This document shows, one piece after another, positions 1 through 47,821 of a stretch of DNA of 47,821 nucleotides. The first letter of the stretch is position 1, and each line of letters opens with the position of its first letter. The notes under the pieces were generated by a model. The model had not been told where the DNA came from. It ran no database searches and worked only from the letters and a program-made list of their open reading frames with translations. Position numbers and translations under genes: made by a program. The stretch is taken from the sequence record DRR723986_6985, one strand, 5' to 3'.

Positions 1-1043
1 ACGATATAGACCAGCGCGATGTAGGAAATCACGGCCGGCAGAAAGGCGTGAGTGATCACGTCGACATAGGAAATGCCGACATATTCGACCATCAGAAAGG
101 CGGCAGCGCCCATCACCGGCGGCATGATCTGGCCGTTCACGGATGATGCGACCTCAACTGATCCGGCCTGTTCGGATGTGAAGCCGACGCGCTTCATCAG
201 CGGAATGGTGAATGTGCCCGTGGTAACGACGTTTGCGATGGACGAGCCGGAAATGAGGCCGGTGGCTGCAGAGCCGACAACGGCTGCCTTGGCCGGGCCA
301 CCCTTCAGGTGACCGAGCGCGCCGAAGGCCATCTTGATGAAGTAGTTGCCCGCGCCCGCCTTGTCCAGCAAGGCGCCAAAGAGCACGAACAGGAAGACGA
401 ACTTGGTGGAGACACCGAGCGCGATACCGAAGACACCCTCCGACGTGATCCACATGTGGCTCATCGCCTTTTGCAGCGAAGCGCCCTTCCAGCGGATGAC
501 CTCCGGGACCCATTCTGAGGAGCCGAAGAAGACGTAGAGCAGGAATACGGTTGCGACGATGGCCATGGCCGGGCCGAGTGCCCGGCGCGCGGCTTCAAAC
601 AGGACCACGATACCAGCAAGGGCGAACCACTTGTCGGTGTCGTCGGCCAGACCGCCGTTGGCAACGATCTTGTCGTAGAAGAAGAAGCCGTAAAGCGAAA
701 TGAAGGCGCCGAAAAACGCCAGGGCCCAGTCCTGGATCGGGACGCGGTGTCTCGGACTGCTCGACAGTGCGGGGTAGGCCATGAATGCCAGGAACATCGC
801 AAACGCCAGATGCACCTGTCGGCTGTTGTTGATGATGTCCGACGGCAGGACGTAATAGACGATGGGGGAGGCGAGCAGAACCTGGAAGCAGGACCAGATC
901 AGGGCCACGGTGGCGATCATCATCCCGACGGACCCGGCAGGATTCCTGGACCCGGAATCGGAGGAGGCGACGAGTTCCTGAAGTTCTTCTTCGGATAGTC
1001 CCTGTCGTTGGTCCCGTCCGTTCGGCTGGTTCTGTTCAGACAT
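1..1043 (-). CDS. TRAP transporter fused permease (4TM/12TM, TAXI-associated), 5' part; runs off the window
   Basis: Hand translation from ATG 1043: MSEQNQPNGRDQRQGLSEEELQELVASSD...; later the family motif NGQIMPPVMGAAAFLMVEY; lies downstream of a TAXI binding protein. Missing from the ORF track because no stop falls in the window. Confidence 0.9.
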   Translation of the reverse strand, partial: MSEQNQPNGRDQRQGLSEEELQELVASSDSGSRNPAGSVGMMIATVALIWSCFQVLLASPIVYYVLPSDIINNSRQVHLAFAMFLAFMAYPALSSSPRHRVPIQDWALAFFGAFISLYGFFFYDKIVANGGLADDTDKWFALAGIVVLFEAARRALGPAMAIVATVFLLYVFFGSSEWVPEVIRWKGASLQKAMSHMWITSEGVFGIALGVSTKFVFLFVLFGALLDKAGAGNYFIKMAFGALGHLKGGPAKAAVVGSAATGLISGSSIANVVTTGTFTIPLMKRVGFTSEQAGSVEVASSVNGQIMPPVMGAAAFLMVEYVGISYVDVITHAFLPAVISYIALVYI

Positions 1044-1180
1044 GAAGTTCCCCCGGTCTTCCGGCTGAAGCGCAACGTCGGCGTTGCGCTCGGCTGGCAC
1101 CCGACAGCCACGCAGCCCGTGGCATCTGTTAATTCATTCAAGAAATGCCTTGGCCAAAATGTCGTTCAAAGGGCCGCAGC

Positions 1181-1212
1181 AGAGAAACGGGCCCGGACAT
1201 GGTCCGGACCCG
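1181..1212 (-). terminator. Hairpin plus short U-rich tract after the TAXI SBP gene (attenuator or mRNA stabiliser)
   Basis: Minus strand CGGGTCCGGAC-cat-GTCCGGGCCCG followed by TTTCTCT. Confidence 0.55.
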
Positions 1213-1227
1213 AAATGTTGGCAAGGA

Positions 1228-2196
1228 TTAGTTGATCCAGCCCTGTTCCTGGTAGTACTTCGCAGCACCCGGATGAAGCGGCGCGGACAGGCCGTCCTTC
1301 ACCATTTCTTCCGGCTTCAGGTTGGCAAAGGCAGGATGCAGCTTCTTGAAGGCATCGAAGTTCTCGAACACTGACTTGACCAGCGTGTAGACGACTTCAT
1401 CGTCCACCTTGGCGGACGTGATGAAGGTCGCGCCGACACCGAAGGTGGTGACGTCTTCGTCATTGCCGCGATACATGCCGCCCGGGATAGTGGCCTTGCG
1501 GTAGTAGCTGTTGTCTTCGATCAGCTTTCCGACAACCGGGCCGTCAACGTTCACGAGTTTGGAGTCGCACGCCGTGGTCGCTTCCTGAATAGAACCGGAC
1601 GGATGGCCGACCGTGTAAACCATGGCATCGATCTGGTTGTCGCAGAGGGCGGCAGACTGTTCTGCAGCCTTCAGCTCGGTCGCCTGCGCGAAGTCATCCG
1701 TGGACCAGCCCATCGCTTCCATCAGAACTTCCATGGTGCCGCGCTGACCGGAACCCGGGTTGCCGATGTTGACCCGCTTGCCTTTCAGGTCCTCGAAGGA
1801 CGTGACGCCGCTATCGGCGCGGGCAACGACGGTGAACGGCTCGGGGTGCACGGAGAAGACGGCTCGCAGGTCTTCGAACGGGCCTTTTTCCTCGAACTGC
1901 GAGGTGCCGTTGTAAGCGTGATACTGCCAATCGGACTGGGCAACACCAAACTCCAGTTCGCCTTCACGTACCGTGTTGATGTTGTAGACGGACCCGCCGG
2001 TGGATTCCACGGAGCAACGAATGCCATGGTCCTTGCGGCCCTTGTTGACGAGCCGGCAAATGGCTCCGCCGGTCGGATAGTAAACGCCAGTCACACCACC
2101 AGTGCCGATGGTGATGAATTGCTCTGCAGAGGCTGCGCCGGTGAATGCGATGCTGGTCGCCATGACGGCGCCCGCAAGGTTCAGTTTCATCATCAT
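1228..2196 (-). CDS. TAXI family TRAP solute-binding protein
   Basis: Signal peptide MMMKLNLAGAVMATSIAFTGAASA, then ITIGTGGVTGVYY, STGGSVYN and GNPGSG motifs and C-terminal PLHPGA; start could be 2196, 2193 or 2190. Confidence 0.92.
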   Translation of the reverse strand: MMMKLNLAGAVMATSIAFTGAASAEQFITIGTGGVTGVYYPTGGAICRLVNKGRKDHGIRCSVESTGGSVYNINTVREGELEFGVAQSDWQYHAYNGTSQFEEKGPFEDLRAVFSVHPEPFTVVARADSGVTSFEDLKGKRVNIGNPGSGQRGTMEVLMEAMGWSTDDFAQATELKAAEQSAALCDNQIDAMVYTVGHPSGSIQEATTACDSKLVNVDGPVVGKLIEDNSYYRKATIPGGMYRGNDEDVTTFGVGATFITSAKVDDEVVYTLVKSVFENFDAFKKLHPAFANLKPEEMVKDGLSAPLHPGAAKYYQEQGWIN

Positions 2197-2248
2197 TTGA
2201 CTTGGCTTCCCTTTGTTTGAATTCTTGTGTCCGGCATGGCGATCCACG

Positions 2249-3118
2249 CTAGACGTTTTCAAATTCGTCGAGCAGACGATTGTGTCTGTCGACCTCCTGG
2301 ATCCGGGCTTCCGCCTCGGCTCCGGCCCGCGCAACCAGCATGCCTGTAATGGTTTCGATAAGCACAAGCGTGGCTGCGTAAGACGAGAAAAAGTGTGGAC
2401 TTTCAGTGCGTTGTATGAAGTGGTAATTCGCGAATTGCAACCCTGGAAAGGCGTGGCTGTCGGTCAGGACGATCACCTGTGCACCATTTCCTGCCGCCAC
2501 TTTTGCCGCGCGTACCGAACGGTGGGCATAAGGGTGCTTGGACAGGACGATGACCGTGTCGGCCGATGTAATGCCGGCAAGCGTGCTGCCCAGAGTGGCA
2601 CCATTGCGCCCGGCAACGACCCACCTGTCATCGAACCACTTGGCCAGATAGGCGAAATAGTCGGTAAAACCTGCTGAGGCGAGGGCGCCTATCAGGATGA
2701 TCTTGCGGGACTGGCTGAGCCGGTCGACGGCAGCATCCAGAACGGCCGGGTCAATGTCGTCCACCAGTGCCTTGATGTTGTCGATGCAAGCGGAGACCTG
2801 GCGTGGCAGCAGAGGCAGGTCGGCATCCGAGCGCAGCTTCCTGGCCTTGTCCTGAAACGTGTCCCGCCCACGGTGGCTCAACTCGTTCCGGGCCTGTTCG
2901 CGCAACGCTTCGTAATCAGAAAAACCCAGTGCCCTTGCAAGTCGGGTGTAGCTCGCCGGCGAAACACCACTGGCCGATGCGACCGACCTCAGGCTGCGGG
3001 TGGCGATTTCCACCTGGTTTTCCGCAATGTAATCCGCTGCCGTACGCAATGCATCGCTCAGGTCGGCATAATTGGCCGAAATTGCGGTGCGAAGATGGGG
3101 CGGCGAAATGGTTTCCAT
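2249..3118 (-). CDS. MurR/RpiR family transcriptional regulator (HTH + SIS)
   Basis: SLRSVASASGVSPASYTRLARALGFSDY HTH followed by a SIS-like domain; 289 aa. Confidence 0.9.
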   Translation of the reverse strand: METISPPHLRTAISANYADLSDALRTAADYIAENQVEIATRSLRSVASASGVSPASYTRLARALGFSDYEALREQARNELSHRGRDTFQDKARKLRSDADLPLLPRQVSACIDNIKALVDDIDPAVLDAAVDRLSQSRKIILIGALASAGFTDYFAYLAKWFDDRWVVAGRNGATLGSTLAGITSADTVIVLSKHPYAHRSVRAAKVAAGNGAQVIVLTDSHAFPGLQFANYHFIQRTESPHFFSSYAATLVLIETITGMLVARAGAEAEARIQEVDRHNRLLDEFENV

Positions 3119-3172
3119 CCGGTTACTGTTCCATTTGTTTTTTACATTGTCAATTTGTGAAACAAATGTTTC
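3119..3172 (-). promoter_or_regulatory. sigma70-type promoter for rpiR plus palindromic operator
   Basis: Minus strand TTGACA (3153-3148), 17 nt, AACAGT, 6 nt, ATG; palindrome GAAACA-aa-TGTTTC at 3159-3172. Confidence 0.55.
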
Positions 3173-3359
3173 GCGTTGAAAACGATCCCTCCCTTTCTAC
3201 CGGAAATCTCTACGGTTTTGCCCGTCCCGCCAGCACACTCAAGGCAGTAAAATGTCCCTGTCCAAGTGGTTTGGCGCGGTGATGACGGTTCTCGGAACCT
3301 GCTCAAAACGTCACTGATAAAAATACACGCATAAATTGATTTTTGAAATTTTTATACAC

Positions 3360-3375
3360 GTTAAGGTTTTGTTAA
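3360..3375. promoter_or_regulatory. CtrA-type binding site
   Basis: gTTAA-ggttttg-TTAA reads TTAA-N7-TTAAC on the minus strand, in AT-rich DNA ~55 bp upstream of the hydrolase. Confidence 0.5.
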
Positions 3376-3431
3376 TGATATAATCCATTGGGGGCATTGC
3401 GCTTTTCCTGTGACCATAAGGGGAGAGAGAC

Positions 3432-4322
3432 ATGACTGACTACACATCGAGAACTTTGGCCACATGTGCCCGGTCGGTGCTGTTGACACTTGCAATGGCA
3501 GCTCCGGCAATTGCCGGTAACTTCTTTGAAGTCGAGCCCGGGGTCGATCTCTATTATGAGGATCACGGATCGGGACTTCCGATCGTGTTTGTTCCCGGTT
3601 GGACCTTCACCACACAGGTTTTCGAACATCAGATCGAAGCCTTTGCGAAAGACCACCGGGTCATCACCTTCGATCCTCGAAGCCACGGCCGCTCGACGCT
3701 GACACTGGAAGGCAATAACTACGTTACCCAGGGGGCTGACCTTGCAAAGTTGCTTGATCATCTCAAGGTCGAAAAGCCGGTGCTGGTGGGGTGGTCATTC
3801 GGTTGCCTGACCACTTGGGAATTCATCAAGACAAGGTCTGTGGATGCTGCGTCCGCCCATATGTGCATCGATCTTTCGCCGACACCGCTAACCGGCAATG
3901 ACGGCGACTGGGCTGAGGGAAGCGTCGCGGAAATTGCGGAACTTTACAGCGGCATTCAGTCAGCTGAAGGCCAACGCAACGTCATCAACTGGTATGCCGA
4001 CGAGGTCATGATCGAACAGGACTACACGCCGGAACTGTCCCGCTGGATTGTCGACCAGTCGACCAAGTCGCCACCATTCGTGGCCGCGGCTTATCTGGCG
4101 GCCGGAAATTTCAGCAATTATCTGGAGACGGCCAAGGAGGTCGATGCGAAGCTGCCGTCGGCCTTCGTGATCGCCGATCACTGGTCCGACAGTGCCAAGG
4201 CCTACCTTGCCGTCCATACGCCCAACAGCTCGGTTCAGGCCTTTGGTGGCCATATGATGTTCTGGGAGTATCCGGACCGGTTCAACAGGGTGCTGGCCGG
4301 TTTCATCGCACAGATCGAATAA
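3432..4322 (+). CDS. Exported alpha/beta-fold hydrolase (non-heme haloperoxidase/arylesterase-like)
   Basis: Signal-like N-terminus; DPRSHGRS, nucleophile elbow GWSFG, C-terminal GGHMMFWE His; SD GGGAG. Confidence 0.85.
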   Translation: MTDYTSRTLATCARSVLLTLAMAAPAIAGNFFEVEPGVDLYYEDHGSGLPIVFVPGWTFTTQVFEHQIEAFAKDHRVITFDPRSHGRSTLTLEGNNYVTQGADLAKLLDHLKVEKPVLVGWSFGCLTTWEFIKTRSVDAASAHMCIDLSPTPLTGNDGDWAEGSVAEIAELYSGIQSAEGQRNVINWYADEVMIEQDYTPELSRWIVDQSTKSPPFVAAAYLAAGNFSNYLETAKEVDAKLPSAFVIADHWSDSAKAYLAVHTPNSSVQAFGGHMMFWEYPDRFNRVLAGFIAQIE

Positions 4323-4409
4323 GCTTCAGGCTCAAATTGAGTAAGTTGCGAGTGAGGCCTTGAAACTTTGCCTCACCCGCATCTGTTAGGTGACCCAAGT
4401 CGAAGGGCT

Positions 4410-5375
4410 TTAGGCAGCCTGCAACGTATAAACCGAGAACCAGTTGTTCTCGTCGCTGTCGACGTCCGTGATCTGCCATCCACCCTCGCGGGCGATGCCT
4501 TCGAACGCTTCCTCGCGGTATTTGTGCGAGTTTTCCGTGTGGATTGTCTCGCCCTTTGCGAATGCGACGGTTTCCCCGGCGATGGAGACCTGCTGCCGAA
4601 CCAGGCTTTCCAGATGCATCTCGATACGGCTTTCGCCGTCGTTCCAGATGGCTTTGTGTGCGAAGGCGGCGAGGTCGAAATCGCCATCCAGTTCCCTGTT
4701 GATCCGCTGCAAAAGGTTCTGGTTGAAGGCTGCTGTAATCCCGGCTGGATCGTCATAGGCTTCCTGCAGGACTTTTGCATCCTTTGGCCGGTCCACACCG
4801 ATAACTAGGCTGGCCTCCGGCATGGCTGAGCGAATGTTCGACAGGAGTGCCGCTGCCTCGGTTTTCTCGAAGTTGCCGATCGTGGAACCGGGAAAGAAGA
4901 TCAGCACTGGCAACTCGGGCAGCAACGGCAGTTGTCCGAAGGGCTGTGTGAAATCGGCAGCAACCGGGATTACCGCCAATGACGGGTATGCGCGGCGCAC
5001 CCGTTCGGCAGCAGCTTTCAGATGATTGGCTGAAATGTCGATCGGCATGTAGACGGACAGGTCTGGAAAGGCATTCAGCAACAGGTCTGTCTTGCGGCTG
5101 GACCCGCTGCCCAGTTCGACCATCGCTCCGCGTGCGCCCGGTAGACGGCGATATTTCCTGGCATTCTGGGCGAGGATCGAGATCTCCGTTCTGGTGGGGT
5201 AATAGGCATCCAGTTCGGTGATCGCTTCGAACAGATGTGACCCGACATCGTCGTAGAGCCATTTGCTGCTGATCGCCTTCTGGTCCTTGAGGAGACCGGA
5301 GAGAATGTCGTCGCGAAACATATCCGACTGGTTCTCGTCCGTTTGGTTCTCGGGAGAAACATGCTTGGTCATCAT
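4410..5375 (-). CDS. egtD: L-histidine N(alpha)-methyltransferase
   Basis: KWLYDDVGSHLFEAIT, YYPTRTE, ELGSG, FPGSTIGN, IHTENSHKY; ATG 5375 overlaps the egtB stop (ATGA). Confidence 0.93.
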   Translation of the reverse strand: MMTKHVSPENQTDENQSDMFRDDILSGLLKDQKAISSKWLYDDVGSHLFEAITELDAYYPTRTEISILAQNARKYRRLPGARGAMVELGSGSSRKTDLLLNAFPDLSVYMPIDISANHLKAAAERVRRAYPSLAVIPVAADFTQPFGQLPLLPELPVLIFFPGSTIGNFEKTEAAALLSNIRSAMPEASLVIGVDRPKDAKVLQEAYDDPAGITAAFNQNLLQRINRELDGDFDLAAFAHKAIWNDGESRIEMHLESLVRQQVSIAGETVAFAKGETIHTENSHKYREEAFEGIAREGGWQITDVDSDENNWFSVYTLQAA

Positions 5376-6637
5376 TGATCTCCCGCCAGCCTCAGGCCGA
5401 GCATCTGCCAGCGTTGGTGTGGATAGAAGAAGGTGCGGTACGACGACCGCAACTGTTCCTTCGGGGTCGCGCAGGACCCGCCGCGCAGCACCATCTGGTT
5501 GACCATGAACTTGCCATTGTATTCGCCAATGGCCCCCTCGGGTGGTCTGAAGCCCGGATAGGGGCTGAAAGCGCTGCTGGTCCATTGCCAGACATCGCCC
5601 CAAAGACCGGGCCTGCGGCCAACAGGCTGAAAGGCTCCGCTTTCCAGGAAATTGCCTTCGATCGGGGTCGGCTCTGCAGCGGCTTCCCACTCTGCTTCCG
5701 TCGGCAACCGGCGACCTGCCCAGCGGGCAAAGGCTTCCGCTTCGTAGTAACTGACGTGGACAACCGGTGCCGCAAGATCAACCGGTCTTGGACCCTGCAA
5801 GGTATAGGTCCACCATTGACCGTCCTGCTGCCACCAGTAGAGGGGGCTGTCCCAACCGTTCTTCTCTCGCACGGCCCAGCCTTCCATCAGCCAGAGCGTT
5901 TGGGCTGAGTAACCACCATCTTCCATGAAGGCGATCCACTCGCCGTTTGTTACGGGACGATCCGAAAGACGATAGGGCTCCAGCCAGACCTTGTGACGTG
6001 GCCCTTCGCAGTCATAAGCAAAGCCGGTCCCGTCGTGGCCGATTTCGAGAAGACCACCGTCGTAGGAAACCCATTCGGCGGTTTCAACCGCGCTGACCGG
6101 TGCCGGTTTTGGCTCGATATAGGCGGGCAGCAGCGGATTGAAGGAAAACGCATGGAGGAGATCGGTGACCAGCAGTTCCTGATGCTGCATCTCATGATGA
6201 CAGCCGAGGGTAATCAGCTCTTCAAGCTTGTCCTGTTCGAGCGAAAAGGCGTTTCGGGCAACTCCTTCACGCAGGGCGTCTTCGACGTGTGAGCGGTAGT
6301 CAAGCACGTCGGTGGCGCTGGGCCGCGAAAGCAGGCCCCGTCTCGACCGGGTATGCCTCGGGCCGGCTTGTACGTAGTACGAATTGAAGAGCACGGCGAA
6401 ACGATCATCGCGTGGCTGATAGCCAGGCAGCGAAGGCTTCAGGATGAATTCTTCGAAGAACCAAGTGGTGTGTGCCATGTGCCACTTGGGCGGGCTGGCA
6501 TCCTCCATGGATTGCAGCCCCATATCCTCCGGACTGAGGGGGGCGGCGAGAGCAAGTGTCTGTGCCCTGACCCGATCAAACAGGTCGGTAACGGCGGAAA
6601 GAGGCGCTTCATGCGTCCGCTCATCCAGCAATGTCAT
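5372..6637 (-). CDS. egtB: Ergothioneine sulfoxide synthase
   Basis: SPPKWHMAHTTWFFE and HEMQHQE iron-binding His motifs; FGE-like C-terminal domain (RLPTEAEWE, EYNGKFM); coupled to egtD. Confidence 0.93.
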   Translation of the reverse strand: MTLLDERTHEAPLSAVTDLFDRVRAQTLALAAPLSPEDMGLQSMEDASPPKWHMAHTTWFFEEFILKPSLPGYQPRDDRFAVLFNSYYVQAGPRHTRSRRGLLSRPSATDVLDYRSHVEDALREGVARNAFSLEQDKLEELITLGCHHEMQHQELLVTDLLHAFSFNPLLPAYIEPKPAPVSAVETAEWVSYDGGLLEIGHDGTGFAYDCEGPRHKVWLEPYRLSDRPVTNGEWIAFMEDGGYSAQTLWLMEGWAVREKNGWDSPLYWWQQDGQWWTYTLQGPRPVDLAAPVVHVSYYEAEAFARWAGRRLPTEAEWEAAAEPTPIEGNFLESGAFQPVGRRPGLWGDVWQWTSSAFSPYPGFRPPEGAIGEYNGKFMVNQMVLRGGSCATPKEQLRSSYRTFFYPHQRWQMLGLRLAGDQ

Positions 6638-7095
6638 GTCAATCCCTCCACGCGGGAACCGGCTGCTGTGCCTCCAGCCGGACCTGTGTCTGCCACCAAG
6701 CGACTTCTAGGTAGGCAGCGAACGGGGCATTCCAATGTCGGAAATTGCACCGGTCCTGTGCACAAATGCGCGATCAAGGCACTTGGTTGCGTATTGTTGA
6801 TAAAAAAGAACATTGTTGAGATTGATCTTCAATCGGTTGGGTTGGATGCGGAAAGTCACCAAGTCGTTGAGAGTGATGGAAGTTTCGCGTTTTGCCTTCC
6901 TGCAGATCAGGTGTGACCGTCGAAACCCATCCTAAAAAACAGCTACTGACAGGGTGTGTCAGGAGTTGCTGCAGCCAGAGTTCACATTGATGTGAGGGAA
7001 GCGAAAATCGCTTCGTGTCAGCTTGAAATGACCCTTCGCAGCAGTGCCGCACTACCTGTCTCGGGCGGCATCCGTGTTTTCCTGATGAACTTCAC

Positions 7096-7145
7096 TTGAC
7101 TTACTCGGACAGTCGTCCTAATTCGTTGATAGGTCACTTGTCCTA
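7096..7145 (+). promoter_or_regulatory. TetR promoter with two imperfect palindromic operators (consensus TAGGAC-N4-GTCCTA)
   Basis: tcGGACagtcGTCCTA at 7105-7120 and TAGGtCacttGTCCTA at 7130-7145; -35-like TTGACT at 7096. Confidence 0.6.
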
Positions 7146-7178
7146 ATGAGTGATGCGGAAATACGAAGGGAGATGGAT

Positions 7179-7772
7179 ATGGTTGCGGCAGGCGAGACAC
7201 GGCGTCAGATCGTGGATGCGGCGGACAGCCTTTTCTATGCCCAAGGTTTTACGCAGACATCCTTCGCGGACATTGCCGCAGCGGTCAAAATCTCGCGCGG
7301 CAACTTCTATTATCATTTCAAGACCAAGGACGAGATCCTCGATGCCGTGATCGACAAGCGTTTGTCGGATCGAAAAGAGCTGCTCGCCAAATGGGACGAG
7401 ACGGCGGATGAAGCACGGAAACGGATTGAATGTTTTATCCGGATTGTCATCGTCAACCAGACGAAGATCATGGCTTACGGCTGTCCCGTCGGTACGCTGA
7501 CGACGGAGCTGGCAAAGATCGATCATCCCTCACGGGACAAGGCCAACGAGATCATGGCCCTGTTCGGCGACTGGCTTGAAACACAGTTTCGCGAACTCGG
7601 CTGTGGTGAGAATTCTCGGGACAATGCCATGCATGTCCTTGGCTGGAGCCAGGGCGTCGCGACACTCGCCCAGGCATTCAAGGACAAGGACTATGTCGAG
7701 CGTGAAGTCTCGAAAATCCTGAGCTGGCTGGACGGTGTCATTGCCGGAACACAGCAGAACAAGATCCAGTAA
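7179..7772 (+). CDS. TetR/AcrR family regulator (NemR-like)
   Basis: TSFADIAAAVKISRGNFYYHFKTKDEI HTH; C-domain GCP motif; SD GGGAG 6 nt before ATG 7179 (ORF track starts at 7146). Confidence 0.9.
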   Translation: MVAAGETRRQIVDAADSLFYAQGFTQTSFADIAAAVKISRGNFYYHFKTKDEILDAVIDKRLSDRKELLAKWDETADEARKRIECFIRIVIVNQTKIMAYGCPVGTLTTELAKIDHPSRDKANEIMALFGDWLETQFRELGCGENSRDNAMHVLGWSQGVATLAQAFKDKDYVEREVSKILSWLDGVIAGTQQNKIQ

Positions 7773-7812
7773 CTCGCCTTTGCCTTTCGTAAAAACCTTC
7801 ATGGAGAATGAC

Positions 7813-8097
7813 ATGTTTGTCGTGACACTCACCTTTGCTGACAAATCCCGGGCAGGCGAACTCATGGAAGGCCACAAGGCCTGGATCCAACGCGGGTTCG
7901 AGCAAGGATATTTCCTGATGGTCGGCAGCCTGCAGCCGAACCGCGGCGGCGGGATTATAGCGCACGGCGCTAGCCTGGAAAAACTTGAAGGATTTGTTGC
8001 CGAAGACCCTTTCGTTGCTGAAGGTGTCGTGACGGCCGAAATTCTGGAAATAACACCTGCGCGGTTCGATGATCGCCTGGAGTTTTTGGCTGCCTGA
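7813..8097 (+). CDS. YciI family protein
   Basis: HKAWI...GSL...GG...EDPFV pattern; 94 aa; SD GGAG. Confidence 0.8.
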   Translation: MFVVTLTFADKSRAGELMEGHKAWIQRGFEQGYFLMVGSLQPNRGGGIIAHGASLEKLEGFVAEDPFVAEGVVTAEILEITPARFDDRLEFLAA

Positions 8098-8240
8098 TCG
8101 CGGATCATGATGCAGTAAGATGTTCATGAGGGACGGGGCAGGTTGCCAGTGACGGGTTTTTGGTGGCACATCGATCTGGAATGACTATCGATGGAGATGG
8201 GACCGTGCTTTCAGACAGCGCGGATCCGGGAGGACGCCAA

Positions 8241-9119
8241 ATGCTCGAACTCAAGGGATCCATTCCCGCCCTTGTCACACCGTTCAGGGACGGAAGCGTT
8301 GACATCGAAGCGCTGGAACGTCTCGTTGAGTGGCACATTGCCCAGGGCAGCGACGGGCTGGTTGCTGTCGGGACGACGGGCGAAAGCCCGACTGTCTCCA
8401 AGATCGAGCATAAGGACGTCATCAAGCGGGTCGTCGATCTTGTGGCCGGCCGCATTCCGGTTGTTGCCGGGACTGGCTCCAACGCAACGGCGCAATCTCT
8501 CGACATGCTTCAGCACGCTGAAGCCGTTGGCGCAGATGCGGCGCTGGTCGTGACGCCCTATTACAACAAGCCCAACCAGGCAGGCCTGCTCAGCCACTAC
8601 CAGGTTCTCCACGACAACAGCGCGATCCCGATCATCCTCTACAATATTCCGGGCCGGTGTGTGATCGACATATTGCCGGAAACCATGGCCGAGATGGCAC
8701 GCTGGCCGCGGATTATTGGCGTGAAGGATGCCACCGGCAGCATGGAGCGGGTCAGCAAGCAAAGGGCACTTTGCGGCAAGGCTTTCATGCAGTTCAGTGC
8801 TGAGGACGCCGCCGCACTGGGTTTCAACGCCCATGGCGGGCAGGGATGCATTTCAGTGACCGCCAACGTGGCTCCAGGCCTTTGTGCCGAGTTCCAGAGC
8901 GCATCACTTGCTGAAAACCTCGAACTTGCCCGGGAGTATCAGGACCGCCTGTTGCCGCTCCACTCCGCGATGTTCCTAGAGCCACCCGCAGCCTGCGCCA
9001 AATACGGCCTGTCCAGACTGGGGCTTTGCCACGAAGATGTCCGCTTGCCGCTGACACCGGTGACCGAGGCAACCCGTCGCGAGATCGACAAAGCCATGGA
9101 GATCGCAGGTTTGCTCTAG
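8241..9119 (+). CDS. dapA: 4-hydroxy-tetrahydrodipicolinate synthase (DHDPS family)
   Basis: GTTGESPT, TPYYNKP, LYNIPGR and Schiff-base Lys in GVKDATG; SD GGAGG before ATG 8241. Confidence 0.85.
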   Translation: MLELKGSIPALVTPFRDGSVDIEALERLVEWHIAQGSDGLVAVGTTGESPTVSKIEHKDVIKRVVDLVAGRIPVVAGTGSNATAQSLDMLQHAEAVGADAALVVTPYYNKPNQAGLLSHYQVLHDNSAIPIILYNIPGRCVIDILPETMAEMARWPRIIGVKDATGSMERVSKQRALCGKAFMQFSAEDAAALGFNAHGGQGCISVTANVAPGLCAEFQSASLAENLELAREYQDRLLPLHSAMFLEPPAACAKYGLSRLGLCHEDVRLPLTPVTEATRREIDKAMEIAGLL

Positions 9120-9180
9120 AGTCCCAGCTCATTCGCCGTACACTTTGTGGCTGGAAATCGCTTTTTGCGCGACTGGCTAT

Positions 9181-9215
9181 ATGAAGTGCCCCGAGCAGGG
9201 GCGCTTCATTTTTTT
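9181..9215 (+). terminator. Intrinsic terminator after dapA
   Basis: ATGAAGTGCCCC-gagca-GGGGCGCTTCAT followed by a T-run. Confidence 0.8.
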
Positions 9216-9233
9216 GATCAAGCCGTGACGGGC

Positions 9234-10754
9234 TTACTGAACCCGCGGATAAAGCGTCTCGATTTCGCCGAGATCGCTATTGCCTTCCAGCCGGTCAAGT
9301 TCCGGCTTCCACGGGCAGGCGACAGCCGGTGCGTTCAGCATGGCAAGAGCCTTGCCGGCAGACGCAGGGATGACCTGTGTCAGCGCTTCCATGACGACGC
9401 GCAGGCAGTCCAGCGTCACGTAGATCACCGTCTGGCAACGCTCGCGGGTCTCCTCGTTCTTGATGAGATCCCAGGGAGCCTGCTCGGCGAAGTAGTTGTT
9501 CATCTCGTCGGCGACGGTGATGATCGACTGCATGCGAGCCGGGATTTCAGCAAGGTTGACCCATTCGCCCATGCCCTTGGTGGCTTCAAGCACGGACTTG
9601 CGGATCGCTTCGTCCTCGGCTGACAGCGGACCCGGTGCCGGCAGTTTGCCGTCAAAACGGGCCTTGGAGAACTTGGCCGCCCGCGACAGCAGGTTGCCGA
9701 TCTTGTTGCCCAGTTCCGTGTTGTAGGACTGGGTGATGAAGTCGACCGAAATCTGGCTGTCGCTGTCCGCACGCATGTGCCGGGCGAGGTACCAGCGCAA
9801 GGCGTCGACGCCCAGCTTCTCGATGACCTCGATCGGATCAACAACGTTGCCGATGGACTTCGACATCTTGACGCCGCCCGCACCAACCCAGTGGCTGTGA
9901 ACGGACAGTTTCTTCGGCAACGGCAGTCCGGCGGCCATCAGCATGATCGGCCAGTAGACGCCATGCGGCTTGAGGATATCCTTGCCGATCAGGTGCTCGC
10001 ATTCCGCCCACCAGCTCTCGTAGCCTGCTTCCGGCCAGTTGATGTTGGTGAGGTAGTTCGCCAGCGCATCGAACCAGACATAGGTGACGAAGTCGGTGTC
10101 GAAAGGCAGTTCGATACCCAGGGTTACACGGGCCTTCGGCCGGGAGATGCAGAGATCTTCCAGCGGTTCGGACAGCATCTGCTTCAGTTCGTTCTTGAAC
10201 GCTTCGGGCTGGACGAAGTCCGGATTTTCGGCGATGTGCTGCAGAAGGCGCTCGCGGAACGGTTCCATCTTCAGGAAGTAGTTGGTTTCCTCCGTCTGCT
10301 CCACCTTCATTGTCGGGTGCAGCGGGCACTGGCCCTCTTCGGTCAGATCGGATTCCTTCTTGAACTCCTCGCAGCCCTTGCAGTAGGTGCCGGTGTAGTT
10401 CTTCTTGACGATCAGATCCTTGTCGAAGATCGACTGCTCCATTCCAGCGACGGCCGTCTTGTGGCCCTCGCGGCTGGTGCGCACGAAATAGTCGTAAGCC
10501 ACGTCCAGACGGTCGAAGACATCGCGGAATTCTGCACAGCGCATGTTGAGGTAGTCTTCAACCGACATTCCCTCTTTTTCCGCTGCTTCCTGGTTCTTCT
10601 GTCCGTGCTCGTCCACGCCGGTGGACAGCATCATGTCATACCCCAGCGCCTGTCGGTTGCGTTTCAGGATATCGGCCATCACGGACGTGAAGGCGTGACC
10701 GATATGCGGAGAACCGTTGACGTAGTAGATCGGGGTGGTGATGTAGCTTTTCAT
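9234..10754 (-). CDS. metG: Methionine--tRNA ligase (short, single zinc-knuckle type)
   Basis: YITTPIYYVNGSPHIGH (HIGH), DEHGQK, YVWFDAL, KMSKS; knuckle CKGC...CPLH; 506 aa with no C-terminal dimerisation domain. Confidence 0.93.
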   Translation of the reverse strand: MKSYITTPIYYVNGSPHIGHAFTSVMADILKRNRQALGYDMMLSTGVDEHGQKNQEAAEKEGMSVEDYLNMRCAEFRDVFDRLDVAYDYFVRTSREGHKTAVAGMEQSIFDKDLIVKKNYTGTYCKGCEEFKKESDLTEEGQCPLHPTMKVEQTEETNYFLKMEPFRERLLQHIAENPDFVQPEAFKNELKQMLSEPLEDLCISRPKARVTLGIELPFDTDFVTYVWFDALANYLTNINWPEAGYESWWAECEHLIGKDILKPHGVYWPIMLMAAGLPLPKKLSVHSHWVGAGGVKMSKSIGNVVDPIEVIEKLGVDALRWYLARHMRADSDSQISVDFITQSYNTELGNKIGNLLSRAAKFSKARFDGKLPAPGPLSAEDEAIRKSVLEATKGMGEWVNLAEIPARMQSIITVADEMNNYFAEQAPWDLIKNEETRERCQTVIYVTLDCLRVVMEALTQVIPASAGKALAMLNAPAVACPWKPELDRLEGNSDLGEIETLYPRVQ

Positions 10755-10863
10755 CCAAACGCTTTCGAAATGTCTGGGCGGAAACAAGTCCGGTCCGGCC
10801 TGTTGCGGCGCATCTGCCGTTCCGCCTAAAGAGGTGCGAGCTATATTCCATACTCGCCCGCAC

Positions 10864-10897
10864 AAGAAAAGCCCCGGCCTTTGAAAAGACCGGGGTT
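10864..10897 (-). terminator. Intrinsic terminator after the YeiH-family gene
   Basis: Minus strand CCCCGGTC-ttttcaaa-GGCCGGGG followed by CTTTTCTT. Confidence 0.7.
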
Positions 10898-10937
10898 CTG
10901 CTTCGTTATATGGGGTGCGGCAAGGCCGATTGAAAGG

Positions 10938-11933
10938 TCAGCCGATCAGCCAGATGCCGCCCAGAACGAAGAGCGCCAGAAATGCTGTCTGCGTGACCAG
11001 CATCCAGATGGCCGGGCCGCCGACTTCCAGCAGTTTCGGGATCGAGGTTTTCATGCCCACTGCCGCAATTGCGGCCAGCAACGCCCAGCGGGAAACGTGT
11101 CCGGCCGCCTCCTTGGCAACGTCCGGAATAAGGCCGAAGGAATTGAGTGCGGCAAGCACCAGGAAGGCGACAACAAACGCCGGCATGATTGGAGGACGGG
11201 CGCTGCCCGGCACCGAACTCTTGCGCAGGATGAGCGCCGCGACCAGCACGATGGGCGCCAGCATTGTGACGCGGATCAGTTTCACCAGCGTCGAAAGGTC
11301 TCCGGTTTCCTCGGAGATCGAGAAACCGGCGCCGACAACCTGGGCAACATCGTGGATCGTGCCGCCAAGGAAGACACCGGTCGCGTCCATGGAAAGGCCG
11401 AGGGAGGAGGTCAGGATCGGGTAGAAGATCATCGCCAGTGTGGACAGGACGGTCACGGTAATCACCGTGAAGGCGAGATCGCGTTCGGCATGTTCGCGTT
11501 TCGGCAGGATGGAGCCGATGGCCATGGCCGCGGAGGCTCCGCAAATGGCGACCGCGCCGCCGGTCAGAAACGAAAACAACCTGTCTCGTCCGAACAGCCC
11601 GCCGATCAAGAGGGAAAAGCCGATGGTAACCAGGACGCCGAGGATCACCAGAAGCAGAAACGGCAGACCCAGCTGCTGCACCATTTCAACACTGATGCGG
11701 ACACCGAGCAGGGCAACGCCGACACGAAGCAGCGTGCGGGCGGCAAAGGCGATGCCTTCGCCCGTGCGCTGTTCCTCCGACAGGAAGTTCAGCGGCATGC
11801 CAAGCAGGATGGCCATCAACATGGCCGGTGCCCCGTAGTGCTCGTTGAGGAATTGCGCAGCAATGGCGACAAGCCCGGCAATCGCAATACCCGGGAACAG
11901 CCGGTTAGCCCGGTCTTTCAATGGAGCAACCAT
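10938..11933 (-). CDS. YeiH / putative sulfate (sulfite) exporter family membrane protein (UPF0324)
   Basis: LLRVGVALLG, AICGASAAMA, GGTIHDVAQVVGAG, KLIRV motifs; many hydrophobic segments. Confidence 0.88.
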   Translation of the reverse strand: MVAPLKDRANRLFPGIAIAGLVAIAAQFLNEHYGAPAMLMAILLGMPLNFLSEEQRTGEGIAFAARTLLRVGVALLGVRISVEMVQQLGLPFLLLVILGVLVTIGFSLLIGGLFGRDRLFSFLTGGAVAICGASAAMAIGSILPKREHAERDLAFTVITVTVLSTLAMIFYPILTSSLGLSMDATGVFLGGTIHDVAQVVGAGFSISEETGDLSTLVKLIRVTMLAPIVLVAALILRKSSVPGSARPPIMPAFVVAFLVLAALNSFGLIPDVAKEAAGHVSRWALLAAIAAVGMKTSIPKLLEVGGPAIWMLVTQTAFLALFVLGGIWLIG

Positions 11934-11959
11934 GAAACGTTCTTAGTCCTTGTTGATGT

Positions 11960-13279
11960 TTACCGATCGACGGGAAGGCCGCTCGGGACAGTGGCAGGGA
12001 TGCCGAAGGGCGGGGCCGTGACGGACTGCGTGCCGGTCAGGCTTTTCAGAAAAGCCTCCAGATCGGCAATCTCCGCATCCGAAAGAGGGAGAGGCTCAAT
12101 ATCCCTGAATCGGGCCTGACGCGCCATCTCACGAGCGTCATTCCAGACCACAAAATCGATCGCCTGCAGCCATGGCGCTTGTGGAAGGGCTGCGGTTTCC
12201 GGTGTCCAGGCTTTCAGCATTCCATCGGGGGCGAGATGATGCCGGATGATCCCCTCCAGCGTAGGGTAGGCGCCATTGTGCCCGTAAGGGGCGGTCAGCT
12301 CGACATTGCGCAGCATCGGGGTCCGGAACCGGTAGGCGTCTTCCAGGCGGTCGGTTTCTCCCATCACGCCGACATCGCGCACCATCGGATCGAAGCTGCG
12401 GGTGCGGCCCGGACCAAAGGGGGGCAGGCCCAGGGCGTGGAACTTCTGATCGCTGAGCAGTTTGCCCGAATGACACGAGGAGCACCCGGCCTTGCCGTAG
12501 AAGAGATCGAGACCCCGCTTCTGGGCCGGATCCAGAGCGCTTTCGTCGCCGGTGAGATACGCGTCGAACGGGCTGTCGAAGCTCTGCCATTCAATTGCCT
12601 GGAAAGCTGCCAGCGCATTTGCGATTTCAACGATCGTGACCTCTTCAGGGGCGTCGATATGATCGAACGCCTCGACAAACAGGCGGCCATATTCCGGAAT
12701 GATGCGGACGCGTTTGGCAAGGATCGGCCAGGCGTTGTCGATGCGGTCGTAAATGGCCCCGGCGATCTCGTTTTCCTTCGGATTGCCCGCCATCTCGAAC
12801 TGGGCCGTCACCGGAAAGACAGCCTGGGCGGCGAGCAGAGAATTGAAGCCCGTGGGCAGCCATTCTTCCGCAGGCGAATTGAAGCCGTTTTCGAAGGTAT
12901 CGGCAATCGACAGGCGGCCGTCATGAAACAGGACGTGGAGCTCGTTTGCTCCCAAGTTCCAAAGACCTGGAGCGTTTCGCGGAATCCGTTTCTTAATGCG
13001 GCTGTCACCGGTTCCGGCAACCCGCTTGAGGCCCAACCCTTCGCCGCCTTCGCCGATGCCGAGCGACAACCGGTCTCCGGTGCCGAGGTTCGGGTGATGG
13101 CATGTGGCGCAAGCAATATTCCTGTTGCCGGAGAGGATCTTGTCGTAAAAAAGCAACTGGCCGAGGGCTGCCTGCTTTCTGTCGAAGGCGATGAAATCGT
13201 CTTCCTTCAAGGGCGGTGGCAATTCGGAAGCAATCGCCGGTGCCGACAAGCAGAAGACCAGAGGGAGCAACCGCAACAC
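11960..13279 (-). CDS. Periplasmic di-heme cytochrome c peroxidase / MauG superfamily protein
   Basis: Signal peptide (M)LRLLPLVFCLSAPAIA from GTG 13279 (or TTG 13276); LGQLLFYDKILSG, CATCH, RNAP, CSSCH, FRTPMLRNVELTAPYGHNG. Confidence 0.85.
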   Translation of the reverse strand: MLRLLPLVFCLSAPAIASELPPPLKEDDFIAFDRKQAALGQLLFYDKILSGNRNIACATCHHPNLGTGDRLSLGIGEGGEGLGLKRVAGTGDSRIKKRIPRNAPGLWNLGANELHVLFHDGRLSIADTFENGFNSPAEEWLPTGFNSLLAAQAVFPVTAQFEMAGNPKENEIAGAIYDRIDNAWPILAKRVRIIPEYGRLFVEAFDHIDAPEEVTIVEIANALAAFQAIEWQSFDSPFDAYLTGDESALDPAQKRGLDLFYGKAGCSSCHSGKLLSDQKFHALGLPPFGPGRTRSFDPMVRDVGVMGETDRLEDAYRFRTPMLRNVELTAPYGHNGAYPTLEGIIRHHLAPDGMLKAWTPETAALPQAPWLQAIDFVVWNDAREMARQARFRDIEPLPLSDAEIADLEAFLKSLTGTQSVTAPPFGIPATVPSGLPVDR

Positions 13280-13762
13280 ATGAAAACCACGCTGACCGCC
13301 GCTCTTTTTGCTCTTGTGTTGTGCACGAGTTCTGCCCAGGCCGAAATCGAAGCCGCGCGCGACCTGATGGAGGCCAATCGCTACGAAGAGGCGATGAAGG
13401 AACTTTGGCCGGCGGCACGTTCCGGCAACGCGGATGCGGAAGAACTGATCGGTGTGATGTACGCCATGGGGCTGGGTGTCGAGCGCGACGACCAGCGGGC
13501 GTTCGAGTGGTATCTCAGAAGTGCGATGAAGGGGCATCCGGGTGCCCAGTCCGGTGTCGGCTGGTACTATGAGGTGGGACGGGGCATGCCGGCTCCGGAT
13601 CTCGTGCGGGCTTACATGTGGTACACGCTCTCCGCCATCGGGGGGGACCCCGACGCCGCGATCTCTCTGGAAGAGGTGGTCAAGAAGATGACCAAAGACG
13701 AGATTGAGAAGGCGCATATCCTGGTCGGTGATTACAAGGTCTGGATGTATCCGTTCAATTGA
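13280..13762 (+). CDS. Exported Sel1-like repeat protein
   Basis: Signal peptide MKTTLTAALFALVLCTSSAQA; Sel1 repeats (AEELIGVMYAMGLGVERDDQRAFEWY; AQSGVGWYYEVGRG); GAGGGAG upstream. Confidence 0.85.
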   Translation: MKTTLTAALFALVLCTSSAQAEIEAARDLMEANRYEEAMKELWPAARSGNADAEELIGVMYAMGLGVERDDQRAFEWYLRSAMKGHPGAQSGVGWYYEVGRGMPAPDLVRAYMWYTLSAIGGDPDAAISLEEVVKKMTKDEIEKAHILVGDYKVWMYPFN

Positions 13763-13934
13763 AAGCCGGCGGTTCGTTCCTGATCGGCGCAGAACTCGCG
13801 TGATCGAGTGCTGGGCGGACCGGGCCATTGAGCTCTGGCTCTCCCGGGTCTCCCACGGCTTCACCATGGGACGTGTGCCGATCCCTGTCCAGTTTACGGC
13901 AGGCACGATTCCGGACCGGTGCATGTGCTGGGAT

Positions 13935-13966
13935 GTGTCACGCCCTGCAGTGGCAAGGCGTGACAC
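13935..13966 (-). other. Strong hairpin just downstream of dctP (stabiliser-like, no U-tract)
   Basis: Minus strand GTGTCACGCCTTGC-cact-GCAGGGCGTGACAC. Confidence 0.6.
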
Positions 13967-13975
13967 GGTGTTTCG

Positions 13976-15034
13976 TCAGTTCAGATCGGCAGAGCGATTG
14001 GCGTTGATGTCGGCTTCGGCCGCAGCCACGGCTTCTTCCAGAGCGCCGAAGATCTCGCCGCCGCGTCCGACATTGCCCTTGAACCAGTCATAGACCGGAG
14101 CGGCTGCTTCCTTGAAGGCTGCCTTTTCTTCCGGGGTCGGGACGTAGAGATCGCCGCCACCGGCCACGAAGTCTTCATACGCCTTGATCGACTTGCGCTT
14201 CGGTGAGGCGAAGGTTGCCTGCTGCAGGGCGTAGAAACCATCCACCACGACACGGCGAAGGTCTTCCGGCATCGACAGGAACTTCTCGTTGTTCATCCAC
14301 CACAAGGCGCCCATGTAAGCATGCCCGTCGAGGGTGACATACTGAAGACCGGCATCGGGGAACTTCATGCCCATGATGTCGGTGATGCCGTTCTTGGAAC
14401 CTTCGACAACGCCGGTCTGCAGCGAGGTGAACAGTTCCGGCCACGGGATCGGCGTCGGAGCAGCACCAAGTGCCTTGACCAGTTCCTGCGGCAGGTCGGC
14501 CACCACGGTGCGGATCTTCAGGCCCTTGAGGTCTTCCGGCTTGGCGACGCGATGCTTGGTGTTGGCGAAGTTGCGCCAGCCGCCGGTGTTGCCGATGGTC
14601 ATCAGGCGGATTGTGTCACCGGAATCTTCCAGTGCCATCGTGCGCATGGTGCGGGTGAATTCACCCGACAGGACATGCTCCGCAATCCGGTCGTCGCTCA
14701 TCATGTAGGGCAGGTCGAGAACCTGGACATACGGGAAAATGCCCGCCGCGCCGCCGGAAGTGGAGATGTAGATGTCGATCGCACCGTCGGAAATCCCCTG
14801 AAGGCATTCAGCGCCGTTGGAGCAAAGCTGCGTACCGATGAACAGTTCGACCTCGATGGCACCGTTGGAAGCGGCCTCAACGAAGTTCTTGAATACGACA
14901 AGACCGTCGTAGTCTTCGTCGTTTTCGTTGGAATTGGCGGTTGCGCGCAGCGTGTAGTCCGCGGCAAGCGCGCTCAGCGACGATCCGGCAAGCATCGCCG
15001 CGACGGTGAGCGTTTTCAGTGCAGTTTTGAGCAT
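13976..15034 (-). CDS. dctP: TRAP substrate-binding protein DctP (probable sulfoquinovose or SQ-glycoside)
   Basis: Signal peptide; DLKGLKIRT and PIPWPELFTSLQTGVVEG; substrate inferred from context only. Confidence 0.9.
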   Translation of the reverse strand: MLKTALKTLTVAAMLAGSSLSALAADYTLRATANSNENDEDYDGLVVFKNFVEAASNGAIEVELFIGTQLCSNGAECLQGISDGAIDIYISTSGGAAGIFPYVQVLDLPYMMSDDRIAEHVLSGEFTRTMRTMALEDSGDTIRLMTIGNTGGWRNFANTKHRVAKPEDLKGLKIRTVVADLPQELVKALGAAPTPIPWPELFTSLQTGVVEGSKNGITDIMGMKFPDAGLQYVTLDGHAYMGALWWMNNEKFLSMPEDLRRVVVDGFYALQQATFASPKRKSIKAYEDFVAGGGDLYVPTPEEKAAFKEAAAPVYDWFKGNVGRGGEIFGALEEAVAAAEADINANRSADLN

Positions 15035-15061
15035 TAGGTTCCTCCCTTAGAAAGCTCAGGA

Positions 15062-16555
15062 TCAGTTGGCAAATCCGGTCAGACGCGGGATCGTCATCGA
15101 AAGTGCCGGAATATAGGTGATCAGGAAGATCACCGCGATTTCCACCGCCAGAAACGGCAGGATGGCTTTGGCAATGGTTTCAACCCGTTCTCTTGAAACC
15201 GAAGCCGCAACGAAGAGCACCAGTCCCATGGGCGGCGTTGCCAGGCCGATGGTCAGGTTGACGCTCATGATGATGGCGAAATGGATCGGATCGACGCCAA
15301 GGTTGACGAAGATCGGTCCAAGAATGGGGCCGAGAATGATGATCGCGGGGCCTGCATCCAGGAACATGCCGACAACGAAGAGCAGCAGGTTGATCAGGAA
15401 CAGCAGGATCAGCGGGTTCTCCGACAGGGTGAGAACGAACTCCGCCATGATTTCGGGAGCGTGGCTGAGGCTGACGACAGTCTTGAAGGCCATCGCCGCA
15501 CCGACCAGGAGAAGCACCACTGCAGAGGTTATACCAGCCCTGTTCAGGACACCCGGGATCTCGGAGACCTTGATGGAGTGCAGAACGAAGAAGCCGATAA
15601 CCAGCGCGTAGGCAACTGCGACCGCGGCCGCTTCCGTTGGCGTGAAGACCCCCAGCAGAATGCCGCCGAGAATGATGATCGGCGTCTGAAGCGGAGCAAC
15701 TGCTTTCTTGCACACGACCCGAAAATCTTCCGAGACAGCACTTCTGAGCTTCCACAAGAGCACATGGGAAACCGCCAGGAAGACTGCGAACAGGATGAAG
15801 GAAGTCGTCGTTGAAAGGGACGCGAACCCGGTCACGGTGATCACAAGGTCCGCGATCACCGTGAACAGGGCAGCCAGGTTTGCCCTCAGCACAATGAAGG
15901 AGAACCAGTATTCCACCGGTGCCATGGTTTGGCCGGGGTTGACGATCCTCTGTGCTTTGGGAAGGTCGTACTTGTTGGCCATGACCTTGACCATCAGCAT
16001 CAGGCCGATGCCGACCATGATGCCGGGTACGATACCGGCCAGGAACAGCGCGGCAACGCTCTCGCCCATCACATAGGCATAGATGATCATGATGCCCGAC
16101 GGCGGAATGATCGGGCCGATGACGGAACTCGCCGCGGTGATTGCCGCAGCAAAACGCCTTGTGTAACCCTGCTTCTCCATTGCCGGGATCAGCATTGATC
16201 CAAGAGCGGAGGTATCGGCAACAGCGGAACCGGATAGGCCTGCAAACAGCATCGACGACAGGATGTTCACATGAGCAAGGCCGCCGCGCAGATGTCCCAT
16301 CAGGGCCTGGCTGAACTCGACCAGCCGCATGGTGATGCCGCCCTTGTTCATCAGCTCGCCTGCGAGCATGAAAAACGGAATCGCCATCAGAGGAAAACTG
16401 TCCATGCCGTTGTAGACGTTGCGGTAAAGCAGCGTAATGTCTTTTTCCTGGCCGTTCAGCCAGAGCAACAGGCCAGGGGCCGCCAGAAGGCCGAAGAAGA
16501 CAGGCAGTCCGATCAGCAGGAAGACGAGGAAGACGGGAAGGAACCAGATCAGCAT
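15062..16555 (-). CDS. dctM: TRAP large permease DctM
   Basis: FPLMAIPFFMLAG, SGSAVAD, GPIIPPS, GVFTPTEA, GLATPPMG. Confidence 0.92.
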   Translation of the reverse strand: MLIWFLPVFLVFLLIGLPVFFGLLAAPGLLLWLNGQEKDITLLYRNVYNGMDSFPLMAIPFFMLAGELMNKGGITMRLVEFSQALMGHLRGGLAHVNILSSMLFAGLSGSAVADTSALGSMLIPAMEKQGYTRRFAAAITAASSVIGPIIPPSGIMIIYAYVMGESVAALFLAGIVPGIMVGIGLMLMVKVMANKYDLPKAQRIVNPGQTMAPVEYWFSFIVLRANLAALFTVIADLVITVTGFASLSTTTSFILFAVFLAVSHVLLWKLRSAVSEDFRVVCKKAVAPLQTPIIILGGILLGVFTPTEAAAVAVAYALVIGFFVLHSIKVSEIPGVLNRAGITSAVVLLLVGAAMAFKTVVSLSHAPEIMAEFVLTLSENPLILLFLINLLLFVVGMFLDAGPAIIILGPILGPIFVNLGVDPIHFAIIMSVNLTIGLATPPMGLVLFVAASVSRERVETIAKAILPFLAVEIAVIFLITYIPALSMTIPRLTGFAN

Positions 16556-17145
16556 CAGTCAGCTCCTGCCATGTCGGGATCGGGAATGACCGGCATGCGG
16601 TCGGCGCCACCGAAGCTGGCGATGATGTTGCGCAGGATCAGCTCGATGTTGACGAGCGTCAGCAGGAATACGCCGACGAGGATGGAAGCCATCATCCAGC
16701 TGCGCGGCACGCGGATCCATTCGCTGAAGGAAAGGTTGCCCGGAACATAAAGCGAGGCGGTTGCGAAACGGCCTCCGAAACCGGTGACTTCCGAAAAGCC
16801 GATCTTCAGGGCAACGACGAGCACCACAAGTGAAATAAGCAGAAGGAGCAGGGATATGGCGCTCCCCAGCAGGCGAGGCAGGGAATGGGTGAACATGTCG
16901 ATGGCAACGAAACCGCCTCTGCGGAACGCTGTTGGTGCCATAAGACCTGTCATCCAGAGCATGTAGAAACGGGCTGCTTCGTCCGGCCAGGGCAGGGCAT
17001 TGTTGAAGACATAGCGGAACACGACCTGCACCAGGATCGCGATCACCATCAGGGCGACGGCAACGATGCCGATGCCCCGGCCAATTCGCAACAGCAGCGA
17101 ATTGACGAAGTCGAGCGGTGCGAGAACCGCCAGCAAAATGCCCAT
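16555..17145 (-). CDS. dctQ: TRAP small permease DctQ
   Basis: QVVFRYVFNNALPWPDEAAR; 4 hydrophobic segments; SD GGAGGAG before ATG 17145. Confidence 0.9.
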   Translation of the reverse strand: MGILLAVLAPLDFVNSLLLRIGRGIGIVAVALMVIAILVQVVFRYVFNNALPWPDEAARFYMLWMTGLMAPTAFRRGGFVAIDMFTHSLPRLLGSAISLLLLLISLVVLVVALKIGFSEVTGFGGRFATASLYVPGNLSFSEWIRVPRSWMMASILVGVFLLTLVNIELILRNIIASFGGADRMPVIPDPDMAGAD

Positions 17146-17162
17146 TCGGGCTCCTCCCTGGA

Positions 17163-17264
17163 TCAACCGGCCTTCATGTGCGCGAACATGAAAACCGCGA
17201 AGCTGATCATGTTAAAAGTGGCGAAGCGGTCTTCTGCGTTCTCCTGAGACAGAAGGCTTCTCAC
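17163..17264 (-). CDS. Candidate small protein, 33 aa (MRSLLSQENAEDRFATFNMISFAVFMFAHMKAG)
   Basis: GGAGG-aaa-GTG start and TGA at 17163; fills the smoA-dctQ gap; SD spacing is short. Confidence 0.3.
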   Translation of the reverse strand: MRSLLSQENAEDRFATFNMISFAVFMFAHMKAG

Positions 17265-17305
17265 TTTCCTCCAGAACGGGCCGGTCGCCGCCCCGTTTTC
17301 CGCCC

Positions 17306-17821
17306 TTATTTTGGAGCGATTTGTCCGAGTTTGCCTGCATAAAACGTCAGGGCCTCGCCTGAACGCATCTCGGCCTGCAACACCTGCCCAAGAACGATCA
17401 GGTGATCGCCGCCCTCATAGGCGGTGAAGCGCTTGCACTCGAAGCGGGCGAGACAGTTTTCGATCAGGGGCACGCCGTTGTCGTCGATCGTATAGGTGAG
17501 CTGATCGAAAGCATGGGCATTGCGCACGAAACCGTTGCAGACTTCAGCCTGTTCGTTGCTGAGCACATGAATCGCGTAATGTTCGGCCGTTTCGAAATAC
17601 CTGAACCTGCGCGATCCCTTGTCCGGCATCCACAGGACAAGTGCCGGTTCCAGGGAGACGGATGAGAAGCTGTTGGCTGTAATGCCGACGGGGCCGTCGG
17701 CCGAGCCGGTGGTCACCACCGTAACACCGGTGGCAAATCGACCGAACGCATCCCGCAAGAGGCGGGTGTTGTCGGCGTCCGGTTCGAAGGTCACGGTATG
17801 ATTGGCATTCTGCATGGTCAT
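17306..17821 (-). CDS. smoA: Flavin reductase (SmoA-like)
   Basis: LRDAFGRFATGVTVVT, TANSFSSVSLEP, GGDHLIVLG; TGATG-coupled to the upstream reductase; symbol from synteny. Confidence 0.82.
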   Translation of the reverse strand: MTMQNANHTVTFEPDADNTRLLRDAFGRFATGVTVVTTGSADGPVGITANSFSSVSLEPALVLWMPDKGSRRFRYFETAEHYAIHVLSNEQAEVCNGFVRNAHAFDQLTYTIDDNGVPLIENCLARFECKRFTAYEGGDHLIVLGQVLQAEMRSGEALTFYAGKLGQIAPK

Positions 17822-18711
17822 CAGGGCACCTCTGTTCCAAGCGCCGCTTCGTAAAGACGGTACCAGGTTTCGCGATCCAGGCTGACTTTCAGCGCGTCGG
17901 AGATCTGGGCAATGCGCTCCAGATTGTTCGTGCCCATGACCGGCAAAAGTTGCGCCGGATGAGCCAGAAGGAAGGCGACCGCGACAGCGGACCGGTCTAC
18001 ACCGGCCTCTGCAGCAATTTCGTCCATTACGGTGCCAAGCTTGCCACGTTCGGAAATCAGCGAGCCACCACCGAGGGGGGACCATGCCATCAACCGGGTG
18101 CCGAGGCGCTGGTGGAACGCGAGGTCGCCATTGGTGAACGGCGCGATTTCCTTCAGTGAGATCTCGATCTGGTTGGTCACAAGCCGGTTCGACATCGCCG
18201 ACTGCAGCAGCTCCCAGTCCCAGGGGCGGAAGTTGGAGACACCGACATTCCGCACCTTGCCGCTCTTGACCAGGTCATCGAGCGCGGCGCCGGTCTCGTG
18301 ATGGTCCATCAGCGGGTCCGGGCGATGGATCAGCAGCAGGTCGATGGTCTCGATGCCCATCTCCGTGAGGGAGAACTCGACCGACTTCTCGATGTGAGAT
18401 CGGGACGTGTCGTAGTATTTCACCCTGGCATCCGAGTACCGTCCCATCGGTGCGACGATGTCGCATTTGGTGACGATTTCCATCTGACTACGCAGGGCCG
18501 GATTGGCCTTCAGCGCCCCGCCAAGCACGGCTTCCGCGGCATAACCGCCGTAAATGTCAGCCTGATCGAAGGTCGTGATGCCCTGGTCGAGACAGGTCTG
18601 GATCTTGCGTTCCACGTAAGCGGGGGACGTGTCGCTGTCGTCGCCGATGCGCCACATGCCATAGATCAGCCGGGAGAATTCCAGGGTTTCAGAAAGTTTC
18701 ACGCGGTCCAT
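17821..18711 (-). CDS. smoB: Aldo/keto reductase (SmoB-like 6-oxo-glucose reductase)
   Basis: FSRLIYGMWR, FDQADIYG, IVTKC, LLIHRPD, GVSNF; TAATG-coupled to the monooxygenase; symbol from synteny. Confidence 0.82.
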   Translation of the reverse strand: MDRVKLSETLEFSRLIYGMWRIGDDSDTSPAYVERKIQTCLDQGITTFDQADIYGGYAAEAVLGGALKANPALRSQMEIVTKCDIVAPMGRYSDARVKYYDTSRSHIEKSVEFSLTEMGIETIDLLLIHRPDPLMDHHETGAALDDLVKSGKVRNVGVSNFRPWDWELLQSAMSNRLVTNQIEISLKEIAPFTNGDLAFHQRLGTRLMAWSPLGGGSLISERGKLGTVMDEIAAEAGVDRSAVAVAFLLAHPAQLLPVMGTNNLERIAQISDALKVSLDRETWYRLYEAALGTEVP

Positions 18712-19865
18712 TAGCGGCGCACTCCTTGGCCAAGCGGGGTTGCCGGCGTTTGAGCCGGTACACGACCATAGGCGTGCGGAAGGGAACATGTCTTCAGATT
18801 CGGCAGGACCCTGGACCCGAAATGCCTGGCTTCTTCCAGGTGCGGATAGCCTGAGAAGATGAAGGCACGAATGCCCATCTTCTGATAGGCCTCGATCTTG
18901 GACATCACCTGATCGGTTGACCCGACCAGCGCTGCCCCGCAACCGGACCGCGCCCGGCCGACCCCTGTCCACAGGTTCGGTTCGATGTAACCGAATTCAT
19001 CGGCGATCTCGCGGTTCTTTGCCTGGTGGCTCACCCCCAGCGACTTGGCATCCAGTGCCCGTTCGCGAATGGCGGTTCCCTGGGTCTCGTCAAGTTTGGA
19101 GACGATATAGTCCGCGTATTCCTGCGCTTCCTTTTCCGTGTCGCGCACGATCATGTGCACGCGCAGGCCATAGTCTAGTGTGCGGTCGTATTTCTCGGCG
19201 ACCGCGTTGACCGCCTTCATGCGGCCTTCCAGTTCCTCGATCTTTTCCGGCCACATCAGGTAGACGTCGCAATGCTGACCGCAAAGGTCCAGCGCATCCG
19301 GAGAATAACCCCCGAAATAGAGCAGGGGGCCACCGGTCTGGTAAGGCCGGGCGGGGTCCGTGGTCAGGCCCTTGAAGTTATAGACCTTGCCTTCGTAATT
19401 TATTTCGTCCTGCGTCCAGGCCTGCTTCAGGATCTCCACCACTTCCCGCGAACGCTGGTAGCGATAGCTGCTGTCGGCCTGCTCGCCCGGAAAGTCGGAC
19501 GAGATGATGTTGACCGTCAACCGGCCCTCGAGCATGTGGTCCAGCGTGGCAATGGTCCGCGCCAGCATAATCGGCTGCATCTCGCCGCAGCGAACCGCTG
19601 CCAGCAGGTTGATCTTGTCGGTGATCGGCGCGCAGCCGGCGACGAAGGACAGGGTATCCTGGCCTACCTGGTAGGACGACGGGCACAGGATGTTGCGGAA
19701 GCCCTGCTGCTCGGCTGTTTTCACGATCGAGGAGCAATGCTCCCAGGAGGAACGCAGATGGCCTTCGGGTACGCCCAGAAACTGATAGTCGTCGGAACAC
19801 AATGCGGCGAACCAGGATACCTCCGCTGCATCAAGATCCGGTGACGTGACTGGGACTACGGTCAT
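18711..19865 (-). CDS. smoC: LLM-class flavin-dependent monooxygenase, probable sulfoquinovose monooxygenase
   Basis: MTVVPVTSPDLDAAEVSWFAALCSDDYQFLG, LCPSSYQVGQD, PLLYFGGYS, LWTGVGRARSGCGAALVG; SsuD-like fold; first gene of a monooxygenase-AKR-flavin reductase run. Confidence 0.82.
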   Translation of the reverse strand: MTVVPVTSPDLDAAEVSWFAALCSDDYQFLGVPEGHLRSSWEHCSSIVKTAEQQGFRNILCPSSYQVGQDTLSFVAGCAPITDKINLLAAVRCGEMQPIMLARTIATLDHMLEGRLTVNIISSDFPGEQADSSYRYQRSREVVEILKQAWTQDEINYEGKVYNFKGLTTDPARPYQTGGPLLYFGGYSPDALDLCGQHCDVYLMWPEKIEELEGRMKAVNAVAEKYDRTLDYGLRVHMIVRDTEKEAQEYADYIVSKLDETQGTAIRERALDAKSLGVSHQAKNREIADEFGYIEPNLWTGVGRARSGCGAALVGSTDQVMSKIEAYQKMGIRAFIFSGYPHLEEARHFGSRVLPNLKTCSLPHAYGRVPAQTPATPLGQGVRR

Positions 19866-20003
19866 GAAGTGCCTCCCTTGGACCATCTTGTCGAATACCG
19901 AAACCCGCATGCGCCGACATGGGTGCGATTGAGGTTTCGCTATTTTCGTTTGTTTTCGAATGGCTTCATTCTGCCTTCGATTTCTTCTTGCATATCACCC
20001 GTT

Positions 20004-20028
20004 TTGATGTAAATCAATAGTGTATCAA
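20004..20028. promoter_or_regulatory. Candidate GntR operator in the divergent smoC/gntR promoter
   Basis: Palindrome TTGAT-gtaa-ATCAA (20004-20017) plus an extra ATCAA half-site (20024-20028). Confidence 0.45.
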
Positions 20029-20055
20029 TTTTGAAAACGAGACCTTTGAACCGCC

Positions 20056-20766
20056 ATGCCAACCGCCTCGCAAACCTCTACCGCGCTGCCGTTATACGTG
20101 CAGATAAGCGAGCTTTTGATCAGGGATATCGCGGCCGGGCGGCTGATCGACGGGGAGCGGCTGCCGCCTGAAAGGGACATGGCAGAGGAGCTTGGCATCT
20201 CCATCGGAACCCTTCGCAAGGCACTCGCCGACCTTACGCAAAAAGGCTTACTCGAGCGGATCCAGGGGTCGGGAAACTACATACGGCAAGGCGGCACGCA
20301 TGAGAGCGTCTACGCCATGTTCCGTCTGGAACTCCTGACCGGAGGTGGTCTGCCTCGCGCGGATATTCTGGACGTAAAGCGCCTGGACAAGCCGGACGAT
20401 CTGCCGCTTTTCGGTACCAGCGCCGAAGGCACCCGTATCCGCCGGCTGAGGTTTCTCAACGATGTGATGATTGCGGTGGAGGAAATCTGGCTCGACGGCG
20501 ACGCGGGATTCGTGCGGCGCGAGCTTCTGTCGGACTCGCTTTACCGCTTTTACCAGAAACACCTCGGGTTCTGGATCGTGCGTGCAGAAGACCGGGTGAC
20601 CATCCGTGCGCTGCCGGATTGGACACCGGAACTCTTTCAGAAGACGCCGGGCACTCTCACAGGCTTTGTCGAACGGTTCAGCTGGGCGGATCGCCCCAAG
20701 CCGGTCGAATATTCGCGAACCTGGTTCGACACGGACCGGGCGCATTACGTGCAGCGCTTGAAATAG
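20056..20766 (+). CDS. GntR (HutC/UTRA) regulator, SmoD-like
   Basis: LPLYVQI...RLPPERDMAEELGISIGTLRKAL...GSGNYI followed by a UTRA-like domain; divergent from smoC. Confidence 0.88.
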   Translation: MPTASQTSTALPLYVQISELLIRDIAAGRLIDGERLPPERDMAEELGISIGTLRKALADLTQKGLLERIQGSGNYIRQGGTHESVYAMFRLELLTGGGLPRADILDVKRLDKPDDLPLFGTSAEGTRIRRLRFLNDVMIAVEEIWLDGDAGFVRRELLSDSLYRFYQKHLGFWIVRAEDRVTIRALPDWTPELFQKTPGTLTGFVERFSWADRPKPVEYSRTWFDTDRAHYVQRLK

Positions 20767-20801
20767 GTGGACGAGAAATGCCACCGCGCATGGAGGACTG
20801 A

Positions 20802-21926
20802 ATGCCTGCAAAGGTAAGATATGGTGTCATTGGCTGCGGGATGATGGGGCAGGAGCACCTGCGCAACATCGCACTCCTGCCGGACACCGAAGTAACGGTG
20901 ATCTTCGAGCCTGACGCCGGAATGGCGGAAGCGGCACCAAGATTTGCGCCTCTTGCGCGATTTGCCAATTCCGTTTCGGAACTGCTGGAAGTGGACGAAC
21001 TGGACTGCATCCTGATTGCCAGTCCGAACCACTGCCATGTGCCGCAGATGGAAGAAATTCGCCGCAAGCGCCCGTTGCCGCTTCTCGTCGAAAAACCTCT
21101 CTTCACCGATCCCAAGGATGTTGCTGAGCTGGAGGCTTTCAAGGCGTCCTATCCGGCGCCGGTGTGGGTGGCGATGGAGTACCGCTACATGCCGCCGATC
21201 GCGGCGTTGATCGAGCAGGCGGAAGCAGCCACTGGCGGCATCAAGATGCTGACCATCCGCGAACACCGTTTTCCCTTCCTCGACAAGGTCGGCGCATGGA
21301 ACCGGTTCAACCGCTACTCCGGTGGTACATTTGTTGAAAAGTGTTGCCATTTCTTCGATCTCATGCGGCTGATCATGCAATGCGAACCAGTCCGCGTGAT
21401 GGCGTCGGCCGGCCAGGATGCCAACCACAAGGACGAGGTCTACAATGGCGAGCAGCCGGACATTCTCGACAATGGCTATGTGATCGTCGACTTCGAAAAC
21501 GGTGCTCGGGCCATGCTGGAACTTTGCATGTTTGCCGAAGGCTCGCGCTACCAGGAAGAAGTGTCGGCCGTTGGCCCGGACGGCAAGATCGAAGCCTTCG
21601 TGCCGGGTCCCGGACGCTTCTGGCCAGAACACCTCGGCGAGCCGCCGGTGCCCCAGCTAGTCGTGTCACCCAGGTACCCGAAGGGACCGCGTCAGATCGA
21701 TATTCCGGTTGACCCGATGATCCTCGATGCAGGCGATCACAACGGCTCGACATTCTATCAGCACGAAGGTTTCGTGGCTGTCGTACGCGGTGAAAAGCCG
21801 GCACCTGAAGTGACGCTTGAAGACGGATGGCGGGCCGTGGAAATGGGGCTGGCGGCACAGCAGTCTGCCCGTACGGGTCAGGCCGTGACGCTACGATCTC
21901 AGGCGCTTTCCTCCGTCGCCTGCTGA
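20802..21926 (+). CDS. Gfo/Idh/MocA-fold protein, probable NAD+-dependent sulfoquinovosidase (GH188)
   Basis: GVIGCGMMG Rossmann motif, VEKP, and EHRFPFLDKVGAWNRF...GGTFVEKCCHFFDL, which I recall as typical of GH188-like proteins; context fits. Confidence 0.75.
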   Translation: MPAKVRYGVIGCGMMGQEHLRNIALLPDTEVTVIFEPDAGMAEAAPRFAPLARFANSVSELLEVDELDCILIASPNHCHVPQMEEIRRKRPLPLLVEKPLFTDPKDVAELEAFKASYPAPVWVAMEYRYMPPIAALIEQAEAATGGIKMLTIREHRFPFLDKVGAWNRFNRYSGGTFVEKCCHFFDLMRLIMQCEPVRVMASAGQDANHKDEVYNGEQPDILDNGYVIVDFENGARAMLELCMFAEGSRYQEEVSAVGPDGKIEAFVPGPGRFWPEHLGEPPVPQLVVSPRYPKGPRQIDIPVDPMILDAGDHNGSTFYQHEGFVAVVRGEKPAPEVTLEDGWRAVEMGLAAQQSARTGQAVTLRSQALSSVAC

Positions 21927-21952
21927 CAAGACGATTTTCCTCTGGAAACCTG

Positions 21953-21984
21953 GCCGGTACGACATTTGTCGTGCCGGCTTTTTT
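21953..21984 (+). terminator. Intrinsic terminator
   Basis: GCCGGTACGAC-attt-GTCGTGCCGGC followed by TTTTTT. Confidence 0.85.
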
Positions 21985-22011
21985 CTTGCCAACCCGGCAG
22001 ACGAGAAAGGG

Positions 22012-22440
22012 CTACCAGCGTTCCTTCGGCAACAGGGACTGCACGTTGTTGGAACTGAAGCCATCCCGTCCGCGCCGCAGGTTGATGGCGCGGATCGGCA
22101 CCTGGTATTCTCGGCCCGTGTCCGACTTCTTGCACTGCTGTTTCCGGTAGGCGAAATTGTCCGGCACGTTCCTGTGGTTTTGCACCAGGACGCAGAAGAC
22201 GTCGTAGCGGCCGTTCACGGCCACGTCCCGCCGCGCGCCCTGGGCGACGATCACCTGCATGTGGCGGGTGAAGGCCTTGTCGAAAAGCATGAAGTTGCAA
22301 TAGGGCTCGCTGCCGTTGGGTGTGCGCGTGCTCTGGCAATAAAATATCTCTGCCCAGGCTTTCTGCGGAGCAGCGAGCGGGAAAGAGCCGATCGAGACCA
22401 AGCCCGCCAATACGGCTGCCAGAGCGTAACGCTTCACCAT
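22012..22440 (-). CDS. Hypothetical exported protein with 4 Cys
   Basis: Signal peptide ending AWA; AGGAG/AAGGG upstream; no family recognised. Confidence 0.65.
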   Translation of the reverse strand: MVKRYALAAVLAGLVSIGSFPLAAPQKAWAEIFYCQSTRTPNGSEPYCNFMLFDKAFTRHMQVIVAQGARRDVAVNGRYDVFCVLVQNHRNVPDNFAYRKQQCKKSDTGREYQVPIRAINLRRGRDGFSSNNVQSLLPKERW

Positions 22441-22654
22441 TCCCTTAAACTCCTGGTCGAAATGCAGTTTTTTTCAACGTGATCTTGCGGATAGAATATC
22501 ACTCCACGTAAGATTTACCCGTGACGCCCCTCACAGGGAATAGGCGTGACGACGAATTTTAGCTTGCCTCGGGAGCGCACAAGTTCCCGTCACGTGCACA
22601 GACACATGCACCGACATCGACAGGGTTGGTTGAACCGGCCCCCGGGAGGTCCCA

Positions 22655-25354
22655 ATGCGTAAGTCACTTTCCGTTCTTTTGTCTTCCACTTTGATTTTGC
22701 AAACGGTTTTCGTAAACGGCGTGCTTGCCGCCCCGGCCCTGACGACCGCCAACGTCAATTTCCGGCAGGGCCCGGGAACGAACTTCGGCTCACTGGGCAC
22801 GGTGCCGTCCGGCACGCAGGTCGAAATGGAGAACTGCGATGACAGCGGGGCCTGGTGTTCAATCAGCTACAACGGCCAGAACGGGTTTGTCAGCGGACAG
22901 TATCTTCAGCTTAGCGAACCGGAACAGACGACCGGCTGGCCGCGGTCTTTCCAGACCGACGCCGGGGCGACGCTGGTGCTCTACCAGCCGCAATTCACCG
23001 AGTGGGACAACTTCAAGACCCTGAAGGCGATGGTGGCAGCGGAATACATCAAGGACAAGGACGCCAAGCCTGTCTTTGGCGTGATCGGTGTCAGTGGCGC
23101 GACCGTGGCCGACCCCGACAAGAGCGAGGTTGACATCAACCAGATCCAGGTGACGGAACTGAACTTTTCGGCTTTGGACCGGGAATCCCTCACTGACCTG
23201 TCGCTCCAGGTCGGCAAGATCATGCCGACCGGCACGATCACCGTGAAAGAAGATCGGATCACCGCGGGCCTCGCCGAATACCAGCGCATGGAGGATGTCC
23301 AGGGCCTGAGTTCGGAAGCACCGCCTATCTATGTCTCGACCGAGCCGTCCATTCTCGTGCAGACAGAAGGCACGCCGATCTTTGCGCCAGTCAAGGGTGA
23401 TCAGGGGCTTAGCTTCGTGGTCAACAGCAACTGGGACATTTTGAAAATCGACGAGAGTGGCGAACTCTATCTGCGCGATGAAAAGTCCTGGATGAAAACC
23501 AAGGATGTCTCGGCAGGGTGGGAAGCGGTCGACAAACTGCCGGATCTGATCGGGTCTCTTCCAGATGACGATAACTGGAAGGAAACCCGGGAAGCGATCC
23601 CGGGGGAACCGTTTGCGGACAATACTCCGCCGAAGGTGATCTATGCAGACACACCGGCCGAAATGATCGTCTTTGACGGCGAGCCGGCTCTGGAAACGGT
23701 GGATGGCACCGATCTGGAATGGGCGTCGAACACCGAAAGCGACGTGTTTTTCCTGAAATCCACGTCCACCTGGTACATTCTGGTGTCCGGCCGCTGGTTC
23801 AAGTCCACCTCGCTCGAAGGGCCGTGGACTTTCACCACTCCGGACATGCCCTCCGATTTTCAGAACCTGCCGGAAGACGCGCCTTACTATTCGGTCCGTT
23901 CGTCCATTCCAGGCACTTCTGAAGCCTCGCAGGCACGGCTGAAAGCCAGCATTCCGACAACGGCTCGCGTTGAGGTCGGTTCCGTCAGTGCGGATGTTTC
24001 CTATGCCGGCGATCCGGAATTCGAGAAGATCGACGGCACGTCGATGTCCTACGCGGTCAATACCAGCGACCAGGTGATCCAGGTCGGTGCGAAATACTAC
24101 GTGCTGCAGGACGGTGTCTGGTTTGTCGGAGACAGCCCGGAAGGACCATTTACGGTTGCCACGGCGGTTCCTGACGAGATCTACACCATTCCGCCGTCTT
24201 CCCCGGTCTACAACACCACCTATGTGCGCATCTACGACAGCGAACCGGGAGCGGTCTGGTACGGCTACACGATGGGCTATCTGGCTGGGTTCCTGTCCTG
24301 GGGCGTCTTCGTTTACGGCACAGGCTATTATTATCGACCCTGGTACCGCCCGGGGCTGCGCCCGATCTACTTCCCGCGTCCGGTGAGCTACGGGATCGGT
24401 GCCTTCTACAATCCGGTCCGTGGCACTTTCGGACGCTATGGCTATGCCTACGGTCCGCTGCGCGGCATCGCCGGCGGCGGCATCTATAATCCGCGTACGG
24501 GCGGCTACATTCGTGGTGCCGCCATCAGCGGCCCGCGCGGCAGTGCAGGCTTCATCAGCGCCTATAATCCGCGCACCGGCAATCGTGTCGTGGTTGGCGG
24601 AGCCCGGGGCATTTACGGCTCCTGGGGCGGAAAGGTCGTAAGCGGGCCGGAATGGTCACGCACGCGCGATATCCAGGCTGGCGCCGTGCAGCGCTGGAAG
24701 CAGGACGGCAATCTGGGCCGTGTAGCGAACCTTGATCGCCGTGGTGACGTCTTTGCCGGCCGGGACGGTAGCGTCTATCGCCGCGACGGCGAGAAATGGC
24801 AGAAATTCGAGGGTGGTCGTTGGGGCGAAGTCGCTGCGCCGTCCCGCGAGGCAATCCAGGACCGCATGGGTGACATTGGTGCCGGACTGGCCGGGGGAGC
24901 GATCGGCGCTGGCGCAGGCGCAGCCCTTGCCAACCGCCCCCTTGGCGACAAGATCCAGAACCGGCCGAACGTTCAGCGCCCGACCAACCTGCCTGCTGGC
25001 CAGCGCCCGAATATCGAGCGTCCCAACGTCCAACGCCCGAATGTTCAAAAGCCGAATGTGGAACGCCCAAACGTCCAACGCCCGGCGCAGCGGCCCAATG
25101 TTCAGCGCCCCAATGTGCAACGACCGAATATCCAGAAGCCGAATGTGCAGCGACCGGCGACCCGCCCTGCCACACGTCCGGCGGCACGACCCCAGGCGCC
25201 TGCACACCTGAGCAGGGACAACCGGGCGAGAACGGCAGGCAACCGGCAGGTCAATCGGCAGCGCAACGTTCAGCGCTCACGTCCACAGGCACGCCCGCAA
25301 CGTCATGGCGGCGGTGGCGGTGCGCGCAGGGGAGGTGGCGGACGCCGCCGCTGA
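22655..25354 (+). CDS. Large exported protein: SH3b domain, acidic core, Gly/Tyr/Arg-rich region, (R/K)PN(V/I)(Q/E) repeat tail
   Basis: Signal peptide; TTANVNFRQGPGT...WCSISYNGQNGFVSGQYL SH3b pattern; SD GGGAGG; 899 aa. Confidence 0.85.
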   Translation: MRKSLSVLLSSTLILQTVFVNGVLAAPALTTANVNFRQGPGTNFGSLGTVPSGTQVEMENCDDSGAWCSISYNGQNGFVSGQYLQLSEPEQTTGWPRSFQTDAGATLVLYQPQFTEWDNFKTLKAMVAAEYIKDKDAKPVFGVIGVSGATVADPDKSEVDINQIQVTELNFSALDRESLTDLSLQVGKIMPTGTITVKEDRITAGLAEYQRMEDVQGLSSEAPPIYVSTEPSILVQTEGTPIFAPVKGDQGLSFVVNSNWDILKIDESGELYLRDEKSWMKTKDVSAGWEAVDKLPDLIGSLPDDDNWKETREAIPGEPFADNTPPKVIYADTPAEMIVFDGEPALETVDGTDLEWASNTESDVFFLKSTSTWYILVSGRWFKSTSLEGPWTFTTPDMPSDFQNLPEDAPYYSVRSSIPGTSEASQARLKASIPTTARVEVGSVSADVSYAGDPEFEKIDGTSMSYAVNTSDQVIQVGAKYYVLQDGVWFVGDSPEGPFTVATAVPDEIYTIPPSSPVYNTTYVRIYDSEPGAVWYGYTMGYLAGFLSWGVFVYGTGYYYRPWYRPGLRPIYFPRPVSYGIGAFYNPVRGTFGRYGYAYGPLRGIAGGGIYNPRTGGYIRGAAISGPRGSAGFISAYNPRTGNRVVVGGARGIYGSWGGKVVSGPEWSRTRDIQAGAVQRWKQDGNLGRVANLDRRGDVFAGRDGSVYRRDGEKWQKFEGGRWGEVAAPSREAIQDRMGDIGAGLAGGAIGAGAGAALANRPLGDKIQNRPNVQRPTNLPAGQRPNIERPNVQRPNVQKPNVERPNVQRPAQRPNVQRPNVQRPNIQKPNVQRPATRPATRPAARPQAPAHLSRDNRARTAGNRQVNRQRNVQRSRPQARPQRHGGGGGARRGGGGRRR
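24962..25198 (+). repeat. Coding tandem repeat: 10 x (R/K)PN(V/I)(Q/E), then RPAT/RPAT/RPAA/RPQA
   Basis: Visible in the translation; the 15-bp DNA units differ at synonymous positions. Confidence 0.9.
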
Positions 25355-25360
25355 GAAAAC

Positions 25361-25822
25361 CTAGATTGGAAGGTCGCGGGCATCCGCGATCGATTCCATG
25401 GTCATGTACGACGTGACCGTATCCAGATCGACTTTCTCGATCAGGCGCTGATAGACGCGGTCGAAGGCATTCATGTCTTCGGCCACGACTTTCAGCATGT
25501 AGTCGTAGTCTCCGGCAATCCGGTAGAAATCGATCACGTTCGGAATGGCCACCACTTCGCCCCTGAACCTTTCCAGCCACTCCTTGGAATGGTGCCGGGT
25601 CCGGATCATCACGAAGACCGTGAGATTCAACCCGAGCTGCGCCGGGTCCAGCCGGATCGTATGTCCTTCAATCAATCCACTGTCGTACAGCGTTTTCAAC
25701 CGGCGCCAGCAGGCGTTCTGGGAAAGACCGACCTTGTCGGCAAGGTCTCTTTGCGAAAGACGTGCGTCGCGTTGCAGGGCGCGCAGCAGCGCGCGATCAA
25801 TATGATCGAATTTTTTCTCCAT
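25361..25822 (-). CDS. Lrp/AsnC regulator (DecR-like)
   Basis: DRALLRALQRDARLSQRDLADKVGLSQNACWRRL; FYRIAGDYDYMLKV. Confidence 0.9.
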   Translation of the reverse strand: MEKKFDHIDRALLRALQRDARLSQRDLADKVGLSQNACWRRLKTLYDSGLIEGHTIRLDPAQLGLNLTVFVMIRTRHHSKEWLERFRGEVVAIPNVIDFYRIAGDYDYMLKVVAEDMNAFDRVYQRLIEKVDLDTVTSYMTMESIADARDLPI

Positions 25823-25926
25823 GCTCGATCAATTGACACGATCTGGAGCGTAAAACAATCGAATGAGGTGAAGATATCCCAGTGAAAGGGGTCGTATGAT
25901 CCGAAAAAGGCGTTTCGGAGCACAAG

Positions 25927-27393
25927 ATGACCCAAAAAACAGGCACGGCACTCGATCATTTCATCGAGGAACTGAAATCTCCGGACCTGGTTTCCCGCCT
26001 GCGCGCGGGATTGATCGGCGAGGGGGCAACCATCTCAGGCCCGTTTGGCGAGCGCGAGCTGATCTATGCCGACTACGTCGCCTCCGGGCGGGCACTGCGC
26101 CAGGTCGAGGATTTCGTTCTGGAAGAAATCCTGCCGGTCTACGCGAACAGCCACACCGAGGCTTCCTACTGCGGCAGCGCAATGACACGAATGCGCGAGG
26201 CCGCGCGATCTGAAATCGCCCGCATTTGCGGGGCTGACCTGGGCTACGCGACGGTCTTTTGCGGCTCGGGGGCAACCGCGGGCCTTAACCGGCTTGTACA
26301 TCTTCTTGGTGTTTCAGCCGCGGCAGAGCAGGGCGAACAGCCACTTGTTGTGATCGGTCCCTATGAACATCACTCAGACATTCTGCCCTGGCGCGAGAGC
26401 GGAGCGGAGGTGATCGAGATAGACGAAGCGGAGACTGGTGGACCTGATCTCGCCGAGCTGGAGGATGTCTTGCGCAAGGCTGGGTCCGGCCGGCTGATTG
26501 TTGGAGCATTTTCGCTGATGTCCAACGTAACCGGCATCGTTACCGACGACGTGGCGGTCACACACATTCTGAAGCGTTACGGCGCGCTCAGCGTTTGGGA
26601 TTGCGCGGGTTCCGGCCCTTACCTCCCGGTAGATATGAAAGCCGGCACGGATGCCCAGAAAGATGCGGTTGTTGTCTCGCCGCACAAGTTCATCGGTGGG
26701 CCAGCCGCGTCAGGCGTCATGATCGTGCGCAAGGAAGCTGTCAGCAAGGCGACACCGGTCTTTCCGGGCGGAGGGACGGTACGCTTCGTCTCACCCTGGG
26801 CTCACGATTATTCAGACAATCTTTCAGCCCGCGAGGAAGCCGGTACGCCGAACGTGATCGGCGATATCCGGGCGGCGCTCGCCTTTCTGGTCAAGGAAGC
26901 CATTGGGCAGCGGCTCATGGACGAGCGGAACGCCGCCTGGCGCGCCAAAGCGCTGGCGGTCTGGCGTGACAATCCGGCGATCGAGATCCTCGGAAACGAC
27001 AAGGCCCGTCACGTGCTACCCGTGTTCTCGTTCCGTGTGAAGGATCTGGAACGCGGAGGCTATGTGCACCAGCAGCTCGTCACCCGCATGCTGTCGGACA
27101 TCTATGGCATCCAGGCCCGTGGCGGCTGCGCCTGTGCCGGGCCCTATGCCCATCGGTTGCTGGATATCGGTCCGGAACAGTCCGAAGCGTTGAGGGCCGG
27201 CATTCTTTCCGGTGAAGAACTGAAGAAACCCGGCTGGACACGGCTCAATTTTTCAGTGCTCATGACAGTAGACAAGGCGGACAAGATCATTGCCGCCGTC
27301 GAAGATCTGGCGCTGCATCCTTATCCGGCCGCGGATTACTACGCGTGCGATGAAACCACGGCCCGGTTCAAGGCCATGCAAGACGCTGCTTGA
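25927..27393 (+). CDS. Class V PLP-dependent enzyme (cysteine desulfurase / C-S lyase-like)
   Basis: YADYVASG, EHHS, SNVTG, PLP-Lys in SPHK, EEAGTP, QARGGCACAGPY Cys loop. Confidence 0.85.
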   Translation: MTQKTGTALDHFIEELKSPDLVSRLRAGLIGEGATISGPFGERELIYADYVASGRALRQVEDFVLEEILPVYANSHTEASYCGSAMTRMREAARSEIARICGADLGYATVFCGSGATAGLNRLVHLLGVSAAAEQGEQPLVVIGPYEHHSDILPWRESGAEVIEIDEAETGGPDLAELEDVLRKAGSGRLIVGAFSLMSNVTGIVTDDVAVTHILKRYGALSVWDCAGSGPYLPVDMKAGTDAQKDAVVVSPHKFIGGPAASGVMIVRKEAVSKATPVFPGGGTVRFVSPWAHDYSDNLSAREEAGTPNVIGDIRAALAFLVKEAIGQRLMDERNAAWRAKALAVWRDNPAIEILGNDKARHVLPVFSFRVKDLERGGYVHQQLVTRMLSDIYGIQARGGCACAGPYAHRLLDIGPEQSEALRAGILSGEELKKPGWTRLNFSVLMTVDKADKIIAAVEDLALHPYPAADYYACDETTARFKAMQDAA

Positions 27394-27409
27394 AGGACAC
27401 CAAGTCGAA

Positions 27410-28198
27410 ATGTGCCGCTGGGCTGCCTGGAGCGGAGCTCCCAAATACCTGGAAGAAGTCATTTGCGATCCGGCGCATTCGCTGATCGACCAGAGCCGCA
27501 ACGCGCTGTCCTGCAAGACATCGGTCAATGCCGACGGGTTCGGCGTTGCCTGGTACGGCGACCGGGACACCCCTTGTGTCTACAAGGACGTCCGGCCCGC
27601 CTGGTCGGATCCAAACCTGTTGCAGATCTCCAAGCACATCCGGTCTCGCCACTTCCTGGCACATGTGCGCGCCTCAACCGGAACGGCGACCACGCGGGAC
27701 AACTGCCATCCTTTCACGTTCCAGCGCTGGACCTTCATGCATAACGGTCAGGTCGGCGGCTACGACAAGGTGAAGCGCCGCCTCGACAACATGATCCCGG
27801 ACGACCTCTACCGCGACCGCATTGGCGGCACCGACAGCGAAAGTCTGTTTCTCGTCGCGCTCGCCTATGGACTCAATCTGCACCCGCGCGCGGCCATGGC
27901 GAGAGCTGTGTTCGAAGCAGAAGCCCTGTCCAAATACGCCGGAACGACGCCTCACATGCGGTTTGCTGCCGGCTGGTCGGATGGTGAAACGCTCTATGCC
28001 GCCCGCTATGCATCGGACAACCTGGCGCCAACGCTCTATTACCGGGTGTATGACGACGGTGTGATGGTGGTGTCAGAACCGCTTGATGAAGCCCGCGGAT
28101 GCTGGATGGAAGTGCCTCAGGGCCAGATGATCGAGGTCAGGGACGGCAAGGTGAACCAGGTTGCCTTCCTGAGTGATGAACAGCTCGCTGACGCCTGA
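27410..28198 (+). CDS. Class II glutamine amidotransferase / Ntn hydrolase (EgtC/Dug3-like)
   Basis: N-terminal MCR (Cys2 nucleophile), NADGFGVAWY, PAWSD, AHVRA, NCHPF, HNG, TDSE, SEPL. Confidence 0.88.
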   Translation: MCRWAAWSGAPKYLEEVICDPAHSLIDQSRNALSCKTSVNADGFGVAWYGDRDTPCVYKDVRPAWSDPNLLQISKHIRSRHFLAHVRASTGTATTRDNCHPFTFQRWTFMHNGQVGGYDKVKRRLDNMIPDDLYRDRIGGTDSESLFLVALAYGLNLHPRAAMARAVFEAEALSKYAGTTPHMRFAAGWSDGETLYAARYASDNLAPTLYYRVYDDGVMVVSEPLDEARGCWMEVPQGQMIEVRDGKVNQVAFLSDEQLADA

Positions 28199-28204
28199 TT
28201 TTCC

Positions 28205-28239
28205 GGACTGACCTGCCAGGACTGACCTGCCAGAACTGA
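28205..28239 (+). repeat. 14-bp tandem direct repeat (2 perfect copies plus a partial third)
   Basis: GGACTGACCTGCCA GGACTGACCTGCCA GAACTGA. Confidence 0.85.
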
Positions 28240-28248
28240 ATTGTCAGA

Positions 28249-28269
28249 TGAGGCTGGACGGCAGCCTCA
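28249..28269. terminator. Hairpin between convergent genes
   Basis: TGAGGCTG-gacgg-CAGCCTCA; no U-tract. Confidence 0.4.
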
Positions 28270-28296
28270 GTGGCAGAAATCGCCAACGGCTTGACC

Positions 28297-28668
28297 TCAG
28301 ACCGGCGTTTCGATCCAGTGCCAGGCGATATCGATTTCATCCCGGTCGAAGTGTTTTTCCTGAATGCCGACCATCCGTGCAAACGTGGCGTCGATCGCAA
28401 CGAGGGCGGCAAGCAACTTGCTGTCCGTAACGATGGCGATCTTGTTGAGATGCTGCATGTTGGCAAGCACCCACCGGATGTCCGTCTTGGCAGCCTCGAA
28501 GAAAACGCCGACATGATCGCCAAGAACGACCAGAACGCTGATCTTGCCCTGATCTTCAATCATCTCCTCGGCCTTGGCGATCAGGTTCTTTTCCTGATCA
28601 ATATCGATTTTTCCGGAAATCTCGACACCGAGAACGGCACCCTGGCTGCGGGGCAGAATGGTGTACAT
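28297..28668 (-). CDS. STAS/SEC14 (SpoIIAA-like) domain protein
   Basis: VLGVEISGKI...KIAIVTD...KHF...AWHWI pattern; SD GGAGG; 123 aa. Confidence 0.8.
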   Translation of the reverse strand: MYTILPRSQGAVLGVEISGKIDIDQEKNLIAKAEEMIEDQGKISVLVVLGDHVGVFFEAAKTDIRWVLANMQHLNKIAIVTDSKLLAALVAIDATFARMVGIQEKHFDRDEIDIAWHWIETPV

Positions 28669-28807
28669 GCTGGTTCCTCCGGCAGTGACTGGACGGCACA
28701 ACCTGAAGGGTAAACCCAAACACGAAAAATAAGAACCTGCCTGACCTTTTTTGCTGACCGCCCGGCAAGGCGTCAGGCACCCTTGAGCGGCAAAGTCTCA
28801 GGTGCAA

Positions 28808-29428
28808 TCAGGCGATTTCCCGTCCTGCGCCCGTCATCATGGTGCGGGTCAGCTCGTCGACTTCGTCACGCAACTGGCGCGTGAGAGCACTGCAATCGGT
28901 GCGATCACGGCCGTAACCCAGGTTGAACTCATAAAATGAAGGTGCTTGCCTTGGCATCAGAACGTGCTGAAGCATGGTCTCCAGCTTGTCGAACGCCTTG
29001 GCAAGTCGGGCTTCAGAGGTTCGTGCCGCTGCATACTCATCCCAGAGGGAGGTCAGCTCGCCAGCCACGTCACCCGGCAGAGGTTCGCACAAGGTCAGAA
29101 AGTCCCGCCTCTCGCGTTCCTGCCGGTCGTCGCCCGGCGTCTGGAGCGGAGCGGGGACATCTCCGGAGATGGCTTCGCCCAGGTCATGCACAAGCGTCAG
29201 TTTCAGGAGTTTGAGCAAGTCGATTTCTTTCAGCTCTGGTTCGAACAACAGAACCATCAAGGCCAGTCGCCAGCTATGTTCGGCAGTGCTCTCCGGCCTG
29301 CCGCCGGTTGTCGTTCCCGAGCGAAGCGTGTCTTTCAACTGCTCTGCAGCCTGAAGGAAATCCAGCAGGCCTGTCAGTCTGGTGTGGGGAATTTCAGGAA
29401 GATCGAGGGAAGGGGGCGTCTTTGTCAT
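28808..29428 (-). CDS. HD-domain hydrolase (YfbR/HDDC2-like 5'-deoxynucleotidase)
   Basis: ESTAEHSWRL, LVHDLGEAISGD, AFDKLE. Confidence 0.85.
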   Translation of the reverse strand: MTKTPPSLDLPEIPHTRLTGLLDFLQAAEQLKDTLRSGTTTGGRPESTAEHSWRLALMVLLFEPELKEIDLLKLLKLTLVHDLGEAISGDVPAPLQTPGDDRQERERRDFLTLCEPLPGDVAGELTSLWDEYAAARTSEARLAKAFDKLETMLQHVLMPRQAPSFYEFNLGYGRDRTDCSALTRQLRDEVDELTRTMMTGAGREIA

Positions 29429-29477
29429 GGTAGCCAGATTATTGCGGGCCACCGCGCCAGGCGAGTTACCGCATAAT

Positions 29478-30047
29478 TTATGCGGCATCCTGTTCTTCAC
29501 GGACCAGCCGCGCAAACCGTCCGTCTGACAGCGGCAGGCGCGAAATCCGGATGGTGCTCTCCGGGATGGTCATTTCCGGGAAATCAACGTGTTCCGTTCG
29601 GTAGACAATGTCAGGAGCATCCGGCTCGAACCAGCCAAAGTCGGTCAGTCTGTGCTCTGTTGCCCGAATGCCTTCGGACGCAAAACGCCACAGGGGCCGG
29701 TTCAGAAACTCGTTCACCGGCGCGCGCCATTCGCAGGCACGCGGAACGGACATGGCCAGCAGCCTGTGTGTGAGGTCGCAGACCAGATGCACGGGAACCG
29801 CGGACCGGGAGACAAGATCAAGCAGGGCCTTGTCGGCGGCGCTCTCCGGACGTGCCCTCAGCAGACGGGTGATCTTCGCCCTGTCGCTGTCGTCCGGCTG
29901 CGACTTGCCGCTCTCCCAGCGCGATATCCTCGTCTGCGAGACGCCGAGTTCATGCGCCAGGGCTTCCTGCTTGACCCGGTTCAGTACGCGCCAGCGCCGC
30001 AGCGACGGACCAAGACTGCTTTCAAGAACGGCGGTTTCTGTTTGCAT
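29478..30047 (-). CDS. XRE-family HTH regulator with a C-terminal PAS-like region
   Basis: LRRWR...KQEALAHELGVSQTRISRWESG; the C-domain call is tentative. Confidence 0.78.
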   Translation of the reverse strand: MQTETAVLESSLGPSLRRWRVLNRVKQEALAHELGVSQTRISRWESGKSQPDDSDRAKITRLLRARPESAADKALLDLVSRSAVPVHLVCDLTHRLLAMSVPRACEWRAPVNEFLNRPLWRFASEGIRATEHRLTDFGWFEPDAPDIVYRTEHVDFPEMTIPESTIRISRLPLSDGRFARLVREEQDAA

Positions 30048-30134
30048 GGCGCAAGTGTAACGCGTCCCGGGAAATTTGTGCAGCGGGAAAAGAAGCACGG
30101 CTCACCTGAGCAGGTGTCCGCGCCACCTGTTGGA

Positions 30135-30761
30135 TCAGCGGTACTTCTCGATGAATGCGTCGATCGACAACTTGCGAAAATCGGGCAGCCGTTGCTTCAG
30201 CTCTTCATGGGACCAGTCCCACCAGGAGATATCGATCAGCGCCTGTTCCTGCTGTTCGGTAAAACGCCGTTTGATTTCCCTGGCGGCCACACCGCCAACA
30301 ACGGTGTAAGGGGCGACATCCTTGGAGACGACTGCCCCGGCAGCAACAATAGCTCCGGTGCCGATCGAGACGCCGGCAAGCACGGTGACATTGTGGCCGA
30401 TCCACACATCATGGCCAATGGTGACCCAGTCGTCCTTGCGCCACTGGAAGAAATCCGCGTCGTCCTCGCCAAGGTCATAGGCAGCAGCGCGGTAAGTGAA
30501 ATGGTGCTGGGAGGCGCGCCAGGTTGCGTGGTTTCCCGGATTGATGCGGACGCGTCGGGCGATGGAACAGAACTTGCCGATGGTCGACCAGACGACATCG
30601 CCTTCCTGCACGATATAGGAATAGTCCCCCATGCTGCTTTCGCGCATTTCCGTGCGTGCGCCAACCTCGGTCCAGATGCCGAGATCACAATTCAGCACCC
30701 TGGCCTCCGGGTGAATGTTCGGGGCTTCGGTCAGGGAAGGCTTCTGGGTCGGGGCGGACAT
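30135..30761 (-). CDS. Hexapeptide-repeat acetyltransferase of phosphonate loci (CatB/DapH-like)
   Basis: [54 protein letters not shown]; next to phnCDE. Confidence 0.85.
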
Positions 30762-30826
30762 GGATGCTCCATATAGCGTTGGAAGGAGTGCGGAAACGGT
30801 TTGTAGCCGTGTTGCTGGCACCGGTC

Positions 30827-30855
30827 GTGACGCTTTGATGACACTGGCGTGACTC
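30827..30855 (-). promoter_or_regulatory. Pho-box-like triple direct repeat upstream of the acetyltransferase
   Basis: Minus strand GAGTCAC-gcca-GTGTCAT-caaa-GCGTCAC with 11-bp period. Confidence 0.55.
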
Positions 30856-31044
30856 CCTTCACTTTTTTTGCATGCATCCACAGCGGTGAAAACGGCATTT
30901 GGCGGGTAGAAGCCTTGTATTTGAGCACTGATTTCCGAGTGAATTTCAGCCAGGCATGTGTGACACCGAGGGGGCTCGGAAAGCGCTGAGAGCGCTGCGG
31001 AATTCCCGACGGAGATGGTTGTTCTGCCGATGCTTCAGGCAGGG

Positions 31045-31106
31045 ATGTCATTGATTTGTCATAAAATTTTGGGCTCCCCGACAAAGGAATGTCATTTTTC
31101 TGTAAT
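31045..31106 (+). promoter_or_regulatory. Two Pho boxes (PhoB sites) upstream of phnC
   Basis: ATGTCAT-tgat-TTGTCAT (31045-31062) and ATGTCAT-tttt-CTGTAAT (31089-31106), 44 bp apart. Confidence 0.75.
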
Positions 31107-31160
31107 GGTCCGGTTGCTCTTGTCGCGCAGCACGACGAACACAACGGACAGGGCTGGCGC

Positions 31161-31994
31161 GTGATTCAATTTCAGGAAGTCACCAAGACCTTCGGGTCTC
31201 GGACCGCGGTCAACAAAGTAAGTTTTAATATCGAAAAACCGCAGATGGTCGGGATCATCGGTCGGTCAGGTGCCGGCAAGTCAACCTTGCTGCGCATGAT
31301 CAACCGGCTTACCCCCGCCAGCGCCGGACAGATCCTGTTCGATGGCCGGGACATTCTCAGCCTGAAAGGCGGCATGATGCGCCGCTGGCAGCGCGACTGC
31401 GCAATGGTGTTCCAGCAGTTCAACCTGGTGCCGCGCCTGGATGTTGTCACCAACGTCATGTTGGGGCGCCTCAACGGTCACGGCACCTTGAAGAGCCTCT
31501 TCAACATCTTCAGCCAGGAAGACGTCAATTCCGCGCTTGGTGCGCTCGACAGACTGGGCATTGCCCAGGAAGCCACCAAGCGGGCCGAGGAGTTGTCCGG
31601 TGGTCAGCAGCAGCGTGTTGCGATTGCCCGCGCTCTTATGCAGGACCCGCACATGATCCTGGCGGACGAGCCGATTGCCTCGCTCGATCCGATGAATGCC
31701 AAGATCGTCATGGATGCGCTGCGTGAAATTCACGAGCGCGACAACAAGATCGTCATTTGCAACCTGCACACGCTCGACACCGCCCGGACCTATTGCGACC
31801 GGGTGATTGGCATGCACGACGGTTTCCTCGTGTTCGACGGGGCGCCGGAAGCGCTGACCACAGCCGTCGCACGCGAAATCTACGGTGCCGATGAGAGCTT
31901 TAACGAGGCGGCGACATCCACCGCCATCGATGCCGGCCAGTCCGGTTCCAGAGAATCCGCCGGTGCGATGACCCCGGCGGCAGCAGCGGTCTGA
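31161..31994 (+). CDS. phnC: Phosphonate ABC transporter ATP-binding protein
   Basis: [42 protein letters not shown] start. Confidence 0.92.
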
Positions 31995-32052
31995 TCCGGC
32001 TGCGCACCCGCTTAACGTCATCAAAATTGAGAACTCTCGGGGAGTGTCCCAA

Positions 32053-32967
32053 ATGAAACTCGTTGCTAAAGTTGCTGCGCTTGCTGCCGTCAGCATGATT
32101 GCTCTGAACGCTTCTGTTGCAGGTGCAGCGGAAATCACGGAATTCCGTATCGGCCTACTCGGCGGCGAAAATGCTTCCGACCGTCTGCGTGCCAACGAAT
32201 GCCTGCGCGAAAAGACCGAGGAACTGCTCGGCGTTCCGACAAAGCTGTTTGCTCCGGCAGACTACAACGGCGTAATCGAAGGCCTGCTCGGCGGTAACCT
32301 CGACATGGCCTGGCTCGGTGCTTCCGGCTACGCAAAAGTCTTCCTGACCGACCCGGAAGCCGTTGAGCCGGTGCTGGTCAAGGTCAACAACGACGGCAGC
32401 TACGGCTACTACTCCATCGGTTTTGCCCGCGTCGACAGCGAGATCAACTCCCTGGAAGACATGAAGGGCAAGACCTTCGGCTTCGGCGACCCGAACTCCA
32501 CGTCCGGTTACCTGATCCCGTCCATCGAAATCCCGAAACTCGGCTACTCCATGAAGCCGGGTGAGTATTTCTCCGACGTCGTCTTCACCGGTGGTCACGA
32601 GCAGACCATCGTTGCCGTATTCAACGGCGACATTGCCGGCGGTGTGACCTGGGCTGACGGTCTTGGCGAATGGGAAGACGGCTACAATTCCGGCGCTCTG
32701 CGCAAGGCAACCGATGCGGGTCTGGTCGACATGACCGAGATCAAGGAAATCTGGCGTTCGCCGGTGATCCCGGAAGGCCCGGTTGTCCTGTCCAAGAAGC
32801 TGCCGGACGACATCAAGGCAAAGATGACCGAACTGATGGCCAACCTCGTCAAGGAAGACAAGGAATGTGGTTACGGCGTGATGGCCGGTGAAGCACGCGG
32901 CTTCGAACCGATCACCCATGCGGCTTACGAATCCATCGTCGCTGCCCGTAAGGCAAAGAGCGAGTAA
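32053..32967 (+). CDS. phnD: Phosphonate ABC transporter substrate-binding protein
   Basis: Signal peptide; ADYNGVIEG, GDPNSTSGYLIP, GGHEQ. Confidence 0.92.
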   Translation: MKLVAKVAALAAVSMIALNASVAGAAEITEFRIGLLGGENASDRLRANECLREKTEELLGVPTKLFAPADYNGVIEGLLGGNLDMAWLGASGYAKVFLTDPEAVEPVLVKVNNDGSYGYYSIGFARVDSEINSLEDMKGKTFGFGDPNSTSGYLIPSIEIPKLGYSMKPGEYFSDVVFTGGHEQTIVAVFNGDIAGGVTWADGLGEWEDGYNSGALRKATDAGLVDMTEIKEIWRSPVIPEGPVVLSKKLPDDIKAKMTELMANLVKEDKECGYGVMAGEARGFEPITHAAYESIVAARKAKSE

Positions 32968-32986
32968 TCGGAAGTTCCGATCTCCG

Positions 32987-33009
32987 CGCGGGCCGGTCTC
33001 CGGCCCGCG
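32987..33009 (+). other. GC-rich hairpin after phnD (mRNA stabiliser-like)
   Basis: CGCGGGCCGG-tct-CCGGCCCGCG. Confidence 0.6.
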
Positions 33010-33149
33010 TATTCTCAAGTATCGGCCAGCGGAATCGACTTTCCGCCAGAAGTGGCTCCACAGGGCCAGGATCGCCAGGTTTCGAAGGATTGATCCAGCT
33101 AAGCCACCCCGCTTCGGATGAAGTGAGCATCAAGTAAAGGTCCCAAACA

Positions 33150-33998
33150 ATGGCTGTTGCCGCACTCGAGCAGGAAATCCTGTCCATGCGCAAACGCCGC
33201 CAGCTCTATTCGTTGATAGGGTTGCTGCTGGTCGTAGCGGTTCTGGTCTCCGGTTATTCGAAATCCAATTCGATGAATTCCGGTGGATTTATTCAGGGTC
33301 TTTCCAAGTTCTTCGACTATCCGGGCGAGATCGTCGTTGAAGCCTTTGAAGCCGGCCCGGCCTTTTTCTCGCTGATGCTGCAGTTCGTTCCGGCCATGCT
33401 GGAAACCTTGAACATTGCCGCGGTTGCGACCCTTCTGGGCGGCGCGATGGCGGTGGTGCTGGCCATGGCCTCCACACGCAATGTCGACAGCTGGGGACCG
33501 TTGATCCCGGTGGTTCGCCGCATCATGGACATCACACGTGCCTTTCCCGAACTGATCATTGCCCTGTTCCTGATTTTCGTACTCGGCTCCAGCCCTGTAC
33601 CAGCCATGATCGCCGTTGCGTTTCATACCGCAGGTGCGCTCGGCAAACTCTTTTCCGAAGTGAACGAGAACATCGACCGCAAGCCCATCGAGGGCCTGTC
33701 GGCTTGTGGGGCCGGCTGGCTGCAACGCATCCGGTTTGCGGTGCTGCCCCAGGTGGCGCCGAACTATCTCAGCTATTTCCTGCTGCGCCTTGAAATCAAT
33801 GTGCGTGCTTCTGCCATTCTCGGCTTCGTCGGTGCTGGCGGCATCGGCCAGGAACTTCGCCGCACGATCGGCTGGGGCAAGGGTGCAGGCGATGAAACCG
33901 CCGCTATCTTCGTCCTTCTGTTCATAACCATCATGGCCATCGACCAGCTGTCGTCCTATCTGCGCGGCAAGCTGGTCGGGTCCGGCCGGGCGCATTGA
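33150..33998 (+). CDS. phnE: Phosphonate ABC transporter permease
   Basis: GALGKLFSEVNENID, LEINVRASAILGFVGAGGIG. Confidence 0.92.
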   Translation: MAVAALEQEILSMRKRRQLYSLIGLLLVVAVLVSGYSKSNSMNSGGFIQGLSKFFDYPGEIVVEAFEAGPAFFSLMLQFVPAMLETLNIAAVATLLGGAMAVVLAMASTRNVDSWGPLIPVVRRIMDITRAFPELIIALFLIFVLGSSPVPAMIAVAFHTAGALGKLFSEVNENIDRKPIEGLSACGAGWLQRIRFAVLPQVAPNYLSYFLLRLEINVRASAILGFVGAGGIGQELRRTIGWGKGAGDETAAIFVLLFITIMAIDQLSSYLRGKLVGSGRAH

Positions 33999-34009
33999 GG
34001 GGAAATCTC

Positions 34010-35344
34010 ATGACCGTCGATACGCTCGAAACACCCGTTACCCAGGCTCTGGTCTGGAATCAGGTCCGCCGGCGAGCATGGCTCACTGTCGTCGTACCGC
34101 TCGCGATCTTCACCTACCTCGTTTATACGTGGTTCGCCTTCGGGGTGCCGGAACTGCTCTCTCGTGCCCAGCCGGAACGGGCGGTGATCCTGGCAACGGA
34201 TTCCGTTGCCTACAAAGTTCACGTCACAAAGAGCTTCCGGGACAACGAGTTCGAAGTTGCGATCGAAGGCGAGCGCACCGCCACCTACGACAACGCCAAA
34301 GTGCCCGACTGGGTGCAGCTCAGCGGCGAAAACGGTTTGGTTGACCTCGGCGATGGCTACATGGTCGAAATCGATGGCAGGACAGCCCTGTTCACCATCC
34401 CGGGCTATGGCGTGGTGGAGGGCACCGCGACTGCCGATGGGGTCGAAACGGTTCTGCCGGCAGGGCCGGCACCGGACTGGATCAAGATCGATCCGCGCAA
34501 GCTCGATGTGCGCCCGACCCTTGATCGGCGCCTTCAGGTCACCAAGACGAAGATCGAGGTTCACAACTATTTCGGCGGTTGGGAGAACTTCTGGTTTCCG
34601 TTCCGCTCACCACTTTACGGCATGTCCTTCAGCCAGCTTTATGCGTTGGCTTTGAGCTCGGACCGAATGGATCCGGAAACGTCGAACATCTGGTTCATCG
34701 TGAACGAGTTTCTGGAAAACCCTGACTGGCAGCACGGCAAGGTTCTTACCGCCTTGTTCGAAACCATCATGATGGCCGTTCTCGGCACTCTCACGGCCGC
34801 ATTCTTCGGATTGCCGCTGGCGTTTCTTGCAGCTCGCAACTTCACGCCGTCGAAGCTGCTTCGGTTCGGAACACGCCGCCTCTTCGATTTCCTGCGCGGC
34901 ATCGACATGCTGATCTGGTCGCTGATCTTCATTCGCGCCTTCGGTCTCGGGCCGCTGACAGGAGCTCTGGCAATTGCCTTCACCGATACCGGTTCGCTCG
35001 GCAAACTGTTTTCCGAAGCGCTGGAGAACATCGACAACAAGCAGGTCGAGGGCGTTAGGGCGACCGGCGCCAATCAGATCCAGCGGTATCGCTACGGTGT
35101 GATCCCGCAGATCCTGCCGGTCTTCGTGTCCCAGGTCCTCTACTACCTGGAATCGAACACTCGGTCAGCCACGGTCATCGGTGCTCTCGGGGCGGGGGGG
35201 ATCGGTCTCTTGCTGGTCGAAACCATGAAGACCTCGCGCGATTGGGAAAACACCAGCTACATCATCATCCTGACAATCATTGTCGTGATCCTGATGGATC
35301 AGACCTCAGGTTGGCTGCGCCGGAAGCTGATTGAAGGCAAATAG
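34010..35344 (+). CDS. phnE: Second phosphonate ABC permease with a large extracytoplasmic insert
   Basis: GSLGKLFSEALENID, ESNTRSATVIGALGAGGIG; long soluble region after the first TM segment. Confidence 0.9.
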   Translation: MTVDTLETPVTQALVWNQVRRRAWLTVVVPLAIFTYLVYTWFAFGVPELLSRAQPERAVILATDSVAYKVHVTKSFRDNEFEVAIEGERTATYDNAKVPDWVQLSGENGLVDLGDGYMVEIDGRTALFTIPGYGVVEGTATADGVETVLPAGPAPDWIKIDPRKLDVRPTLDRRLQVTKTKIEVHNYFGGWENFWFPFRSPLYGMSFSQLYALALSSDRMDPETSNIWFIVNEFLENPDWQHGKVLTALFETIMMAVLGTLTAAFFGLPLAFLAARNFTPSKLLRFGTRRLFDFLRGIDMLIWSLIFIRAFGLGPLTGALAIAFTDTGSLGKLFSEALENIDNKQVEGVRATGANQIQRYRYGVIPQILPVFVSQVLYYLESNTRSATVIGALGAGGIGLLLVETMKTSRDWENTSYIIILTIIVVILMDQTSGWLRRKLIEGK

Positions 35345-35500
35345 GTCCGTCTGACCTGAAAGTCATAAACTCGGTGCGGTAACGGCACCGGGTTTATCTT
35401 GATAACTGCAGGTACCCCCTTTTTGCCGCATTTATGTCGCGCTAGCGTGTCAGCGTTCGGAAATTGCTTCGAAGCTGCGGAGGGGGCTGTGCGCCAGGGC

Positions 35501-36688
35501 ATGCGAAATCATCTTGTGAATGTTGCGTTCGGAACCGGTCTGTCCATGATGGCCATGGCAGGATCGGCCTATGCGATCGAAAGCTGTGTTGCATCCCTGA
35601 AGAAACAGGCTGTTGCCGCAGGCGTCCGGCCGGACATCGCCGAGCGCATGCTGTCAGGTGCAACCTTTGACGAGAAAGTCATCCGGTTCTCGACGTCCCA
35701 GCCCGAGCACAAGACCGAAATCTGGGATTACATGGCCTTTCTGGTCGACGCGCAGCGGATCCAGGACGGCAAGGCAAACCTGAAAAAACACAACAGCACA
35801 CTCACCTCCATCGAAAAGCGGTACGGTGTCGACCGGCACGTGGTTCTGGCGGTCTGGGGCATCGAGAGTGACTACGGCAACTTCCGCGGCGATTTCTACA
35901 CCCCACATGCTTTGGCCAATCTGGTTTGCGCCGGCAAACGGCGCCAGAAATACTTCCAGGGCGAACTGATCAAGACCATGCAGATTGCTTCACGAGGGGA
36001 TGTACCGGCCAAAGACTTCGTCGGCTCCTGGGCAGGGGCTTTCGGGCAAACCCAGTTCATGCCAAGCACCTACAACAGTCTCGCGGTCGACTTTGACGGC
36101 GATGGCCGCAAGGATCTGGTGAATTCCGTCCCCGATGCCCTGGCTTCAACGGCAAACTTTCTGAAAAATGCCGGATGGAGCAACAGCCGACCCTGGGGAT
36201 ACGAGGTCAAGGCACCGAAGAGTTACAGTGGGCCGTCGGGTCTGAAGAACTATTCCTCCCTGTCGACCTGGGCCAAAAGAGGCTTCACCAAAATCGACGG
36301 CGGCGCTCTTTCCGGCAATCTGGATGCAGCGCTGATCCAGCCGGCAGGAGCGGGTGGCCCGTCCTTCCTGGTGACCCGCAATTTCCGGGCCCTGCGTTCC
36401 TACAATGCATCAACGTCCTATGGTCTGGCGATCGCCCTTTTGTCGGAACTCGTATCAGGCGGCGATCCGTTCAAGACACCCTGGCCGACGGACAACCCCG
36501 GTCTTTCCCGTGCTCAGCGTGTGGAGCTGCAGAAGCTTCTCAACCGCAACGGCTTCAACGTCGGTGAACCGGACGGGAAGGTCGGCCCGGCCACACGTGA
36601 AGGCATCCGCAAGGCCGAGGCACGCCACGGCCTCCCGGTAACAGGACGTCCGTCCTGGAATGTGTACTCGGTGCTGGGGGGGAAATAG
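35501..36688 (+). CDS. Lytic murein transglycosylase (MltB/SLT_2 family) with C-terminal PG-binding domain
   Basis: AVWGIESDYG, GSWAGAFGQTQFMPS, DFDGDGRKD, YNAS; LQKLL...DGKVGPATR. Confidence 0.9.
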   Translation: MRNHLVNVAFGTGLSMMAMAGSAYAIESCVASLKKQAVAAGVRPDIAERMLSGATFDEKVIRFSTSQPEHKTEIWDYMAFLVDAQRIQDGKANLKKHNSTLTSIEKRYGVDRHVVLAVWGIESDYGNFRGDFYTPHALANLVCAGKRRQKYFQGELIKTMQIASRGDVPAKDFVGSWAGAFGQTQFMPSTYNSLAVDFDGDGRKDLVNSVPDALASTANFLKNAGWSNSRPWGYEVKAPKSYSGPSGLKNYSSLSTWAKRGFTKIDGGALSGNLDAALIQPAGAGGPSFLVTRNFRALRSYNASTSYGLAIALLSELVSGGDPFKTPWPTDNPGLSRAQRVELQKLLNRNGFNVGEPDGKVGPATREGIRKAEARHGLPVTGRPSWNVYSVLGGK

Positions 36689-36738
36689 CCCACGGGCAAC
36701 CGGCTGAAATAGGGTGAACCCTGCTTGACAGGTGCCGA

Positions 36739-38373
36739 TCAGGACGCGTTCTGGGGAATGGAAAGCGGCACACTGGAATGGAGGCAGCTTCTGTTTCGGC
36801 CCGTTTTCTTGGCTTGGTACATGGCCTCGTCCGCGGTCCTGAGAAGCTCATATTCGAGGTCCGGGCCGTTCGCCTGAACCGAGACCCCGACACTTGCGCC
36901 GACTGTCCTGTCTACCGCCCCTTTGATCGGGATCGGCAGGTTGATGTCGTAAACGATCCTGTCTGCCAGGGCGGATAGACTGTCCGCGTCGGTGCGCCGT
37001 GTCGACAGGATCAGGAATTCGTCGCCGCCCATCCGGATGATCGTCTCATCTTGTTGCAGCAAATCCGACAACCGTTCAGCCACTGCCTTGATGACCTGAT
37101 CACCGACCGAATGGCCATGGTGATCGTTGACGGTCTTGAACCGGTCCAGATCGATCAGAATGGCGGCAACCTTGACGCCGGGGCCCACGCTGAGCCGGGT
37201 CGTTTCGAAGAATTTCGACATCATGCGCCGATTGCCGACACCTGTCAGCGCGTCGTGCAGTGCGTTGAATTCGATCTGGGCGTTGAGTTCAAGAAGGCTC
37301 GTGTTTGCCTCCTGCAATTCCGTATTCAAGGTTTCGGTTCTGGTGCGCAATTCCCTCTCGTAATCGGCCTTGCTGTGTGCAAGCCGGAATTCCAGACGGT
37401 TCCGGAAATCGTTGCTCTGGCGTTCCGTCTCCTCGGTGAACATCTTCTTTTGAAGTTTCACATAGGCCTTCAGATAGTCGAGTGCACTGCGGTGCTCTTC
37501 CAGGGCTTCGTGGGTCTGGGAGAGCTTGAGATAGAAGTTTCGCGTCCAGTGGTGATAGTCGGCACCGGCAGCGTTCAGCAGACCGTTTTCCAGTTCGGCA
37601 CGCGCTTCGTCATAGCGTTTCTCTTCGAAAAGGCTCAATCCGAGCACGTAGTAAAGGTGGCAGGCGACCCGGTGATCCTGGCTGAACTGTGCCGCTGCCA
37701 GGCCCTTGGCGGCGCAGGCGCGCGCCTCCTTCAATGCGCCGGTTTCCACCAGCGCCGCTCCCAGCACTTCATAGGCGTAAGGCAGGTTCACGGCGTTGCG
37801 ATGCTCCAGGGCATCTTCCAGGCACGCCTTTGCCGCTTCGACGGCTGCGTCGGGGCTACCGCATCGCAATTCGGTGCGCGATAGGGTTTGCAGGATGTGC
37901 GAACGCTCGTAAACAAGGCCCAGCCGATCGGCGATGTCCATGGCTTCCTGAAGCTTGGACTGAGCCTTTTCGTAGTCATGATAATAGGCGCACATGTTGG
38001 CGAGCACGGTCAGCGGCTCGATACCGGCGCGTCCGTGAGTTGCCGCCCCGAGGATCTCCAGGCTTTCTCCCAGAATGGCATCGGCCTGGCTGAGTTCACC
38101 GAGGCTGTAGACGCAAACCGACTTGATGACCAGAAGCTCGGACCAGCCTTCCGGATCCTGCCTCGGATCCATCATCGAGAAGGCTTTGTCTGCAAGCTTT
38201 GCCGCCGCATCGAAATGACCGGACCAACGCTCCAGCCATGCAAGATTGAACTGAAGGGGACGGTTGCCGGGCTCCGGTTCCGGCTGCCGTTTCAGCGCGT
38301 CATACAAAAGGCGTTTGCAGAACGCCGGATTGCGCCATCGCAAGGCCCAGCTTCGCTCTTGCAGTTCCTTCAG
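36739..38373 (-). CDS. TPR-repeat diguanylate cyclase (GGDEF); start uncertain
   Basis: Helical TPR-like repeats, coiled coil, HDALTG, DLDRFKTVND, RMGGDEF, ADEAMYQAK; start is CTG 38373 (after AGGGAGG) or TTG 38343. Confidence 0.85.
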   Translation of the reverse strand: MKELQERSWALRWRNPAFCKRLLYDALKRQPEPEPGNRPLQFNLAWLERWSGHFDAAAKLADKAFSMMDPRQDPEGWSELLVIKSVCVYSLGELSQADAILGESLEILGAATHGRAGIEPLTVLANMCAYYHDYEKAQSKLQEAMDIADRLGLVYERSHILQTLSRTELRCGSPDAAVEAAKACLEDALEHRNAVNLPYAYEVLGAALVETGALKEARACAAKGLAAAQFSQDHRVACHLYYVLGLSLFEEKRYDEARAELENGLLNAAGADYHHWTRNFYLKLSQTHEALEEHRSALDYLKAYVKLQKKMFTEETERQSNDFRNRLEFRLAHSKADYERELRTRTETLNTELQEANTSLLELNAQIEFNALHDALTGVGNRRMMSKFFETTRLSVGPGVKVAAILIDLDRFKTVNDHHGHSVGDQVIKAVAERLSDLLQQDETIIRMGGDEFLILSTRRTDADSLSALADRIVYDINLPIPIKGAVDRTVGASVGVSVQANGPDLEYELLRTADEAMYQAKKTGRNRSCLHSSVPLSIPQNAS

Positions 38374-38529
38374 GTGCGCCTCCCTTGACGGCAGTTTTTA
38401 AAAAATACCACTGGTGATCATAGCCATAATTCCGGAAACGCAACGTAAATTCATTTGGATAAGACATAGATTTGTTGCGTTGCGAAAAACATCAGCGCAA
38501 TATATTGGCGAAATTCTGGAGGTTTAGGC

Positions 38530-39171
38530 ATGTCCGGGCGGATTCTGACGGTTGCACAGCAAAAAGGCGGGTCGGGGAAGACAACCCTTGCGGCCCATCT
38601 TGCCGTTGCGCTTGCCAAAAAGTCCGGCGAACCGGTGGCAATCCTCGACGTGGATCCGCAAGGCTCTTTGGGAACCTGGTTCGAGGCACGCGAAGACAAC
38701 TTTGGTGAAGAAAATACCGGTCTTGAATTCCGCACCGCGTCAGGCTGGGGCGCAAGGCGTGAGGCGCGTTCGCTCGCAAAGTCCCATGGTTACGTTGTCA
38801 TCGATACACCGCCCAAGACCGACAGTGATGCCAAGCCGGCAATCGACGCCGCTGACTTCGTGATCGTTCCGATCCAACCGACGCCGGTCGATCTCTGGGC
38901 AACCTCGCAGACGATCGAGATGGCTGCGCGTGAAGATACCCCCGCACTTCTGGTGCTCAACCGCGTACCGCCCCGCGCGTCCCTTACAGGCGAGATGGCG
39001 GACGCCATTGCCGCTTCGGGATATGACGCGCTCAATGCCCGCCTGGGCAACCGGACCATCTTTGCCTCTGCAATGGGCAGAGGCCGCGCCGTGACCGAGG
39101 ACGCACCATCGAGCAAGGCGGCCCAGGAAGTTGCGCTGCTGATCGAGGAACTGGTCAGCAGGATCGGCTGA
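38530..39171 (+). CDS. Short ParA-family ATPase (orphan)
   Basis: Deviant Walker A QKGGSGKTT, DVDPQGS, VIDTPP; 213 aa. Confidence 0.88.
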   Translation: MSGRILTVAQQKGGSGKTTLAAHLAVALAKKSGEPVAILDVDPQGSLGTWFEAREDNFGEENTGLEFRTASGWGARREARSLAKSHGYVVIDTPPKTDSDAKPAIDAADFVIVPIQPTPVDLWATSQTIEMAAREDTPALLVLNRVPPRASLTGEMADAIAASGYDALNARLGNRTIFASAMGRGRAVTEDAPSSKAAQEVALLIEELVSRIG

Positions 39172-39308
39172 GCTCTCAGACCATCTCGTCTGCAATTGCG
39201 AGACTACGCCCTTGTGTCAGGAGAGTTCACTCTAAAAACTATTTTGCCTTGTCCTTGTCACGATCCAGTGACTTGATAGCGGAAATTATAGGCCCCGGAG
39301 GATTGGCC

Positions 39309-42300
39309 ATGTTCGTTTTTTCGTTTGTTTCCCAAAAGCTTTCCCTCAATTTCAAGCATCGTTTCAAGAAGGTTGCCAAAAGCACGCTGCTTCTTGTGGC
39401 AAGCGCCGGTTTCGCCGGTGTCTTGGCCACCGCAGCAGGCGCGCAGGACCGGCGTATCGTCACCATCGATGATGCGGATTTCTTCGGTGGTGACTATCGC
39501 ACCGTGAAAGACGTGGATCTGGACGGGTGCAAATCCGTCTGCCTCAGCGACAATCAGTGCCGCGCCTTCACCTTCAACACCTCTGCGGGCTGGTGTTTTC
39601 TGAAGACCGACTATGGCGAACTGCAGAGTTTTGCCGGTGCGATCGCCGGACGGGTCGTTGAAGTCAAGGCGCCACGCGCCGACCAGAGCGCAGACCGAAA
39701 GGCAGAGCTGGTTTTTATTCCCAAATCCCAGCTGGAAAGCGCACAGACCTATTCCCTCAGCATTGCAAATTCGGTGCGCCCGAACGGGCAGACTGCGGAT
39801 CAGCTGCGCCGGAACGGTCAAGACGCACTCGGCGAGCGTAACGGCGCACTGGCAGAAGCCGACTTCCTGCAGCTGATCAAGCTGGAACCGGGAGAATTTG
39901 ATGCCTGGACCCAGCTCACCACCGCCCTGCTGCTGCAGGATCCAGACAACTGGCAGGACAGGGAAACCAAGCGCAAGAACGCGATATCAGCCTCGATCAA
40001 TGCCTATCTGCGGTCCGTCAGCGCACCTGAGCGCGCCTTGGCGCTTGAACTTGTGGGCCGCGCGATGACCCGCAGCAGCGAATACAAGACCGCGATCAAG
40101 GCCTTGCGGGCATCGTTGGCGGTCGAGGAAAATTCCAGCGTACGTCGGCAATACGCGGATCTGGTTGCCGAGCACGGCTTCCGGATCGTTGATCACGAAG
40201 TCGATTCCGACAGCGCGTCGCCACGGATCTGTCTGGTCTTCTCGCAAAAACTGCCGCTTGGCGAAGACATGAGCCCTTATGTCAGCGTAAGCGGCGAGGG
40301 TACTTTCGCGATTGAGGCGGAAGGCAGCCAAATCTGTGCGGATGGTCTCAAGCATGGCGGTCGCTATCAGATCACCGCACGCAGCGGCTTGCCGGCAGCC
40401 GATGGCGAGAAGCTGGAAAAGACCGCGGACCTGACTGTCTATGTGAAGGACCGGTCTCCTTCCGTTAGCTTTTTGAGCCGTTCCTACGTTCTTCCTGCTG
40501 GTGGCGACCCCACCATTCCGATCGTTTCCGTGAACACCTCCGAAGTCGAGACCTCGATCTACCGCATCGGCAACCGCTCCATCGCCGACATCCTGCGTGA
40601 CAACCGCTTCCTGCGGCAGCTCGACAGCTGGCGGGCAGACCAGATCGAGGACGAACTGGGTCAGAAGGTCTGGTCTGGAATTGTCGAGACCGGTAACGAC
40701 CTGAACCAGGACATCACGACCGCCATACCGATTTCGGAAACCGGCATCGAGCTGAAACCGGGCGTCTATGCCATGACCGCACGGTCCAAGCTCGATCAGA
40801 AGAACCGCTGGGGCACGCTGGCAACGCAATGGTTCCTGGTGTCCGATCTGGGCCTGACGGCCCTTTCAGGCGACAACGGTATTTCCGCCAATATCCGGTC
40901 TCTCACAAGTGCAGAGGCACTGGAGGGCGTGACCGTACGCCTGTTGGCCGTCAACAACGACATTCTCGGTGAAGCTGTCAGTAACGCGGAAGGTTTTGCG
41001 GAATTTGCCGTCGGCCTTACCCGCGGCAGAGGCGGTCAGGCCCCTGGTATTCTCGTGGCTGAAACGTCCGAAGGCGACTATTCCTTCCTCGACCTGCGCA
41101 AACCGGCGTTCGATCTGTCCGACCGGGGTGTCGAAGGACGTGCAGCACCGGGACCGCTAGACGTTTTTGCCTGGACGGATCGCGGTATCTACAAGGCCGG
41201 CGAAACCGTTCACGCACAGGCTCTGCTGCGCAATGCAAGTGCAACCGCACAGGAAGATTTTCCGCTCACCTTCATCTTCAATCGGCCTGACGGTGTGGAG
41301 CACGCCCGCTTTACAGTGAACGACGGCGGGCTCGGCGGTCACCTTCAGGATGTGACGCTGGCAGCGTCGGCTCAGCAGGGTATCTGGTCCTGGCAGGTTT
41401 TCGCCGATCCGAAGGGCAGGGCGCTCACCGAGCAGACCTTCCTGGTGGAAGACTATCAGCCCGAGCGAGTCGATTTCGAACTTGAAACAGATGCAAAGGC
41501 CTTCAACCGTAGCGGACCGACAGCAGTATCGCTGGACGCCAGGTATCTCTATGGCTCGCCGGCCAGCGGCCAGACGCTGGAAGGTGATGTCATCGTGCGG
41601 CCCATCCGCACGCTTGAAGCCCACCCGGGCTATCAGTTCGGCATTGCCGATGCGGATGCTTATACACAGCGTGGCTCCTTGTCGTCGGGTCTGAAGACCG
41701 ATGATGATGGCAAGCTTGCCTTCGACGTCTTCATGCCCGAACTTCCCGAGACGACCATGCTTTATACAGGCGAGCTGATCGCACGCCTGGTGGAAGCGGG
41801 TGGCCGCTACGTTGAGCGGGACATGGACCTGCCTGTTGCCATCGACGGACCACGCATTGGCGTAAAACCCGCCTTCGACGGCGGTGTCGATGAAGGCGGT
41901 CCGGCCGATTTCTCCGTAATCGTCATCGATGAAGACGGCAAGGAAGTCGACGGAACGGACATCGGCTGGACCCTGTCCAAGGTCGATCGCCGGTATCAAT
42001 GGTACCGCTATGACGGCAACTGGTCCTATGAGCCGATCACCACCACCCGCCGTGTTGCCACCGGCACCGTGCAGGTGACCGCCGGACAGCCGGCACAGCT
42101 TTCCCTTCCGGTCGAATGGGGTGAGTACCGTCTCGACGTTGAAGGCAGCGGAACGCTGCAGACCTCGACGCGCGTCACCTTCAATGCCGGCTGGTATTCT
42201 GCCGATGCCTCCTCCGATACGCCTGATTATCTGGACGTTGGCCTCGACAAGACCAGCTACCGACCCGGCGACACCGCCAAGCTGCGCCTCAAGCCACAAA

Positions 42301-44852
42301 TGGCCGGTATTGCCGTGGTCAATGTTGTTTCCGGCGGATTGCTCGCCAGCAAGACCGTTGAAGTGACTGCCGAGGAAACCGAGGTCGAGATTCCTGTCAG
42401 CGACGATTGGGGGGCAGGGGCCTATATCACGGCCAGCCTCTACCGACCGATGGACCTGGACCAGAAGCGAATGCCGTCACGGGCAGTTGGTCTGTCCTGG
42501 CTGCAGGTCGACCCGGGTGACCGGGCGCTTGACGTGCAGTTGTCTGCGCCTGACCGGATTCTGCCCGAGACGACACTGGACGTTCCGGTGAAACTCGCGA
42601 ACCTGAAAGCAGGAGACCAGGCGTATCTGACGATTGCCGCGGTTGACGTCGGCATTTTGAATCTGACCGGCTTCAAGACACCGGATCCGGAGAAATGGTA
42701 CTTCGGCCAGCGGCGTCTCGGCACCGACTTCCGTGATCTTTACGGCCAGTTGATCGACCGGATGGCTGGAACCCGCGGGCGCGTCCGTTCCGGAGGAGAT
42801 GCCGCAGGCATGCGGCTCGATGCACCTCCGCCGGATGAAGAACCGCTTGCCTTGTTCTCGGGACTTGTAACCGTGGGCGATACTGGCGAAGCAACTGTCT
42901 CCTTCGATATCCCGGCCTTCAACGGCGCCGTCAAACTGATGGCGGTTGCCTGGACAAAGGATGGCGTCGGTCATGACGACCAGGAAGTGGAAGTGCGTTC
43001 ACCAGTCGTGATGACGGCAAGCGCACCCGCCTTCCTTGCACCGGGAGACCAGTCGCGAATTTCCCTGGAAATCGACAACGTCGATGGCCCTTCCGGTTCT
43101 TATGCGCTCGAAGTCTCGGTCGCTGACGGCCTTCGGCTGGAAGGCGGCAGCACGGATCAGTCGCGTACGCTGGATCTGGAAAACGGCAAGAAAGCCCTGG
43201 TGCTGCTTTCGGTTTCGGCAGAAGACATGCTGACGAAGTCGGAAGTCGTGGCGTCGCTGACCGGGCCGCAGGGCGAAGTTTTCGTCAAGCGTTTCAGCCT
43301 CGAGGTTGAAGATACCCAGCCTGAAGTTGTCCGTCAGTCCAGCTTCTCGCTGGCATCCGGAGACAACCTCTCGCTGGATGCGGACACCTTCGACGGCCTG
43401 CGGGCGGATACGGTTGACATCACCCTGTCTGCCGGTGGTGCTGCAAGCATCGATGTCGCCGGCCTGCTGGCGGCACTTGACCGCTATCCTTATGGCTGCA
43501 CCGAGCAGACGACCAGTCGTGCCTTGCCGCTGCTTTACCTCAGTGAAGTTGCCGAGGCTGCGGGGCTTGGCGGCGATAGTGCCATTCGGGAACGGGTGGT
43601 CAAGGCCATTGCCAAGATCCTGTCGAACCAGTCCTCTTCCGGCGATTTCGGTCTCTGGAACAGCTACGGCGGCGGTGATACCTGGTTGGACGCCTATGTC
43701 ACCGACTTCCTGACCCGTGCACGCGAAAAGGGATATCTGGTGCCCGATCTTGCGTTCACTTCGGCACTGGACAATCTGGAAAACAGGTTGGCCTATTCCT
43801 CCGACTTCCAGGATGGCGGCGAAGACATCGCCTATGCGCTCTACGTGCTGGCCCGCAACGGCCGCGCCTCCATGGGCGATCTTCGCTACTACCTGGATGC
43901 CAAGCTGCAGAGCTTCGCAACACCGCTTGCCAAGGCACAGGTTGCTGCCGGGCTTGCCCTTTATGGCGAGCGTGACCGGGCGGCCACCGGTTTCCGGGCG
44001 GCTCTTGCCGCTCTGCCGAAGGAGGCTCCGAAGTACTATCGCGACGACTACGGCTCCGTCCTGCGCGACAGCGCGGGCGTGACGGACTATGTCGTTTCGG
44101 CGTCCATGGAAGACAGTCTGAAGACGGAAGCCATCGACTTCCTGAAAACGGCCCAGGCCAACAAGCCATACCGGTCGACACAGGATATGGCCTGGATGCT
44201 CCTGGCAGCGAATGCGCTCAACGAATCCGCGCAAGACGCCCGGATCTCCGTTCGTGGTGAAGTAACGCCCGGACGGCTCGCCTGGTCGCTGGCTGGCCGC
44301 GAGGTTGCCGACTTCCCGGTGGAGGTGAAGAACAACGGGGACGCTGGAACGGAGCTTCTTGTTTCCGTGGCCGGCCAGCCGCTGGTTCCCGAGCCCGCAG
44401 GTGGCAAGGACTATGCGGTTGAACGCACGGTCTACGACCTTGACGGAAATCCGATCGATCCGGCCGCGGTACCGGTCAACACCCGGCTTGCGGTTGTGGT
44501 CACCGTACGGGCCCTGACGGATCATCCAGGCCGGTTGATGGTCGTTGACCGCCTGCCTGCCGGCCTGGTGATCGACAATCCGCGGCTTGTGCGTTCCGGC
44601 GATATCGGTGGCCTGTCGTTCCTCGATACGGTTGATCAGCCGGAACATTCGGCGTTCTACAGGGACCGTTTCGAAGTGGCCGTGGATCAGACCCGTTGGA
44701 GCAGCAAGGAACTGACCTTTGCCTATCTTGCGCGGGCTGCAACCCCGGGCGACTATTCGCATCCGCCGGCGTCGGTAGAGGATATGTACCGTCCGGACCG
44801 TCGCGCCATCACGGCAACCGGCAGGTTGGTTGTTCTCGGCCCGACGCGGTAA
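39309..44852 (+). CDS. Bacterial alpha-2-macroglobulin with N-terminal PAN/apple domain
   Basis: DFFGGD...C...C...CRAFTFN...WCFLK PAN pattern; DRGIYKAGE; thioester motif YPYGCTEQ; EDMYRP; SD GGAGG before ATG 39309. Confidence 0.93.
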   Translation: MFVFSFVSQKLSLNFKHRFKKVAKSTLLLVASAGFAGVLATAAGAQDRRIVTIDDADFFGGDYRTVKDVDLDGCKSVCLSDNQCRAFTFNTSAGWCFLKTDYGELQSFAGAIAGRVVEVKAPRADQSADRKAELVFIPKSQLESAQTYSLSIANSVRPNGQTADQLRRNGQDALGERNGALAEADFLQLIKLEPGEFDAWTQLTTALLLQDPDNWQDRETKRKNAISASINAYLRSVSAPERALALELVGRAMTRSSEYKTAIKALRASLAVEENSSVRRQYADLVAEHGFRIVDHEVDSDSASPRICLVFSQKLPLGEDMSPYVSVSGEGTFAIEAEGSQICADGLKHGGRYQITARSGLPAADGEKLEKTADLTVYVKDRSPSVSFLSRSYVLPAGGDPTIPIVSVNTSEVETSIYRIGNRSIADILRDNRFLRQLDSWRADQIEDELGQKVWSGIVETGNDLNQDITTAIPISETGIELKPGVYAMTARSKLDQKNRWGTLATQWFLVSDLGLTALSGDNGISANIRSLTSAEALEGVTVRLLAVNNDILGEAVSNAEGFAEFAVGLTRGRGGQAPGILVAETSEGDYSFLDLRKPAFDLSDRGVEGRAAPGPLDVFAWTDRGIYKAGETVHAQALLRNASATAQEDFPLTFIFNRPDGVEHARFTVNDGGLGGHLQDVTLAASAQQGIWSWQVFADPKGRALTEQTFLVEDYQPERVDFELETDAKAFNRSGPTAVSLDARYLYGSPASGQTLEGDVIVRPIRTLEAHPGYQFGIADADAYTQRGSLSSGLKTDDDGKLAFDVFMPELPETTMLYTGELIARLVEAGGRYVERDMDLPVAIDGPRIGVKPAFDGGVDEGGPADFSVIVIDEDGKEVDGTDIGWTLSKVDRRYQWYRYDGNWSYEPITTTRRVATGTVQVTAGQPAQLSLPVEWGEYRLDVEGSGTLQTSTRVTFNAGWYSADASSDTPDYLDVGLDKTSYRPGDTAKLRLKPQMAGIAVVNVVSGGLLASKTVEVTAEETEVEIPVSDDWGAGAYITASLYRPMDLDQKRMPSRAVGLSWLQVDPGDRALDVQLSAPDRILPETTLDVPVKLANLKAGDQAYLTIAAVDVGILNLTGFKTPDPEKWYFGQRRLGTDFRDLYGQLIDRMAGTRGRVRSGGDAAGMRLDAPPPDEEPLALFSGLVTVGDTGEATVSFDIPAFNGAVKLMAVAWTKDGVGHDDQEVEVRSPVVMTASAPAFLAPGDQSRISLEIDNVDGPSGSYALEVSVADGLRLEGGSTDQSRTLDLENGKKALVLLSVSAEDMLTKSEVVASLTGPQGEVFVKRFSLEVEDTQPEVVRQSSFSLASGDNLSLDADTFDGLRADTVDITLSAGGAASIDVAGLLAALDRYPYGCTEQTTSRALPLLYLSEVAEAAGLGGDSAIRERVVKAIAKILSNQSSSGDFGLWNSYGGGDTWLDAYVTDFLTRAREKGYLVPDLAFTSALDNLENRLAYSSDFQDGGEDIAYALYVLARNGRASMGDLRYYLDAKLQSFATPLAKAQVAAGLALYGERDRAATGFRAALAALPKEAPKYYRDDYGSVLRDSAGVTDYVVSASMEDSLKTEAIDFLKTAQANKPYRSTQDMAWMLLAANALNESAQDARISVRGEVTPGRLAWSLAGREVADFPVEVKNNGDAGTELLVSVAGQPLVPEPAGGKDYAVERTVYDLDGNPIDPAAVPVNTRLAVVVTVRALTDHPGRLMVVDRLPAGLVIDNPRLVRSGDIGGLSFLDTVDQPEHSAFYRDRFEVAVDQTRWSSKELTFAYLARAATPGDYSHPPASVEDMYRPDRRAITATGRLVVLGPTR

Positions 44853-44861
44853 GGCCGTACG

Positions 44862-46991
44862 ATGAAAACGTTGGCGCGGCGGAATTGGCTCATGATCCGG
44901 CGGTGGTTCGCTGCCGCCGGTCTTGGTGCCGCCGCGCTGTCTGTCTGCCTGATTACAAAGGTCGGGCACGACTATGCGTCGTTGCCCGCGCCGCCCCGTG
45001 TCGGCGACCTGCCTCTGTCTGTCGTCGTTCTGGACCGGAACGACCGCCTTCTGCGGGCTTTCACCAGCCAGGACGACAAATGGCGCTTGCCGGTGGAACT
45101 GGCGGAAATCGATCCGCTTTATTTCCGGATGCTGCTGGCCTTCGAGGACAAGCGGTTTTACGAACACGGCGGGTTTGACGCGCTGGCGCTTGCTCGCTCT
45201 GCCCTGCAAAGTCTCAGGAACGGCCGCATAGTTTCCGGCGGTTCGACGCTGACCATGCAGGTTGCGCGTTTGCTGGAAGAGCAGCCGACGAAGTCGCTTG
45301 AGCGTAAATACGAGCAGCTTCTCAGGGCCGTTCAGCTGGAAGCGGAGTTTTCGAAAGAAGATATCCTGCGGCTTTATGCTCTCAGGGCGCCGTTTGGTGG
45401 CAACCTGGAAGGGGTTCGGGCGGCAAGCCTTACCTGGTTCGGCAAGGAACCTGGGCGTCTCACACCGGCGGAAGCTGCGCTGCTGGTGGCATTGCCGCAA
45501 AGCCCGGAGGCGCGGCGGCCGGACCGTTTTCCAGAGCAGGCGCGCAAGGCCCGCAACCGTGTCTTGCGCCGCGCAGCAGTGGCTGGTGTCCTCGGTAAAG
45601 AGGATGCGGCGTCGGCTGCGAATGAACCGGTCCGGACGATACGTTATGCAATGCCATTCCTGGCACCGCACGAAAGCCGGCAGGCGCGTGCCGGTGCGCC
45701 TCTCTTGCCTGTCCACCGGTTGACGATCGACCTTGAGCTTCAGCGTGCGATCGAATCCCTGGCGAGACGAAAGAGCGAGACGATGCCATCGCCAGTTTCC
45801 CTGGCCATTCTGGTCGCCGATCACCAGAGCGGAGAAATTCTGGCCAGCGTTGGCGCGCCAAACCTTCTGGACACGCGCCGCCAGGGGCATGTCGACATGA
45901 CCCGCGCCACACGTTCGCCCGGATCAACGCTGAAGCCGTTCATCTATGGCCTTGCCTTTGAAGAAGGTGTCGGTCTGCCGGAAAGTTTCATTGAAGACCG
46001 GGCGACCAACATTGGTGGCTACCAGCCGACGAACTTCGACCAGTCCTACCAGGGCACGGTCACCCTGCGCGAAGCCCTTCAGTTGTCGCTCAATACACCG
46101 GCCGTGAAGTTGCTGGAAGCGGTCGGGCCGGCACGGCTGATTGCCCGACTGAAACGTGCCGGTGCCAATCCCGTCATGGAGAAAGGCATCGCACCGGGGC
46201 TTGCCATCAGCCTTGGCGGTCTCGGCATGACCTTACGGGACCTGACCCAGGCCTACGCCGCAATGGCTCGAGGTGGCGAACCGGTAGCCCTGTCCGTGTG
46301 CCGCAAAGACTGCGAAGAGGGTACGGCGCCGGTGTCTTCAGCCCGTGTCCTTTCGGAAAAGGCCTCCTGGATGGTGGGCGATATTCTTTCCGGATTGCCG
46401 CAGCCGCAAAGTGCAGAAACACACCACGTCGCCTACAAGACGGGCACAGCCTACGGCTATCGTGACGCTTGGGCTGTCGGTTATGACGGTCATCATGTGG
46501 TGGCGATCTGGTCGGGGCGCCCGGATGGCACGCCAGTGCCCGGGGCGACGGGAGCTTCGGTCGCCGTACCTATTCTCTTCGAGGCGTTTCAGATACTGGG
46601 ACCCGACAGGGTTCCGCTTCCGGACGGTCCGGCGGAAGCCATGAGTGTCGCCGGGCAACAGGTTCCCGAACCGCTTCGCTTTGCCCGCTTGCCACAAAAC
46701 CGCGGCACGGTTCGCACGGGTGACACCTTGCAGATATCCTATCCGCCGGACGGAGCCGAGCTGGATCTTGGGTTCGCACGGGACAGTTCGTTGGAACAGT
46801 CGGCGCAGCCTCTGGTCGTCAAGTTCAAGGGCGGTGCAGGGCCGTTCTCCTTCCTTGTCAACGGACGCCCCCTCCACACAGGGCAGCGGGAAAGGCAACT
46901 TGTCTGGCAGCCGGACACGCCTGGTTTTGCGGATGTGACGGTGCTCGATGCCAACGGCAACAGTGCAGGAATAACGGTACTCTTGCGCTAA
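44862..46991 (+). CDS. pbpC: Penicillin-binding protein 1C
   Basis: EDKRFYEH, GGSTLTMQ, SPGSTLKPF (SxxK), SLN, KTGT; directly after alpha-2-macroglobulin. Confidence 0.93.
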   Translation: MKTLARRNWLMIRRWFAAAGLGAAALSVCLITKVGHDYASLPAPPRVGDLPLSVVVLDRNDRLLRAFTSQDDKWRLPVELAEIDPLYFRMLLAFEDKRFYEHGGFDALALARSALQSLRNGRIVSGGSTLTMQVARLLEEQPTKSLERKYEQLLRAVQLEAEFSKEDILRLYALRAPFGGNLEGVRAASLTWFGKEPGRLTPAEAALLVALPQSPEARRPDRFPEQARKARNRVLRRAAVAGVLGKEDAASAANEPVRTIRYAMPFLAPHESRQARAGAPLLPVHRLTIDLELQRAIESLARRKSETMPSPVSLAILVADHQSGEILASVGAPNLLDTRRQGHVDMTRATRSPGSTLKPFIYGLAFEEGVGLPESFIEDRATNIGGYQPTNFDQSYQGTVTLREALQLSLNTPAVKLLEAVGPARLIARLKRAGANPVMEKGIAPGLAISLGGLGMTLRDLTQAYAAMARGGEPVALSVCRKDCEEGTAPVSSARVLSEKASWMVGDILSGLPQPQSAETHHVAYKTGTAYGYRDAWAVGYDGHHVVAIWSGRPDGTPVPGATGASVAVPILFEAFQILGPDRVPLPDGPAEAMSVAGQQVPEPLRFARLPQNRGTVRTGDTLQISYPPDGAELDLGFARDSSLEQSAQPLVVKFKGGAGPFSFLVNGRPLHTGQRERQLVWQPDTPGFADVTVLDANGNSAGITVLLR

Positions 46992-47804
46992 TCGCACAAC
47001 AGCGCTCCAAATCGAACCCTTTCATTGTCGGCATCACATAAAGGCCTGCCGACCGGTCTGCATCAAAGATGCGGATCGACACGCCCCGCCTGCGCATCCG
47101 CTTGTTTTGCGAGAGTTCGCATGGAATGAGCGAATCTTCCGAAAAACATGCGGTTTTCATCGCCGTGGGGCGAATCTTTCAGCATCGAATCCCGCGACAA
47201 AGTATGTGGAAGACAAGAAACACCTACCTTGGCGAGGTTTTAGCGGATTTTCTCCACTCGTCTGAGTGGTGTCGTATTTTCCTTAAGGGAAGGGTGTTGA
47301 AATTCTCCATTGATCTTATTTTCAGGTGTTAATAAAGTATAAATTAAGAAAATACCTTAAATAAGAAAGGCATGTATATTCGAATTTAGAAGTATGATCT
47401 ATTTTTTGATTTAGTATTATCTTTTTAGATGGAAGTTCTTTGTTTTTCTGTGTTGTGTTTCGGAGGGGTGGGGCCGGGGTGTCTCATCGCGAAATAGTGA
47501 TTTTCCCGGGATTTTTCGCGAATTTTTGTTTTATGGTTCCCTTGGGTAATGGAAAACTGGTTGCAAAACAGCATGTTGCAGAAAAAACACACAGCTGCCT
47601 GACAGTGCTGCCAGTCAGCAGTTTGGACTTGCTGTGCCAACTCGAGTTTGGTTCTTAAGCCCTGCGACGGCGAGTAATCGCCAGAAAAAATAGTTCGGAC
47701 TTTTTCGACTGAATTGTTTTTGTACGAAATCGCGGGGATGGAGCCCGCCAGGTCCTTGAGGGTCAGGTTCGGTTCCAATGAAAATTGACTTTTGGAGGTC
47801 AGAT

Positions 47805-47821
47805 ATGAAACTCAAGAGCTT
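47805..47821 (+). CDS. Start of a probable alphaproteobacterial porin (Omp2/RopA-like); truncated by the window end
   Basis: TGGAGGTCAGAT-ATG AAA CTC AAG AGC TT (MKLKS...) resembles the M(N/K)xKSLL starts of these porins; only 5 full codons are visible. Confidence 0.5.

Follow-up and report, generated by a model that had tools for sequence, protein, structure and literature searches.

A CCP/MauG-fold di-haem protein with histidine at both family-defining positions, and its Sel1-repeat partner gene, beside a sulfoquinovose TRAP importer

Roseobacter-group bacteria are major marine consumers of sulfoquinovose (SQ), and the enzymes of their SQ clusters have been studied one by one. The window analysed here, a stretch of 47,821 nucleotides (sequence record DRR723986_6985), contains an SQ cluster in which a gene for a secreted di-haem protein lies close to the genes of a TRAP importer, and the question that the locus raises is what such a protein does there. 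The presence of a conserved secreted redox enzyme beside the importer suggests that a part of the SQ pathway, of its protection or of its regulation is still undescribed, for a compound whose production is put at about 10 billion tonnes a year in an excerpt of PMC10755693.

The sulfo-SMO set of the window is complete, comprising SmoC-type and SmoB-type enzymes, a flavin reductase, a sulfoquinovosidase and an importer (Table 1), and the assignment of the region to SQ catabolism by an earlier, sequence-only reading is borne out by matches to solved SQ proteins. The LLM (SmoC-type monooxygenase) scores 686 bits against 7oh2/7olf and the AKR (SmoB-type) 420 bits against 7bby/7bbz, 7oh2 and 7bby presumably being the Agrobacterium SmoC and SmoB, and the Gfo/Idh/MocA protein scores 557 bits against 8zn9 and 375 bits against SqgA 8qc2. 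Excerpts of two papers give SqoKLM as the name of the SQ-type TRAP transporter, together with its proposed role (PMC10507154, PMC12780224). Public runs labelled as RNA contain the stretch solely in long contigs of 8-16 kb, with flat depth and about 98% identity, which may be DNA and carry no information on transcription, strand or ends.

Table 1. Features of the di-haem locus and its neighbours, in window coordinates.
Feature	Position	Strand	Remarks
YeiH-family membrane protein	10938..11933	-	26 nt downstream of the di-haem gene; lineage-specific neighbour
Di-haem CCP/MauG-fold gene	11960..13279	-	439 aa from GTG 13279; start uncertain, possibly upstream, antisense to the Sel1 gene
R346-H347-H348	12236..12244	-	His348 at the MauG Tyr294 / bCCP Met275 position; predicted sixth ligand of haem 2; from alignment
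Haem 2 motif CSSCH (C266, C269, H270)	12470..12484	-	translation, motif search, alignment A1
Q152...P156...E162-M163	12791..12826	-	haem 1 distal pocket; correspondence inferred from spacing and near-invariance
F118-H119-D120-G121-R122	12914..12928	-	His119 at the inter-haem Trp position of bCCP/MauG; MSA and profile alignment
Haem 1 motif CATCH (C57, C60, H61)	13097..13111	-	peroxide-side haem; translation, motif search, alignment A1
Divergent secreted Sel1-repeat protein	13280..13762	+	160 aa; signal peptide; C-terminal DYKVWMYPF; fixed partner gene
TRAP transporter DctP (13976-15034), DctM (15062-16555), DctQ (16555-17166)	13976..17166	-	SQ/SQ-glycerol importer type
Flavin reductase (~17306-17800), aldo-keto reductase (17821-~18720), SsuD-like monooxygenase (18711-~19865)	17306..19910	-	SmoA/SmoB/SmoC-type sulfo-SMO enzymes
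GntR/UTRA regulator (20056-20766), Gfo/Idh/MocA protein (20802-21926)	20056..21926	+	NAD-dependent sulfoquinovosidase (SqgA, GH188) type

The di-haem protein and its two histidines

Membership of the CCP_MauG superfamily, with two domains and two CxxCH motifs, is confirmed. PF03150 (CCP_MauG) matches the protein at 120.3 bits against a cut-off of 25.6 (E=1.5e-34), and the AF2 model (pLDDT 95.9) was matched by Foldseek with probability 1.00 to MbnH 6e1c, to the bCCPs 4aam and 1iqc and to MauG 3l4m, so that the fold is that of MbnH, bCCP and MauG; the ligand position of His348 was read from alignment and not from the coordinates of the model. Both CxxCH motifs, LFHDGR (residues 117-122) and a second segment, PYGHNGAYPTLEGIIRHH (331-348), had been picked out in the sequence-only reading and are all present in the translation of 11960-13279. 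The signal peptide that it described is a real hydrophobic leader at the N-terminus, even though the start is uncertain. In a 103-sequence alignment of the family (A1), C57, C60 and H61 are invariant, as is E162 of the pocket, with Q152, P156 and M163 conserved to 90% or more; the 4/6 spacing of these pocket residues equals Q-x3-P-x5-E-M in the 1eb7 sequence and Q103/P107/E113 of MauG (residue numbers from PDB titles).

Translation may begin at GTG 13279, which directly adjoins the ATG (13280) of the divergent Sel1 gene, or further upstream. A 668-aa open frame (11960-13966) was considered as the true protein and rejected, as were public gene calls of 570-670 aa, since the extension runs antisense to the Sel1 gene in codon phase. 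Stops interrupt the antisense extension in 10 of 80 orthologues, and at most loci its end lies no more than some tens of codons from the Sel1 3' end. It stays open because TTA, CTA and TCA codons are rare, making up 0.55% of 3,844 codons in 11 genes, which gives a probability of about 0.42 that 160 codons hold no stop.

Histidine had been claimed to replace both the relay tryptophan and the Tyr/Met ligand, and three alignments uphold this. Profile and MAFFT alignments were used for the FWDGR segment because pairwise phmmer misplaces it, setting the bCCP FWDGR against query residues 152-168; only the profile and the multiple alignment resolved it. In the family profile (103 sequences) the column 'lfwDgR' aligns with 'QFWDGR' of 1eb7, 1nml, 2c1u and 3hq8, and in a MAFFT alignment of 151 rows, made up of the query and its 150 nearest 50%-identity representatives, the inter-haem Trp column holds W in 74 rows and H in 52. 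A search of the PDB with the 36-aa segment around FHDGR returned chance matches only. The profile matches His348 to M275 of 1eb7 and M289 of 2c1u, and the residue also aligns one for one with His294 of 3orv, the Y294H variant of MauG. Haem 2 is accordingly predicted to be bis-His (His270 and His348). The adjacent His347 is more conserved than His348, being His in 121 of the 136 MAFFT rows that have a residue at that column, and could be an alternative haem 2 ligand or have another role.

The His/His signature is not peculiar to this gene and marks one large clade of PF03150 with paralogues in other sugar loci. Within the clade two bulky residues near His119 are replaced by small ones (R164A, M333G). 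The paralogues, 41-47% identical, have none of the SQ-cluster genes of the window within about 10 kb; they lie in sugar-kinase/isomerase loci, and an FG-GAP/ASPIC protein adjoins them in seven of nine. The literature searched yielded no biochemical datum for any member of the clade.

The Sel1-repeat gene and the TRAP importer

The most constant neighbour of the di-haem gene is the Sel1-repeat gene, found beside it at 77 of the 80 orthologous loci and in all 11 of the orthologue loci that were fetched. Of the three loci that lack it, two lie at contig ends; at locus L107 there is no room for it. The two genes are a fixed two-gene module. Mean column identity of the Sel1 alignment is 73%, W155, Y157 and F159 at the C-terminus are near-invariant, and the mature protein contains no Cys. 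The pairing suggests that the two proteins act together. A complex prediction with both mature proteins and two haems, run without controls, scored 0.00, a value that counts neither for nor against this. The sequence-only reading did not mention the Sel1-repeat gene.

That reading had instead drawn attention to the YeiH-family gene on the other side. The 26-nt gap that it reported is correct, but the adjacency is bound to lineage: the gene adjoins the di-haem gene in 29 of 80 loci, belonging to Roseibium and one other locus, and was rejected as a conserved partner on this count. Its best NCBIfam match is 'putative sulfate export transporter', below the cut-off of that model. The genes downstream of the di-haem gene in general vary by lineage.

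On the upstream side the constant element is the importer. Of the 68 loci whose upstream flank extends to 9 kb or more, 63 encode DctP, and each of the other five has the DctP orthologue at another place in its genome. Among 401 genomes drawn evenly from the class, six carry an orthologue of the di-haem gene (at least 60% identity), and in all six DctP, Sel1 and the di-haem gene are consecutive. An association with smoC, which the first reading led one to look for, is also strongly enriched, the LLM being present in 61 of the 68 loci; however, it is the importer that the pair follows. At three orthologous loci (L113-L115) the pair belongs to clusters that are sulfo-EMP2-like, the 20 kb of each locus containing no monooxygenase, and at L113 the stop codon of the di-haem gene overlaps a sulfo-EMP2-type kinase gene at its start. 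At L116 the pair is found beside TRAP genes and a SqgA-like gene only. The pair thus tracks the TRAP importer and not SmoC. It is also dispensable for the pathway, since in two of the eight genomes with an SQ-type DctP the same EMP2-like cluster is present and lacks the pair. These synteny counts cover related rather than independent genomes, and the cluster may be transferred as one block. The best reading is that the module is an optional accessory of the SQ TRAP importer in marine Alphaproteobacteria, irrespective of the cytoplasmic SQ pathway.

No paper was found that links the di-haem/Sel1 pair to SQ; the cluster figure or proteome table of a Roseobacter SQ study (PMC9938184, ISME J 2023) may already list the gene. 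The SQ-cluster literature searched makes no mention of a peroxidase or a cytochrome nor, in part of it, of Sel1, and searches for sulfoquinovose together with cytochrome c peroxidase, MauG or TRAP transporter/Sel1 returned nothing on the pair.

Candidate roles of the pair

What, then, might the pair contribute to uptake? We see about an even chance that the di-haem protein works with Sel1 in the periplasm as an H2O2-activating enzyme whose second haem is bis-His, that it would probably not reach the bis-Fe(IV) state of MauG, and that it is accessory to SQ uptake. Its haem ligation and chemistry are inferred from sequence. According to this proposal, haem 1 would react with H2O2 (or O2) and so form an oxidant of the compound I type, the handling of electrons at low potential would fall to the bis-His haem 2, and the Sel1 protein would be an adaptor or a substrate that confers specificity. 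Activation of H2O2 is consistent with the intact haem 1 pocket (Gln152, Pro156, Glu162-Met163). Long-range oxidation of the MauG bis-Fe(IV) type is unlikely, as is a standard peroxidase role fed by high-potential cytochrome c. Excerpts of work on BthA (PMC6405878) describe an inter-haem role for Trp93 of MauG and report that the near-IR signal of bis-Fe(IV) disappears in the Tyr-to-His variants BthA Y463H and MauG Y294H, that BthA Y463H retains peroxidase turnover, and that BthA is active with a natural Ser at the Trp position. Against the proposal, the cluster encodes no obvious electron partner for a low-potential bis-His haem.

A bolder proposal, which we consider unlikely, gives the pair a novel periplasmic step in SQ use that is coupled to TRAP import; haem and peroxide (or O2) might serve there to transform an SQ glycoside, or else sulfite. 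The remodelled inter-haem cavity (W119H, R164A, M333G) would then be a new ligand or electron-relay site, and the His/His clade as a whole would consist of partner-guided periplasmic oxidants in sugar-uptake loci, with Sel1 as the partner here and FG-GAP/ASPIC proteins in the paralogues.

The role suggested at the outset was the handling of periplasmic sulfite, by which sulfite that is set free in C-S cleavage and then exported would be oxidised by the enzyme, with the electrons going to the respiratory chain or with oxygen transferred from H2O2; in Roseibium the YeiH-family protein would let the product out or bring the sulfite in. Sulfite is a reductant strong enough for a low-potential haem, and a sulfite-releasing SmoC-type monooxygenase accompanies the pair in most full-flank loci, with YeiH adjoining in the 29 already mentioned. 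We nevertheless do not favour this role, and hold it to be rather improbable, because the pair follows the TRAP importer, occurs without the monooxygenase (L113-L115, and L116 with its TRAP and SqgA-like genes only), and has YeiH as a neighbour only in Roseibium and one locus, 51 of 80 lacking it. Moreover, the protein has neither a Mo-cofactor domain nor a Cys-ligated haem motif, the mature Sel1 protein cannot supply a Cys, and the conserved pocket is of the peroxide-activation type. That same pocket is compatible with ordinary peroxide defence, in which a periplasmic peroxidase without SQ-specific chemistry is co-regulated with the uptake of algal compounds, SQ being a sign of H2O2-producing phototrophs nearby or flavin-dependent desulfonation leaking H2O2. 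The optional nature of the pair would fit such a role, and BthA Y463H and the Ser257 wild type turn over peroxide with an artificial donor, so that such turnover can dispense with both the Tyr/Met ligand and the Trp (PMC6405878, excerpted text). A dedicated, near-invariant Sel1 partner would not be expected of a defence enzyme, however, nor would a constant place between dctP and catabolic genes across two pathways; a bis-His haem would be poorly suited to the usual high-potential donors, and genomes of the genus also have CCP-like genes of standard length elsewhere (open frames of 340-396 aa). On balance we consider this unlikely.

MauG and MbnH act on the product of a neighbouring gene, and MbnPH is tied to an import system, so a maturase might be imagined that oxidises aromatic residues of Sel1, with its invariant W/Y-rich C-terminus, or of DctP, to a modified residue needed for SQ capture. 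The near-invariance of Sel1, W155, Y157 and F159 included, and MbnH (6e1c) as the nearest solved relative speak for it. We find it quite doubtful all the same: the protein has neither the Tyr ligand nor the relay Trp, the two features associated with bis-Fe(IV) long-range oxidation, and that state is lost on exchange of Tyr for His, while Ala264 stands two residues before the haem-2 Cys, where we take MauG to have W199 (number from PDB titles).

Comparison with known di-haem proteins

The sequence-only reading held that the protein was neither MauG nor a standard peroxidase, and both statements stand: it falls below the curated cut-offs of the MauG, MbnH and TIGR03981 models, the equivalents of MauG Tyr294 and Trp93 are both His, and so are those of the Met ligand and the FWDGR Trp of canonical bCCPs. 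With those bCCPs (1eb7, 1iqc, 2c1u, 1nml and MacA 4aal) it shares the fold, two CxxCH motifs, the R-N-x-P...F-x-D-G-R segment and the Q...P...E-M pocket. It differs in having His348 for Met275 and His119 for the FWDGR Trp, and in an extra length of about 100 residues, with sequence inserted between the haem motifs. The 'GHGW' loop of bCCPs supplies the closed-form ligand; at its position the query family has no His, the profile consensus being 'geggeglg'.

The best match is MbnH (6e1c; E=8.8e-58 with the family profile, Foldseek rank 1), which has the same fold and two c-haems and is, we presume, encoded beside a periplasmic partner in a methanobactin/copper import locus. MbnH has 'DIY' where the query has 'RHH', that is Tyr rather than His at the ligand position, and the query reaches 138.6 bits against a cut-off of 362.85 for the MbnH model TIGR04039; here the partner is a Sel1 protein and the context sulfosugar uptake. 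Among NCBIfam models the best match is TIGR03981 (His-Xaa-Ser system-associated MauG-like), at 245 bits over residues 18-356 against a cut-off of 340, and the annotated neighbours of the di-haem gene include no radical-SAM or His-Xaa-Ser peptide genes. RoxA, a much larger, extracellular rubber oxygenase of the CCP_MauG superfamily, also has a bis-His second haem; its model PF21419 gives a weak local match at query residues 321-346 (20.6 bits, cut-off 26.7).

BthA of Burkholderia (6nx0) is likewise without an inter-haem Trp, having Ser257, and turns over H2O2 according to excerpts of PMC6405878. It differs in keeping Tyr-His ligation and a stable bis-Fe(IV) state, and is a distant match to the query family (E=6.8e-34, profile). 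MauG (3l4m) has the same fold; the query scores 126.3 bits against the cut-off of 443.85 of the MauG model TIGR03791 and has no Tyr ligand and no Trp93 equivalent, and the genes annotated between 3432 and 28198 include no methylamine dehydrogenase genes, the neighbours being those of SQ catabolism and the TRAP transporter. Because its His348 falls on His294 of 3orv, the query is a natural counterpart of the engineered Y294H MauG. The His/His clade is thus a natural version of the Tyr-to-His variants of MauG and BthA, with loss of the relay Trp in addition, and offers a test of the role of both residues.

The sulfoquinovose importer locus and its gene pair

The sulfosugar catabolic cluster proposed from the sequence alone holds up on bit scores and gene content, and the window carries a sulfo-SMO cluster of the Roseobacter type that includes a TRAP importer. 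The SmoC-type luciferase-like monooxygenase (LLM) matches 7oh2/7olf over its full length at 686 bits and the aldo-keto reductase matches 7bby/7bbz at 420 bits; the PDB names of these entries are generic, and we take them to be Agrobacterium SmoC and SmoB, respectively. The Gfo/Idh/MocA protein scores 557 bits against 8zn9 and 375 bits against 8qc2, and a flavin reductase, a GntR regulator and DctPQM complete the sulfoquinovose (SQ) gene set. According to the data statement of PMC10755693, 8qc2 is FlSqgA, an NAD-dependent sulfoquinovosidase; PMC12780224, in which the code 8zn9 occurs once, reports a crystal structure of RdSqgA, and we infer that 8zn9 is this structure. Sulfo-SMO clusters of this type with a TRAP importer are described in PMC10755693, PMC12780224 and PMC10507154.

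The window proteins were mapped onto 80 loci with orthologues of the di-haem gene (68-94% identity, up to 10 kb per side where the contig allowed) from Roseibium/Stappiaceae, many Rhodobacterales and some Rhizobiaceae MAGs; the 68 with at least 9 kb upstream form the full-flank subset (see table). The three loci without Sel1 comprise two that begin at a contig end and L107, which has no space for the gene. All five full-flank loci without DctP come from genomes that do encode its orthologue (79-89% identity) at another site, some 10-20 kb upstream and apparently on the same contig. Downstream of the di-haem gene, content depends on lineage: the YeiH-family gene, 26 nt away in the window and earlier read as part of its setting, adjoins it in Roseibium and L079 and not in the remaining loci. 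Of 401 genomes drawn evenly from the class, six have an orthologue with 60% identity or more, each in the gene order DctP, Sel1 (opposite strand), di-haem. A phylum-level draw added six orthologues, all in SMO+TRAP+Sel1 clusters. Such co-occurrence counts overstate independence, given the relatedness of the genomes and the possibility that the cluster moves in one piece.

A specific tie of the di-haem gene to the sulfite-releasing monooxygenase is not favoured by this comparison. The monooxygenase is absent from the EMP2-like clusters around three orthologues of the 401-genome draw, L113-L115, which run DeoR, DctQMP, Sel1, di-haem gene, PfkB kinase, DeoC/LacD aldolase, isomerase, SqgA-like gene, epimerase and aldehyde dehydrogenase (in L113 the stop of the di-haem gene and the start of the kinase gene overlap), and at L116, of the same draw, the pair is accompanied only by TRAP genes and an SqgA-like gene. 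The constant association is thus that of importer, Sel1 and di-haem genes. The pair is optional at SQ importer loci. A DctP orthologue (at least 73% identity) occurs in eight of the 401 genomes, of which two, G294 and G418 (~1.9-2.7 Mb), lack the pair and have a sulfo-EMP2-like cluster with a kinase gene directly after dctP. With Sel1 and the di-haem gene both missing, their loci, L125 and L126, run from SQ-type TRAP genes straight into genes for kinase, aldolase, isomerase and an SqgA-like protein, and constitute natural 'minus-pair' controls. Elsewhere in the window, the overlapping methyltransferase and DinB_2 ORFs are, by domain content, the EgtD/EgtB pair of ergothioneine synthesis.

Features of the window and occurrence of its genes at the orthologous loci
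Feature	Position	Strand	Detail	Loci (of 80)	Full-flank loci (of 68)
Di-haem ORF	11960-13279	-	439 residues by translation		
c-haem motif 1	C57-A-T-C60-H61		di-haem protein		
c-haem motif 2	C266-S-S-C269-H270		di-haem protein		
Inter-haem segment	L117-F-H119-D-G-R122		di-haem protein		
Predicted haem-2 ligand segment	P331-YGHNGAYPTLEGIIR-H347-H348		di-haem protein		
Sel1-repeat ORF	13280-13762	+		77	67
DctP				68	63
SmoC-type LLM				61	61
SqgA-like Gfo/Idh/MocA				56	56
YeiH			Roseibium and L079	29	uncounted
Overlap zone	13225-13330		and homologous place in L031-L116		
Long antisense ORF	9777-10829	+			
Long antisense ORF	10881-12119	+			
Long antisense ORF	12179-13762	+			
Long antisense ORF	14321-15037	+			
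Overlapping ORFs	4410-6637	-	Methyltransf_33 (histidine-specific methyltransferase, E=1.6e-105); DinB_2 + FGE-sulfatase		
899-aa ORF	22655-25354	+	N-terminal bacterial SH3 domain; weak extensin-like proline-rich match		
1867-aa ORF	39249-44852	+			

Histidines at positions 119 and 348

The pattern of two CxxCH motifs, LFHDGR and HH is not a chance one: translation confirms it, the protein belongs to CCP_MauG (Pfam PF03150, E=1.5e-34), and its AlphaFold2 model (103-sequence alignment, mean pLDDT 95.9) retrieves MbnH (6e1c), MacA, several bCCPs, YhjA and MauG at the top of the Foldseek ranking, each with probability 1.00. Pairwise phmmer against PDB chains is unreliable over the N-terminal half, where it places query residues 142-168 opposite the FWDGR of 1eb7 and 9qdt. 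The family profile column 'ripRnapalfnlgakefttlfwDgR' matches 'GPRNSPTVFNAVFNA--AQFWDGR' of 1eb7, and likewise 1nml, 2c1u and 3hq8, and a MAFFT alignment of 151 rows (the query and its 150 nearest 50%-identity cluster representatives) shows 74 W and 52 H at position 119; on these column assignments His119 sits at the relay-Trp position. His348 pairs with residue 294 of 3orv, Y294H-MauG by its entry title, in which His294 presumably binds the haem iron. The family 'rhh' ends at M275 of 1eb7 and M289 of 2c1u in the profile alignment, and MbnH reads 'DIY' there. The by-eye placement of His at both the Trp and the Tyr/Met positions was therefore right twice over. According to PMC6405878, the six-coordinate haem is Tyr-His ligated in MauG and Met-His ligated in bCCP, and Trp93 of MauG lies midway between the haems. 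By alignment, His348 would be an iron ligand of the di-haem protein.

His/His is fairly ordinary within its clade. Residues 119/347/348 read WHH in 40 of the 151 rows, HHH in 34 and WHY in 23, other combinations being rarer. In a midpoint-rooted FastTree tree of 123 sequences, drawn without support values, H119 falls in one large clade, with scattered S, V, A, G, T, F or W, in which the SQ-linked orthologues are nested; sister clades retain W119 with H, Y, K, M or E at 348. Positions that switch along with W119H include R164A (directly after Glu-Met), M333G (in P-Y-x-H) and R109L, which suggests a remodelled inter-haem space. FHDGR and RHH also occur in paralogues of 41-47% identity with no SQ-cluster gene of the window within ~10 kb.

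The Sel1 partner and the gene starts

The Sel1 protein (repeats assigned by Pfam, E=6e-16) combines a variable signal peptide with a mature part that hardly varies (73% mean column identity, 55 sequences), has numerous invariant aromatics and a C-terminal D-Y-(K/R)-x-W-(M/L)-Y-P-F, and contains no Cys. Rhodobacterales His/His paralogues (46-50% identity to the query) are adjoined by an FG-GAP/ASPIC-UnbV protein and a ROK regulator in seven of nine loci (L119, L129-L131, L133-L135), with a xylose-isomerase-like TIM-barrel gene in four of the seven and an FGGY kinase gene in three, and in G555 a His/His paralogue lies ~14 kb from the SQ-linked orthologue. Taken with the Sel1 pairing, a dedicated repeat-protein partner within a sugar locus looks like a family habit.

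The Sel1 ATG at 13280 abuts the assumed di-haem GTG at 13279 on the opposite strand, and its Shine-Dalgarno-like GAGGGAG falls within the di-haem leader codons CTC CCT CTG. The distance from the Sel1 ATG to the residue-22 codon is 45-81 nt in 72 of 77 loci. In 41 of the 77 there is no ATG, GTG or TTG 14-30 codons upstream of residue 22, and hence no canonical start that both yields a normal signal peptide and stays clear of the Sel1 coding region; outside the window, the counterpart of the GTG 13279 codon reads CTG, GTA, GGT, GCC, AGG, ATC or others. The leader would be translated from a start within the Sel1 gene, as a 5'-5' antisense overlap, unless initiation is unusual. The arrangement suggests that the divergent genes overlap in antisense, or that there is read-through from dctP over the antisense gene.

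Public gene calls for the di-haem gene have truncated or missing leaders or give proteins of 570-670 aa, a long form that is implausible as a conserved protein. Long antisense ORFs face MetG, YeiH, the di-haem gene and DctP; with GC3 of 0.69-0.79 and TTA/CTA/TCA codons at 0.55%, they are by-products of codon usage, and they inflate public gene calls.

Sulfite, peroxide and the role of the di-haem enzyme

A role in sulfite handling keeps some weight, given YeiH in Roseibium loci, SmoC in most clusters and, in PMC12780224, an optional sulfite dehydrogenase and sulfate transporter in an Alteromonas SQ cluster, but the EMP2-type and minimal loci speak against a direct tie to sulfite. We conclude that the di-haem gene is a variant within the CCP/MauG superfamily and part of a previously undescribed accessory module of SQ uptake; no published link between the protein and SQ was found in the literature covered, supplements and one key paper lying outside it.

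As given in PMC6405878, BthA Y463H and MauG Y294H lose the near-IR band, BthA Y463H retains peroxidase turnover, and BthA naturally lacks the inter-haem Trp. By analogy, a bis-Fe(IV) state is not expected with His in place of the Tyr, and these published variants favour activation of peroxide (or O2) at haem 1. A compound-I-type oxidant formed there might attack something that reaches the enzyme directly, with the Sel1 protein as adaptor or substrate and the predicted low-potential bis-His haem as electron path.

The peroxide-activating side looks intact, judged from pocket conservation and spacing: E162 is invariant and Q152, P156 and M163 are each at least 90% conserved (103-sequence alignment), and the spacing of 4, then 6, then an adjacent Met equals that of Q-A-K-G-P-I-Q-N-S-V-E-M in 1eb7 and of Q103/P107/E113 in MauG (residue numbers from PDB titles). 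The closed bis-His resting form of bCCPs is conferred by their 'GHGW' loop, whereas in the profile alignment the di-haem family has 'geggeglg' at the same place.
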